64,000 nt of DNA. Source: Octopus sinensis (Eukaryota). The translations under genes and the position numbers were made by a program. The DNA lies in assembly GCF_006345805.1 (NCBI RefSeq), contig NC_043022.1:6634001-6698000 (forward strand). The letters run 5' to 3'. A model generated the notes under the pieces. It ran no database searches. It was not told the DNA's origin and saw only the letters and a program-made list of their open reading frames with translations. Of the stretch, positions 1 through 64,000 are shown piece after piece (the first letter of the stretch is position 1; each line of letters opens with the position of its first letter).

Positions 1-377
1 CATTCAGCTTGTGTTAGGGACATAAATTGTGACTAAGGTTTGGTGGAAGATTTTAAATCAAAACTTATGAAAACAAGACATTTGTAGTCAGAGCCAGAGC
101 CAGTTTCAGCCGGGTTGGTAACGAAAGGGTTAAATACCTTAGTATGAAATGGTTACAAATCATGGCAAGATGAAAGGGTTTCAAATTTTACAATTTCTGT
201 GTAGCATAGCAGGACAGTCAAATTACTTTGCACCAGTGTAGCAGCACACTGGTGCTGCATCCCTCCACTCTTTAAAAGCTAGCACAGAGGAATACACATG
301 AAACTTCTGCCCATGTAATAATGTGTGCTTTCCAAGAGCATTTATTCACTCACTGTCTAAGGGTTGGAATGTTAATA

Positions 378-612
378 CCTATTTCTTTATTACCCACAAG
401 GGGCTAAACACAGAGCGGACAAACAAGGACAGACATAGGTATTAAGTCGATTACATCAACCCCAGTGCGTAACTGGTACTTAATTTATCGACCCCGAAAG
501 GATGAAAGGCAAAGTCAACCTTGGCGGAATTTGAACTCACAACGTAACGCAGACGAAATACCGCTAAACATTTCGCCCGGCGTGCTAACGTTTGTGCCAG
601 CTCACCGCCTTT
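378..612 (-). mobile_element. SINE family B (others ~3800-4005, 7140-7550, 31163-31320, 39505-39675, 52250-52700, 55270-55460, 57730-57860, 58275-58432, 60955-61175)
   Basis: tRNA-like head with gagttcaaattcc B box; central gaggtcgactttgcctttcatcctttcggggtcgataaattaagtacc. Confidence 0.8.
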
Positions 613-1250
613 TGAAATGTTAATACCAAGTTCCCTTTTGTCACTGCTTTGCTTCATCTCACACAGATGTCGATACTAAACTATCAACGAGCTTGTGGCT
701 TGTCTAGCTCGACACACTATGGGAATTCTACTTCACCTCACTACCACTTCAAAACTCATTAGATATTTTAGATTTGCAGTCAAGTACCAGAGCTAACTAC
801 CTTGATGTGTATAAAGGAATTAACTCATTCTCCTACACTCTGTTGTCTTGTACGATTATCTCTGTTGTGCCAGCTATTTCATGTGTGAGCAAAGAATAGA
901 TGTCGTTACCTTTATGTAAAACATGCATTTATACATTTCAAAGCTTCTTACATACACACAGCTAAATATACTTCCTAAACTGGTAAAGCCCAACTCTTAA
1001 TTGACTTCTTGTTACATCTGCTTCTAATAAAGAAAATTCCTCAGTGAAAAGAATCAGTTTAACACTTGCAAATACAAAAAGTATTATGATCCCAACAAAA
1101 CAAAATTATCAATAGTATCTCAACTATTTGAAGAGGTGCACGTTTTGTCTACAACTGAAAAGAATCAAGTTAGAAATAAAAGAATGCCAAGTTGTTGTCT
1201 TCAGCAAAGAAACACAAATATTATTTTCATTTTCCCAATAAACAGAACTC

Positions 1251-1657
1251 TTTACTCTTTACTCTTTTACTTGTTTCAGTTATTTGACTGCGGCCATGCT
1301 GGAGCACCGCCTTTAATCGAGCAACTCGACCCCGGGACTTATTCTTTTGTAAGCCCAGTACTTATTCTATCGGTCTCTTTTGCCGAACCGCTAAATAACA
1401 GGGACATAAGCACACCAGCATCGGTTGTCAAGCAATGCTAGGGGGACAAACACAGACACACAAACACACATATATATATATATACATATATACGACGGGC
1501 TTCTTTCAGTTTCCATCTACCAAATCCACTCACAAGGCTTCGGTCGACCCAAGGCTATAGTAGAAGACACTTGCCCAAGGTGCCACGCAGTGGGACTGAA
1601 CCCGGAACCATGTGGTTGGTAAACAAGCTACTTACCACACAGCCACTCCTGCGCCTA
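1251..1657 (-). mobile_element. tRNA-derived SINE family A (CORE-like, octopus OR/OK type)
   Basis: head aggcgcaggagtggctgtgtgg (A box), ggttcagtccc (B box), CORE-like accttgggcaagtg, internal (CA/TA) linker. Confidence 0.85.
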
Positions 1658-1797
1658 TTCAGTTTCAGCACTGTTTCAGTTTTTCATCTCCAAATCAGAC
1701 TGAACAATAACAGTTTATATATTTTCCTAGACTAAGAAATAATGATTGCTCTTAATATTTTAGTTCATTTTTCAGAAAGAGAAAAATTGTTTCCTAC

Positions 1798-1871
1798 CTT
1801 GAAGTAACTTTATCTATTTCATTGATATTTTCATTGCAAATCAGATATTTATTGGCATCATTATCAGGACT
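1798..1871 (-). CDS. exon (SPDNDANKYLICNENINEIDKVTS); terminal (AGG TAG) or spliced at AG|gtagga
   Basis: atttttag| acceptor, open 74 nt in phase 0. Confidence 0.6.
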
Positions 1872-4800
1872 CTAAAAATATTTCAAAAATAAAAGATTTC
1901 ATGCTCTTATGTTTTTAACAAACTTTACTAATAATAAAACTTTAAATAAATTTTGAATGAACAAAAGAAAATTAATAATTTTATAACAGTGTTGTAAGCA
2001 AGAGAAAACTATTTATTGATATAAAAAGAGAATGTATGAATTTTTTTGATTTTCACTAACTTATATACAAAACAACAGTTTCGTAATTGAGAAATATGAC
2101 TAGAGGTTGTTTTTGTTGCTGTTGTCAATGAGTAACTCTAATTAGTTGTGAACAAAGGTTCTTATAATTAAAGATAATCTAAAAACAAGGCTAGTCAGGC
2201 TTGTCCTAATGACTAATTGTAGTCAATCACAACATTTAAATTAATTAGAAATAAAAATGCATTGAAATACAGTTACAAGTGAGGACATGTTCCAGTCTTG
2301 TAAAACCTCATCAGAAAAGTCTAGTCTAACTGTTACACATCTTTAGAACAGAAAATGTACTGTGATTAAGCTTACCGGCACATAAAGACCACAAGGCAAA
2401 TAGTTATTAAGTTGTTTTATGCAGGGAGTTGTTATTGGTGATAATCCCAAATCAAAAATGGGAGGGCTCTTTAAAGGAGTGAATGTAGAAGTTCCACAAG
2501 ACAGCTGAAAAGAAAACCCAAAAAAACATTACAATTAGAAGTAATTAAGAAGTTTATTATACAATCAAATAACAGTGACCAAGTTGTATTTATTAATTTA
2601 GTCATCACTTGTATTCAGTTTTAGGTTTAGATACCTCAAGTATAAGGGCCATGTTGTCGTCAGACTCAATACCTCCCAGTCTGGTCGCAGAAATAGAGGG
2701 AGAAATTATGACACTCCCCCAAGACTGAAGACCTGGGTTCAAATTCTTGTAACAAAGTGGTCTCTACTAAAGCTACCCAAGAGCCAGATAATAGTGTCAA
2801 ACAAGGTTATAGATTAAATGTATTGGCTTAGCACAAGTTTAATCCAACAGATTTCCATCAACCCAGTTTCACTGACAAAGCTGAGATCAACTCAAAAATA
2901 CAGTAGACATCATTTCTTCAAGTGCCATGTAATAGGATCAAATCCAAAATAAACCATATAAGCATGGCCTGAACTGCTAAATCACAGGAACAAGTCTATG
3001 TCAGGCCAGGTCAAAGGTCAATCTTTTCTGAGAAAACACGTAACACATTGATAGCAGATCAAAACATCAATCTATTGATCATTGGTTAATCAGTACTTAT
3101 CCATATTATTTGTTTAAGAATTAACAAAAGGTGAAATTTTTCATTCTTGTATGATTTTGGCAAATGGCTTTGATCTCAAATATTGTTCAATAGATAAAAC
3201 TGGGCGGGGTGGGGGGAATCAAGAGAAAGCTATTATCATCATGCTATAATTATCATAATAATGATTTCTGACATGGGTATAAGGTGAGAAAATAAGGGGA
3301 GCCTAGTCAGTGAAACTGAACCTAGTATTTGACTGGTACTTTAATTTATTGACACCAAAAAAAGGTGAAAGACAAAACTAACCTTGACAGGTTTTGAACT
3401 CAGGATGAAATTAAATGCTGACAAAAGCATTTTATATATATATATATAATGAAATTATTGTATACAGTGCTCAGGTGCACCACAACTTGTCAGAAAGTGC
3501 ATATAAAGTACATGCAGTAGTGTAGAAATGTCTGGAAAGTGAACATGCTTGTGTGTATATCAAGTGTAGTGTTGGCGAATCTCAGGAAGCATGGAAGTTT
3601 TGAAGGATGCAGTGCTCCGACAACTAACAACCGATGCCGGCAGTTTGTTCCACGCTTCAGCAACTCTCAGTGTGAAAAAATGTTTCCTGAAGTCATGGGA
3701 GCTGTGCTGTTTTCTTAGGGTTTTATCTATTCTGCCAAACCATGGCCCTTGGTTTTAATAACAGCAACAACAACAACGATTTCAATTATTTACCACAAGG
3801 TGGTGGACTGGCAGAATGGTAAGCATGCCAGGCTTAGAGGCAGTTCAACCCAGTCTGAGTTCAAATTCTGCCGAGGTCAACTTTGCCTTTCATCCTCTTG
3901 GGGGTCAATAAAATAAGTACCAGGTGAACATGAGAGTTGATGTAAATCAACTTACTCCTTCACCAAAATGCCTGACCTTGTGCCAAAATTTGAAATCGTT
4001 ATTTACCACAGTTATGGCAATGAGGAGACTTTACATGTAGTAGGATGGAGTTATTTTGAAATGAAATGAGAAATGAAAAACAAAGTAAAATAAACTGGAA
4101 AATATAGACAGTGTACAACTTTATTTCTAAAAATATTCCTATGAGAGAAGCATCACCTAAAGACAAAGAATCCCAAAGGTCCTGGATAACTCCGACAACC
4201 CTGGGTACCTACTAACTGTCATTCTTTGACTCACAGGTACATGTTGAAAGTAAGCCCCATTCATTCAGGCCATATTAGCAACCCTCATTCATCTTGTAAC
4301 AAATTTACTGGGATGTAACACCTGCCTCTCCAGCTGAGTCAATGAAGACAGGGCCAAAGTAGAAAGTGTCTGTTTTTAATACTTTTTGTTGCATCCATCA
4401 CAAAACCTCTTCAGTCACAGCCATAAGACAGAGGCAAGCTATTTGTCCTTCCTGCTTAAAAGAAGGTAACAGGGTGATCTTGATGATAGACTCAGCTGAC
4501 AGCTAAGTGGTGAGGGTGATGGAGTGAGGGATGATTATAGATATCTGGCACTCAGCCAGTTATGATGACAAAGGGTTCCAAATGATATGATTGATGGATC
4601 AGCTTGCTCGTGAAATTAAGATGCAAGTGGCTGAGCACTCCACAGACACACACACCCTTAACATAGTTCTTAGAGAGATTCAGCATGACATAGAATGTGA
4701 CAAGTCTGGTCCTTTTAAATTACAGGTACAAATCATTTTTGCCAGCTGAACCAATGTGGAATAAAGCGTCTTGCTGAAAAAGATAACATGCTGCCAGGGA

Positions 4801-7800
4801 TCAAACTCACAAACCTGACAATCATAAGCTGAGTACCCTAACCACTAAACCATGCACCTTCATTAGAGATGTCTAATTTTGACACAAGACCACAAATTAG
4901 TAGAAAAAGAATAAGACTAAAAAATTAAATATCATAAGTTGTTTTGATCGGTACTCTATTGTTTTGGAAAGAATTACAAGAATTATTACCTGTCTTAATT
5001 GGAAATGGCTTCCTGAGATTGTAAAGTTTTCTTGATCTTTCTTTCCAGAAATGTCATGCTTCTTTTTAGGGGTCTCAAATGTGGAAAATTGTAAGATATC
5101 AGAACTGGATGGGTGGGAAAAAGTAGATTCTTTTTTAATTGGCATTAATTCTTTCCCTATAAAAGGATCATATTTCTTAAGGAATTTGTCACCTTCTTTG
5201 GGTGTGCTGTAACTATTATTATTATGATTATTATTATTAGATCCATTACAAAATTTCTGATTTAACAACTCATCAAATTTCTTCTTTTTAACAGGTGAAA
5301 ATATCTGAATCTCTTCTTCATTTGCAAAGCATTTAGGATTCTTGCTTGGCCAAAATGGATAGTTGCTGCCAGTAATATTTGAAACCTCAGTTTCTTCACA
5401 TGCTACGGTTGAAGAGATATGTTTTTCCTATAAGTAAAAAAAATATATATATTTATAATACATCCATCAGATTTGATATTATTTTTAAACAACTTTTTAT
5501 GAATATTGATGTTAAATACAGTTAAAAACACTACATTCTAATATTTTTACTCTGTGCACGTACTTGAAACAACTTTAAATTAAAAGAGTTATATGTGTAT
5601 TATACACAATGTATATATAGTACGAATGGTACAAGTAAAAGATAAAAGATATATATTGTTTAAAGAAATACATGAAACCATATAAAACTTGTGTATTAAC
5701 CTGTGTTTCTGAGGGACTTTGAGAAGAATCAAAACATCCAGTTTCTGGTGAAATTTGATTATCCAATTCGTATATTTCATTTAAAAGATCATCTAAAAAA
5801 TTACATTTCCTCATCATTGAACTACTGTAATATATAATAGAAAGATAAGGCAGGTTTTTTCCAGCAAGCAGATATTAAAATATATTTTGGGCGAATTTAA
5901 ATAATTTGTTATCTAACTTTGGCACAAAACCCCCAATTATTTTATATAAATGTCTGCTGTCCACATTGGCATCCAGAGGGCTGAGAAGCTAAGTTAATCC
6001 AGATGGGATTTAAGTGCAGAATGTAGAAGTAATGTAAATTAATACTAAAGTCACCAAGCAATACCTTTCCATTATTAGTTTTGAAGTAATTTCAACCTGA
6101 ATAATTTTAGATAAAACACATTCACAGCTTTACGGTGATGAATTACAGCTTTTGTGTTCAACTTGAATAAAGACATTTGTTCTTAACATTTAATTTTGAG
6201 CTTTGTGCCTAAGTTATAAAACAAATACCTGAGTATGTAAAAACAAGACAAAAACATACATGGAGTTCCCCTGTTAATGAAAGGGAGATAATCATTTCTA
6301 CATACTATTTAGCGGGAATAGAAGTTTGAAATTTAAAATTGAGGAACAAGGAAGAAAAAGCATAAAATACACATATTTAATTTTCTTTTTTGTTTACATA
6401 TTAATAAGATGTTAACATTTCTAGTCTTAGGTAAAAATGTATAACATCATTTCATTTTTATTAGAAATCACCAGCATAACATAACCCAAGATAAATATAT
6501 TATTTAAAAATTAATCAGTGAATGCAATTAATATACCAACTGATTCACATTTGAAACTAATGTATTCATGTATTCTGATAGAAGCAAAACAAACAAACAT
6601 TTAAAACTCAATTGCCATTTAAAGTATGGGAGATTGCAACAAGTTGACAAACATTTTCTGAAACATAATGAAACAATTGCAAAAAGGTCTAAAAAAAATT
6701 GTGCATTCAAACTGGTCATAACCAGCCCAAATATTCTATGAGTTTTATGCATTAACTGGGGAGATCTCGCCTCTCACACCTATCCTACAATATCATTATA
6801 AAAATAAACAGTAACTTCAGTGAAATCTCTGAAGCTATAAGAGAACGCATGATTAATTCAAAACAATACGAACACACAAGTATCACATTTGACCAATTAA
6901 TCTAAATGCTAAAAGGTTAAACATTATTTACCTTGAAAATATTCCAGCTTGCTTTGCAGAAAATTCATTCCTGACCTCATTGATATCAGATAAAATATTA
7001 CTTGTCTCTGGAAGTAAACCACTGTCAACAAATTTCTCTGAATAAATAAATTAAAAAATGTCAAAATAATGATAAATTATACGATGATAATGACGAAAGA
7101 ATAATAAAATTTTTGATACTTTTTAGCAATTCTAAAGTAGCAAGCAAGTAGAATCATCAGCAGACTCGACTAAATGCTTAGTGGCATTCTGTGTCTTTAC
7201 ATTGTGAGTTCAATTTCTATCAAGGTCAACTCTGTGTTTCATACTTTCAGGGTTGATAAAATAAGTACCAGTTTAGTACTGGGGTTAATGTAATCGATTT
7301 ACCCCTGACCCCAGAATTGCTGGCCTTGTGCCAAAATTTGAAACTAGCAAAATCATCAGCACACCAAGCAAAATGCTTAGCAGCATTTCATTCATCTTTA
7401 TGTTCTGAGTTCAAATTCCACTGAAGTCAACTTTGCCATTCAGCCTTTCAGGACCAATAAAATAAGTACAAGTTGAGCACTGGGGTTGATGTAATTGACT
7501 TACCTCCTCCCCTGATATTGCTGGCCTTGTGCCAAAATTTGGAATCAATATTTTTTAACAATTCCATTCTCCAATAATTACTATAAGTTCAATGCTACAG
7601 ACAATCTTGTGGTGGAACATGTATTTTTATTTCATCTACTGGAGTTTTTTTAAAACATAAACCCTGAGAAAGAAGAGTAGTTTTAATCTCAATTTAGTGA
7701 AAACTAGCAGTATCGCCCGGCGTTGCTCGGGTTTGTAAGGGAAATAACTATAAAGCATTTTTAGAGAGTTATAGCCAAAAAATAGCAAAAAAATGATGGT

Positions 7801-10800
7801 AAATTTTTTTGAGAGTTAAAAAGGTCGAGTTGCGTCCCCTAGACAGTCTGTGGTTTGTGTTTCTGATTCTCGACCCCATGTCGAATTTACCGATTTTTTT
7901 CAGAACTGGGGGAACTTTTCAAAATTTTCGCTACGTTAATTTTGAATTATGACATTGGGCTATGTGTGTGTCAAGTTTCATCAGAATCGGTTAAAAGCCG
8001 TGGTCAGGGTGAGGGTACAACCTAACAGACACACAGACACGCAGACAGACAAACTGCCGTTTATATAGAGAGACATTTAACTAGGTTCTCTAATTTACAG
8101 TAAGGATAAAAATATATTAAAACAACAATACAACAATACACAGAATTATATTTAACAAAAAAAAAAAGATAATTTTTAGAAATAACTTTACTTTTTTCTG
8201 ATAGGAAATTTGCTAAAATAGATTCCAAGAAGTTGATGTGATTGACTGTTTCTTGAAGTATATGGGCCTGAAAAATTCAACAGCATTCAATATTTTTGTG
8301 AAGGCAGTTTAAAACATCCAAATAACAATAACAGTTAAAAAAAAAAAAAGAAAGAGAGAGAATTACCGTATTTGACGGCATATAGGACGCACTTTTTTCC
8401 AAAAAATTTGGCTCGAAAAATCGCCCTGCATCTAATATGCGAAGTCAAGACTCTCCCGTAGGCTAATCTTCTCCCAGACGCTCACTAACCTAGCTTACGA
8501 TAAGTATTTCTACCTACGCTAACGCCTTAATGATATTTTCAGAAGATGATGCATTATTTGAAGACAGTGATTTCAGCAGTAGTGATGAAGATGTTCCTTG
8601 TTTTGAAGATGATGAAGACTTTTCTGGTGTAGAAGATGATGAAGAGTTTTCTGGTTAAAAAGATGATTAAAGATGATTACTATTGTAATTTGTATGCTTT
8701 CCTTTTGTAATGTGCTGCTAGACTGCTTTCAACAATATATGCTTAAATACACTTAAAACTTTTTTTCCTGAATTTGACCTGCTGAAATGAGGGTGCGTCT
8801 AATATGCCGTCAAATATGATAAGTCCACAAGCATATCAATAATACATAAAAAGATTTAAGGCTTTTAAAACAAAATGGTTGGTCTGTTTATTTGCTATGT
8901 TTGTGCTGGAAAGAACAGAGGAAAGATCACTTCAGGAATGGGGAGGACACATTTCTTTGTCTTTAAGATTTGGTTGATTTTCTTTGAAAGAATTTTAAAT
9001 AGTAACATCTTCATTCATTTTGTATTTAATTACAAGCAGTTCCATCTTTCATTCTGTGGAGGTGCATAGCTTAGTGGTTAGGGATGTTGGACTTGTAACA
9101 GGATCTGGGATCAGTATCACTGAAGGGGTGTCGATCCGATCCCGTCACATACAATTTAGTAAGATATAACAGACGAAGTCAGGTTATCGGTGAAAGACAG
9201 CAGTTTGTTTATTAATCGTGATGGTGTACGTATATCTGATGGGAAAACGACAGCCGAATCTGTTGTACAGCTTCTTGTTCGTTGGTTGAAGTGGTTCGAT
9301 GTCATTCGCGGCTAAGTCGGTATAGTTATCAGAGACTACCAAATGCACGTCTGTTCCCAAGGGCTGAAATGGCCAGAGAGGATGAATGAGTGATTTGTGC
9401 CTTAGGGGTCAGTTTCCCGCACATGCGCATGGGGAAGACTTCCGGTGGCCACCCGGAAGTAATCCCATTCTGCGCATGCGCGCTGAACCTTACACAGTAG
9501 CATCACTACAGACTCATGATCATAAGATTGTGGTTTCAATTCCTGGACCAAGCAACACACTTCATTTCACATTGTTCCAGTCCTCTCAGCTGGCAAAAGT
9601 GAGTCATCCTGTCCAGGTGGGCAGTATAGATGCCACAAGAACAGGGACTCTGGCTCTATGAGTTTGTATAACTAAGGGAGGAGCTTTGTTTTTTATTCAT
9701 CTTTCATTTTGGCTCCACACACAGATATGATTGGCTTTAATACAGCATCTGTTTCTGCATGATGCTATATTCAAAACAAGCAACTTCTATCACTGAACCA
9801 TGACATACCAGACGCTGGTGTCATTGGGTTTATTCAGTAGCTAAGCTGACTTACAACATTCGACATGTCATCATCATCATCATCATCATCGTTTAACGTC
9901 CGTTCTCCATGCTAGCATGGGTTGGACGGTTCGACCGGGGATCTGGGAAGCCAGAAGGCTACACCAGGCTCCAGTCTTATCTGGCAATGTTTTTACAGCT
10001 GGATACCCTTCCTAACGCCAACCACTCCGTGAGTGTAGCGGGTGCTTTTTACGTGCCACCTGCACAGGTGCCAGGCGAGGCTGGCAACGGCCACGGTCGG
10101 ATTGGTGTATTTTACGTGCCACCGGCATGGAAGCCAGTCGAAACGGCGCTGGCATCGGCCACGAGTCGGATAGTGCTTTTTACATACCACCAGACCAGGG
10201 ATCCTGGCTGGTTCAATTCGATTTCGATGTATATTTTGAAAAACATTTCAGTTCGCTTAGCAAATCTAATTAGTGCACTAGCTGGAAGTTAGCAACAGTT
10301 TAATGATCAGAATGTGAAATGGTGGTGGGAATTCAGGAAAATATTGCACTAATGGCGATAGGAAGGTTATCTGTTTTCCATATCAAGATGGATTAGGATC
10401 AAAACATAATGGCATATAAAATTGTAACATGGGTGATAAAAGGAGAAGACATCCAGTAAAGAGAAGTAAAATAGAGTTGGTTATAGATGTGTAAAATATG
10501 GACTTGAGAAAGGTCAAGAAAAAGTGAGGTGAAAAAGTGATGGGTTATTTGCATCATTAATCACTTTATGGATGACTAAATTACAACAGGTATATCGCCC
10601 ATTGTTTGTATCATAGTGCATTGTGGTACCATTCAAAACTTTTTATTCTTCACTATATGTAATAAAGTGGCGTCACACCATACAATCTCTCTCTTTGCCT
10701 TGGGAACATACCAACTGCCCCTCACTGGATCCTCTGCTCTCACTCTGACCAAGACTTCCTGTATCATGTCGGTCGTCTTCTCTCCCACTCTATCATTCCT

Positions 10801-13551
10801 TTCGCTCCTTTGGCTCATCTCTTGAAGCTACGTGCCGTCCAGAGCCATCCTGCAATTGGGTAGTGTCCCACCAGCTTCCCACACACTGAGAGCAGTTCCC
10901 GTCTACTCATGCTGGTGCCCAGTTCGGGGAACTCGTTCCCTCGCCGGAACACCAATGCACCGGCATTGTCTCTCCATAGCTTGAGGCCCAGTGCAGCACC
11001 TACCTCCATTGCATCTGGTGGCTTGGCGATCAGTCCAAAACTCTTCAGGTGACCTATGACCTCCGTTGTTGGCATTACAGTTTCATCCACCAGAATGTCA
11101 TCAATGTACGAATTGGTGGCCCTTTTTACTCTGTCCACCTTTCCCAGGATGGCCTTGAGAATTGTTGCCATAATCTTTGGTGCTGAATTTAGCCCGAACC
11201 CCAACCTGGTCAGACAGTATGTCCGGCCCTTATACCTGACAAGCTGATAGTTCCACAGTCTCTCAGCCACATGCACCTGTAGGTATGCCAACTTCAAATC
11301 GACGATCATGGAGGCCCCTGTCACCTGCCTCCACTCTTGCAAGGTGTCCCCGCAGACATCTGTGGCCTCGCCGCCTCTATGACATGATACGTGGTCATTC
11401 AGCTCTCGGAAGTCAAGCACTGGCCTGACCTTATGCTTTGTGGGCTGTATCACTGCCATCAGTGGCAGGATTCCGCTCTCTTCTTTTTCCCAAGGGATCA
11501 ATATGCCCTCCTTAATCCACCGCTCCACCTCCCCCTTGAACTCACTTCCAGCATCTCCTTTTAGAGTTTGCTGATAGCAGCCCACTTTATTTTTTAACGT
11601 CAGGGGCTCTCCCTTCCAGTGCTTCTCCACTGTCCACCTCTGGCTATCGAAGACAGCCTGAAAGTCCTGGGTCCCCAATGCATACTTTTCTTCATGGTTC
11701 TCACCAATGCACAGTCTTGCATACACGGTTTCCCTGCAACCCGAATGTTACACAGGCCTCGTTGACAGTGACACCTCCTAAACAGGTGATTGCATCCATC
11801 CCCATCACCACATCAATCTCGTCCACCAAGTGGCCAACCACAATTGCTTGCAGCATCAGCTTTGTTCCTTGCACCATAATCTGTGCATCTGTAATGCCTT
11901 CACAGTGTACCTTTCTTCCATTGACTGCTCTTACACTGCTTTCTCCAATCCACGTCTCTACCACTTCTGGAGTCATGAGGGTCGTCGTACACCCTGTGTC
12001 CACAAGGGCTCGCGACATCTTCCCCTCCACCAGAATGTCGACTACAGGTAATGATGATTAACGCGCCTCTATTGATTTGAAGGGGCAACTACCAGCGCAG
12101 TAGTCTCCCTTAGACCGTTTCCCCGCAGACATTCGCTGGCTATATGTCCTGTTTCTTGACACCAGTAGCAAATGACCTTAGGCTTGGGTGACTTGCAGTC
12201 TCATACCATGTGCGGGCCCTGACACCGGAAACACTGTCCTTTGAATGGTCGCACACGTTCCTTGTTTGACCCCTCTCCACTACTCCTTGCTTGGCCACTT
12301 TTCATTGTTGCAGTCACTGCTACCAGTGGCGTCCTGCAACACAAAACTAGCACATGAGCACGAGATACAATGTCTGCCATCGTCATAGAGTTAATGTTCG
12401 GCAGCTTTTGCAACTCGACTGACATGTGGTCAGGAAAGCCAGTCACAAACGCTAACTTAACCGTTCGGTCCAGTGATTCTCCTTCATATCCTGCCAGTTT
12501 AACCAATCTTCTGTGTTCTTTTGCAAATACATTGACCTGTTTGCCAGACCATTTTGCTTTCCCCAGGCGAGTGTACGCTTCGAACATTCCCTCTGCAAAG
12601 GTCTCCATCAAACGGATTTCTATTTTTTCTACACTAAGTTGGTCCCTCTCTTCCATTTCTAGGTACAGTGCCAACACCAAACCATCTAGGTACACCAGTA
12701 TAACACTCACTAAGTCGTTTATACCGTGGAACTTCGCCACCAACTTCATCTTCAACCAAGCGACTACATCAGCGTCACCACAAAACGGTTTGACCATATC
12801 GTTCGAAATGCAGACTACACTCATCATTGGTTTTTTTTTTTTTTTTTTTTGTTATGGGCCGAAATAGCTTGTAGCGTGATGGAGGAAGAAGACAACAGAA
12901 AAAGAAGCCAACGGGAGAAAGAAATACAAAGACCTTACCTGTTGACCTAAGCGGGATAAGCGATCACTGTCAAGAAATAAATAAGTCCTTGCACGCTGCT
13001 GTCTCTGCTCGAACTGCCCGCACATGCTTCCTGCCCATGCATGCCTCATGGCTGTTCCACCAGCCCCTGCAGTCTTCACTTCCGTCTATCTAATCTGCAA
13101 TCCTCTCCACCAACACCACATAGCTCATCACAGCTCATAACACCACAAACATCACAATATACAACCAAAAATGGTCAACTTATACATCAAGACAACTTTG
13201 GAGGAGCAAAAATTCTAGTGAAGTTTGGAAAGATAGTGATGATTTTTGAATGTTTACACTATAAACAATGTCAACTGGTAAAACAGAAGTAAAGTAAGGT
13301 GGCATGGAATGTGTCATTTAACAGGCCAATCTTACCAATTCCAACATGAAGAATTAGATGTTAAAACGAAGAGAGTCAGGACATTTAATAATCTAATAAA
13401 ACTTAACCTTTGAGTATTTCTTCTTGGATTTTTTCTTATTTGAAGCATCTGTTATCATTTTCAATGTGTTATATCCATTGGCAACACTCGCACGCCATTT
13501 TGCATCTGACTGCCTTCGTCTTACACGGACTGAATTAGTGCGTCGAGCCAT
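1798..13551 (-). CDS. STRA8: STRA8-like atypical bHLH protein gene, multi-exon, ~400 aa; C-terminal exon structure uncertain
   Basis: Phase-compatible GT-AG exons 13551-13408, 8267-8192, 7037-6932, 5824-5701, 5427-4990, (2763-2635), 2504-2376, 1871-1798 give MARRTNSVRVRRRQSDAKWRASVANGYNTLKMITDASNKKKSKKKYSK|AHILQETVNHINFLESILANFLSEKKKFVDSG...DINEVRNEFS. This aligns with my recollection of human STRA8 (RRRLSQARHRATLAALFNNLRKTV...SKWQVLNKAKSHIPELEQTLDNLLKLKASF...SLEEVKKEY). An in-frame TAA lies 21 nt upstream of the ATG, right after an AG acceptor, so a non-coding 5' exon is implied. Confidence 0.8.
2376..2504 (-). CDS. exon (LSCGTSTFTPLKSPPIFDLGLSPITTPCIKQLNNYLPCGLYVP)
   Basis: ttttcttttcag| acceptor, CCG|gtaagc donor, 129 nt, phase 0-0. 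Confidence 0.7.
2635..2763 (-). CDS. candidate exon (RPLCYKNLNPGLQSWGSVIISPSISATRLGGIESDDNMALILE)
   Basis: 129 nt open, phase 0-0, GAG|gtatct donor; weak acceptor. Confidence 0.45.
4990..5427 (-). CDS. STRA8-like exon 5 (146 codons, low-complexity S/T/K/N-rich, TP/SP motifs)
   Basis: ttttacttatag| acceptor, CAG|gtaata donor, 438 nt fully open, overlaps ORF 4897..5268. Confidence 0.75.
5701..5824 (-). CDS. STRA8-like exon 4 (SSMMRKCNFLDDLLNEIYELDNQISPETGCFDSSQSPSETQ)
   Basis: ttacag|tag tandem acceptor, |gttaat donor, 124 nt, phase 2 to 0. Confidence 0.7.
6932..7037 (-). CDS. STRA8: STRA8-like exon 3 (KFVDSGLLPETSNILSDINEVRNEFSAKQAGIFS)
   Basis: tttattcag| acceptor, |gtaaat donor, 106 nt, phase 1 to 2. 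Confidence 0.8.
7704..8073 (-). mobile_element. non-autonomous Helitron
   Basis: 5' TCTCTATATAAA; 3' hairpin cccgagcaacgccggg followed by CTAG|T. Confidence 0.75.
8192..8267 (-). CDS. STRA8: STRA8-like exon 2 (helix 2, AHILQETVNHINFLESILANFLSEK)
   Basis: tttttcag| acceptor, |gtaaag donor, 76 nt, phase 0 to 1. Confidence 0.85.
8366..8819 (+). mobile_element. Tc1/mariner-pogo type MITE
   Basis: TA TSD; ~27-bp TIRs ccgtatttgacggcatataggacgcac / gtgcgtctaatatgccgtcaaatatga; internal D/E-rich coding relic. Confidence 0.8.
9094..9510. mobile_element. solo LTR (417 bp) inserted in a tRNA-SINE head
   Basis: TGTA...TACA termini, 4-bp TSD GACT (9090-9093, 9511-9514); removing it restores the SINE head. 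Confidence 0.8.
9884..10230 (-). mobile_element. RTE 3' UTR fragment (others at ~18850-19100, 45290-45557, 50750-50992, 51415-51670, 57990-58260, 59030-59480)
   Basis: matches the 3' UTR and (GAT)n tail of the 59715-60908 element. Confidence 0.8.
10650..13142 (-). mobile_element. 3'-truncated, degenerate Ty3/Gypsy LTR retrotransposon in intron 1 of the STRA8-like gene
   Basis: gag 12827-~12070 with two CCHC knuckles (CFRCQGPHMV*DC, CYWCQETGHIASEC), protease LVDTGC, RT (VLDFRELN, DLKLAYLQV, YIDDIL), start of RNase H (VWCDA); no integrase or second LTR; LTR-like unit 12850-13142 with TGTTATG...CATAACA termini. Confidence 0.9.
13408..13551 (-). CDS. STRA8: STRA8-like coding exon 1 (basic region, helix 1, loop; 48 codons)
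   Basis: ATG at 13551, open 144 nt, ends AAG|gttaag (phase 0). Confidence 0.85.
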
Positions 13552-14619
13552 GTTGGGAAAATTTTTAATTTACTGTTCAAAAAGGTAAAATAGTTGAAAA
13601 ATAAAAGAGATTTCAGTAAATAATTTTCAGGTAATTAATTTAAATAATAATTCCTACCATACAACCCTAAACCATCATGCCATATGCCTTCTCTTCATAT
13701 TGGTTTCAAATTTTGGCACAAGGCCAGGAATTTCAGGAGATGGGTTTAGTTGATCATATCAACTTCAGTATTCAAGTGACACATTTTACTGACTCCCAAA
13801 AACTGAAAGGTAAATCAACCCCAGCAACATTTGAACTCAGAAAGTAAAGTTAGACAAAATGCTGCTCAGAATTTTGTCCAGCACAGTAACAATTCTGCCA
13901 GTTTGCCATCTTACTTTCTGTTGTAAAGTGGTCTTTTGCCACTATTGTACCTGTCTTTTGGCGACGGTTGTTGCTCTGACAGATATTGTTATATCCCAAG
14001 TCATCAATAGAATGGTTCTATCTGGCACTGTACCACTCCCAGTCGTACAGTGTTATTAGCCTCAAAAGGTCAGATTGTTATAATGTCCACTCAGCATCAC
14101 AGTATAATTACTATATCAGCACAGACACAACTGTCAATCTTTTACCTTCTTGACCTTCTCTGTCAATTGACTACTGGTCTATTTATAATGGCTGGCTTAT
14201 ACAAATTGAGATAGGGGTTGTAAATGCAACCCTCCATGGGATAACATATATCCAATATACTGCTAGTGAAGTACCCAACAAAGTTAATACATAAATGTTA
14301 AGGACTGCGATGCAATCAATTCATTTACTGTATTATATGGGCAAAGGTAAAATGATTTACCACAAATTACTAATACAAGATAAGAAAATGGAGAAATACA
14401 TCTAAATCAAATATCAATTATCAGATAATACTCAATCACATACTTTATTAAACCACCACATAAGAGACTGTAGGGTTAAACATAGAAAAGCAGAACAAAT
14501 CAGTGTACATAAAGGAATGTACATAAAAAAGTGTACATAAAAGAGTAATGTTGTATAATAAGTAGAATATATATAAAAAAGAGAATATAAATATAAGTAA
14601 ATAAAATATAAGTATAGAT

Positions 14620-14752
14620 TACATCTTACAGCTGTTTCGGCCATGTAGATAAGTATGTCTCATTTTACCAATATTAGCCTTTTATGGTAGGTCGATATAT
14701 GGATATAAATGAGACATTTACAAAAGTATCATATGGCCTCTTCGGAGATATA
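14620..14752 (-). ncRNA. type I hammerhead-ribozyme-like motif with extended stem II
   Basis: tatatct-CCGAAGA-ggccat...atggcc-GAAA-c(agct)g-TA-agatgta; all three helices pair. Confidence 0.6.
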
Positions 14753-15061
14753 CATATACTTACACATCGCTGATCACAATGCGTTCGCATTGTTTTAGCC
14801 TTCGAATGACGCCACTCCGCTGGCTAAGCGAGCAGGCCAACAGAAGAAAGAGTAGGAGAAAGAGTGGTGAAAGAGTACAGCAGGGATCACCACCCCCTGC
14901 CGGAGCCTCGTGGAGCCTTTAGGTGTTTTCGCTCAATAAACACTCACGACGCCCGGTTTGGGAATCGAAACCGCGATTCCACGACCGCGAGTCCGCTGCC
15001 CTAACCACTGGGCCATTGCGCCTCCACTTATATATATATATATACATACATATATATATAT

Positions 15062-15270
15062 AGTTAATCCAAACAAGAAAGCACAAAAAAACAACAACGT
15101 GAGGACGTGGAACAAATATAGTATTATTGGACGCTCAGGAAAGAAGGAAAGAAGGAGGGTTTAACGTTTCGAGCGGAGTTCTTCGTCGGAAACATAGGAG
15201 AAGGAAAGATCCAGAGAAGGGAAGACAGAGGAAAAAAAATCGCCAACGGTACACACGCGGTCACATTTTG
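15062..15270 (-). mobile_element. ~200-bp Penelope-type short element with minimal hammerhead-like motif (copies 18235-18428 -, 19685-19882 +)
   Basis: gttt-CCGA(C/T)GA-stem II-GAAA-cg-TT-aaac; ends in (TA)n. Confidence 0.55.
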
Positions 15271-15291
15271 ACATATATGTATATGTTTATG

Positions 15292-15331
<40 letters not shown>

Positions 15332-16029
15332 CATATACATATATATGACAGGTTGCTTTCAGTTTCCATCTACCAAATCCACTTAGAAAGCTTTGGTTGG
15401 CCCAAGGCTATAAGAGAAGACACTTGATGCCCAAGATGTCACACAGTGGGACTGAACCCAGAACCATGTGGTTGGGAAGCAAACTTCTTATCACACAGCC
15501 ACACCTGTGCCTCTTTAACTCAAACTTATATTAACTGCACATTATCATCATCATTTAACGTCCATGATGGCATGAGTTGGACAGTTTGGCCAGACGTAGA
15601 AAGCTGGGGAGCTGCACCAGACTCTGATCTGATTTGTCATGGCTTCTACAGCTGGATGCCCTTCCTAATACCATTTTAGAAATTCCTACCAGTTGAATCA
15701 AGAAGCTATTAACAGAGATGATTTTTTTTCCTACACTACTTTTATCACCAGTTTTGTCATGAATTACTCTTGTTTCATTTTATTGTTTTTATCTCCACAA
15801 CTTACAAACATTTGCACCATTTCAAAGTTAGTAAAACAAAGAAGAGATTCATTATTATCAAAACACACCAAGTTTGTTGAAATTATATTTATCAAATCTT
15901 CCTGAGATATATTTAGAAAAATTATATCTTTAATACAAGAGAAAACTGTTCACATACTATATACAGAGAGAAAGAGAGAGGGGGGTATATATCTAGACTG
16001 GTGAGAGAGAGGAGAACAAGACACACACA

Positions 16030-16528
16030 TCTATATATATAAAACTGTAGTTGTGTGAGTGTCTGTCCCCTTCGATTTAGATTCCTAACTACTCCCACAT
16101 TTTGCGGTGCAGTTTAACCAAATTCAGGTATCTTATAGTCGTGATTCATATCGAGCCTGTCTGGCTATTAGCACGCGTCTACGATGAGTCTACGATTTTA
16201 AAAATAATTTAACATCATTTTTTATTCCATTTTAATGCATAATTTTTCGTGTGTCGATGGCAGCGGATTTGGTGTCCATGGTCACACCTGCACCTGTTTG
16301 CTTCTCCCTCGTGAAGCTGTGGGGAAGGGAGTGTAAGGAAATCAACGTCGTAAAGCGTTGTCAAGGAGACCAGCGTTCTTTTAGAACAACGACTTCATGG
16401 CTTGAAGACACCAAAACAGAAATGGCTAAGAAAGCCCGAATTGGCATCTATAAGGGAAGTAACTCTCTAAAAATGCTTATATAGTTATTTCCCTTACAAA
16501 CCCGAGCAACGCCGGGCGATACTGCTAG
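16030..16528 (+). mobile_element. non-autonomous Helitron
   Basis: A|TC...hairpin...CTAG|T, no TSD. Confidence 0.85.
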
Positions 16529-16749
16529 TATATACATATATATATATTTGCCATGCTGTACCTCTGAATTCTACATGTTTTTTTTAATTCTTAGTGTTTA
16601 TTTCCTCTTATTCCTTTCTGTTGAAGAGTGTAGGCTCAAAACATAAAAGACTTTTTCATTTTTCCCGAGTATCAAACTAATACACTTGCTTGTTGTTCAT
16701 ACACCTGTCTTGTTTTGTTTTTCTATAAATTTCAAGTATATGTGTATAC

Positions 16750-17152
16750 TCTTTTACTCTTTTATTTGTTTCAGTCATTTGACTGCGGCCATGCTGGAGC
16801 ACCACCTTTAATCGAGCAACTCGACCCCGGGACTTATTCTTTTGTAAGCCCAGTACTTATTCTATCGGTTACCGCTAAGTAACGAGGACATAAACACACC
16901 AGCATCGGTTGTCAAGCAATGCTAGGGGGACAAACACAGACACAAACACATACACACACATACATATATATATATATATACATATATACGACGGGCTTCT
17001 TTCAGTTTCCGTCTACCAAATCCACTCACAAGGCTTTGGTCGGCTCGAGGCTATAGTAGAAGACACTTGCCCAAGGTGCCATGCAGTAGGACTGAACCCG
17101 GAACCATGTGGCTGGTAAACAAGCTACTTACCACACAGCCACTCCTGCGCCT
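16750..17152 (-). mobile_element. SINE family A
   Basis: same consensus. Confidence 0.85.
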
Positions 17153-17620
17153 GTATATATAGTCCTTTCATAAATTAGTCGCAGGAGAGAGAGTTGCATT
17201 TGCGATCTTTAAAGACTATCTATGATAAGTAAAAGCAACTGGAGAAATATTTTATAAATTTACTGGTATTCTTGCTTTCTTTTAAAATCTGTCTTTCCTC
17301 CCCAGCTTCCCAACTCTGGTAAAAAACGTCCAACCCATGCCAACATGGACAATGGCCATTAAGTGATGATGATGATAATGATATATATATTAATATACAT
17401 GTATATATATAATGATTTTCTTAAACGCTATTAGCTGTTTAACCCTTTAGTGCTTAAACTGGCTAAAATCTTGAAGCTATGAGATAATCCATGATGAACT
17501 CAAAGGAATGTGAATAAATATGCATTACATTTGGCAGAATAATCTAAATGCTGAAGGGTTAAAAAAAGATTTTTTTGAAAAGCAAAATGGCATGAACCTT
17601 TTGCAAAGAAGTTTACATAT

Positions 17621-18032
17621 AGGCGCAGGAGTGGCTGTGTGGTAAGTAGCTTGCTAACCAACCACATGGTTCCGGGTTCAATCCCACTGCGTGGCATCTT
17701 GGGCAAGTGTCTTCTGCTATAGCCCCGGGCCGACCAATGCCTTGTGAGTGGATTTGGTAGACGGAAACTGAAAGAAGCCTGTCGTATATATGTATATATA
17801 TATATGTATGTGTGTGTGTTTGTGTGTCTGTGTTTGTTCCCCTAGCATTGCTTGACAACCGATGCTGGTGTGTTTATGTCCCCGTCACTTAGCGGTTCGG
17901 CAAAAAGAGACCGATAGAATAAGTACTGGGCTTACAAAAAGAATAAGTCCCGGGGTCGAGTTGCTCGATTAAAGGCGGTGCTCCAGCATGGCCGCAGTCA
18001 AATGACTGAAACAAGTAAAAAAAAAAAAGAGT
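17621..18032 (+). mobile_element. SINE family A
   Basis: same consensus. Confidence 0.85.
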
Positions 18033-18468
18033 AATATTGTATGTAAGCGCTTGTGTTGTTCAACTTTTCAAATCACATGTTATAGGCTAATCCAGAGAAA
18101 GAGAGAGACAGACAGACAGGCAGAGATGTACTTACACATGAATATGTACATATAAGAAATATACACATATATATACATATACACCTATGCATACATATAC
18201 ACATGTGCATTCATATATATATATATATATATAAAGTTAATTCAAACATGAAAACACAAAGAGAAAACACAACAACGCGAGGATGTGGAACAAATATAGT
18301 ATTATTGGACACGCAGGAAGGAAGGGAAGAAGGAGGGTTTAACGTTTCAAGTGGAGCTCTTCATCGGAAACATAGGAGAAGGAAAGATCCAGAGAAGGGA
18401 AGACAGAGGAAAAAAATCGCCAACGGTACATCTATATACATCTATACATACACACACATGCATATGCC

Positions 18469-18521
<53 letters not shown>

Positions 18522-19299
18522 AACACACAGATACACACATTTCCCAAAGACTCTTTTTCAGAAAGCTCTTGCTGACTTGCAACACCCACCAGAGATGGTG
18601 TTTTTTGAACCAAGGACATAACTCTTAACTTAACCCTTGCTCGGCTCGTTTCATTATCTTTTTCACAGCAACCACAAACAAATGTGTCTGTTCACCACCA
18701 ACAATAGAGAGCAGTCAACATATTTCATTCCATAACTGCCACCTCTGAAGAGCACAGGGTTACATAATTGGACTGTTACCTAAAACTCTGTTGAACCCCT
18801 AGTGTGAAACTGATTGGTAAAATTAACCGAGATGGATATATAATACTGTCATCATCATCATTATCATATAACGTCCCTTTTCCATGCTGGCATGGGTTGA
18901 ACAGTTTCACTGAAGTCTAGAGAGCCAGCGGCTGCACCAGGCTCCAATCTGATCTGGCAATGTTTCAACAGTTGGATGCCCTTCCTAACACCAACCACTC
19001 TGAGAGTATAGTAGGTGCTTTTTATGTGCCACAGGCACAGGAGTCAGTCAGGCAGGTCTGGTATCAATCATGGTCAGATAGTGCTTTTTACGTGCCACCA
19101 GCACACTTCAATATATTAATACATACATATATATATATGTGTGTGTGTGTAAATATAATTAAATGTCTAACAATGGGAATGCATGCTCAACACTGCATTG
19201 ATAGATAAAAAATTCTTTATGTATTAAAGCTACCATTCATTTCCTGTTAAAAATATCTTAATATCTTAGCAATCACATGAAGGAATGGTGTTCATCTCC

Positions 19300-19338
<39 letters not shown>

Positions 19339-19890
19339 GTGGCACTCCATCGGTTATGATCAACGGAACAGCTTGCTTCTGAAATTAACGTGCCAGTGGC
19401 TGAGCACTCCACAGACACATGTACCCTTAATGTAGTTCTCAGGGAGATTCAGCGTGACACAGCATGTAACAAGGCTGACCCTTTGAAATACAGGTACGAG
19501 AGAAACAGGAAGAAAGAGTGAGAGAAAGTTGTGGTGAAAGAGTACAGCAGGGTTCATGACCACCCCCTGAGATTTAGGTGTTTCCACTCAATAAACACTC
19601 ACGGCACCCATCTGAGGATCGAAACCACAATCCTATGATCACAAGTTCACTGCCCTAACCGCTGCGCCACTGCCCCTATTCAAAATGTGACCGCATGTGT
19701 ACCGTTGGTGATTTTTTTTCTCTGTCTACCCTTCTCTGGATCTTTCCTTCTCCTGTTTCCGACGAAAAGCTCCGCTCGAAACATTAAACCCTCCTTCTTT
19801 CTTGAGCGTCCAATAATACTTTATTTGTTCCACATCCTCGTGTTGTTGCGTTTTTTTGTGCTTTCATGTTTGGATTAACTTTATATATAT

Positions 19891-20818
19891 ATGCTCAGAG
19901 CAAAAGGCAGACTGTATGACGCGTGTGTACGAACAGCCATGCTACATGGCAGTGAAACATGGGCCATGACTGCTGAGGATATGCGTAAGCTCGCAAGAAA
20001 TAAAGCCAGTATGCTCCGATGGATGTGTAATGTCAGTGTTCATACTCGACAGAGTGTAAGTACTTTGAGAGAAAAGCTGGACCTAAGAAGCATCAGAAGT
20101 GGTGTGCAAGAGAGACGTTTGCGCTGGTATGGTCATGTGGCGAGAATGGATGAAGATAGTTGTGTGAAAAAGTGCCACACCCTAGCGGTTGAGGGAACCT
20201 GTGGAAGAGGCAGACCCAGGAAAACCTGGGACAAGGTGGTGAAGCACGACCTTCGAACTTTAGGTCTCACTGAGGAAATGACTAGAGACCAAGACCTCTG
20301 GAAGTATGCTGTGCGTGAGAAGACCCGGCAGGACAAGTGAGACCATAACCCGTGGCATTCTACACGGGATGTAGCCAGCCCACTTATGCATACCTTCCCT
20401 TCTTGGGACACAAAACTCTACTTGTGAAGACCTGTTGAGGCAAGTGAGAATCAAAATCAGAATCCAAATCGATCAAATGGAAATTGCAGCTGAGATACCA
20501 GTGCCGGTGGCACGTGAGAGAACCATCCGAACGTGGCCGATGCCAGCTCCGCCCCGACTGGCCTCGTGCCGGCGGCACGTAAAAAGCACCATCCGTTCAT
20601 GGCCGTTGCCAGCCCTGCCTGGCCCCCGTGCCGGTGACACGTAAAAAGCACCCACTACACTCATGGAGTGGTTGGCGTTAGGAAGGGCATCCAACCGTAG
20701 AAACATTGCCAGATCAGACTGGGCCTGGTGCAGCCTTCTGGCTTCCCAAACCCCAGTTGAACCGTCCAACCCATGCTAGCAAGGAAAGCGGATGCTAAAC
20801 GATGATGATGATGATGAT
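19891..20818 (+). mobile_element. 5'-truncated RTE-type LINE
   Basis: near-identical to the 59858-60322 ORF and 3' UTR, (GAT)n tail. Confidence 0.9.
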
Positions 20819-20942
20819 GATATACAGCCTTCAGCCATATTATGTTGAAAGCACAAGTTCTCATCCAATCACTGAAGTTAAGCAACATCAACCCCTAGTG
20901 AGTACTTAGATGGGTGATTGCTTAGGAAACCTACGTGGCGTT

Positions 20943-21313
20943 AGGCGCAGGCGTGGCTGTGTGGTCAGTAGCTTGTTTACCAATCACATGGTTCCGGGTT
21001 CAGGCCCACTGTGTGGCACCTTGGGCCAACCAAGCCTTGTGGATTTGGCAGACAGAAATTGAAAGAAGCCCAGTGTATGTATGTGTATGTGTGTGTGTAT
21101 GTGTGCGTGTGTGTGTTTCTGTGTTCCCCCAACATCGCTTGATAACCGATGTTGGTGTGTTTACGTCCCCATAACTTAGCAGTTCAGCAAAAAGGACCAA
21201 TAGAATGAGTACTAGGCTTACAAAGAATAAGTCCTGGGGTCGATTTGTTCAACTAAAGGCAGTGCTCCAGCATCGCCGCAGTCAAATGACTGAAACAAGT
21301 AAAAAAGTAAAAG
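20943..21313 (+). mobile_element. SINE family A (diverged)
   Basis: same consensus. Confidence 0.8.
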
Positions 21314-21329
21314 AATATATATATATATA

Positions 21330-21841
21330 TATATATAAAACTGTAGTTGTGTGAGTGTCTGTCCCCTTCGATTTAGATTCCTAACTCCTCCCACATTTTG
21401 CGGTGCAGTTTAACCAAATTCGGGTATCTTATAGTCGTGATTAATATCAAGCCCGTCTGGCTATTAGCGCGCGTCTACGATGTGTCTACGATTTTAAAAA
21501 TAATTTAACATCATTTTTTATTCCATTTTAATGCATAATTTTTCGTGTGTCGATGGCGGCGGAGTTGGCATCCACGCTCAAACACCTGCACCTGTGTTGC
21601 TTCTTCCCCTTCTTCCCTCCCTCGTGAAGCTGTGGGGAAGGGAGTTTAAGGAAATCAACGTCGTAATGCGTTGTCAAGGAGACCAGCGTTCTTTTAGAAC
21701 AACGACTTCATGGCTTGAAGACACCAAAACAGAAATGGCTAAGAAAGCCCGAATTGGCATCTATAAAGGAAGTAACTCTCTAAAAATGCTTATATAGTTA
21801 TTTCCCTTACAAACCCGAGCAACGCCGGGCGATACTGCTAG
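21330..21841 (+). mobile_element. non-autonomous Helitron (sister of 16030 copy)
   Basis: same internal sequence, CTAG|T end; 5' end merges into (TA)n. Confidence 0.8.
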
Positions 21842-21936
21842 TTATATATATTACTATAAATTAGATTCAATCCTAAATATGATTTTTCCCTGTAAGTTTG
21901 GATTTATTCCCTAATATTTATTATTATATATATATA

Positions 21937-21968
<32 letters not shown>

Positions 21969-22435
21969 TCGAGGTTGACACCACATAAAAACCATGCTGG
22001 CACCATGTAAAAAGTACCCAGTACATTCTATAAAGGTTTGGCATTAGGAAGGGCATCCAGCCATAGAAACTATGGCAAAACAGATAATTGGACCCTGATG
22101 CAGCTTTTCAGCTTCTGTCAAACCATCCAACTCATGCCGGCACGGAAAACGGACTTTACACACACACACAAACACACACATACATACATAAACGAATAAA
22201 AGAATACACACACACACAAAAGTTTTTGGGTAATCGAAAGAAAGTGGCACTGAGCATGTTCAGCAGGAATTACGTATATTTAATAACAGTTTGACACAGA
22301 TCTATAAAGTTTTGTGGGTTGCAGATGTCTGTATGTATGTGCTCCCCCTCTACTGTTTGTCAACCGGTGTTGGTTTCTTTGTATCCCTGGGACTTATCCG
22401 TTTGGCAATAGAATAAGTACCAGACTTCAAAACAG

Positions 22436-22805
22436 AGTGGCTGTGTGGTAAGTAGCTTGTTTACCAACCACATGGTTCCGGGTTCAGTCTACTATTGCCT
22501 CGGGCCGACCAAAGCCTTGTGAGTGGATTTGGTAGACGGAAACTGAAAAGAAGCCCGTCGTATATATGTATATGTATATATATATGCGTGTGTGTATTTG
22601 TGTGTCTGTGTTTGTCCCAATGACAACCGATGCTGGTGTGTTTATGTCCCCGTTACTTAGCGGTTCGGCAAAACAGACGATAGAATAAGTACTGGGCTTA
22701 CAAAAGAATAAGTCCCGGGGTCGAGTTGCTCGATTAAAGGCGGTGCTCCAGCATGGCCGCAGTCAAATGACTGAAACAAGTAAAAGAGTAAATAAAAAAG
22801 AGTAA
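22436..22805 (+). mobile_element. SINE family A
   Basis: same consensus, small internal deletion. Confidence 0.8.
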
Positions 22806-23518
22806 ATCCACAGGTCGATTTGGTCAACTAATACCTTTCAAGGCAGTACCCCAGCATGGCTGCAGCTCAAATACTGAAACAGGTAAAATTCATTTCGTAT
22901 CCTTGCCCCGTAAACCCCGTCTCTGTCTTTCTCTCATTTTCTCCTTTTATTTTACACTCACGTTACATCTTTATTCTTATTCTACTTTCTCTTTCCCTTC
23001 ATTCTAATTCTTACTCTCCCTTCCTCTCCTCCCCCTGTCTCTCCCTCTCTCTCTCTTTACCTATCTATCTCCACCTTTCTATCTGTTTATGTATCTACGT
23101 CACATAATTCTCCCCCACTCTTTAGCTACCCACGTCCTACCATCTGAGATTGTTTTCTTATTTGAATCCGTAACGGTTTTCGTCCTTGTTTAAAAAAGAA
23201 AAAGAAAACATTGGTTGATTGACCGTTAACACCACAAACAGCCACAGAACACCTAATATTTTATGTCAACCGTTTCTGAGAGGCTTCTTTCATAAGTCTT
23301 TCAGTATAAATGTTGCTGTACTCAGATGATCCGCAGAAAACTATAAACTGTTCATCTGTACTTTAATTAGTTACAGTCGTTCGACTAAGAAATATTAGAA
23401 ACAACAGCCAAATTACCCTCAAACTTCACAATACACATCTAAACAATGGACGAAGATACAGCAAAAACTGTCTTTATTTTTTAATAAATTAGTTTTGTAC
23501 AATAATTATTAAATCTGT

Positions 23519-23939
23519 GGATCACTTTGGTTTGAACGGCAGTTTTTAACATAATTTCTAGGTAACTAAAAAGTTTTAAACTTCGTATACTGGTAGAATG
23601 TGTTTATAAAACATATTTTTCTCTTGGCTTTATTGAGAAAATTCTATAGTTTGTAAGATATTTGTTGTTTTTTCTTCAATTTCTGCAATTTCAACCAATC
23701 AATAACGTCTATTGAGGTAAAAAAAACCATTCTGTGCCGTATGAATATGTCCCTCGCTTAAGAAACAAATTGGGTTTATTTACAATTGTAAAGAAAAAAA
23801 GATACCCTTCCCCCACCCATAACCCTAACTAACCCTAAAACAGATTGAAATGCAATAGATCGATACTAGGGTCATAATTATGGGTGACAATTTCATATGA
23901 CACCGCTAGAAAAAATTGCCGTTCAAACTGAAAATTTCC
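23519..23939. mobile_element. MITE, Merlin-like family 1
   Basis: GG...CC termini, imperfect TIR containing gtttgaacggca(g/a)ttttt, perfect 8-bp TSD AAATCTGT. Confidence 0.7.
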
Positions 23940-24124
23940 AAATCTGTTCCTTATATATAAAAAAAAAAAAATTTCCTTGTCATTCGAATGAGTAAAATGT
24001 ATCTTAGTGATATTATTACAGTATTATTATTAATAACATGTATAGCGAGAAGGGGTTAATCTTAAGGTTTAGCTGCAATTATTTATTTATTTATATAATA
24101 AAAGACGGCTTTAACTAAAAACTG

Positions 24125-24511
24125 GGCGATCTTTCGTCTCTAGTAGACCTTTCCGTCGATTTCCGTAAAAAAATTTTTTTTTTTACATATGGGCTTGCGG
24201 GAACTTTTGAAGTAATGAGAGCGAAAGAGACACATTACTCTCTCTCTGTCTCTTCACACACACTAACAGAAGCACTTCACTTACACAACATACTGTCTGT
24301 CTCCCACACCCCATCAAACACACACACACACACACACACGTACATCAATGCTCCCATGCACGGTAACTTCAAAAGAACTTCCCTCAATCGCTTTCTCTTA
24401 GTCTCTTTCGCTCTCATTACTTCAAAAGTTCCCGCAAGCCCATATGTAAAAAAAAAAAAAAATTTTTTTACGGAAATCGACGGAAAGGTCTACTAGAGAC
24501 GAAAGATTGCC
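24125..24511. mobile_element. MITE, Merlin-like family 2 (long TIR)
   Basis: ~105-bp TIRs beginning GGC(A/G)ATCTTTCG, perfect 8-bp TSD AAAAACTG. Confidence 0.75.
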
Positions 24512-24929
24512 AAAAACTGAAATGATGGACTCGATTCGTTGAAAGATACCAGTTGAAGAAAACAACTGACTAATTTGAATTCGGAATAGAAGCGTGACTA
24601 AGACAGTCGACCGTGTATAAACAGGGCCGGATTTAGACCTTGTGTGGACTCTGAGCCATGGCCAGACCGGACCATGCATAAATACGGTGCATATTCTCTG
24701 CCTTTTTAAGGAGACAGTAGGCTGTGATATAAGTGAGATTTGGCTGCTCTCTCTACCAAGTAGTTGCTCCCACACACACACATACCGTTTTAGTTTGTCA
24801 CCGAACAACATTAACCGTCAATGCCATCATTTTAGGCAAAAAAAAAATGCTCTTCAATACTATTTTTGTCAAAAGCTGTGTAAATTCTCTAGGGGTCCAA
24901 ACAGAGATGTAATCATGGACATAATGGAT

Positions 24930-25305
24930 GGAAGCACTCCGTCGGTTACGACGATGAGGGTTCCGGTTGATCCGAATCAACGGAACAGCCTGCTCGTAAA
25001 ATTAACGTGTAAGTGGCTGAGCACTCCACAGACACGTGTACCCTTAACGTAGTTCTCGGGGATATTCAGCGTGACACAGAGAGTGACAAGGCCGGCCCTT
25101 TGAAATACAGGTACAACAGAAACAGGAAGTAAGAGTGAGAGAAAGTTGTGGTGAAAGAGTACAGCAGGGATCACCACCATCCCCTGCCGGAGCCTCGTGG
25201 AGCTTTTAGGTGTTTTCGCTCAATAAACACTCACAACGCCCGGTCTGGGAATCGAAACCGCGATCCTACGACCGCTGCCCTAACCACTGGCCATTGCGCC
25301 TCCAT
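24930..25305 (-). mobile_element. SINE family C, tRNA-Arg-like head (others ~4545-4860, 14770-15027, 19337-19678, 49628-49950, 56965-57240)
   Basis: head ggaggcgcaatggcc(c)agtggttagggc...ggtttcgattccc; body gtggctgagcactccacagacacgtgtacccttaacg. Confidence 0.8.
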
Positions 25306-25689
25306 GGACATAAGGCACAACGAAATAACAGATTCAGAACTCAGACACGTTTGCATTTCGTCTGTCTTCACATTCTGAGTTCAAATTTCGCTGAGGCTGA
25401 CTTTGCTTTTCACCCTTCCAGAGTCAGTAAAATAAGTAACAGTCGAGTACTGGGGTCGATGTAATTGACCTTGTGCCAAAATTTGAAATCAATATTTGTG
25501 GAAAATCTTTTTAAGGGTCTCCGGACTCAAAAGCCATATCTGTTATTTGAGGAGCTCACACCATATTTGCGCCTGAATTGATCAAGCTTTGTTTCAGAGC
25601 AGACTGCCTTCATATATCTAGTTATGGTCGTTTTAACAACATTGCTGGGCCCCCAAGCAATTCAATGCACTGGACCCTGGGTAAATTTC

Positions 25690-25913
25690 GATTCCTTTCA
25701 CCCGCACGATTTTCACTAAGAAAAAAAAACTCGAATTTTTTTTACGTGGAATCAAGTACCCTGACCGCCCAATATGCTGCAACCCCACTTTTTTCAGAAG
25801 AAAAATAAAGGGTTTGCAGCATATTAGGAAGTCAGAGTACTTGATCCCACGCAAAAAAATCCCAAGTTTTTTTTGGTTTTTTTCTTAGTGAAAATCGTGC
25901 AGGTGAAAGGATC
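25690..25913. mobile_element. fold-back (palindromic) MITE-like element
   Basis: ~100-bp imperfect inverted arms around a short A/T centre. Confidence 0.6.
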
Positions 25914-25980
25914 AAATAATACCCCATTTACACAGTGGCAAATCGGTTATCATTTTTTGCTAAATATCAATGATATTACA

Positions 25981-26365
25981 TCTTTATATATAAAAGTCAA
26001 GTTGTGTGTCTGTCTCCTACGATTTAGATTCCTAACTACTCCCACATTTTGCGGTGCAGTTTAACCAAAACCGGGTATCTTATAGTCGTGATTCATATCG
26101 AGCCCTTCTTGGTATTAGCGCGCGCCTACGCTGAGTCTACGATTTTAAAAATAATTTACCATCATTTTTTTCCATTTTAATGCATTTTTTCGCTATTATA
26201 TAAGGGAAGTAATTCTCTAAAAATGTCTACGATGAGTCAACAATTTAAAAAAAAATTTACGATCTTTTTTTTCCACTTTTAATGCATTTTTTGGCTATAA
26301 CTCTCTAAAAATGCTTATATAGTTATTTCCCTTACAAACCGAGCAACGCCGGGCGATACTGCTAG
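25981..26365 (+). mobile_element. non-autonomous Helitron (variant interior)
   Basis: A|TC...CTAG|T with the same 3' hairpin. Confidence 0.8.
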
Positions 26366-26659
26366 TTACATATAAACACGATGTAAAAGAGACATACACA
26401 AAATATGAAAGAAAAAAAACCCAGGTTCATCAGAATGTTCCTCCACGAAACATTCAGACAGTTTCTCATCAATTTACAGTTTGCCTGATGATATTTCAAC
26501 AGATACTGAGGTGGAGGCCACGTTTTAATGCGGTTTACTAATGTCATGGGCCGGCTGTTGTTTTCCTTTCAACAACAATGCTTCTGGAAGGTTTGGAATG
26601 GTACCTTTAATCTAAGGGAGATTTTAGCTCAACAATGTTCTAATCTGTCTATTTTTTTT

Positions 26660-27270
26660 TTAAGCATGGTATACACACACACACACTCACATAATATATT
26701 CATATATATACATACATACACACATACATATATATACGTACATTCATACGTATATACATATATACATACATACGCATACAATTTATGTATGTATCATACA
26801 TAAATTCATACATACATACATACACACACATACATACACACACACACATACATACATACATATATACGTACATTCATACATATATACAAACCTACATACA
26901 TACATACATACACACATCATACATACATACATACAAAGGGGTTTGCAGCATATTAGGAAGTCAGAATACTTGATCCTACGCAAAAAAATACATACATACA
27001 TACACACATCATACATACATACATACATACACACATACATACACACATACATACATACATACATACACACATACATACATACATACACACATACATACAC
27101 ACATACATACATACATACATACACACATACATACATACACACATACACACATACATACATACACACATACATACATACATATATACGTACATTCATACAT
27201 ATATACAAACCTACATACATACATACACACATACATACATACATACTATATACATACATACATGCATGCA
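26660..27270. repeat. (CATA/TACA)n compound microsatellite
   Basis: direct inspection; other large (TA)/(CA)/(GA) tracts at ~30440-30950, 31950-32250, 35980-36350, 59500-59660. Confidence 0.95.
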
Positions 27271-27399
27271 TATGTACATCTATAACAAAAATACCCTGTT
27301 GTTGATATTGAAATTCCAATGAAGGATTTTGGGATCTAGGTTAGAAACCAAGTCTTTCTCAATTGGCAAGAAATCTTGAAATGAAACTAAAAATGACAT

Positions 27400-27448
<49 letters not shown>

Positions 27449-27467
27449 CAATATAAATGGACGGAAC

Positions 27468-27770
27468 GGCAATCTTTCGTCTCTAGTAGACCTTTCCGTC
27501 GATTTCCGTAAAAAAATTTTTTTTTTTTTTTGCATATGGGCTTGCGGGAACTTTTGAAGTAATGAGAGCGAAAGAGACTAAGAGAAAGCGATTGTATGAC
27601 GAGGGAAGTTCTTTTGAAGTTAGAGAGTGATAGCCGAAATTTTTTACTCGGTGTATGTGTATATATGTATGTATATTACTTCAAAAGTTCCCGCAAGCCC
27701 ATATCTAAAAAAAAAAAGAAAATTTTTTACGGAAATCGACGGAAAGGTCTACTAGAGACGAAAGGTTGCC
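27468..27770. mobile_element. MITE, family 2 copy
   Basis: same TIRs; degenerate TSD gacggaac/aatggaac. Confidence 0.7.
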
Positions 27771-27808
27771 AATGGAACATATTTGAGAAATACTCTGACG
27801 AAGACCTT

Positions 27809-30220
27809 GGGATGTGATTTCAAAGAGATTTAGCTGTTATTTCTAACAGGCAGGACGACCATATAGAAGCTCAACTGTTGACTCGTTGTTTAGCCCCAGG
27901 CCAAACCTGATCTAGTGTGCCTGTAAGACATTCCATCCACGACCATCCCTTTTTATTCAGGGTACGGTCATCTCTGAACGGACATCCTTAGAATCACAAC
28001 ATTCCAACCGTGATCATCCTTCCTCTGATTCAAGTATAAATGTATCTTGGACGACATCCTCACCTTTTAAGGGGGTCAGAATGTCGACCAACCATTAGGC
28101 ACCTGTTCAATTCGTACTCAAGATGTTATTCAGTCTTGACTGAGCAGTTTTACAATGTAAGACAATCCAACCGTAACCGTCCTGTTCTTTCGAGCAGATT
28201 TTAAATCAATTGTAGATTGTGGTTTGAGTGATATTTGGCTGCTATTTCTAATAAGTCGAGTGACGCAGTAAAGGCTCTGCCCTTGGTGAGTTCGAACCCT
28301 TGCTCTTCGGTTTACCGTTCAATATTTATATTTCAGTCAACACGATAAAACAAATATATAAACGACTGGACGATGGTGTTGTTTAGCCATGGGTCAGCCC
28401 TGGACAGGCCCATGACCCTCCAGTCGAACATATCAGGAACGACTACATTGTTCAATGTGTCCTTACAATTTTTAAGACTGGGATGTGATTTCAAAGAGAT
28501 TTAGCTGTTATTTCTAACAGGCAGGACGACCATATAGAAGCTCAACTGTTGACTCGTTGTTTAGCCCCAGGCCAAACCTGATCTAGTGTGCCTGTAAGAC
28601 ATTCCATCCATGACCATCCCTTTTTAATTTTTTTTAAATAAGAAATAACAAAGGCTGTAGTCCCTTCTTTTCCTGGACGATGGTGTTGTTTAGCCATGGG
28701 TCAGTCCTGGACAGGCCTATGACCCTCCAGTCGAACATATCAGGAACGACTACATTGTTCAATGTGTCCTTACAATTTTTAAGACTGGGATGTGATTTCA
28801 AAGAGATTTAGCTGTTATTTCTAACAGGCAGGACGACCATATAGAAGCTCAACTGTTGACTCGTTGTTTAGCCCCAGGCCAAACCTGATCTAGTGTGCCT
28901 GTAAGACATTCCATCCATGACCATCCCTTTTTAATTTTTTTTGAATAAGAAATAACAAAGGCTGTAGTTCCTTCTTCTTTTCCTGGACGATGGTGTTGTT
29001 TAGCCATGGGTCAGCCCTGGACAGGCCTATGACCCTCCAGTCGAACATATCAGGAACGACTACATTGTTCAATGTGTCCTTACAATTTTTAAGACTGGGA
29101 TGTGATTTCAAAGAGATTTAGCCGTTATTTCGAACAGGCAGGACGACCATATAGAAGCTCAACTGTTGACCCGTTGTTTAGCCCCAGGCCAAACCTGATC
29201 TAGTGTGCCTGTACGACATTCCATCCGTGACCATCCCTTTTTAATTTTTTTTAATAAGAAATAACAAAGGCTGTAGTTCCTTCTTTTCCTGGACGATGGT
29301 GTTGTTTAGCCATGGGTCAGTCCTGGACAGGCCTATGACCCTCCAGTCGAACATATCAGGAACGACTACAGTTCAATGTGTCCTTACAATTTTTAAGACT
29401 GGGATGTGATTTCAAAGAGATTTAGCTGTTATTTCTAACAGACAGGACGACCATATAGAAGCTCAACTGTTGACTCGTTGTTTAGCCCCAGGCCAAACCT
29501 GATCTAGTGTGCCTGTAAGACATTCCATCCATGACCATCCCTTTTTAATTTTTTTTGAATAAGAAATAACAAAGGCTGTAGTTCCTTCTTTTCCTGGACG
29601 ATGGTGTTGTTTAGCCATGGGTCAGCCCTGGACAGGCCCATAACCCTCCAGTCGAACATATCAGGAACGACTACATTGTTCAATGTGTCCTTACAATTTT
29701 TAAGACTGGGATGTGATTTCAAAGAGATTTAGCTGTTATTTCTAACAGGCAGGACGACCGTATAGAAGCTCAACTGTTGACTCGTTGTTTAGCCCCAGGC
29801 CAAACCTGATCTAGTGTGCCTGTAAGACATTCCATCCATGACCATCCCTTTTTAATTTTTTTTGAATAAGAAATAACAAAGGCTGTAGTTCCTTCTTCTT
29901 TTCCTGGACGATGGTGTTGTTTAGCCATGGGTCAGTCCTGGACAGGCCTATGACCCTCCAGTCGAACATATCAGGAACGACTACATTGTTCAATGTGTCC
30001 TTACAATTTTTAAGACTGGGATGTGATTTCAAAGAGATTTAGCCGTTATTTCTAACAGGCAGGACGACCATATAGAAGCTCAACTGTTGACTCGTTGTTT
30101 AGCCCCAGGCCAAACCTGATCTCGTGTGCCTGTAAGACATTCCATCCATGACCATCCCTTTTTAATTTTTTTTTTTGAATAAGAAATAACAAAGGCTGTA
30201 GTTCCTTCTTCTTTTCCTGG
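27809..30220. repeat. satellite array, ~307-bp unit (about 6 homogeneous copies at ~28370-30220 plus a degenerate left flank)
   Basis: gggatgtgatttc starts at 28480, 28787, 29097, 29401, 29708, 30018 (periods 307, 310, 304, 307, 310). Confidence 0.95.
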
Positions 30221-30618
30221 ATTTTTTGTTCTTCTTTCTGCGATTAGATGTGATTTGAAGGAAGTTTTGGAGTATTTCTATGAGGAACACAAAAGGATTC
30301 CTTCTCTGGTTGGATCTGAAAAGGTTTGAGGAAGAAAAACAACAGAAAACTGAAAATTAAAATACAAATTCTGATGGTTTTGAAAACAGGTTTTTTTCCT
30401 ACTTACCTTCGTTGGGACTTTAAAACAAATGCACACAAGTGTTTACATATATTTATGTGTATATATATCTGTGTATATGTATGTATATGATATATATAAT
30501 ATATTTATGTATATATTTGTATGTATATACGTGTGTTCATATAAATATGTATATATTATATATATATATATATGTGAATGTGTATAAATAAAACAAGAAT
30601 ATATATTATGTGTGTGTA

Positions 30619-30659
<41 letters not shown>

Positions 30660-32010
30660 AATGTATGTATATATGTATGTGTATATATATAATATTGGTG
30701 TATGTATATATGTGTATGTGTGTTTAAGTGTATAGATATGTATATACTGTATATTATATGTGTGTGTGTATACTATATATATATATATATATATATATGT
30801 ATGAATGTATGTATATATATATATAATATTGGTGTATGTATATATGTGTATGTGTGTGTTTAAGTGTATAAATATGTATATACTGTATATTATATGTGTG
30901 TGTATAAAAAAATATATATATTATATATAATATACATGAGTATATATATGAACATCTGTGTGTGCCATGACCGAAGTGATTGATTAAGAGAGGGAACGTC
31001 TGCTCGAGATAATGGCGCGCCAAAAGATGAAGTTGTTTTTGGAGATCGTCTGCTTCGGTCTACTCTCGACCAATCAAAATTCACCGTTCGACGAACAGAA
31101 ACGTTCAATGAAGGAGACGCCAAAGAAACTGCTATGGTTCACCTTATACGAACGGTTGTTGTTCAAATTCCGCCGAGGTCGACTTTGCCTTTCATCCTTT
31201 CGGGGTCGATAAATTAAGTACCAGTTACGCACTGGGGTCGATGTAATCGACTTAATACCTATGTCTGTCCTTGTTTGTCCCCTCTGTGTTTAGCCCCTTG
31301 TGGGTAATAAAGAAATAGGTTGTTGTTTAACCCCAGGACAATCCAGATCAAGTAGAACTACGTTTGTTCAAAAGTGTTCCACCGATGGCCCCCTCCGTCT
31401 TTTTTTTCCAGACAAATGTATCTATGACAACATTATCCAATGTATTCTATTCTTTTTAAGGGCGTGATTTTGAAGGAAATTTTGGCTGCTATTTCTAGCA
31501 AATCATGCAGTCTTGATTTATTTCTTAATGTTTAGCTACAGATGAGCGCTGACACAACAGATTCTTGACCAATGACCCTCTCAAACACTATGTCCTTACT
31601 TTTGAAAAGACTGTAGAGTGCCATTTGAGAGAAACATGGCTGCTATTTTTAGAAGTTTGAGAACCGTTTGTTGGCACCTTTGACCTCTTGCTTCCGTGAC
31701 CCGCCGTCGCTTCGTCAGATGTAGCGGCTGTCATATTGAACATCCGCATCTGACCAGTTTTAAAAGTTGTCTGCAATGTCCGAACATTTCATTTTATTTT
31801 ATTTTTACGTGATTTTTTCACTGATGACTTCTCTTCTTATATCGAACAACCTTTTATATATATAGATCTCTAATATAAGCGCAAGTTCAGTGATTATTTT
31901 AGTGGAGATCAGCATATAATTGATTATAGCTGGAAAACACACACACGTAAATGTATGTGTGTATGTATGTGTGTATGTGTGTGTGTGTGTGTGTCTGTGT
32001 GCGTGTCTGC

Positions 32011-32110
<100 letters not shown>

Positions 32111-32192
32111 GTATAATATATATGTATATATATATATATATATATACATGCAAGTACACACATACATACACGAATGTCTCTCTCTCTCTCTG

Positions 32193-32255
<63 letters not shown>

Positions 32256-33379
32256 GCGGAGAAAGAATGTAAGAGGGAGAGAGAATAAGAAAGAGAGACA
32301 GAGTTGAAGCTACTCTGGGACGAAGCCTTTTAGATAACAATAACCGGTTGCTAATATGAAGGAGCTGATATAATAAACCAAGTGTGTTTTGACATGACTT
32401 TGATAATTTATCTATGAATATAAGAGCGTTCCACCTGGTCCAGATGAGGGTGGAGAAGTTACTTGATCTGTTATTCGTATGAACAAAATGCTGACACTGT
32501 TGTTGTTTAGCCCCAGGCCAGTTGCTAGCTCAACAAACCTTTGGTCAAAGCTGTCCCAGCCATGACACTTCAATCATTTTTTTTTTCTTTAGTTAAAGTG
32601 AATCAGAGACTTCAGTAGAAACATGGGTTGTTCTCCTTCTCTATTTCTGCCTGTCTGGTTTCTGTCCGTCTGTCTGTCTATGTCTGAGTCTGTTCACCTG
32701 TCTATCTATCTATCAGAAATATAACATGTGACTTCATTGACCGAGGTTACCGTGGTCTTTTCCGTAGGCTTTTCTTTCCACGGGTAAACCTCACCTGTCC
32801 TCCCCTTTACACTTCATATTGACATTTCTGTGATTACGATCCCTATTGATCAACTTTTTTTCCTCTCCCCTTTCCTTTTTTTTTTCCCTCTCCCCCCTTT
32901 TTTTAAAAAATCCTCCCCTTTTTTTGTCCTCTTTCTTTCCTTTTACGATCCCTTTTGATCGAAAACCAACCCCCTTTTTTTTACCCCCAAAAGAAAAGCT
33001 CTACCTTGTAATTTGTTCTGTCTGTGTGCAGCCCTGTGTGGCTAATAAAGAAACATATCTATCTATCTGTCTGTTAGTCTGCCTGACTTTCCGTCTTTCT
33101 ATCTATCTAAAGATATATCATCATCATCATCATTGTCATCACCGTCATCATCATCATTGTCATCACCATCAACATCATCATTGTCATCATTTAACATCTG
33201 TTCCATGCTGGCATGGTTTCTACAGCTGGATGTCTTTCCTAATGCCAACCACTTTACGGAGTGTACTGGGTGCGTTTTTTTTTATGTGGCCCCCTGCAAA
33301 AGTGAGGTCACCAAGTTGCAAGACAGATCCCTTCAACTGAGGGTAGGGATTTAGTATTGTAATAGGTGTCTTTGTGTGT

Positions 33380-33830
33380 TTTGTGTCAGGTGATAAGATT
33401 ATGACAGAGGGACAGAAACAAGTGTCTTTCAGTTGAGGAGCGTCATGGCTACCCCAGATGGAATAGAAGAGAAGATGGTGCAGAGGTGTCAAAGTCTACC
33501 CTTAAGTTACAGAAAGGTGGACATTAGAAAAATGGTCGTCCCAAGGACTGGACAGGGTGAGTTGGTTGATAGGATTGTGTGTGAAAGAAGAGATGCAGAT
33601 GAATAGAGGTGGGAATATAGGGGAATGCAGTGAATGATGAACATGAGCAGAGGTGGAGGAAATAGGAATGGGTCAGCTGTGCTGATGATGAGTGTGGGTA
33701 GTGTGAGAGAGATGCGCAGTGCCAGGGATGAGGTCAGAGGTATGTAGGGGGTTGAGCATAAGCAGTGGGGGCTGTCACTGGCAGAATGAAAGGGGAAGAG
33801 TGGAAGCAAAGGGGGCATTCAGAGGAAAAT
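33380..33830 (-). mobile_element. highly decayed Penelope-like GIY-YIG endonuclease fragment
   Basis: DPFLFPPPLLMFIIHCI and SIWGSHDAPQLKDTCFCPSVIILSP resemble the PLE consensus (FTCTSxNxIYCIxC ... RKxxEQxxIFxLGTLxP); frameshifted. Confidence 0.4.
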
Positions 33831-33893
33831 AAGATGGTCAGGGACACACACACATATACATACATGCATATATATATTTTTTTTTTTTTTTTA

Positions 33894-34030
33894 ATTTTAT
33901 AGAAGGAGCTTCTACAGGACTAGAACAGTTTCATTCAAATGAAATCATCAGGAAGCTTGCTGTCAAAATAAGTTTATGATTTCATTTGAATGAAACAGTT
34001 CTAGTCCTGTAGAAGCTCCTTCTATAAAAT
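33894..34030. repeat. 55-bp inverted repeat with 27-nt loop
   Basis: arms 33894-33948 and 33976-34030, one mismatch. Confidence 0.95.
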
Positions 34031-34864
34031 AAATTAATTTACTCTGCTATGTATTGAGTACCTTATTTACTGTGGTTAACCCCGACTCAACCCGGGACCT
34101 ACATATATATATAGATAGATAGATACACACATACATACATACATACATGTACCTAGGCAGCACGTCCCTGATACATAAATACATACAGGAAATGAAATCA
34201 ACCAACTGGCTTGAATATTGCAAATACAATTTGTAAGTGGAACAGTAAAAATATGCAAGACTTTTCTCAAGTTCCAAATGTGAATTTGTCTGTGTTAACT
34301 ACATCTCAAAGAAAGAAATACATGCATACACACATACATACATACATACAAGGCATGTGTGCAGTCAGTAGTTACTAAGGGTAGGCAGTTGATGACCTTT
34401 ATGTAGTAAAACACACAAAAAATAAAGGAAACACGGGCGCTTGACTGAGTTGAAGGCAGATGTACTTCTGCCTTTATAGCATGTAAAGAAAACGACGTTG
34501 TAGGAGTGTATTCAGCACGTAAACTACAGCAGTCCTATGTGTGACTTTAATACTGAGGTCGAAAGGCAGGGGCGAATTATGCCAACCTAATCTACACAAA
34601 AATATAAAATATTTTGCATTTTATGCAGAGTAATCAGAGTAACCTTCATGATTTTATTGAATTAGGTGCATATTTTGCCATCAAAGGAAAATGTTGCTAT
34701 CGATCTACTTTATTCAAGGTAGGCAGTGCCTACCTTGCCTACCCAGGCAGCACATCCCTGATATATATATAAACAGCTAGGCACACTGTGACACCATAAA
34801 GGGAAAAATTTAATTGTCACTAAGTGTGACTAAGGGTGCCAAAGCACCTACATTGCTGGACATA

Positions 34865-35555
34865 AGAGTGTCAAGAAGGCTGAGGGTGTCTTGGCATCAC
34901 TCACCAAATCCTTTGTGAGCCGCTCTCCGGCTATCTATCTGCGGCTTTATATAGCTATGGTAAGACCTCACCTGGAATTTGCATCACCGGTCTGGAACCC
35001 CTATCTTGCCCAGGACATCAATCGTCTGGAAGCTGTTCAGCGACGTGCAACCAAAAGAATACCCTCCATCAAGCATTTGCCATATCCTGAACGCCTTACT
35101 TCCCTGGGCATGGACACATTGAAACTCCGACGTCTGGCAGCTGACTTGGCAGACACCCATAAAATTATCAACCATTGCACAAACAAGAACTCTGAGCACC
35201 TCTTCAAATTCCAACCATCTAACACCCGTGGACATATTTACAAAGTAAGAAAACAGCACAGCTCCCATGACTTCAGGAAACATTTTTTCACGCTGAGAGT
35301 TGCTGAAGCATGGAACAAACTGCCGGCATCGGTTGTTAGTTGTCGGAGCACTGCATCCTTCAAAACTTCCATGCTTCCTGAGATTCGCCAACACTACACT
35401 TGATTTTCTCCCCTCCATACACACACAAGCATGTATCTGACTCATACATTGTTCGCTTTCCAGACATTTCTACATTACTGCATGTACTTTATATGCACTT
35501 TCTGACAAGTTGTGGTGCACCTGAGCACTGTATACAATAATTTCATTATTATTAT
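34865..35555 (+). mobile_element. CR1/L2-type LINE 3' fragment (short copies at 3450-3714 -, 38975-39298 +, 52760-53080 +)
   Basis: VRPHLEFASPVWNP...LEAVQRRATK...FFTLRVAEAWNKLP; (ATT)n tail. Confidence 0.9.
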
Positions 35556-35833
35556 TTATTTTTTTTAAGAGTGCAAATAATATATACAGACAATGACAGG
35601 GGAGGTAACTTCCCCATGACCACCAGACTAGGCCTAGTTTTGCCTGTCCCTTAGGCATCATCAGTGGTGACAGCTCAAAGTGGCTGATGGTCAGCTAATT
35701 CCATCTGCTAGTGCATATATTCATTTACCATAAAAATTTATGGATGATTTGGCGGAATGCTAATGCGAAACAGAAAATTCAAATAAACAGCTACGCCCAA
35801 TATTATACCATAAAGGAAAAATTTAATTGTCAC

Positions 35834-36065
35834 TATTCTTTTATTTGTTTCAGTTATTTGACTGTGGCCATGCTAGAGCACCGCCTTTACTTGAACAAAT
35901 TGACCACGGCTTATTCTTTGTACGCTTAGGACTTGTTCTATCAGTCTCTTTTGCCAAACCGATGATGGTAGGACAAACACTGACACAAATATATATATAT
36001 ATATATAATATATATTATATATATATATATATACATACATGCATATACATACATATGTATATATA

Positions 36066-36120
<55 letters not shown>

Positions 36121-36160
36121 TATACATACATACATGCATATACATATGTATGTATATATA

Positions 36161-36204
<44 letters not shown>

Positions 36205-36286
36205 CATGCATATACATACATATGTATATATATATATTTATATATATATATATACATACATGCATATACATACATATGTATATATA

Positions 36287-36352
<66 letters not shown>

Positions 36353-36485
36353 ACGGGCTTCTTTCAGTTCAGTTTCTTTCTACCAAATCCACTAACAAGG
36401 CTTTGGTCGACCCAAGGCTATAGTAAAAGACAATTGCCCAAGGTGCCACACAGTGGGACTGAACCCGGAACTATGTGGCCAGTAA
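35834..36485 (-). mobile_element. SINE family A split by a ~370-bp (TA)-rich expansion of its linker
   Basis: both SINE halves flank the microsatellite. Confidence 0.75.
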
Positions 36486-36859
36486 GCAAGCTTCTTACCA
36501 TACAGTCACACACACACACACACATACACATACACACACACACATATATATATATATATCAAGGAAAGGCTTTTAGAAAGGACATCCAGCCATTGAAACC
36601 ATGCCAAAACAGACATGAAGCCTGAACAGCCATTCGGCTAGTCAGCTCCTGTCAAACTGTCCAACCCATGCCAGCATCGAAAATGGACATTAAATGATGA
36701 TGATGATGACAAGGAGAAGGACGATGATAATGATGAGAATATATATATATATATATATATATAACCCATGCTAGCGCGGAAAACGGACGTTAAACGATGA
36801 TGATGATGATGATGATATATAAATATATATATATATATCATCATCATCATCATCATCAT

Positions 36860-37210
36860 AGGCGCAGGAGTGGCTGTGTGGTAAGTAGCTTGCTTACCAG
36901 CCACATGGTTCCGGGTTCAGTCCCGGAACTATTGCCTCGGGCCGACCAAAGCCTTGTGAGTGGATTTGGTAGACGGAAACTGAAAGAAGCCCGTCGTATA
37001 TATATATGCGTGTGTGTGCATGTATGTTTGTGTGTCTGTGTTTGTTCCCCTATTATGGTGTGTTTATGTCCCCGTCACTTAGCGGTTTGGCAAAAGAGAC
37101 CGATAGAATAAGTACTGGGCTTACAAAGAATAAGTCCCGGGGTCGAGTTGCTCGACTAAAGGCGGTGCTCCAGCATGGCCGCAGTCAACTGACTGAAACA
37201 AGTAAAAGAG
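36860..37210 (+). mobile_element. SINE family A
   Basis: same consensus. Confidence 0.85.
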
Positions 37211-38084
37211 TATATATATATAAAGCAATCCATTAGTAGATTCTAGTTTTTCATATACAAAAAGATAGGATGATGGTCATTTCTGAGACTCCTTTGATTA
37301 TGAGTTTGCTCTGTGAAGGCTGACCTATATGAGCCAATAAAGAAGTCACTGTGCACTCAATAAGCTACCAGAAAACAGCAGTCAAACCTCCCTCAAATGA
37401 TGTCTTCCACAATTTAAGCAAAAGAAAATCAAGAAACTCTTAGTCCTGATATTACAAAAATGAGGGATGGTCACAACTGGAACGACTTTGATCATAAGTC
37501 ATTTTGTTCAGAGATGACCAGCATCATACAAGAAATGAGCTTCTAGTCACTAAAACTGCTGGAAATAGCAGGCAAATATCTCTTGAATCTTAAACAACTG
37601 AAGGACTTCTTCGGCTGATTTACATTGAAACATATTTGATCACAGACCTGGCTAGTCAGGCCTGACCTGAGGCTAAAGAACAAAAAATAACATTCTTAAA
37701 ACTCATTGCTTCATTCCTATCAATGGATCAATAATTTGCTACAAAAAATAAATACAAGATAAACCAGAGTCTCAAGGTTAAACTATTGATTTCACAAGGT
37801 CAGTTGTATTTGAACCACTGTCCGAATTTACTGACACAAATATTGGAGACAAACATCATAGGAGCTCAAATGGACTGCTAGAAATAGCAACCAAATCTCA
37901 CTCATATCACACCCAGTTAGCCTTTAGGAAAATGTAAAGAAACATGGAGACAATGCACTTATTGATACCCCAAAACACAAGATTGTCATGGTTGGGAACA
38001 TCTTTGATCATAGGTCAGCACAATCAGGACTGACCAGGGGCTAAACAGTTACCAGTATCGTTATGCCTGCAGAACTTCATTATT

Positions 38085-38487
38085 ACTCTTTTACATGTTT
38101 CAGTCATTTGACTGCGGCCATGCTGGAGCACCGCCTTTAGTCGAGCAACTCGACCCCGGGACTTATTCTTTGTAAGCCCAGTACTTATTCTATCGGTTTC
38201 TTTTGCCGAACCGCTAAGTGACAGGGACGTAAACACACCAGCATCGGTTGTCAAGCAATGCTAGGGGTACAAACACAGACACACAAACACACACACGCAT
38301 ATATATATATATATATACATATATACGACAGGCTTCTTTCAGTTTCTGTCTACCAAATCCACTCACAAGGCATTGGTCGGCCCGGGGCTATAGCAGAAGA
38401 CACTTGCCCAAGATGCCACGCAGTGGGACTGAACCCGGAACCATGTGGTTGGTTAGCAAGCTACTTACCACACAGCCACTCCTGCGT
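38085..38487 (-). mobile_element. SINE family A
   Basis: same consensus. Confidence 0.85.
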
Positions 38488-40019
38488 GCGCCTATATTAT
38501 GGTCTTTTTCCGTTTATTCTTTTACTTGTATGTCATTAGACTGTGGCCATGCTGGGGCACTGCCTTGAAGACGTTTTCTCACAACAGCTTCACCCAAACT
38601 CAGTTTTAATTGTTTATTATATTATAGTAAAAGGTAAAGACCCCCTTCGGTTATGAATGACCAAGGGATAGCACTTAGAAAGTTCCCCTCTGGAAGACCA
38701 GCCGTCACCCTTGCCTACCGGCCTCCCCCTCTTCACACTACCGATGTTATCCAACTGGCACCAGTGGCGTTGTAACTCATTTCTACAGCTGAGTGAACTG
38801 GAACAATGTGAAAATAATGTATCGTGCTCAGGAACACACGCAGCCCGGTCCGTGAATCAAACTCACTTACCTCATGATTGTGAGCCCGACGCTCTAACCA
38901 TTGAGCCATATATTATTTACTGAGACTAATTTCTGTCTCTGACTTCGATTAAGTAACCACATTCATAAAGATATAGGACATATTTACAAAGTAAGAAAAC
39001 AGCACAGCTCCCATGACTTCAGGAAACATTTTTTCACGCTGAAAGTTGCTGAAGCATGGAACAAACTGCCGGCATCGGTTGTTAGTTGTCGGAGCACTGC
39101 ATCCTTCAAAACTTCCATGCTTCCTGAGATTCGCCAACTTGATTTTCTCCCCTCCATACACACACAAGCATGTATCTGACTCATACATTGTTCGCTTTCC
39201 AGACATTTCTACATTACTGCATGTACTTTATATGCACTTTCTGACAAGTTGTGGTGCACCTGAGCACTGTATACAATAATTTCATTATTATTATTATAGT
39301 GAAATGCCATGAGAAGAGACGAATTCTGAAAAGATATATCTAGTGGAAACATTGAGTTCTCAACTATGTAAATTGCAATCGGCTCCCTATAGTGGACAGG
39401 CACTGGCTTCAAAAGGAAAAGATCCTATAAGTACTATAATTTCATTCACATTTTGGAAACTTTATTGGAATGTTATTAAATCGTCCCGGTACTTGACTGG
39501 TGCGTTACGTTGTGAGTTCAAATTCCGCCGAGGTCGACTTTGCCTTTCATCCTTTCGGGGTCGATAAATTAAGTACCAGTTACGCACTGGGTCGATGTAA
39601 TCGACTTAATGCCTATGTCTGTCCTTGTTTGTCCCCTCTGTGTTTAGCCCCTTGTGGGTAGTAAAGAAATAGGTACTTGACTGGTGCATTAGATTACCGA
39701 TCGGCAAAAAGATTGAAAATGAAGTTGACTCCGATGGGATTTGAACACGGAACGTAAAGTTACGAAACTTAAATCCCCATGACACATTCTTGTACGTCAC
39801 TATACCACTTCTGCTATCGATTGGCTTAATAAGAAAATTATTATTTATTCTTGTTTCTATGGTAAAACTGTGTTTTAACGTCACTTGGCTTTTCCCGTCC
39901 ACGTATTCGTCGTGGCTCCTCCCCCTCCCCCTACTTCCATTGATATAGTCGTTTCCTTCTCCCGCAACTACTCCCCCTTCTCAGCAGGTACTTTCAAAGG
40001 GAGGTAATCGCGACACAGC

Positions 40020-40059
40020 TATATAAAAGCGCCGGTCGCTGCCTCCAGACCTTTCCTTG
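40020..40059 (+). promoter_or_regulatory. NDPK core promoter: TATA box plus TCT-type pyrimidine initiator
   Basis: TATATAAAAG at 40020-40029; CCTTTCCTT at 40050-40058 fits YC(+1)TYTYY with +1 31 nt after the TATA T. Confidence 0.7.
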
Positions 40060-40140
40060 CCAGTTGCATTCCAGCCGCCGCAGTCGTTGTTCGTCCTCTC
40101 CTCATTAACAATTCTTGAGCACTTTTGAAGAACTTCTGTC

Positions 40141-43100
40141 ATGGAGCGCACATTTATTGCTGTCAAACCAGAAGGTGTCCAACGAGGGTTAGTTTTAACT
40201 ATTTCATAATATTTAAGCACTTCACTACGCTGTTTTCTAGTCCTTTTAAATCGTCTCTTTTATCCAAATTGTTTAGTCCTGAACTAATTAGATGTTCTTT
40301 TTTTGATTAATCAATTAAACTTTCCCCACAGCTGACATTTCGTCATTTTTTAATCTTTATTAATAACATTTTCTTAGCATAAAATGTGATGAGAGACAAA
40401 GAGAAGGTCGACATGTCATTCACATTTTCATCAAAATCTCAAAGTCTCTTGAAGAATGAAGAATGAATTTTGAATTATCTTTTTAGATTTTTGTCAAAAC
40501 TTAGAAAAAAGCCAACTATTTTTAATAATAATAATAAAAAAAAGAAATCTAAGCTTAGATACAATGGTTTTAGGCTATTTTATAACGGCATTTCAAGTCG
40601 TAATTGACATTAAAAAAATCAAGACAATTTAATTCAGTCTTTGTATTAATGATAGAAATTAAATGTTTTAAACAGGCGACCTTTCGTCTCTAGTAGACCT
40701 TTCCGTCGATTTCCGTAAAAAAATTTTTTTTTTTTTTACATATGGGCTTGCGGGTACTTTTGAAGTATAAAACATGTATTTGTAATTTCAATTCCAAATA
40801 TAATCTTTGAAATTCTGAATGTGTAAATTATTTCATCTTTTGAGATTTTCGTTTTCTCAACTGAATTTCGGGGAGTGATTTGTTAGGGATTGTTTTTCAC
40901 TTAATGAAATACTGAAGTGTTAATTTAATTACAAATGTGATGTGAACCATTAATATTTAAATTTTTGGACAGTTTTCGGCAATCTTTCGTCTCTAGTAGA
41001 CCTTTCCGTCGATTTCCGTAAAAAAATTTTTTTTTTTTTTACATATGGGCTTGCGGGTACTTTTGAAGTATAAAACATGTATTTGTAATTTCAATTCCAA
41101 ATATAATCTTTGAAATTCTGAATGTGTAAATTATTTCATCTTTTGAGATTTTCGTTTTCTCAACTGAATTTCGGGGAGTGATTTGTTAGGGATTGTTTTT
41201 CACTTAATGAAATACTGAAGTGTTAATTTAATTACAAATGTGATGTGAACCATTAATATTTAAATTTTTGGACAGTTTTCGGCAATCTTTCGTCTCTAGT
41301 AGACCTTTCCGTCGATTTCCGTAAAAAATTTTTTTTTTTTTTTACATATGGGCTTGCGGGAACTTTTGAAGTAATGAGAGCGAAAGAGACTAAGGGAAAG
41401 CGATTGTATGACAAGGGAAGTTCTTTTGAAGTTACCGTGCATGTGAAGCATTGATGTACATGTGTGTGTGTGTTTGATGGGGTGTGGGAGACAGTATGTT
41501 GTGTTAGTGTGTGTGAAAGAAAGAGATAACTGAAATTTTTTACTCGGTGTAATGTGTATATGTATGTATATTACTTCAAAAGTTCCCGCAAGCCCATATG
41601 TTAAAAAAAAAAAAAAAATTTTTTTACGGAAATCGACGGAAAGGTCTACTAGAGACGAAAGATCGCCCAGTTGCGTTTTCCTCTATTTTTTTTTACTCTA
41701 TGGACGTGATGCAGAAACGTGCCTTTGTGCAACTTTTGTCTTTGTCTGCACCACACCAATGAGAAAACCCATCATTGAAATACCGGAGTCGACACTGAAA
41801 CCCAAATGCCTTGTAATGTCTAAGATTTTATCATAAAATTCATTTCTTGAAAATTCCCGATTTCATCTCGTGTCTGCTCACAGTTTCTTTTCCCCTTTGT
41901 GCGCTCGCAAAATGGGGAGGGCATTGTCAGTTTCTCTCTCACTATATGTTGTCTGGGAAAATATTGTCTAATTTTTAAAGAATTATATTTTAATTTTAAA
42001 TATCTTTTTCCTTAGCCCTTATGATCGTGTATGTTCTGGTCATAATCGTTTTATGTGGGATTGCATTCAATGTGCCCTTTCATTTTTAAAACAGCAGTTC
42101 GATTGCTATTTCTAGCTGGCAGAAACAGCCTTGTAGACGACTCCGTTAGCAGAGGAGTGTGCTGCTCCTTTCCCCCCTCTTCACAGACCCCTAATAACCC
42201 TTTTTCCATTGGTTTACAGCCGGCTTCCTTTGTCCCTTTTAGACGTTGTCACTTCATCTCATTTCACTCACTCGCCCATAAGTCCCTCTTCACTGACCCC
42301 TAATAACCCCATTTTCCATTGGTTTATAGCCGGCTTCCTTTGTCCCTTTTAGACGTTGTCCCTTTATCTCATTTCACTCACTCGCCCATAAGTCCTGTCT
42401 TTTAGGATTGATCTGGGACTTAGCCTTGCTAAACAATTTTAACACTTAAAATTGCTTGTCGCGGTACCTGTTTCAATGTCCTTGTCGCTATATGCAGTGG
42501 ATAAAACATAAAATCTTTGTTTTATCGCCCATTTAACACCACTCCTAAAAAAAAAAGAAAATCTGTAACAATAAAAAATTTTCCGTTCGTTGGCTGCCAT
42601 TCAAGACCGGTTTTCATGTTGTACTTATGAGACTGGAAATTTAGGCCCCGATTATTAATTTAACCAGATTTCAGATTAGCCGAGTTGATATAAGGGATTA
42701 TCATCTCGAGGAAGTCTATGATATTTAATACGGGATCTGGTATCGCTCTCATTAAATTACAACGGTAATCTGAGATGTTCTGCAATCTACCGAAGTATAT
42801 AATATTCAGTGTGTGTATATATATATATATATTTTTTAATGACATATTTTATAATGAGGGAAGTGATTAGGTTACTAAGTAGGTAAGTATAAACAGATGA
42901 ATCGTGTGTGTGCACGCGCCGCTCTCATCACTTTTGGATGAAATGTTTCCAGTAACAATAGCCAAAAAATATATTTGGTGTCTTGATTCTAGTAAGAGGA
43001 TCGTTCTTAGTTCATTTTAATTAGTTTGGGATCACGAATGTTTGTTACATTATCTGTGATTATGATGAATTTCTTTCTCTGCGATTCAGGGGCTATAGTC

Positions 43101-46100
43101 ATTGCTTGTTAATTAGGTGCAAAATTTTAGCCCAGTTCGATGATCTGCATTTTTTTTTTTCCGCAGCTGATGCATAAAGGTCTCTTTTTGGTTAAATGCT
43201 TTACAGGATCATGACAAAAAATAATTGAATACAATTGTGTGAACCATCTGTATTAGCTTGCAGTATCTACATGGATGAGATATTAAAGATGGCTCTGGTT
43301 AAGAAGGTTGCTTCACAACCACTTTGTTTTGGGCAAGTGGATTTTGTAGATGGAAACTGAAAAATGTCCATTTTATCGCATAATAGATCTAACAATGAGT
43401 GACACCATCTTAGTAGTGGCGTTTCTCTTTTCACGTCTTCTATGGAAGTATGTCTGACCATGGAGAAAATATTAACTTGCTACGAAATGGGTGAGAGTTT
43501 GTCGCAGGAAGGACATCTGAAGAAAATAAGCCTCAACATACCTTGTCTGACACATGCAAGCTGGTATACAGGGTATGAGCCGTATCGTCTATAATAAACG
43601 ATATGGCTTGCACAGCACCCCTTTCATGAAATCACCGAAACTGGATGAGTAGTAGAAATAGCTCCAGATCAAGTTTTAGATTGGTTTGGCCTAAAGAGTA
43701 CAAGTCTACTCTGTGAACTTAGGCACTCCCTCACCATTTGTGGTTGAGTCTGTATTGAGGAAGAGCACACATTCCTTGGACAGGTTTTCCTCCTCGATTT
43801 CAAGTGACCCTCTCTTAGCAAGCCAGCCTGTGGGAGTGGCCACACATGCATGGTATTTTCATGTTGTGTAATCTGGTGGTCCCTAAACTTGCTAAATATA
43901 GATGGACTTGAGAGTTGGCGATGAGTTTGTTGAGGAAATTAGTGAAGAGTTAAGGTGTCTGGGTAGAATTTCTGTTTGGAATACACTACATAATGATTAT
44001 ATGGCAGAGTTCTGATCACAACTCTGCTGTTACCTTTTTCACTTGTTTCAAGGAACCGAGAAATGTGGCAATTCGCTGTACTTAGGACGTGTCAAGCTAA
44101 GCAAAATTGCTGTCCTCTCACGAGCTGGTCCTTTCAGGTGCCAGTGCCACATAAAAAGCAACCAGCACACTGTTAAATGGTTGGTGCTAGGAAGGGCATC
44201 CAGGCACAGCTCCATGTGAACCGTCCGACCCATGCCAGCATGGAAAGCAGTGATGAGTCTGGGCACTGCTTTGGGGAATTTTAGTTGAGTGAATTGACAC
44301 CTGGTACTTATTCTATCATTCTCTTCTGCTGAACTACTAAGTCATGGTGGTGTAAACACACCAACACCAGTTGTCTAGCAGTGGTGAGATACACACACAC
44401 GCGCTTGTCAGATTGGCTTCTTTCAGTTTGCATCTAGCAGATCCATTTCTAAAGCTTTGGTTGACTTGAGGCTTGACACTTGCCCAAGGTGCCACACAGT
44501 GCTAAGGTGGATGGGTACTGCATATTGTTTCAGCTGTCTAAATCCTCATTGATTATTGCTAGATGATGGTTGAGTTTGCATGGGGGGGGGCAGGTTTTCC
44601 TTTCACCTGGCTAGATTTCTAGTGACCCTCCTTTAGTAAAGATGGTATTTGGGCAAACCAAATATAATCTTTAAAATTGGCTGACAAAAAGGGGCAATGT
44701 TTTAGTAGTATAATTTAGCTATTAAGGCATCCATGAAATATTTTCAAATAGTCAGGGTTTCATCCATAGGTTGCCTAATAAAGGGGATGGATTGGGGAGG
44801 AGGAGGAGTGATTTAGCTGTTGCTGGCGGTAAAGGTATCTTTACATTGAGTGATGGGTAAATTGTATGGTGTTTGTAGGCGCAGGAGTGGTTGTGTGGTA
44901 AGTAGCTTGCTAATCAACCACATGGTTCCGGGTTCAGTCCCACTGCGTGGCACCTTGGGCAAGTGCCTTCTGCTATAGCCTCGGGCCGACCAATGCCTTG
45001 TGAGTGGATTTGGTAGACGGAAACTGAAAGAAGCCCGTCGTATATATATATATGTCTGTGTTTGTCCCCCTAGCATTGCTTGACAACCGATGCTGGTGTG
45101 TTTACGTCCCCGTCACTTAGCGGTTCAGCAAAAGAGACTGATAGAATAAGTACTGGCGGTGCTCCAGCATGGCCGCAGTCAAATGACTGAAACAAGTAAA
45201 AGAGTAAAGAGCAAATAATAAACAGTTTCTAGTCTTTAGCTGTAAGTGATTTTAAGATACTGCTTGCTCCCCATAAACATTAACAGCTATTGCCAGCCTC
45301 GCCTGGCCCCCGTGCCGGTGGCACGAAAAAACACCATCCGTTCGTGGCCGTTTGCCAGCTCTGTCTGGCACCTGTGCAGGTGGCACGTAAAAAGCACCCA
45401 CTACACTCACGGAGTGGTTGGTGTTAGGAAGGGCATCCAGCCGTAGAAACACTGCCAAATCTGACTGGACCTGATGAAGCCTTCCGGCTTCACAGACCCC
45501 AGTTAAACCGTCCAACCCATGCTAGCTTGGAGAACGGACGCTAAATGATGATGATGAATCTTGAATTCATAAATTCATCAGCACGATAATTAGTTAGATA
45601 AATAAAAGCATATCCAATAATTAGAGGATTAAATAACGAATGTATTCTTGTTCAGCTAGTCAATGCAGCAAGCATCATTGCTAATTAGGAGTAATTACAT
45701 TTTTAGAGGGAAACTTAGTTATAATTAGGCGCAGGTGTGTAGTAAGAAGTTTGCTTCTCAACCTCATGGTTCTGGGTTCAGTCCCACAGCCTGGTGGTGC
45801 CTTTTGCTGGCAGAACCATTAACATGCCAGGCCGAATGCTTAGCTGCATTTCATCCATCTTTATGATCTGAGGTCGACTTTGCCCTTCAACCTTTCAGGG
45901 TCAATAAAATAAGTACCAGTTCAACAGCCTCGGGTCGACCAGAGCGTCAGTGGATTTAGCAGGCAGAGACTGTTGGTTTGTTTACATCCTCGTATCTTAG
46001 TGGTTTGCCAAGAGAGACCAATTCAACTATAATTCTTCAGGCAGTGTCCCAGCATGGCCACAGTCTGATGACTGAAACAAAAGAATTATAATTTCGTGAG

Positions 46101-46627
46101 GTGTGGGACACAACCCTGTTCAGTGTTTAAAAATTTTCTATTAAAACTTCAGAAAATTTTGATTTTTTCAATGTCCTTGTAGCGTTTGTCTTTAAATCTC
46201 ATTTTTCCCTTTTTTTTTTTGCAGACTGTGTGGTGAAGTCATGACCCGTTTTGAGAAACGTGGCTTCCAGTTGGTTGCCTGCAAGTTGGTCCATGCTTCC
46301 AAGACCCTTTTGGAATCCCATTATGAAGAACACAAAGGAAAAGGTTTCTTTGATGGCCTCGTAGCCCACATGTCCTCCTCCCCCGTGTTGGCCATGGTCT
46401 GGGAAGGTGCCAGTGTAATTTCAACTGCTCGCACCATGATGGGAGCTACTGACCCCAAGAAGTCCGCCCCTGGTACCATCCGTGGTGATTACGGTATTGA
46501 TATGGGACGCAACATCATCCATGGTAGTGATGGAACTGAATCTGCCACTCGTGAAATCAATTTATGGTTTACTAAGGAGGAGCAAATCACTTGGAAACCA
46601 GCTCTGAGCAGCTGGTTGTACGAGTAA
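40141..46627 (+). CDS. NME1: nucleoside diphosphate kinase, group I (NME1/2, awd-like), 2 exons 40141-40187 + 46225-46627, 149 aa
   Basis: [16 protein letters not shown]|[14 protein letters not shown]...[33 protein letters not shown]...WLYE; GG|gttagt donor and t-run gcag|A acceptor join in frame (450 nt incl. stop); catalytic NxxHGSD His present. Confidence 0.97.
40675..41280 (+). repeat. two 303-bp tandem units, each a MITE left TIR plus ~210 bp unique DNA
   Basis: TIR starts at 40675, 40978, 41281; units near-identical. Confidence 0.85.
41281..41667. mobile_element. MITE, family 2 copy in NDPK intron
   Basis: same TIRs; partial TSD cagtt. Confidence 0.7.
42186..42400 (+). repeat. ~110-bp tandem duplication
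   Basis: gacccctaataacccc...cgcccataagtcc occurs twice. Confidence 0.85.
44877..45210 (+). mobile_element. SINE family A
   Basis: same consensus. Confidence 0.85.
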
Positions 46628-46700
46628 ACTGGTCAGTAAGTTTAACAAAGACGTTATAGGAACGCTTATTGCAACACGAAAACATTTACATTTTACTGTG

Positions 46701-46706
46701 AATAAA
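46701..46706 (+). terminator. NDPK polyadenylation signal
   Basis: AATAAA 74 nt after the stop codon. Confidence 0.7.
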
Positions 46707-47107
46707 TAAGAAGAAAAAAGAACATGTTTATGTAAATATTGTGTTCTGTTATCCTTTAACCTTTTGTTTCGATTTTTTTTAAAGTGATGCAGTGGCTGTG
46801 TGGTAAAAAGTCTTGTAAAGGGAACTGGTTGCTTTACACTTTTGGGGTGCAACACAATTTCCTTTCTTTTTGTTTCTAGAAACTACCAGTCAGGAACGAA
46901 AAGCAAGTTTAGAAATATATAATTCTTTATTCTCTTATTCAACAATGAAACACGATGGTATACTGGTATCCATTCTTACAACAATTCAGCAGCAATAGAT
47001 AGGTTAAATCCCAAGCGTCTGGGACAGGAGAATAGGTTGATCACACGATTCAAAATATACGTCTTTTCTCTTCTATGGCCGTGTCTCAAATCCCCGAACG
47101 CTATTAA

Positions 47108-47305
47108 CCCTTTAGTGTTCGCATTATTCTGCCAAAATTAATCCTTTTTTATCCACGTTGCCTTGAACTAATCAGACATTATCTTGTAGCGATGAGGTAG
47201 CTGTTCATTTTTCAAACGATATTGTAGGGTTGGTGTGAGAGACCAGATCTGGCCAGTGAACATAAAACAGGCAGAATACTTATGGCCGGTTTAAATGCTA
47301 AAGGG
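47108..47305 (+). mobile_element. piggyBac-like MITE
   Basis: TTAA|CCCTTTAG...CTAAAGGG|TTAA. Confidence 0.8.
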
Positions 47306-48046
47306 TTAAGGAACGCTATGGAATTTATTCTTCAGTGTTAGCACATGTGCATGGGGGAACTTCCTTATGCCTTTCCAGAAGATTCCAACCCCGCACACGC
47401 ACACTGAAGGAAGACGTGTGTGCGCACACTGGAATATGACGTCACTACAGTCTGCTTCCCGACCGCATGGTTCTGGATTCATTCTCATTGCATGTCACCT
47501 TGGGCAAGTATCTTATAGCTTCGGGCTGATCAAAACCTTGTGAATTTGGTTGATAGAAACTGAAAGAAGCCCGTTTGTGTAATATGAGAGCTGATTGTTG
47601 GACAGATATGAAAGAAATGTATTGAGTGGAATTTTGATTCCATGAATGCCTCTCTTGAACAGTTTTTCTGACTATAGAAAGTCCTGCATGACAGTGTCTT
47701 CAGTAAAAGAACACATTAGCTGGAAGTGCCAGTTGCTGCCTAGCTTTTGCTCAGTGGACATCCCTGCTTCAATTCGACATGCTTTTCCTAAAATGACACC
47801 TGAGTGAATTCATAAATCAAGATTCCACTGTGCGTGTGTCTATAATAAAGCCTTTTTCGATAACTTATAGCGTATTCTTCATTCTAGCAACATCTAAATG
47901 CTGCTCTACAGAGACATTTCTTTAGTTTGCATTGCTAGTGTAGTCGTGAGATGGCAATTGCTTTTGGTATAATCCTGTCGCGACAGCCATTTGTGTCTGC
48001 TTCCCGATTCCATCAAGAGTCACTTGGTGGGTTTTATGAGCTCTTT

Positions 48047-49086
48047 CCTCTTTTATTTGTTTCAGTCATTTTGACTGCGGCCATGCTGGAGCACCGCCTT
48101 TAATCGAGCAACTCGACCCCGGGACTTATTCTTTGTAAGCCCAGTACTTATTCTATCGCTCTTTTTGCCGAACCGCTAAGTGACGGGGACATAAACACAC
48201 CAGCATCGGTTGTCAAGCAATGCTAGGGGACAAACACAGACACACAAACATATATACGACGGGCTTCTTTCAGTTTCCGTCTACCAAATCCACTCACAAG
48301 GCTTTGGTCGGCCCGAGGCTATAGTAGAAGACACTTGCCCAAGGTGCCACGCAGTGGGACTGAACCCGGAACCATGTAGTTGGTAAACAAGCTACTTACC
48401 ACACAGCCACACCTGCGCCGTTTTTTTTTTTTTTTTTTTTGTGACCAGAATTTCAGCTCTAAATTGTTTGTGCATCCAGCCCTGTTTGGTCACAAATTAA
48501 CCCAAAGGTGTCCATAGTGAGTTGTTTTCACACTTCCCACTCTGTGTGTGCATATAAAGGAATTTATTTCTGTGTAGAATAAATGTTTATAACAACATTG
48601 GTTCGATTCTCCTGGTGCAAACCAGTGTTTTGTACCCAAAATTGAAATTTGAAAGAATATGGTGTGTGTTTATCTCTCTTCACATTGATACTGCTGAGCC
48701 AGCCGCGATACTCTTTTACGTGTTTCAGTCATTTGACTGTGGCCATGCTGGAGCACCGCCTTTAGTCGAGCAAATCGACCCCGGGACTTATTCTTTGTAA
48801 GCCCAGTACTTATTCTATCGGTCTCCTTTGCTGAACCGCTAAGTGACAGGGACGTAAACACACCAGCATCGGTTGTCATGCAATGCTAGGGGGACAAACA
48901 CATACATATATATACATATATACGACAGGCTTCTTTCAGTTTCCGTCTACCAAATCCACTCACAAGGCATTGATCGGCCCGGGGCTATAGCAGAAGACAC
49001 TTGCCCAAGATCCCACGCAGTGGGACTGAACCCGGAACCATGTGGTTGGTTAGCAAGCTACTTACCACACAGCCACTCCTATGCCT
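48047..49086 (-). mobile_element. two SINE family A copies (48047-48418, 48710-49086)
   Basis: same consensus. Confidence 0.85.
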
Positions 49087-52000
49087 ATGGTGATGATTGT
49101 TACATATCAGTTCATCCTTTAGCTTGGTGCTTTCAATATTCAAACACTGGGAGGTAAAGTAGTTGAAAGGGTTCCCTAACAGCAGAAATGGAATACTGCT
49201 TCGAGAACATTAGTCCGATTCTGATCAACCTGAAAAGTGATTTGGTTATATGGTGGTGGATGTAGCTGTGGGGTAAATGAGTTCCAGGTTTCACATCCTG
49301 TTTTCCATTCGGGTGTCCCCAATCAATGCAACAGGTGAGCCAAAATCTCAAACGAAATTGGGTAGATTGAAACCTGTTGTATCTTGGTCAGAAAAATTAG
49401 AATCATTAACTCATTCTCTGTTGGTTATGACAAGTGTTCCAAGAATTTCATGATCAGATCAAACCTGCAACTGGCTGAGTATCCCATAGGCATACCCTTA
49501 ATGTAATTCTCAGGGAGATTCAGAATGTGACAAGGTTGGCCCCTTTTCAATTATTGGTACAACACAGTTTTGCCAGCTGAGTGGACTGGAGCAATGTGGA
49601 GTAAAGTGTCTTGCTTTTTTTTTTTTAAGACTCCGCCGGTTATGACGACGAGGGTCCCAGCTGATACGATCAACGGAACAGCTTGCTCGTGAAATTAACG
49701 TGCAAATGGCTGAGCATTCCACAGACACGTGTACCCTTAACGTAGTTCTCGGGGATAATCAGCGTGACACAGAGAGTGACAAGGCTGACCCTTTGAAATA
49801 CAAGTACAACTCATTTTTGCCAGCTGAGTGGACTGGAGCAACGTGAAATTAAGTGTCTTGCTCAAGGACACAACGCGTTGCCGGGAATCGAACTCAACCT
49901 TACGATCATGAGCCGAATGCCCTAACCACTAAACCACGCGCCCTCACTGAAGTGTCTTGCTTAAGGACACAACACAGCCAGGTATCAAATTCCCAGTTAT
50001 AAACTGCAATACACTAATCCGTGTACCTTCACACTTGAATTTGCGAATGAGCTTCAAATAGCTTGTATTTTGTTCTTCTCGTGGTTACCTCCCTTCTCAC
50101 GTATTTCCAAATTACTTTTCGTCTCGAAATCAAAGCAGTCACAAGTGAAATTACTGAAATTAGAATAACTGCTAACGCAGATTGAAGAGCTAAAATACTT
50201 TCTTGGCTGAAGATAATCCAGCATATCTAAAAACTGGTCTATGATGAAAGATCAGTGGTTATCTTTATAAAGTTAAACAGATTTTTAACTACAAAATTTT
50301 CTGAGATGCAGCCCAAAATTTCTCCTTTTTTAAATTTTATTGCAAAACGTTTCATATAAATTAAACCTGTGCAATTGCTATGGTGGCTTTTGACAACTTT
50401 GGGTCTGCTAGAAATAGCAGTAAAAATTTTCCAAGTCATCCTCTGCTTTGAAGTAAAGTCTTTTGTTGACATGAGACCAAGTATCCACAAACCTGCTTGC
50501 TTCATCTGTGCATCATGATAGCACCCTCTGGCAGGAAGCCATCTGCCTATGATGTGAGAGATGGAATAGAGTTCAATAAGTTGACATGTTGGACAGGAAA
50601 TTAAATCTGCTTTAAACATGGTCCAAATATTTTTGATAAATTTCTCGAATAAGAACTGACAAATGTGGTGGACTCTTGTACATCTAGCCTAACCTTCTAA
50701 TATTCAGGTTATTCTGTCAAATCTAATGCTTATTTATTCACATTGTGCTGGTGACACGTAAAAGCACCATCCGTTCGTGGCCGTTTGCCAGCTCTGTCTG
50801 GCTCCTGTGCGGGTGGCACGTAAAAAGCACCCATTACACTCACGGAGTGGTTGGCATTAGGAAGGGCATCCAGCCGTAGAAACACTGCCAGATCTGACTG
50901 GGCCTAATGAAGCCTTCCAGCTTCACAGACCCCAGTTGAACCGTCCAACCCATGCTAGCTTGGAGAACGGACGCTAAATGATGATGATGATGTCTTGAAT
51001 TGATCATACATTATCTCATAGCTTTAAGATTTCAATGATGTGATTGTTTATTTTTACTATGACATTGTAGAGTAGGTATGAAATGTTGGATCTGGCCAAT
51101 TTGAACACAAAAGAGACAGAATATTTTGGTCGGATATAGCCAGATTGGGTGGCCATCAAAGAGCAACATGGAAGGTGGATGTCTCTGTCAGTTTTCAGGT
51201 GTTAAAACACATTTAATGCTAAAGATTGGAATTATTTCTTTAGAGAGAAGGATTGAGGGATTTAGTGAGTGTTGGATTATCTCTGGTGTACACTGGGGTA
51301 ATGGTAGGGATATTGTCAGCTAGTAACTGGGGTACTTTTACACTTGGCATATGTGTGTGGTAAAGAGCAAGGAGATGGTTCTGAAGGAGAGTTGGATGCA
51401 AAACCAGCAGAGAATCATCATCATCGTTTAACGTCCGCTTTCCATGCTAGCATGGGTTGGACGGTTCAACTGGGGTCTGGCAAGCCAGAAGGCTGCACCA
51501 GGCCAGTCAGATCTGGCAGTGTTTCTACAGCTGGATGCCCTTCCTAACGCCAACCACTCCGAGAGTGTAGTGGGTGATTTTATGTGCCACCGACACAGGT
51601 GCCAGACGAGGCTGGCAGACGGCCACGCTCGGATGGTGTTTTTTTTATGTGCCACCGACACAGGTGGCAGACGTGAGAATGTGGAGGATATGTTTCTGAG
51701 AATAGTCCTCACAAAACCATTTATATTTGAAGGGTTTTATAAAATTGGAGGATCCTTTTGGCCAAGGACCAGCTGCAGTTTTGGAGTGAGGGAACTTGAT
51801 GGTTGTGTGATGTATAGAAACATACTTTACTTTTTAAACTTATCTCCACAGATTTTCTATAGAAATTAAAAGCATCACTGATATGTTATGATGTTTTGTA
51901 TATGAATATATCTGAAAACAATGCAATTGAAGATAGAAGAAATAGATAACAGGTGTATATGCACATTTCAGAAGTTATTGCTCTTTCATCAGTGCCACAT

Positions 52001-53255
52001 CCAATCCATTAATCATCCACAAACAAATTGCTTAGTCACAAAGTTTAGTAGTGTAATGCAATTGGATAGACTAATTTTACATAAATAAAATACTTTTCTA
52101 GCAATTAGTATGTATATTATTAATTGCTGGTTGGGACACTGTATTTCATTATGCAACTATATTACCAAGTATATATATATATATATTTTTTTTTTTTTGC
52201 TAATATCTGGGTGAGCTGGCAGAGTCTTTACCATTCCAGGCCAAATACTTTGCAGCATTCCATCCAAATTTATGTTCTGAGTTCAAATTCTGCCATAGTC
52301 AGCTTTAAGGCAGTGGGCTGGCAGAATCGTTAGCATACCTGGCAAAACACTTAACAGCATTCCATCCATCTTTATGTTCTGAGTTCAATAAATTAAGTAG
52401 CAGTTGAGAACTGGGGTCAATGTAATTGACTTACCCCCTGCCCTGAAATTGCTGGCCTTGTGCCAAAATTTGAAACCATTATTATTATTATTAAAGACAG
52501 CGAGCTGGCAGAATTGCTAGAACACTGGACGAAATGCTTAGCAGTATTTTGCCCATTGCTACGTTTTGAGTTCAAATTCTGCTGAGGTTGACTTTGCCTT
52601 TCATACCTTTCAGGGTTGATAAAATAAGTACCAGTTTGAAGACAGGGGTTGATGTAATTGATTCATCCCCATCTCGCAGAAGCTGCCCCTCTGACAAAAA
52701 TTATTATTATTATTATTATTATTATTAAGGCAGTGAGTTGGCAGAATCTTTACCACACTGGACACCCGTGGACATATTTACAAAGTAAGAAAACAGCACA
52801 GCTCCCATGACTTCAGGAAACATTTTTTCACACTGAGAGTTGCTGAAGCGTGGAACAAACTGCCGGCATCGGTTGTGAGTTGTCGGAGCACTGCATCCTT
52901 CAAGACTTCCATGCTTCCTGAGATTCGCCAACACTACACTTGATTTTCTCCCCTCCATACACACACAAGCATGTTCACTTTCCAGACATTTCTACATTGC
53001 TGCATGTACTTTATATGCCCTTTCTGACAAGTTGTGGTGCACCTGAGCACTGTATACAATAATTTCATTATTATTATTATAAAATATTTTGCAGCTTTTC
53101 TTCCAACTTTACATTCTGAGTTCAAATGCTGGTTTCTCAACAACAAGGTCGATATAATAAGAGTGAAGTTTGAAGGATAAGTGTAGCTTGGACAGCATGG
53201 AAAGTCTGTCAATTGGGGTCAAGAAGAGAGTGTGTGGTTTGTGTGTTTGTAAGAG

Positions 53256-53667
53256 GTGATACTTGAGAGTATCACCGCAGGAGTGGCTGTGTGGTAAGTA
53301 GCTTGCTAACCAACCGCATGGTTCCGGGTTCAGTCCCACTGCGTGGCATCTTGGGCAAGTGTCTTCTGCTATAGCCCCGGGCCGACCAATGCCTTGTGAG
53401 TGGATTTGGTTGACGGAAACTGAAAGAAGCCTGTCGTATATATGTATATATATGTGTATGTTTGTGTGTCTGTGTTTGTCCCCCAAGCATTGCTTGACAA
53501 CCGATACTGGTGTGTTTACGTCCCCGTCACTTAGCGGTTCGGCAAAAGAGACCGATAGAATAAGTACTGGGCTTACAAAGAATAAGTCCCAGGGTCAATT
53601 TGCTCGACTAAAGGCGGTGCTCCAGCATGGCCGCAGTCAAATGACTGAAACAAGTAAAAGAGTAAAA
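53256..53667 (+). mobile_element. SINE family A
   Basis: same consensus. Confidence 0.85.
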
Positions 53668-53840
53668 AGAGAGAGAGTCTGGAGTAGATTGTAATTTTTA
53701 GATATTAGGGGAGAAGAAAGAGAATTATCCAGTGGTTTTGATTTTTAGTATCTGGTGACATGTAGAACAAATGGCTGGTTACTTGTCAAGACTGAACTGT
53801 TACCTGGTTTTGACTTCTTGTGGGTGTAATTTCACTTTAA

Positions 53841-54061
53841 CCCTTTAGTGTTCGCATTATTCTGCCAAAACTAATCCTTTTTGATCCACATTGCCTTGAA
53901 CTAATCAGGCATTATCTTGTAGCTATGAGATTTTGATGAGGTAACTGTTAATTTTTAAAACGACATTGTAGGGTTGGTGTGAGAGACCAGATGTAGCCAG
54001 TTTGAACATAAAACAGGCAGAATACTTTTGGCCGGATATGGCCGGTTTAAAAGCTAAAGGG
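53841..54061 (+). mobile_element. piggyBac-like MITE
   Basis: TTAA TSD, CCC/GGG termini. Confidence 0.8.
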
Positions 54062-54381
54062 TTAATTTTCAAAACTAAGTCTTTGATAGCATTCTATGGA
54101 TGTCATACAATCCTGTTTATGTTTGATTACATGAATTGCCAGCCAAAAGGTTCGCAACTTGTTTCTTACCAAAACATATGGACGTTATGTCTGGTTTCTC
54201 AACAACAATAATAATCCTTTCTCTCATAGGCACAAGGCCTGACTTTGGTGCGGATGGGGTAACTTTATTGCATCATTCTCAGTGCCAAACTAGTATTTAT
54301 TTCATTGACCCTGAAAAGATGAAAGTCAAAGTTGGCCTCAGTGGCATTTGAACACAGAACCTAAAGCTATGGCTAGTTTAA

Positions 54382-54601
54382 CCCTTTGGTGTTCAGATTA
54401 TTCTGTCAAATGTGATGTTTGTTTATTTATATTGTTTTGAATTAATCCTGCATTATCTTGTAGTTTAGAGATTTCAGTGATGTGGTCTTTTAGTTTTAGA
54501 ATGACATTGTAGGGCTGAGGAGAGAGGCAAGATCTGGTCAGTTTCAATATAAAACAGGTTAAATATTTTGGCCGAATATGGCCGGTTTGAATGCTAAAGG
54601 G
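54382..54601 (+). mobile_element. piggyBac-like MITE (partial copies also at 1-133, ~6690-6920, ~17440-17562, ~50690-51150, ~57250-57420)
   Basis: TTAA TSD, CCC/GGG termini, same family sequence. Confidence 0.75.
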
Positions 54602-55722
54602 TTAAATGCTAAACGGTTACAGGATACCACATCAGAGGATTAACTGAAGCTCTGTAGCTAAGTGGTTAGGATGTTTGGTTTACAATCACAAGCATATTGT
54701 ACAGTGTGCTAGCAATTCTGCCCGCTTGATGCCTTAATAATAATAATAAATGATAAATAAATAGAATCCCCAGTAGTGGGGCAGTCCTCTTAGGGTAATC
54801 CAGGGTAAACCCCACACAAAAATCCTGCCATTTCCATGGCATGAGTGCCCTTTTCCAGTTTTGTCCTGCTTAGAAAAGCATCTTCAGAGTAGATCCATTC
54901 AGTGTTGCCAGTCTTGCTACTGTTGACCCCCTTTTGACTAATCCATGTCTTATCATCCCTACAAGAAATGCAAGAGATGTTTTGTTTTTTTTTTTCAACT
55001 GGCACATCACACGCATTGAGAAGAGCTTTGTTGCTGTGAGAACGATTACCACACATCTTAAGTAATCTTTCTTTTTTTTTTTGTGTGTAACTTCATTTGA
55101 TTTTGGAAATGAACAATCTGGTGCGTTTATTTTAATGGTCTGTCAGTGCATACAGGGAGTTTCTTTGCCCTAGGTGTTGGGAAGACACTCAACAAAGAAT
55201 GGAAACAAAAGTGAAAGAAGAAAAACTAATAATGATCATTTTTTCTACTCTAATAATCCTTTCTACTATAGGGAGAAGGCCTGAAATTTGGGGGAGGGCA
55301 ACAGTCAATTGCATCGACCCCAGTGCATAACTGGTACTTAGTTTATCAACCCCGAAAGGATGAAAGGCAAAGTCGACCTCGGCTGAATTTGAACTCAGAA
55401 CATACTAGCAAACAAAATGCCACTAAGCACTTCACCCAGTGTGCAAACGATTTTGCCAGCTTGCGACCTTCTTTCTACTCTAATAATGAAAATAATAAAC
55501 TTTTCTGACTTCTCATTACTATAATCAAGTAAAGTAATACAGTCTGCAGTTATGGAAATCGTGCCAAGAAATTGGTTATAAAAAAAAAAACACTCATTAG
55601 ATTGCTAGGTTTTCATTCTAAATATATCAGGTGAGAAATAAGCTGGCAGTTAATTGGGTGATTTTAATTTAGAGACAGTTGTAAATATTTAATAATCTCA
55701 GGTAGACAGACATTAAAAAGTA

Positions 55723-56135
55723 CTCTTTACTCTTTTTACTCTTTTACTTGTTTCAGTCATTTGACTGCGGCCATGCTGGAGCACCGCCTTTAATCAAGCA
55801 ACTTGACCCCAGGACTTATTTTTGTAAGCCCAGTACTTATTCTATCGGTCTATTTTGCCGAACCGCTAAGTGACGGGGACATAAACACACCAGCATCGGT
55901 TGTCAAGCAATGCTAGGGGGACAAACACAGACACGCAAATACACAAGCACACATATATATATACATATATACGATGGGCTTCTTTCAGTTTCCATCTACC
56001 AAATCCACTCACAAGGCTTTGGTCGGCCCGAGGCTATAGTAGAAGACACTTGCCCAAGGTGCCACGCAGTGGGACTGAACCCGGAACCATGTGGTTCGTA
56101 AGCAAGCTACTTACCACACAGCCACTCCTGCGCCT
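55723..56135 (-). mobile_element. SINE family A
   Basis: same consensus. Confidence 0.85.
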
Positions 56136-56213
56136 ATATGTAACAATGAACATGAAATCTATCTTTTAGATTTATGGAACTGCAGAATACCAATTTATTT
56201 TGGGAGAAATATT

Positions 56214-57732
56214 GTGTTAGCCTGAAGGAATAGTTTTAATAGTTTCAGGCAATGGAATGTGTCCATACTGGAGCAGGCTGTTGAAGGGTTTTTATCAATT
56301 TTTATTAAATCCAGCACTGTTTGTTTTATTGATATCAAATGACACTATCGTTTTACTTATGTCCCCCACCCCTGCTGGTTGTGGGTGGGGTCTGTTTCCA
56401 GTACAGTGTCTTAAAACCACTTTATCAACATTTCCTTTTGTGGGATTCCTCATTCTGGAATCTTCCCTCAACATATATCCCATGAGTTCCTGTTATAGTG
56501 ATAAAATGTCATATTAGGTGCCTTGTGGTATTTGTTCTGGCTCTTTGCATTCTGAGTTCAAATCCCACCATGGCTTACTTGAGTGGTAAACATAATTAGG
56601 GTCCTGGTTTAGCATCACCACCAGGTATCTTGGTTGGTTTTAGTGGAGTCCACTGAGTTGCAAGCATCAGGATCAAGTTTCCAGTTAGAGGATACCTTCC
56701 TCCCTTCCACCTGTCAAAGGCCCTGTAAAGGGCCACAAACGCTACCTTCTCTCCTAGCCAGAAGATAAAACAAACATAAGCAAGTTCTTGTTGATTGCAT
56801 CTGTTTCCATTGATGTCCATTTTAAACTCTCATTTGGAATTTGAATTAATATCACAGCCATCCTCCTGAAATCCCCATCAAATCTTGTTAATAACATCAG
56901 AAAGTCTTTTTGGAGTTAATCCTCTGAAACTGAGATTATGAGGATGAGTGCTCCAACTGATTTGATCAACGGGACAACCAGCTTGTGAAATGGACGTGCA
57001 AGTGGCTGAGTACACTACAGACACGTGTACCTTTAATCTAGTTCTCAGCGAGATTCAGTGTGACACAGAATGTGACAAAGCTGACTCTTTGAAATCCAGG
57101 TACAACCCATTTTTGCCAGCTGAGTGGACGGGAGCAATGTGAAATAAAGTGTCTTGCTCAAGGACACAACACGTCACTGGGAATTGAACTCATAACTTTA
57201 TGATCAGGAACGGAATACCCAAACCTCTAAGCCATACATCTTCAGTTAATTCTCTTTAGCATTTAAACTGGCTATATCCGGCCCAAATATTCTACCTGTG
57301 TTGTGTTCAAATTGGCCAGATCTGCCCTTTCACACCTATCCTACAATGTCATTTTAAAAAGAAAAAAATCACATCATCGAAAACTTGAAGCTGCAATTTA
57401 ATGAAGAATTACTTAAAAGCAATGTGAATAACGGCTCCAAATTTTGGTACAAGGCCAGCAATTTCAGGGTAAGTCAATTTAAATCCCCACCAAATCTTGT
57501 TAATAACATCAGAAAGTCTTTTTGGAGTTAATCCTCTGAAACTGATATTATGAGGATGAGTGCTCCAACTGATTTGATGGGGGACACAAGTAAAACGATA
57601 GTGTCATTTGATATCAATAAAACAAACAATGCTGGATTTAATAAAAATTGATAAAAACCCTTCAACAGCCTGCTCCAGTATGGACACATTCCATTGCCTG
57701 AAACTATTAAAACTATTCCTTCAGGCTAACAC
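56214..57732. repeat. recent duplication-inversion: 155-bp inverted copy fused to a 98-bp direct copy
   Basis: 56214-56368 vs revcomp 57578-57732 (2 mismatches); 56869-56966 vs 57481-57578 (2 mismatches). Confidence 0.9.
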
Positions 57733-58489
57733 CATACTTGCCTGGTACTGAATTTATCGACTCCAAACGGATGAAAGGCAAAGTTGACCTCGCAGAATTT
57801 GACCTCAGAACGTAAAGACAGGCGAAAGGCTGCTGAGCATTTTTCCAGGTGTGCTACTGATTCTGTCACCTTGCCTCGCTAGCAATGTAAATAAGAGGAA
57901 AAACATTGGACAGAAGGGTTAACTGTATTTCTCATTAATACATTGGCTTATTAAAAGACATTCCATGCATGACATCATCATCAACATAATTGTTGTTTAA
58001 CATCTGCTTTCCATGCTGGCATGGGTTGGGTGGTTTGACTGAGGGCTGGCAAGCCAGATGGCTGCACGATGCCCTTCCTAATGCCAACCACCCCGGGAAT
58101 GTAGTGGTTGCTTTTTACGTGCCGGTGGCACGAGGGCCAGTCAGGTGGCACTGGCAACAATCACGCTCGAATGGTGCTTTTTTACATGCCACTGGCACAG
58201 GACCAATCAGATGGCACTGGCATTGACCACACTCAAATGGTGCTTTTTACGTGACACCAGCACGGGTCGGCTACGTTCTGAGTTCAAATTCCGCTGAGGT
58301 CGACTTTGCCTTTCATCCTTTCGGGGTCGATAAATTAAGTACCAGTTACGCACTGGAGTCGATGTAATCGACTTAATACCTATGTTTGTCCCCTCTGTGT
58401 TTAGCCCCATGTGGGTAATAAAGAAATAGGTACTGTCATCGGCCATGACAATGACTTCATTTGACTCAACAGGTCTTTGCAACTATTGA

Positions 58490-59015
58490 AGGGTACTCTT
58501 AAAAACTATCTTCCCCAGTTAGCCTTCCTTTGATATTGCTGCACTCTTGTGTCTATAGCCTACTCTGGGTACATCCTATGGAGTTTCTACCTATGCCTTT
58601 TCTACAGATCAAGCAGGGCCATCAACCTGAAGGGATTTGTGATTTGTCTGCCTTCCTACTTTGCTTTTTGCTAGGTTGACTCTAAGGTCCTTCGATTCTA
58701 GACCTTGATTCCACACCCGAAACTTCTTCTCTTGTTCTGATAGTAACTCAGCTATTAGAGCAAAGTCCTCAGCATAGAGGAGCTCCCAGGGGCATCCTGT
58801 CTTGAATTCTTCAGTTATTGCCAGGAGGACTGTGATGAATAAGAGGGGACTGAGGACTGATTCTTGATAGACCCCTACCCAGAATTCTTTATTATAATCA
58901 TTGCTAGGCCTAACCTTACTGATAGCATCTCTGACATGGCTTGTACAGTGAGACCACAGCCCATGGCCTATGCCAGTGGGTGTAACCAGCACATTTATGA
59001 ATATAACCCTCATTC
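58490..59015 (-). mobile_element. degenerate RTE RT fragment with Cys/His cluster
   Basis: VGVYQESVLSPLLF...ELLYAEDF, followed after a frameshift by WPCLICRKGIGRNSIGC. Confidence 0.75.
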
Positions 59016-59714
59016 ATTGGACAATGAATTTTGCTTGTGAAGACCTATTGAGGCAAGTGAAATCAAAACCTAAATCGCTGACATGGCCGATGACAGTACC
59101 GCCTGAATTGGCACTTGTGCCAGTGGGACGTTAAAAGCACATCTGAGCGTGATCATTGTCAGGGCCACAGATTGGCTCCCATGCCGGTGACACCTGAAAA
59201 GTACCATTCGAGCATGATCATTGCCTGCATTGCTTTACTGGCACATGTGCTAGTGGCACATAAAAACATCTTTTGAGCATGGTCGTTGTCAGATCCACCT
59301 GACTGACCCTCGTGCTGGTGGCAGATGAAAGCACCCACTACACTCTCAGAGTGGTTTGCATTAGGAAGGGCATCCAGCCGTAGAAACTTTGCCAGATCAG
59401 ATTGAACTTGGTGCAGCTTTTGATTCACCAGTCCTCAGTCAAACAACAGTCCAACCCATACCAGCATGGAAAGTGGCCGTTAAACGACAATGATGAGGAT
59501 AATTATATATATATATATATAATATATATATATATGTGTGTATGTATATTTGTATATGTATATGTATATGTGTATATATATGTATTTGTATATATGTATT
59601 TGTATATATATGTATTTGTATATGTATGTGTATATATATGTGTATATATATTTGTATGTGGCAGATGCTCAGGACAATAAAACACTGAAAATGCTCTGAG
59701 ACCAACTTCCGTCA

Positions 59715-60908
59715 CTTTCCAGGGAGAAAAACTAGAAATAGTTGATAGTTTCCGTTACCTAGGTGACCAAGTCAGCAGCGGGGGCGGGTGTGCTGAAAGT
59801 GTAACTGCTAGAGTAAGAATAGCTTGGGCAAAGTTCAGAGAGCTCTTACCTCTGCTGGTGACAAAAGGCCTCTCGCACAGAGTGAAAGGCAGACTGTATG
59901 ATGCGTGTGTACGAACAGCCATGCTACATGGCAGTGAAACATGGGCCGTGACTGCTGAGGATATGCGTAAGCTCGCTAGAAATGAAGCCAGTATGCTCCG
60001 ATGGATGTGTAATGCCGGTACTCACACTCGGCAGAGTGTAAGTACCTTGAGAGAAAAGCTGGACCTAAGAAGCATCAGTTGTGGTGTGCAAGAGAGACGT
60101 TTGCGCTGGTATGGTCATGTGGCGAGAATGGATGAAGATAGTTGTGTGAAAAAGTGCCACACCCTAGCGGTTGAGGGAACCTGTGGAAGAGGTAGACCCA
60201 GGAAAACCTGGGACGAGGTGGTGAAGCACGACCTTCGAACTTTAGGTCTCACTGAGGAAATGACTAGAGACCGAGACCTCTGGAAGTGTGCTGTGCGCGA
60301 GAAGACCCGGCAGGACAAGTGAGTCCATAACCCGTGGCCTTCTACATGGGATGGAGCCAGCCTACGTATGCATACCTTCCCTTCTTGGGACACAAAACTC
60401 TACTTGTGAAGACGTGTTGAGGCAAGTGAGGATCAGAATCGAAATCGATCAATGGAAATTGCGGATGTGCTACCAGTGCGGTGGCATGTCGAAACTCTGC
60501 TTGTGAAGACCGTTGGGGCAAGTGAGGATCAGAATCGAAATCGATCAATGGAAATTGCAGATGTGTTACCAGTGCCGGTGGCATGTAAGAGAACTTTCCG
60601 TTTCGCGACCGTTGCCAGCACCGCCCCGTTCGTGTCCGTTGCCAGCCTCGCCTGGCCCTCGTGCCGGTGGCACATAAAAAGCACCATCCGTTCGTGGCCG
60701 TTTGCCAGCTCTGTCTGGCACCTGTGCGGGTGCCACGTAAAAAGCACCCACTACACTCACGGAGTGGTTGCGTTAGGAAGGGCATCCAGCCGTAGTAGAA
60801 ACACTGCCAGATTTGACTGGGCCTGATGAACCTTCTGGCTTCACAGACCCCAGTAGAACCGTCCAACCCATGCTAGCATGGAAAACGGACGCTAAACGAT
60901 GATGATGA
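59715..60908 (+). mobile_element. RTE-type LINE 3' end (RT C-terminus ORF 59858-60322, modular 3' UTR, (GAT)n tail)
   Basis: LYDACVRTAMLHGSETW...RRLRWYGHVARM...GRGRPRKTW motifs. Confidence 0.9.
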
Positions 60909-61018
60909 TATATATATATATACATATACATGATAAGCTTCTTTCAGTTTCTTATTTCTTTACTGTGCACAAGGGGCCACACACAGAGGGGACAAACAAG
61001 GACAGACAAACGGATTAA

Positions 61019-61996
61019 GCCAATTATATCAACCTCAGTGTGTAACTGTAACTTATTTGATTGACCCCAAAAGGATGAAAGGCAAAGTCGACCTCAGTGA
61101 AATCTGAACTCAGAATGTAGCAGCAGAAGAAATACTGTTAAGCATTTCGCCTGGCGTGCTAATGATTCTTCCAGCTCGCCAGCTTCTTTCAGTTTCTGTT
61201 TATCAAATCCTTCCACAAGGCTTTAGTCAGCCTGAGGCTATAGTAGAAGACACTTGCCCAAGGTGTCATGCAGTGGGACTGAAACAGGAACCATGTGGTT
61301 GGGAAGCAAGCTTCTTACCACATAGCCACTTCTGTGCCTATTCTTACCGCCCAGCTGGTTTTAGAACACCTACAATGCTAGATGTTCTATATATATACCA
61401 GCCACGTGTATTTTCATTACTGGTGACTTCAACTACCCTGAAATTGAATGGGAAACTTTTTGTTGGTAATAACACTTTGGACCTGCTCTTTACTACCATT
61501 CCTAGAACTGTTATCACTGTTGTGACAAAGGAACCTCTAAGTAACTCCACTCGTGCTATGATCATTGCCAATCTGTTTCTTGTAGGCAGAAACAAGAAGC
61601 ACCACCACCTTCAAACCACTCGCTTTGACTGGAACTGTTACCGTAAGGAGTTATGACACCTAAACTGGTAAGAATAGGCACAGAAGTGGCTATGTGGAAA
61701 GAAGCTTGCTTCCCAACCACATGGTTCCTGTTTCAGTCCCACTGCATGACACCTTGGGCAAGTGTCTTCTACTATAGCCTCAGGCTGACTAAAGCCTTGT
61801 GGAAGGATTTGATAAACAGAAACTGAAAGAAGCTGGCAAGCTGGAAGAATCATTAGCACGCCAGGCGAAATGCTTAACAGTATTTCTTCTGCTGCTACAT
61901 TCTGAGTTCAGATTTCACTGAGGTCGACTTTGCCTTTCATCCTTTCGGGGTCAATCAAATAAGTTACAGTTACACACTGAGGTTGATATAATTGGC
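61019..61996. repeat. 330-bp inverted duplication of a two-SINE composite
   Basis: arms 61019-61348 and 61667-61996, ~3 mismatches, shared SINE-SINE junction. Confidence 0.9.
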
Positions 61997-63590
61997 TGGA
62001 AAGATATCAATACTGTTTTTCAAAATATCTTCAGTGCAATCTGGACTGCATGTAAAGCATCAGTACTGTGCAAATGCTCTAGAAATAAAAACAATGTAAT
62101 TTGGGAGACTGCAGCAGTTTGACTTGCCAGGAAAGATCGTTGTGATGCTGAACAGAAATACAGACAGCATAGAACAGATGAGAGCAGAAGAAGATGCAAC
62201 AGATCATCTAACCGACTCAAGCAAGCAACGAAAAAGGCAGTGCTTGAGTTTGAACGATGTATAGCAACTAGCAACTAGCCCTGACAGCAAAGTGTTCTGA
62301 AAATATGTGCATTCAAAACAGAATTCTCACTCCCTAACTGGCCCTCTTCATGATCCCCACACAGGTTAGATGACTGATGACACCAAGGAATGCACTGAGC
62401 TTATTGCTGAATGCTATGCTGGCATTTTTACTGCTGATAACCCCAATGTATCTTCTTCACCAACTCTGACATCAAATTCCATAACATCTGTGAAATTCAC
62501 ACCCACAATACTGTGACACCACCTCAAGAATAAGCGCAACTATGCCTCTCCTGGTCTTGATGGTGTAACTTATTTTCTTCTCAAATGTGGTGGGTTCTTT
62601 CTATTGCACCAGCTTTCTTCCTTTTGTCAATTCTGCCTTAACAACTGTCTCACTTCAGAGCACTGGAAAATTGCCAGTGTTATTCCCCTGTTCAAAACAG
62701 GTGATCGCACATCACCTGTCAACTACTGTCCAGTCAACCTTACTAGCTGCATCGCCAAACTGATGGAGTCCTGTGTCAGGGAAACACTCTGGAACTTTTG
62801 GTGCTCTCACAGCCTTATTTAGCCCTCACAATTTGGTTTTATCTCCTGTAGTCGAGTTTCTTGAGGACATAACCTGAGTTATTGATGGTGGCTCATTGGT
62901 GGATACTGTCTACCCTGATTTTGCTAAAGCCTTCAACTCTGTACCACACAAATGACTCATGGTAAAACTCCCTGCAGTGAGTGTGAAGGATGATCTCTAT
63001 AACTGGCTGAAGTCCTTCATTCTTGGCCGGAAAGATGTAGTTACGGTTCTAGGACATCGTTCTTCACCCTACGATATTACTTCTGGTGTACCACAGGGAT
63101 CTGTTCTTGAACCCTTACTGTTGGTTGCATATATTAATGATCTAGATGCCAATTTGAGGAATGTTTCAGTGCTGAAATATGCAGATGGCACCAAGCTGTA
63201 CCTTGAAATAAAAAGAACAGATCCTATCCTGCAATCAGACCTGGATACAATGCAGTAGTGGACCTCTGACTGGCAACTCAAGCTAGCTGTAGACAAGTGT
63301 GTCACCATGCATTTTGGGAGGAAAAATCCATCCTTTACATACTCCCTCAGCAACACCAATCTCAAGAAGTCTTCTAGTGGACATGATCTGGGTATTATTG
63401 TAAACAACAATCAGCATTGGACAAACCACATATCTAAGATTGTCAAAAAGGCTGAGGGGGTGCTAGCTTCACTCAGTAAGACCTTTGTCAGCCACTCTCC
63501 AGCTATCTATTTAAAATTGTATACGACAATGGTATGTCCACACTTGGAATTTGCATCAATAGTCTGGAACCCCTCTCTTGCTCAGATTCC
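61350..63590 (+). mobile_element. degenerate CR1/L2-type LINE (APE fragment 61350-61640, RT 62000-63590)
   Basis: ITGDFNYPEIEW-like and NTLDLLFT (APE); SGVPQGSVLEPLL, KYADGTKL, CPHLEFASIVWNP (RT). Confidence 0.85.
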
Positions 63591-64000
63591 CAGTTTATCT
63601 TTTTACTTTCCATTCTTTTCTTTCCTTCCCTCTACCCCATCTCTCTATCCTTCTCCTGAGCCTTCTCATTGTACCTTTGGAACACAAGTACCACTATATT
63701 CTTTTTTTTGTCATGTAGTGTCCCACATTTTGAAATACTTGCAATTTGTATTTTTACTGCTTATGTTAGCTCTGCTTGATACATTTCCAAAATTAAACAT
63801 TTTAATATGCAAAATATACTTCACATTATTACATATACTATGCATTAATGCAAAAAAATATTGTGTTTATTGGCTATCTTCAAAATGATCACACCATCAA
63901 TGGAAAATTTCAATGCCAACTTCCTAAGGCAGTTATGAAAGGCTATATCAAAACTAAACACCCAGAAAAACTGATGAATGGGGTCTTGTTTCATTAGGAC

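What the first reader, a model, noticed from the sequence alone, without database searches (positions are those of the whole stretch)
1798..13551. STRA8-like meiotic-gatekeeper gene in an invertebrate (cephalopod-type) genome
Seen: the bHLH is split by a 5.1-kb intron, so neither half appears in the ORF track; joined, it reads RRRQSDAKWRASVANGYNTLKMIT...SKAHILQETVNHINFLESILANFLSEKKKF...DINEVRNEF. Established (recalled sequence): human STRA8 has RRRLSQARHRATLAALFNNLRKTV...SKWQVLNKAKSHIPELEQTLDNLLKLKASF...SLEEVKKEY. The shared features include Ala in place of the E-box-reading Glu, the SK..IL.....HI..LE..L helix 2, and the L.N.L..K..F and EV(R/K).E(F/Y) extension beyond the bHLH, which generic bHLHs lack. 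STRA8 with MEIOSIN triggers meiotic entry and is usually described as vertebrate-specific. Inference: a spiralian ortholog would date STRA8 to at least the bilaterian ancestor. Automated annotations may already contain invertebrate STRA8-like entries; I cannot check.
Basis: partly seen in the sequence, partly recalled or inferred. Interest (0 to 1): 0.9.

Follow-up and report, generated by a model that had tools for sequence, protein, structure and literature searches.

The report
Octopus ortholog of meiosis gene STRA8
This octopus gene, annotated only as "uncharacterized", is a true relative of STRA8, the mammalian switch for entry into meiosis, and similar genes occur across invertebrates, so the family is much older than the vertebrates it is usually credited to.

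Summary
A minus-strand gene starts at w13551, and its bHLH is split by a 5,140-nt phase-0 intron (13408/8267). The window is Octopus sinensis. The gene is RefSeq LOC118768054 ("uncharacterized protein", 605 aa) with 12 coding exons: seven in the window and five beyond its left edge, including an HMG box.

The STRA8 reading is supported by five results:
- A profile of 32 spiralian orthologs, run against 1.84 billion proteins, found named STRA8s among the vertebrate-length hits I named, matching both domains. No MEIOSIN-sized hit appeared.
- A vertebrate STRA8 profile scores the octopus protein at 55.8 bits, MEIOSIN at 3 bits or less, and HMG decoys at 15 or less.
- hhalign gives P 2.7e-11 for the bHLH plus extension and 2.9e-8 for the HMG.
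- Four intron positions and phases, including a 76-nt helix-2 exon, are shared with echidna and whitefish STRA8. MEIOSIN shares one.
- The LxCxE motif, which binds RB in mouse STRA8, is conserved.

Members occur in molluscs, annelids, a brachiopod, a nemertean, a bryozoan, chelicerates, echinoderms and amphioxus.

Caveats: an amphioxus ortholog was published in 2013. The octopus protein falls below Pfam's bHLH_STRA8 cut-off. Co-orthology to STRA8 and MEIOSIN is not excluded. Meiotic function is untested.

The parts
13408..13551 (-). Coding exon 1 (144 nt): start codon, atypical basic region RVRRRQSDAKWRASV, helix 1 and loop. It ends in phase 0 after ...KKYSK.
   Evidence: Identical to residues 1-48 of P0005. 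The donor is AAG|gttaagt. The same intron position and phase occur in Lottia, Asterias, whitefish and echidna STRA8, and also in MEIOSIN.
8268..13407 (-). Intron 1 (5,140 nt, phase 0). It contains a degraded retroelement fragment in the same orientation (about w10815-12851).
   Evidence: The ORF pieces hit aspartyl-protease and reverse-transcriptase Pfam families.
8192..8267 (-). Coding exon 2 (76 nt, phase 0 to phase 1): helix 2, AHILQETVNHINFLESILANFLSEK.
   Evidence: An exon of exactly 76 nt with the same phases encodes helix 2 in Lottia, whitefish STRA8 and echidna STRA8. It is 82 nt in Asterias and 112 nt in MEIOSIN.
6932..7037 (-). Coding exon 3 (106 nt): post-bHLH helix with DINEVRNEFSAKQAGIFS. 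It ends in phase 2.
   Evidence: The intron lies after 15 residues counted from the E of the EV(R/K)x(E/D)F motif, in phase 2, exactly as in echidna STRA8. The same intron is in Lottia and whitefish. The AF2 model has a helix at 92-112.
5701..5824 (-). Coding exon 4 (124 nt), a weakly conserved linker.
   Evidence: It is present in the O. sinensis RefSeq model P0005 and skipped in the O. vulgaris model P0001.
4990..5427 (-). Coding exon 5 (438 nt), predicted to be a disordered linker.
   Evidence: pLDDT is below 50.
2376..2504 (-). Coding exon 6 (129 nt): LSCGTSTFTPLKSPP..., which includes the family's TP.K motif.
   Evidence: T305, P306 and K308 are invariant or nearly so in alignment A2.
1798..1871 (-). 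Coding exon 7 (74 nt): SPDNDANKYLICNENINEIDKVTS. It carries an LxCxE motif (LICNE) followed by acidic residues.
   Evidence: L349, C351 and E353 are nearly invariant in 32 orthologs. LxCxE is present in nearly all family members and in all STRA8s checked, and absent from mouse MEIOSIN. In mouse STRA8 the motif binds RB1/p107 (PMC10600341).
1..1797 (-). The first part of intron 7. The gene continues to the left of the window with five more coding exons at G000:C26 6632059-6631982 (CRKRLDK motif), 6626076-6625990, 6610239-6609995 (HMG box), 6609128-6608911 (QIVPE motif) and 6606101-5994 (stop).
   Evidence: HMG_box_2 scores 29.1 bits against a cut-off of 22.4. The AF2 model shows a three-helix HMG fold with pLDDT 83-96. 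Foldseek hits are all HMG boxes.

Best explanation
The locus is the single-copy Octopus sinensis member (LOC118768054) of a bilaterian gene family whose vertebrate representative is STRA8. The 605-aa protein contains the following elements:
- an N-terminal atypical bHLH, whose basic region lacks the E-box-reading Glu9, Arg10 and Arg12;
- a conserved helical extension, EV(R/K)xEF;
- a long disordered linker carrying an LxCxE pocket-protein motif and a basic KCR(K/R)xL patch;
- an HMG box;
- a QIVPE motif.

Shown: the gene model, the domains and motifs, homology to STRA8 in sequence, profile and gene structure, and the wide phyletic spread.

Inferred: it acts as a nuclear transcription regulator that dimerises through the HLH, contacts DNA through the HMG box rather than an E-box, and couples to the RB/E2F cell-cycle axis through LxCxE. 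By analogy with STRA8, it would work in germ cells at the mitosis-to-meiosis transition.
For: Gene model. All introns are GT-AG, the translation is identical to RefSeq P0005, and the genome holds no second copy at E<=1.

Domains:
- HLH 22.3-22.9 bits (cut-off 20.7) and HMG_box_2 29.1 bits (cut-off 22.4).
- The family profile hits HMGB3 and HMGB1 boxes in the PDB at about E 2e-4.
- The AF2 model shows bHLH helices 8-35 and 48-78 and a three-helix HMG at 411-471 with pLDDT 83-96.
- Foldseek returns only HMG boxes.

Link to STRA8:
- 27 of 32 orthologs hit Pfam bHLH_STRA8 at E<=0.01. Amphioxus (39.4 bits) and Tachypleus (26.6 bits) exceed the cut-off of 25.
- The spiralian profile hits named STRA8s from Coregonus, Alosa, Rhea and Tachyglossus at E 1.6e-4 to 1e-3 in a library of 1.84e9 proteins. 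Each match covers both domains.
- A vertebrate STRA8 profile gives octopus 55.8 bits, amphioxus 76.8 and Lottia 72.6, against MEIOSIN 3 or less and multi-HMG decoys 15 or less.
- hhalign: P 2.7e-11 (bHLH plus extension) and P 2.9e-8 (HMG).
- BLASTP of octopus against Rhea STRA8: 29% identity over 102 aa, E 1.8e-8.
- Amphioxus is a bridging sequence that hits both groups.
- Four shared intron positions and phases.
- LxCxE is conserved.
- In the tree, amphioxus and vertebrate STRA8 form a clade (98/92) nested among the invertebrate members.
Against: - The octopus protein itself scores only 16.6 bits on Pfam bHLH_STRA8, below the cut-off of 25.
- The HMG part of the family profile scores STRA8's HMG-like region (18-25 bits) no higher than unrelated HMG boxes (15-23 bits). 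That domain alone does not discriminate.
- In protostomes the LxCxE motif lies before the HMG box. In chordates it is C-terminal. Its homology is therefore uncertain (hhalign P 0.099).
- Deep nodes of the tree are unresolved, and no other bHLH families were included as outgroups.
- The MEIOSIN sequences I had were all from rodents.
- I had no expression, binding or functional data, so the meiotic role is inference only.
Confidence: 0.82

Rival explanations
1. The invertebrate gene is a pro-ortholog of both STRA8 and MEIOSIN. In this reading one ancestral bHLH-HMG gene duplicated in early vertebrates. STRA8 kept the ancestral bHLH and let the HMG decay. MEIOSIN kept a canonical HMG and let the bHLH diverge.
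For: - Both vertebrate proteins have a bHLH followed by an HMG or HMG-like domain (PMC13637641).
- The octopus protein is MEIOSIN-sized (605 aa), and its HMG box passes a Pfam cut-off, as MEIOSIN's does and STRA8's does not.
- MEIOSIN shares the phase-0 intron at the loop/helix-2 boundary.
- STRA8 and MEIOSIN bHLHs show weak profile similarity, P 0.006.
- The gene is single-copy in octopus, and no MEIOSIN-like locus was detected there.
Against: - MEIOSIN lacks three of the four shared introns and has a different intron inside its HMG.
- Its bHLH shows no significant similarity to the invertebrate family (P 0.2). It has no bHLH_STRA8 hit and lacks both LxCxE and the EFEGY motif.
- Amphioxus groups specifically with STRA8, although fast MEIOSIN evolution could produce the same picture.
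- Only rodent MEIOSINs were compared.
Confidence: 0.2
2. It is a STRA8-family member by descent, but it does not control meiotic entry in cephalopods. The meiotic role would be a chordate or vertebrate acquisition, and the ancestral job would be some other transcriptional or cell-cycle role.
For: - I had no expression or functional data for any invertebrate member, and no paper was found.
- The protein is fast-evolving and mostly disordered.
- The motif order differs between protostomes and chordates.
Against: The whole functional toolkit known from STRA8 is conserved over more than 500 My (the date is from general knowledge): the dimerising bHLH, the HMG-like domain and LxCxE.
Confidence: 0.35
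3. It is an ortholog of MEIOSIN (BHMG1) rather than of STRA8.
For: It has a bHLH plus a Pfam-significant HMG box and is about 600 aa long. One intron is shared with MEIOSIN.
Against: - The family profile scores MEIOSIN at 13-21 bits, from the HMG only. The STRA8 profile scores octopus at 55.8 and MEIOSIN at 3 or less.
- BLASTP of octopus against MEIOSIN is at best E 0.013, over 20 residues.
- Three of the four introns are not shared.
Confidence: 0.03
4. It is a generic bHLH factor whose resemblance to STRA8 is chance or convergence.
For: The bHLH is short, and the octopus score on Pfam bHLH_STRA8 is below threshold.
Against: - Two independent domains, four introns and two linear motifs all agree.
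- Among the vertebrate-length hits I examined in the exhaustive search, none belonged to another bHLH family.
- The best solved bHLH structure (ID1) scores only 12 bits with the family profile.
Confidence: 0.02

Closest known systems
[quoted passage not shown]
   Same: - The basic-region signature RRR-x-S-(D/Q)-A-(K/R)-(W/H)-R-A.
- Helix 2: SK..(I/V)L....HI..LE.
- The EV(R/K)x(E/D)(F/Y) extension.
- An HMG-type domain that opens with (D/E)F(D/E)(G/R)Y..F(Y/C) and continues ..(I/V)S..W..L..E.
- An LxCxE motif with an acidic tail.
- Four intron positions and phases, including the 76-nt helix-2 exon.
   Different: - The octopus protein is 605 aa, against about 330-390 aa for STRA8.
- About 300 disordered residues separate the bHLH from the HMG.
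- Its HMG box passes a Pfam cut-off, while vertebrate STRA8's does not.
- LxCxE lies before the HMG box rather than at the C-terminus.
- It has extra KCR(K/R)xL and Q(V/I)VPE motifs.
- The position-9 residue is Asp rather than Gln.
- Retinoic-acid induction and a meiotic role are unknown.
Amphioxus Stra8 ortholog (reported by Rodriguez-Mari et al. 2013, PMC3769385; here P0079, XP_078586822, 'uncharacterized')
   Same: It belongs to the same family. It hits both the spiralian proteins (octopus 34 bits) and tetrapod STRA8 (40-46 bits) in single-sequence search. It has RRRMSDAKHRASV, EFEGYLLFY, QVVP and LxCxE.
   Different: Amphioxus has the chordate layout, with the HMG soon after the bHLH and LxCxE at the C-terminus. 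It exceeds the Pfam bHLH_STRA8 cut-off at 39.4 bits. I did not check whether P0079 is the same gene model as the 2013 one.
MEIOSIN / BHMG1 (STRA8's partner)
   Same: The architecture is an N-terminal bHLH followed by an HMG box, in about 600 aa. It shares the phase-0 intron at the loop/helix-2 boundary. Its HMG helix LWRGMTLEEKK resembles the octopus MWRGLSAEQKK.
   Different: The bHLH shows no significant similarity (hhalign P 0.2). It has no bHLH_STRA8 hit, no LxCxE and no EFEGY motif, and the remaining introns differ.
HMGB-type HMG boxes (HMGB1/HMGB3 box B, SSRP1, BAF57)
   Same: The fold and sequence of the C-terminal domain match. The PDB profile hits are at about E 2e-4. Foldseek gives probability 0.99-1.0 and rmsd about 2 A over 56 columns.
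   Different: Here there is a single box embedded in a bHLH protein. Only 2 of 32 family members reach Pfam HMG_box_2 at E<=0.01, so the box is degenerating across the family.

Membership tests
STRA8 family | Match to the curated Pfam model PF23175 (bHLH_STRA8) above its gathering score of 25 bits | tested here: inconclusive
   The octopus protein scores 16.6 bits, E 0.008, which is below the cut-off. However, 27 of 32 orthologs hit at E<=0.01. Amphioxus (39.4) and Tachypleus (26.6) are above the cut-off here. Precomputed PF23175 hits are on record for the Lottia, Saccostrea and Pinctada orthologs. MEIOSIN does not hit at all. A longer STRA8 profile gives octopus 55.8 bits.
STRA8 family | Profile-level homology over the bHLH plus the post-bHLH extension | tested here: met
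   hhalign of A2 against 10 vertebrate STRA8s gives probability 97.3%, P 2.7e-11, over 117 columns. The STRA8 HMM scores octopus residues 10-116 at 36.2 bits.
STRA8 family | An HMG-like domain downstream of the bHLH | tested here: met
   hhalign gives 95.2%, P 2.9e-8, over 72 columns. The opening motif DFDGYFFFY (octopus) matches EFEGYLLFY and EFERYLYFC in STRA8. The AF2 and Foldseek results show an HMG fold. Caveat: the score is no higher than for generic HMG boxes.
STRA8 family | An LxCxE (RB-binding) motif | tested here: met
   Octopus has LICNE at residues 349-353, in exon 7 (w1871-1798). L, C and E are nearly invariant in A2. All STRA8s checked have the motif. Its function is known from mouse (PMC10600341). 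The position relative to the HMG box differs, and binding was not tested.
STRA8 family | Shared gene structure (intron positions and phases) | tested here: met
   Four of four introns in the conserved regions coincide in octopus, echidna and whitefish:
- phase 0 after the loop ..(S/T/A)K|;
- a 76-nt helix-2 exon ending in phase 1;
- phase 2 after 15 residues counted from the E of the EV.. motif;
- phase 2 in the codon before Y(F/L)xF.

STRA8 family | Reciprocal best relationship with vertebrate STRA8 | tested here: inconclusive
   Forward direction: the vertebrate hits I named or read in the exhaustive search are all STRA8. Reverse direction: this was tested only against the roughly 180 proteins fetched. 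Exon-wise genome searches with PF23175 or a single STRA8 were too insensitive to find anything, this gene included.
STRA8 family | Pre-meiotic germ-cell expression, retinoic-acid induction, requirement for meiotic entry, and heterodimerisation with MEIOSIN | not testable with these tools
   No expression or interaction data were available. No paper mentions LOC118768054 or an invertebrate 'stra8-like' gene.
MEIOSIN / BHMG1 | A MEIOSIN-type bHLH | tested here: not met
   hhalign of A2 against MEIOSIN gives P 0.2 for the bHLH. The A2 HMM finds no bHLH domain hit in five MEIOSINs. BLASTP gives E 0.18.
MEIOSIN / BHMG1 | MEIOSIN gene structure | tested here: not met
   Only the loop/helix-2 phase-0 intron is shared. 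The helix-2 exon is 112 nt rather than 76. There is no intron before the HMG, and there is a different one inside it.
MEIOSIN / BHMG1 | A canonical HMG box recognised by Pfam | tested here: met
   Octopus HMG_box_2 scores 29.1 bits against a cut-off of 22.4. MEIOSIN HMG_box scores 31-37 bits. This feature is generic and not specific to MEIOSIN.

The most novel reading that the evidence does not exclude
The bilaterian ancestor had a single bHLH-LxCxE-HMG factor that combined what vertebrates now split between STRA8 (dimerising bHLH, RB binding) and MEIOSIN (HMG DNA binding). That factor already gated the mitosis-to-meiosis switch through the RB/E2F axis. If so, STRA8-type control of meiotic entry is ancestral to Bilateria rather than a vertebrate add-on to a MEIOSIN core.
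Probability: 0.2. Interest if true: 0.9.

Novelty: new member of a known kind. Interest (0 to 1): 0.72.

Why it matters
STRA8 is routinely called vertebrate-specific, for example in PMC4574967. [quoted passage not shown] That study sampled nothing beyond hagfish, and it proposes STRA8 as a later, lineage-specific amplifier of a MEIOSIN core.

The evidence here shows a STRA8-type gene in molluscs, annelids, a brachiopod, a nemertean, a bryozoan, chelicerates, echinoderms and amphioxus. The gene has the bHLH, an HMG box and the RB-binding-type LxCxE motif. I found no MEIOSIN counterpart in the octopus genome, although that search was weak.

This reverses the expected order of origin. It also makes the question experimentally tractable in invertebrates that can be manipulated, such as oyster, Platynereis, sea star and amphioxus. 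In addition, it gives a name to a family of about 40 'uncharacterized' RefSeq and UniProt entries.

Tried and rejected
- Searching the octopus genome exon by exon with Pfam PF23175 gave only sub-threshold noise elsewhere and did not even recover this gene. A single whitefish STRA8 query found nothing at all. Both results are uninformative, because the conserved regions are cut into exons of 25-48 codons.
- Mouse MEIOSIN against the octopus genome gave only generic HMG exons, best E 0.46. This is weak evidence of absence.
- Retinoic-acid response elements: there is no DR2 or DR5 in the window, only two DR1 sites inside introns. Nothing can be concluded from that.
- The amphioxus protein P0079 and the mouse MEIOSIN isoform P0177 are not on record for genomic look-up. 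Mastomys MEIOSIN was used instead.
- The second literature search was badly framed and returned irrelevant papers. The sea-urchin, sponge and Platynereis papers that mention Stra8 cite only mouse work.
- MEIOSIN sequences could not be reached by homology. I recovered them by translating the knock-in oligonucleotide printed in PMC13637641 and using the two short peptides, padded with X, as the query.
- The tree does not resolve deep branching and has no other bHLH families in it. I do not use it as evidence for orthology beyond the amphioxus+STRA8 clade.
The same motifs were checked on retrieved bird, monotreme and fish STRA8s.

Full report
WHAT IS THERE

On the minus strand of the window an ATG at w13551 opens a 144-nt exon. 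This exon ends ...AAATACTCAAAG|gttaagt at w13408. After 5,140 nt an acceptor, tttttcag|GCCCAT, at w8267 continues the frame.

I extended the model by hand and obtained seven GT-AG coding exons inside the window: 13551-13408, 8267-8192, 7037-6932, 5824-5701, 5427-4990, 2504-2376 and 1871-1798.

The gene does not stop there. A search of the window's own genome (G000; the window is C26:6634001-6698000) placed five more coding exons to the left, down to C26:6605994. The spliced product matches the RefSeq protein 'uncharacterized protein LOC118768054 [Octopus sinensis]' (P0005, 605 aa) letter for letter. That protein's contig length equals that of G000:C26, so the window is O. sinensis. The O. vulgaris model of the same gene (P0001) is a truncated mis-prediction named 'HMG box domain-containing protein'.

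The gene is single-copy: every exon matches only this locus at E<=1. Intron 1 holds a decayed retroelement fragment with protease and reverse-transcriptase pieces. The rest of the window is repeats and microsatellites.

DOMAINS

Pfam gives three relevant results:
- HLH at residues 20-63, 22.3-22.9 bits against a cut-off of 20.7.
- HMG_box_2 at residues 416-473 of P0005, 29.1 bits against a cut-off of 22.4.
- A sub-threshold hit to the STRA8-specific model PF23175: 16.6 bits, cut-off 25.

An AlphaFold2 model built on 32 orthologs shows the following:
- helices 8-35 and 48-78, which form the bHLH;
- two further helices at 92-112 and 118-132;
- about 280 disordered residues;
- a confident three-helix bundle at 411-471 with pLDDT 83-96.

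Foldseek matches that bundle only to HMG boxes such as HMGB1, HMGB3, BAF57 and SSRP1, with probability 0.99-1.0 and rmsd about 2 A over 56 columns. The family profile also hits HMGB boxes in the PDB at about E 2e-4. Its best solved bHLH is ID1 at only 12 bits.

THE FAMILY

Word-indexed and exhaustive searches found about 35 molluscan orthologs, from gastropods, bivalves, a chiton and octopuses. They also found members in these groups:
- annelids (Owenia, Capitella, Helobdella);
- a brachiopod (Lingula);
- a nemertean (Tubulanus);
- a bryozoan (Watersipora);
- chelicerates (Tachypleus, Ixodes);
- echinoderms (Asterias, Lytechinus);
- amphioxus.

Every one of these is named 'uncharacterized' or 'BHLH domain-containing protein'.

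The conserved blocks are:
- RVRRRQSDAKWRASV..CY.TLK...SKA.ILQETE.HI..LE;
- R.EF..KQ;
- an LxCxE motif with an acidic tail;
- (P)KCR(R/K)xLE;
- DFDGY..FY....W..M..E;
- a C-terminal Q(V/I)VPE.

In octopus the LxCxE motif is LICNE, in exon 7 (w1871-1798).

IS IT STRA8?

Forward search. A profile of 32 spiralian members was scored against all 1.84 billion representatives. It returned 138 proteins at E<=1e-3. Six have the length and sequence of vertebrate STRA8. [quoted passage not shown] Each match has two stretches, the bHLH and the HMG-like region. The other long hits I read were family members or multi-HMG proteins. Many short hits were not inspected.

Reverse search. An HMM of 10 fish, bird and monotreme STRA8s gave the following scores:
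- octopus protein: 55.8 bits, E 2.5e-13 at Z=1e6 (36.2 bits for bHLH plus extension, 18.4 for HMG);
- amphioxus: 76.8 bits;
- Lottia: 72.6 bits;
- five MEIOSINs: 3 bits or less;
- fourteen multi-HMG decoys: 15 bits or less.

Profile-profile comparison:
- Family against STRA8: 97.3% probability, P 2.7e-11, over 117 columns of bHLH plus extension; and 95.2%, P 2.9e-8, over the HMG.
- Family against MEIOSIN: P 1.2e-4 for the HMG, which is generic, and P 0.2 for the bHLH.

Pairwise BLASTP. Octopus against rhea STRA8 gives 29% identity over 102 residues, E 1.8e-8. Against mouse MEIOSIN the best E is 0.013, over 20 residues.

Bridging sequence. The amphioxus protein hits tetrapod STRA8 at 40-46 bits and the spiralian proteins at a similar level, with octopus at 34 bits.

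Pfam. Amphioxus (39.4 bits) and the horseshoe crab Tachypleus (26.6 bits) are above the bHLH_STRA8 cut-off. 27 of 32 spiralian members hit the model at E<=0.01, and MEIOSIN does not hit it.

GENE STRUCTURE

I fetched the echidna and whitefish STRA8 loci, the Lottia and Asterias orthologs and a Mastomys MEIOSIN locus, and mapped their introns. Octopus, Lottia, whitefish and echidna share four introns:
1. A phase-0 intron after the loop (..YSK|AHIL, ..VSK|ALIL, ..PAK|WKIL, ..ATK|LQVL).
2. A helix-2 exon of exactly 76 nt ending in phase 1.
3. A phase-2 intron after 15 residues counted from the E of the EV(R/K)x(E/D)F motif.
4. A phase-2 intron in the codon just before the Y that opens the HMG domain (DFD|G-YFFF, EFE|R-YLYF, EFE|G-YLLF).

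Asterias shares the first intron and has the second with an 82-nt exon. MEIOSIN shares only the first. Its helix-2 exon is 112 nt, and its HMG has an internal intron instead. This is independent support for common descent with STRA8 in particular.

In Pfam's HLH register, profile position 13 corresponds to R20 in octopus and R45 in echidna. The canonical Glu9 therefore corresponds to Asp16 in invertebrates and amphioxus, and to Gln in vertebrates. The shared Ala is at position 10. Arg12 is replaced by Trp or His. The conclusion stands that the basic region cannot read an E-box in the usual way.

'Vertebrate-specific' is how STRA8 is often described (PMC4574967). However, an amphioxus ortholog was reported in 2013 (PMC3769385). 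What appears to be new is the protostome and echinoderm distribution and the full domain and motif set. I found no paper reporting an invertebrate STRA8 beyond amphioxus. Automated Pfam hits to PF23175 already sit on a few mollusc entries.

HOW IT PROBABLY WORKS

Shown: the protein has a dimerisation-competent HLH with a non-canonical basic region, an HMG box, and an LxCxE motif followed by acidic residues. All three are conserved across phyla.

Known from mouse:
- The STRA8 bHLH mediates binding to MEIOSIN.
- STRA8 has an HMG-like domain.
- Its LxCxE motif binds RB1 and p107 and is needed for timely pre-meiotic S phase (PMC13637641, PMC10600341).

Inferred: the octopus protein is a nuclear regulator that dimerises through the HLH. 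It contacts or bends DNA through the HMG box, and it engages the Rb-family pocket protein to couple a transcriptional programme to G1/S, most plausibly at meiotic entry in germ cells. Nothing here tests expression, binding or function.

WHAT REMAINS OPEN

The invertebrate gene may be the ortholog of STRA8 alone, or the pro-ortholog of STRA8 and MEIOSIN together.

For the second reading:
- The octopus protein is MEIOSIN-sized, and its HMG passes Pfam.
- One intron is shared by all three.
- STRA8 and MEIOSIN bHLHs are faintly similar (P 0.006).
- No MEIOSIN-like locus was found in octopus.

Against it:
- The other introns and the motifs are not shared.
- MEIOSIN's bHLH shows no similarity to the family.

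My MEIOSIN sample was rodents only, and my tree has no other bHLH families and unresolved deep nodes. I put about 0.2 on pro-orthology.

VERDICT

The gene is a new, unnamed member of a known family rather than a new kind of system. Its phyletic spread bears directly on a question the field currently calls open.

Noticed in passing
window 10815-12851 (minus), inside intron 1: A decayed retroelement fragment lies in the same orientation as the gene. It has a gag-like piece with zinc knuckles, an aspartyl protease (Pfam gag-asp_proteas/RVP) and a reverse-transcriptase piece (RVT_1, YIDD), all in different frames. It accounts for the GC-rich bump (0.48) at 10-12 kb.
   Followed up: partly
window 5109 and 5824-5701; protein P0001: The O. 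vulgaris database model of this gene starts inside exon 3, skips exon 4 and uses an internal acceptor in exon 5 (about w5109). As a result it lacks the bHLH and is named only 'HMG box domain-containing protein'. This is either an annotation error or an alternative isoform.
   Followed up: partly
window 3563-3754 (minus) and 34834-35403 (plus); also 19879-20340 and 59681-60322 (plus): Near-identical ORF fragments recur in the window. One (...HSSHDFRKHFFTLRVAEAWNKLPASVVSCRSTASFKTSMLPEIRQHYT) has a copy inside an intron of the gene. The other is ...RLYDACVRTAMLHGSETWA...RRLRWYGHVARMDEDS.... They look like dispersed retrotransposon tails. Pfam gave no hit at E<=1e-3.
   Followed up: partly
window 18086-18628, 26664-27340, 31805-32529, 35984-36625: Long TA/CA-type microsatellite tracts produce spurious open frames on both strands (YIYI.., HTHT..). 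I saw no other protein-coding gene in 14-64 kb.
   Followed up: no
family-wide (P0005 349-353; P0079 643-647; STRA8 C-termini): The LxCxE motif lies between the bHLH and the HMG box in protostomes and the sea star, but at the extreme C-terminus in amphioxus and vertebrates. Either the motif moved, or it was lost and regained, at the base of the chordates.
   Followed up: partly
P0005 residues 510-514 (outside window, C26:6609128-6608911) and orthologs: A short Q(V/I)VPE motif recurs near the C-terminus of mollusc, annelid, sea-star and amphioxus members, sometimes more than once. It is absent from vertebrate STRA8. Its function is unknown.
   Followed up: no
proteins P0127, P0157, P0130, P0156, P0047, P0091 (metagenome / transcriptome assemblies): Several further family members come from unnamed assemblies (Logan, JGI, a marine metatranscriptome). 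P0130 resembles the tick protein. P0127 and P0157 are Q/H-rich and may come from arthropods. Their taxa were not resolved, so the extent of the family in Ecdysozoa is unknown.
   Followed up: no
Mastomys MEIOSIN locus L011: MEIOSIN's bHLH is split by a phase-0 intron at the same loop/helix-2 position as in STRA8 and the invertebrate family (..KKYTK|KEILL). This is the only structural hint that MEIOSIN and STRA8 bHLHs might share an origin.
   Followed up: partly
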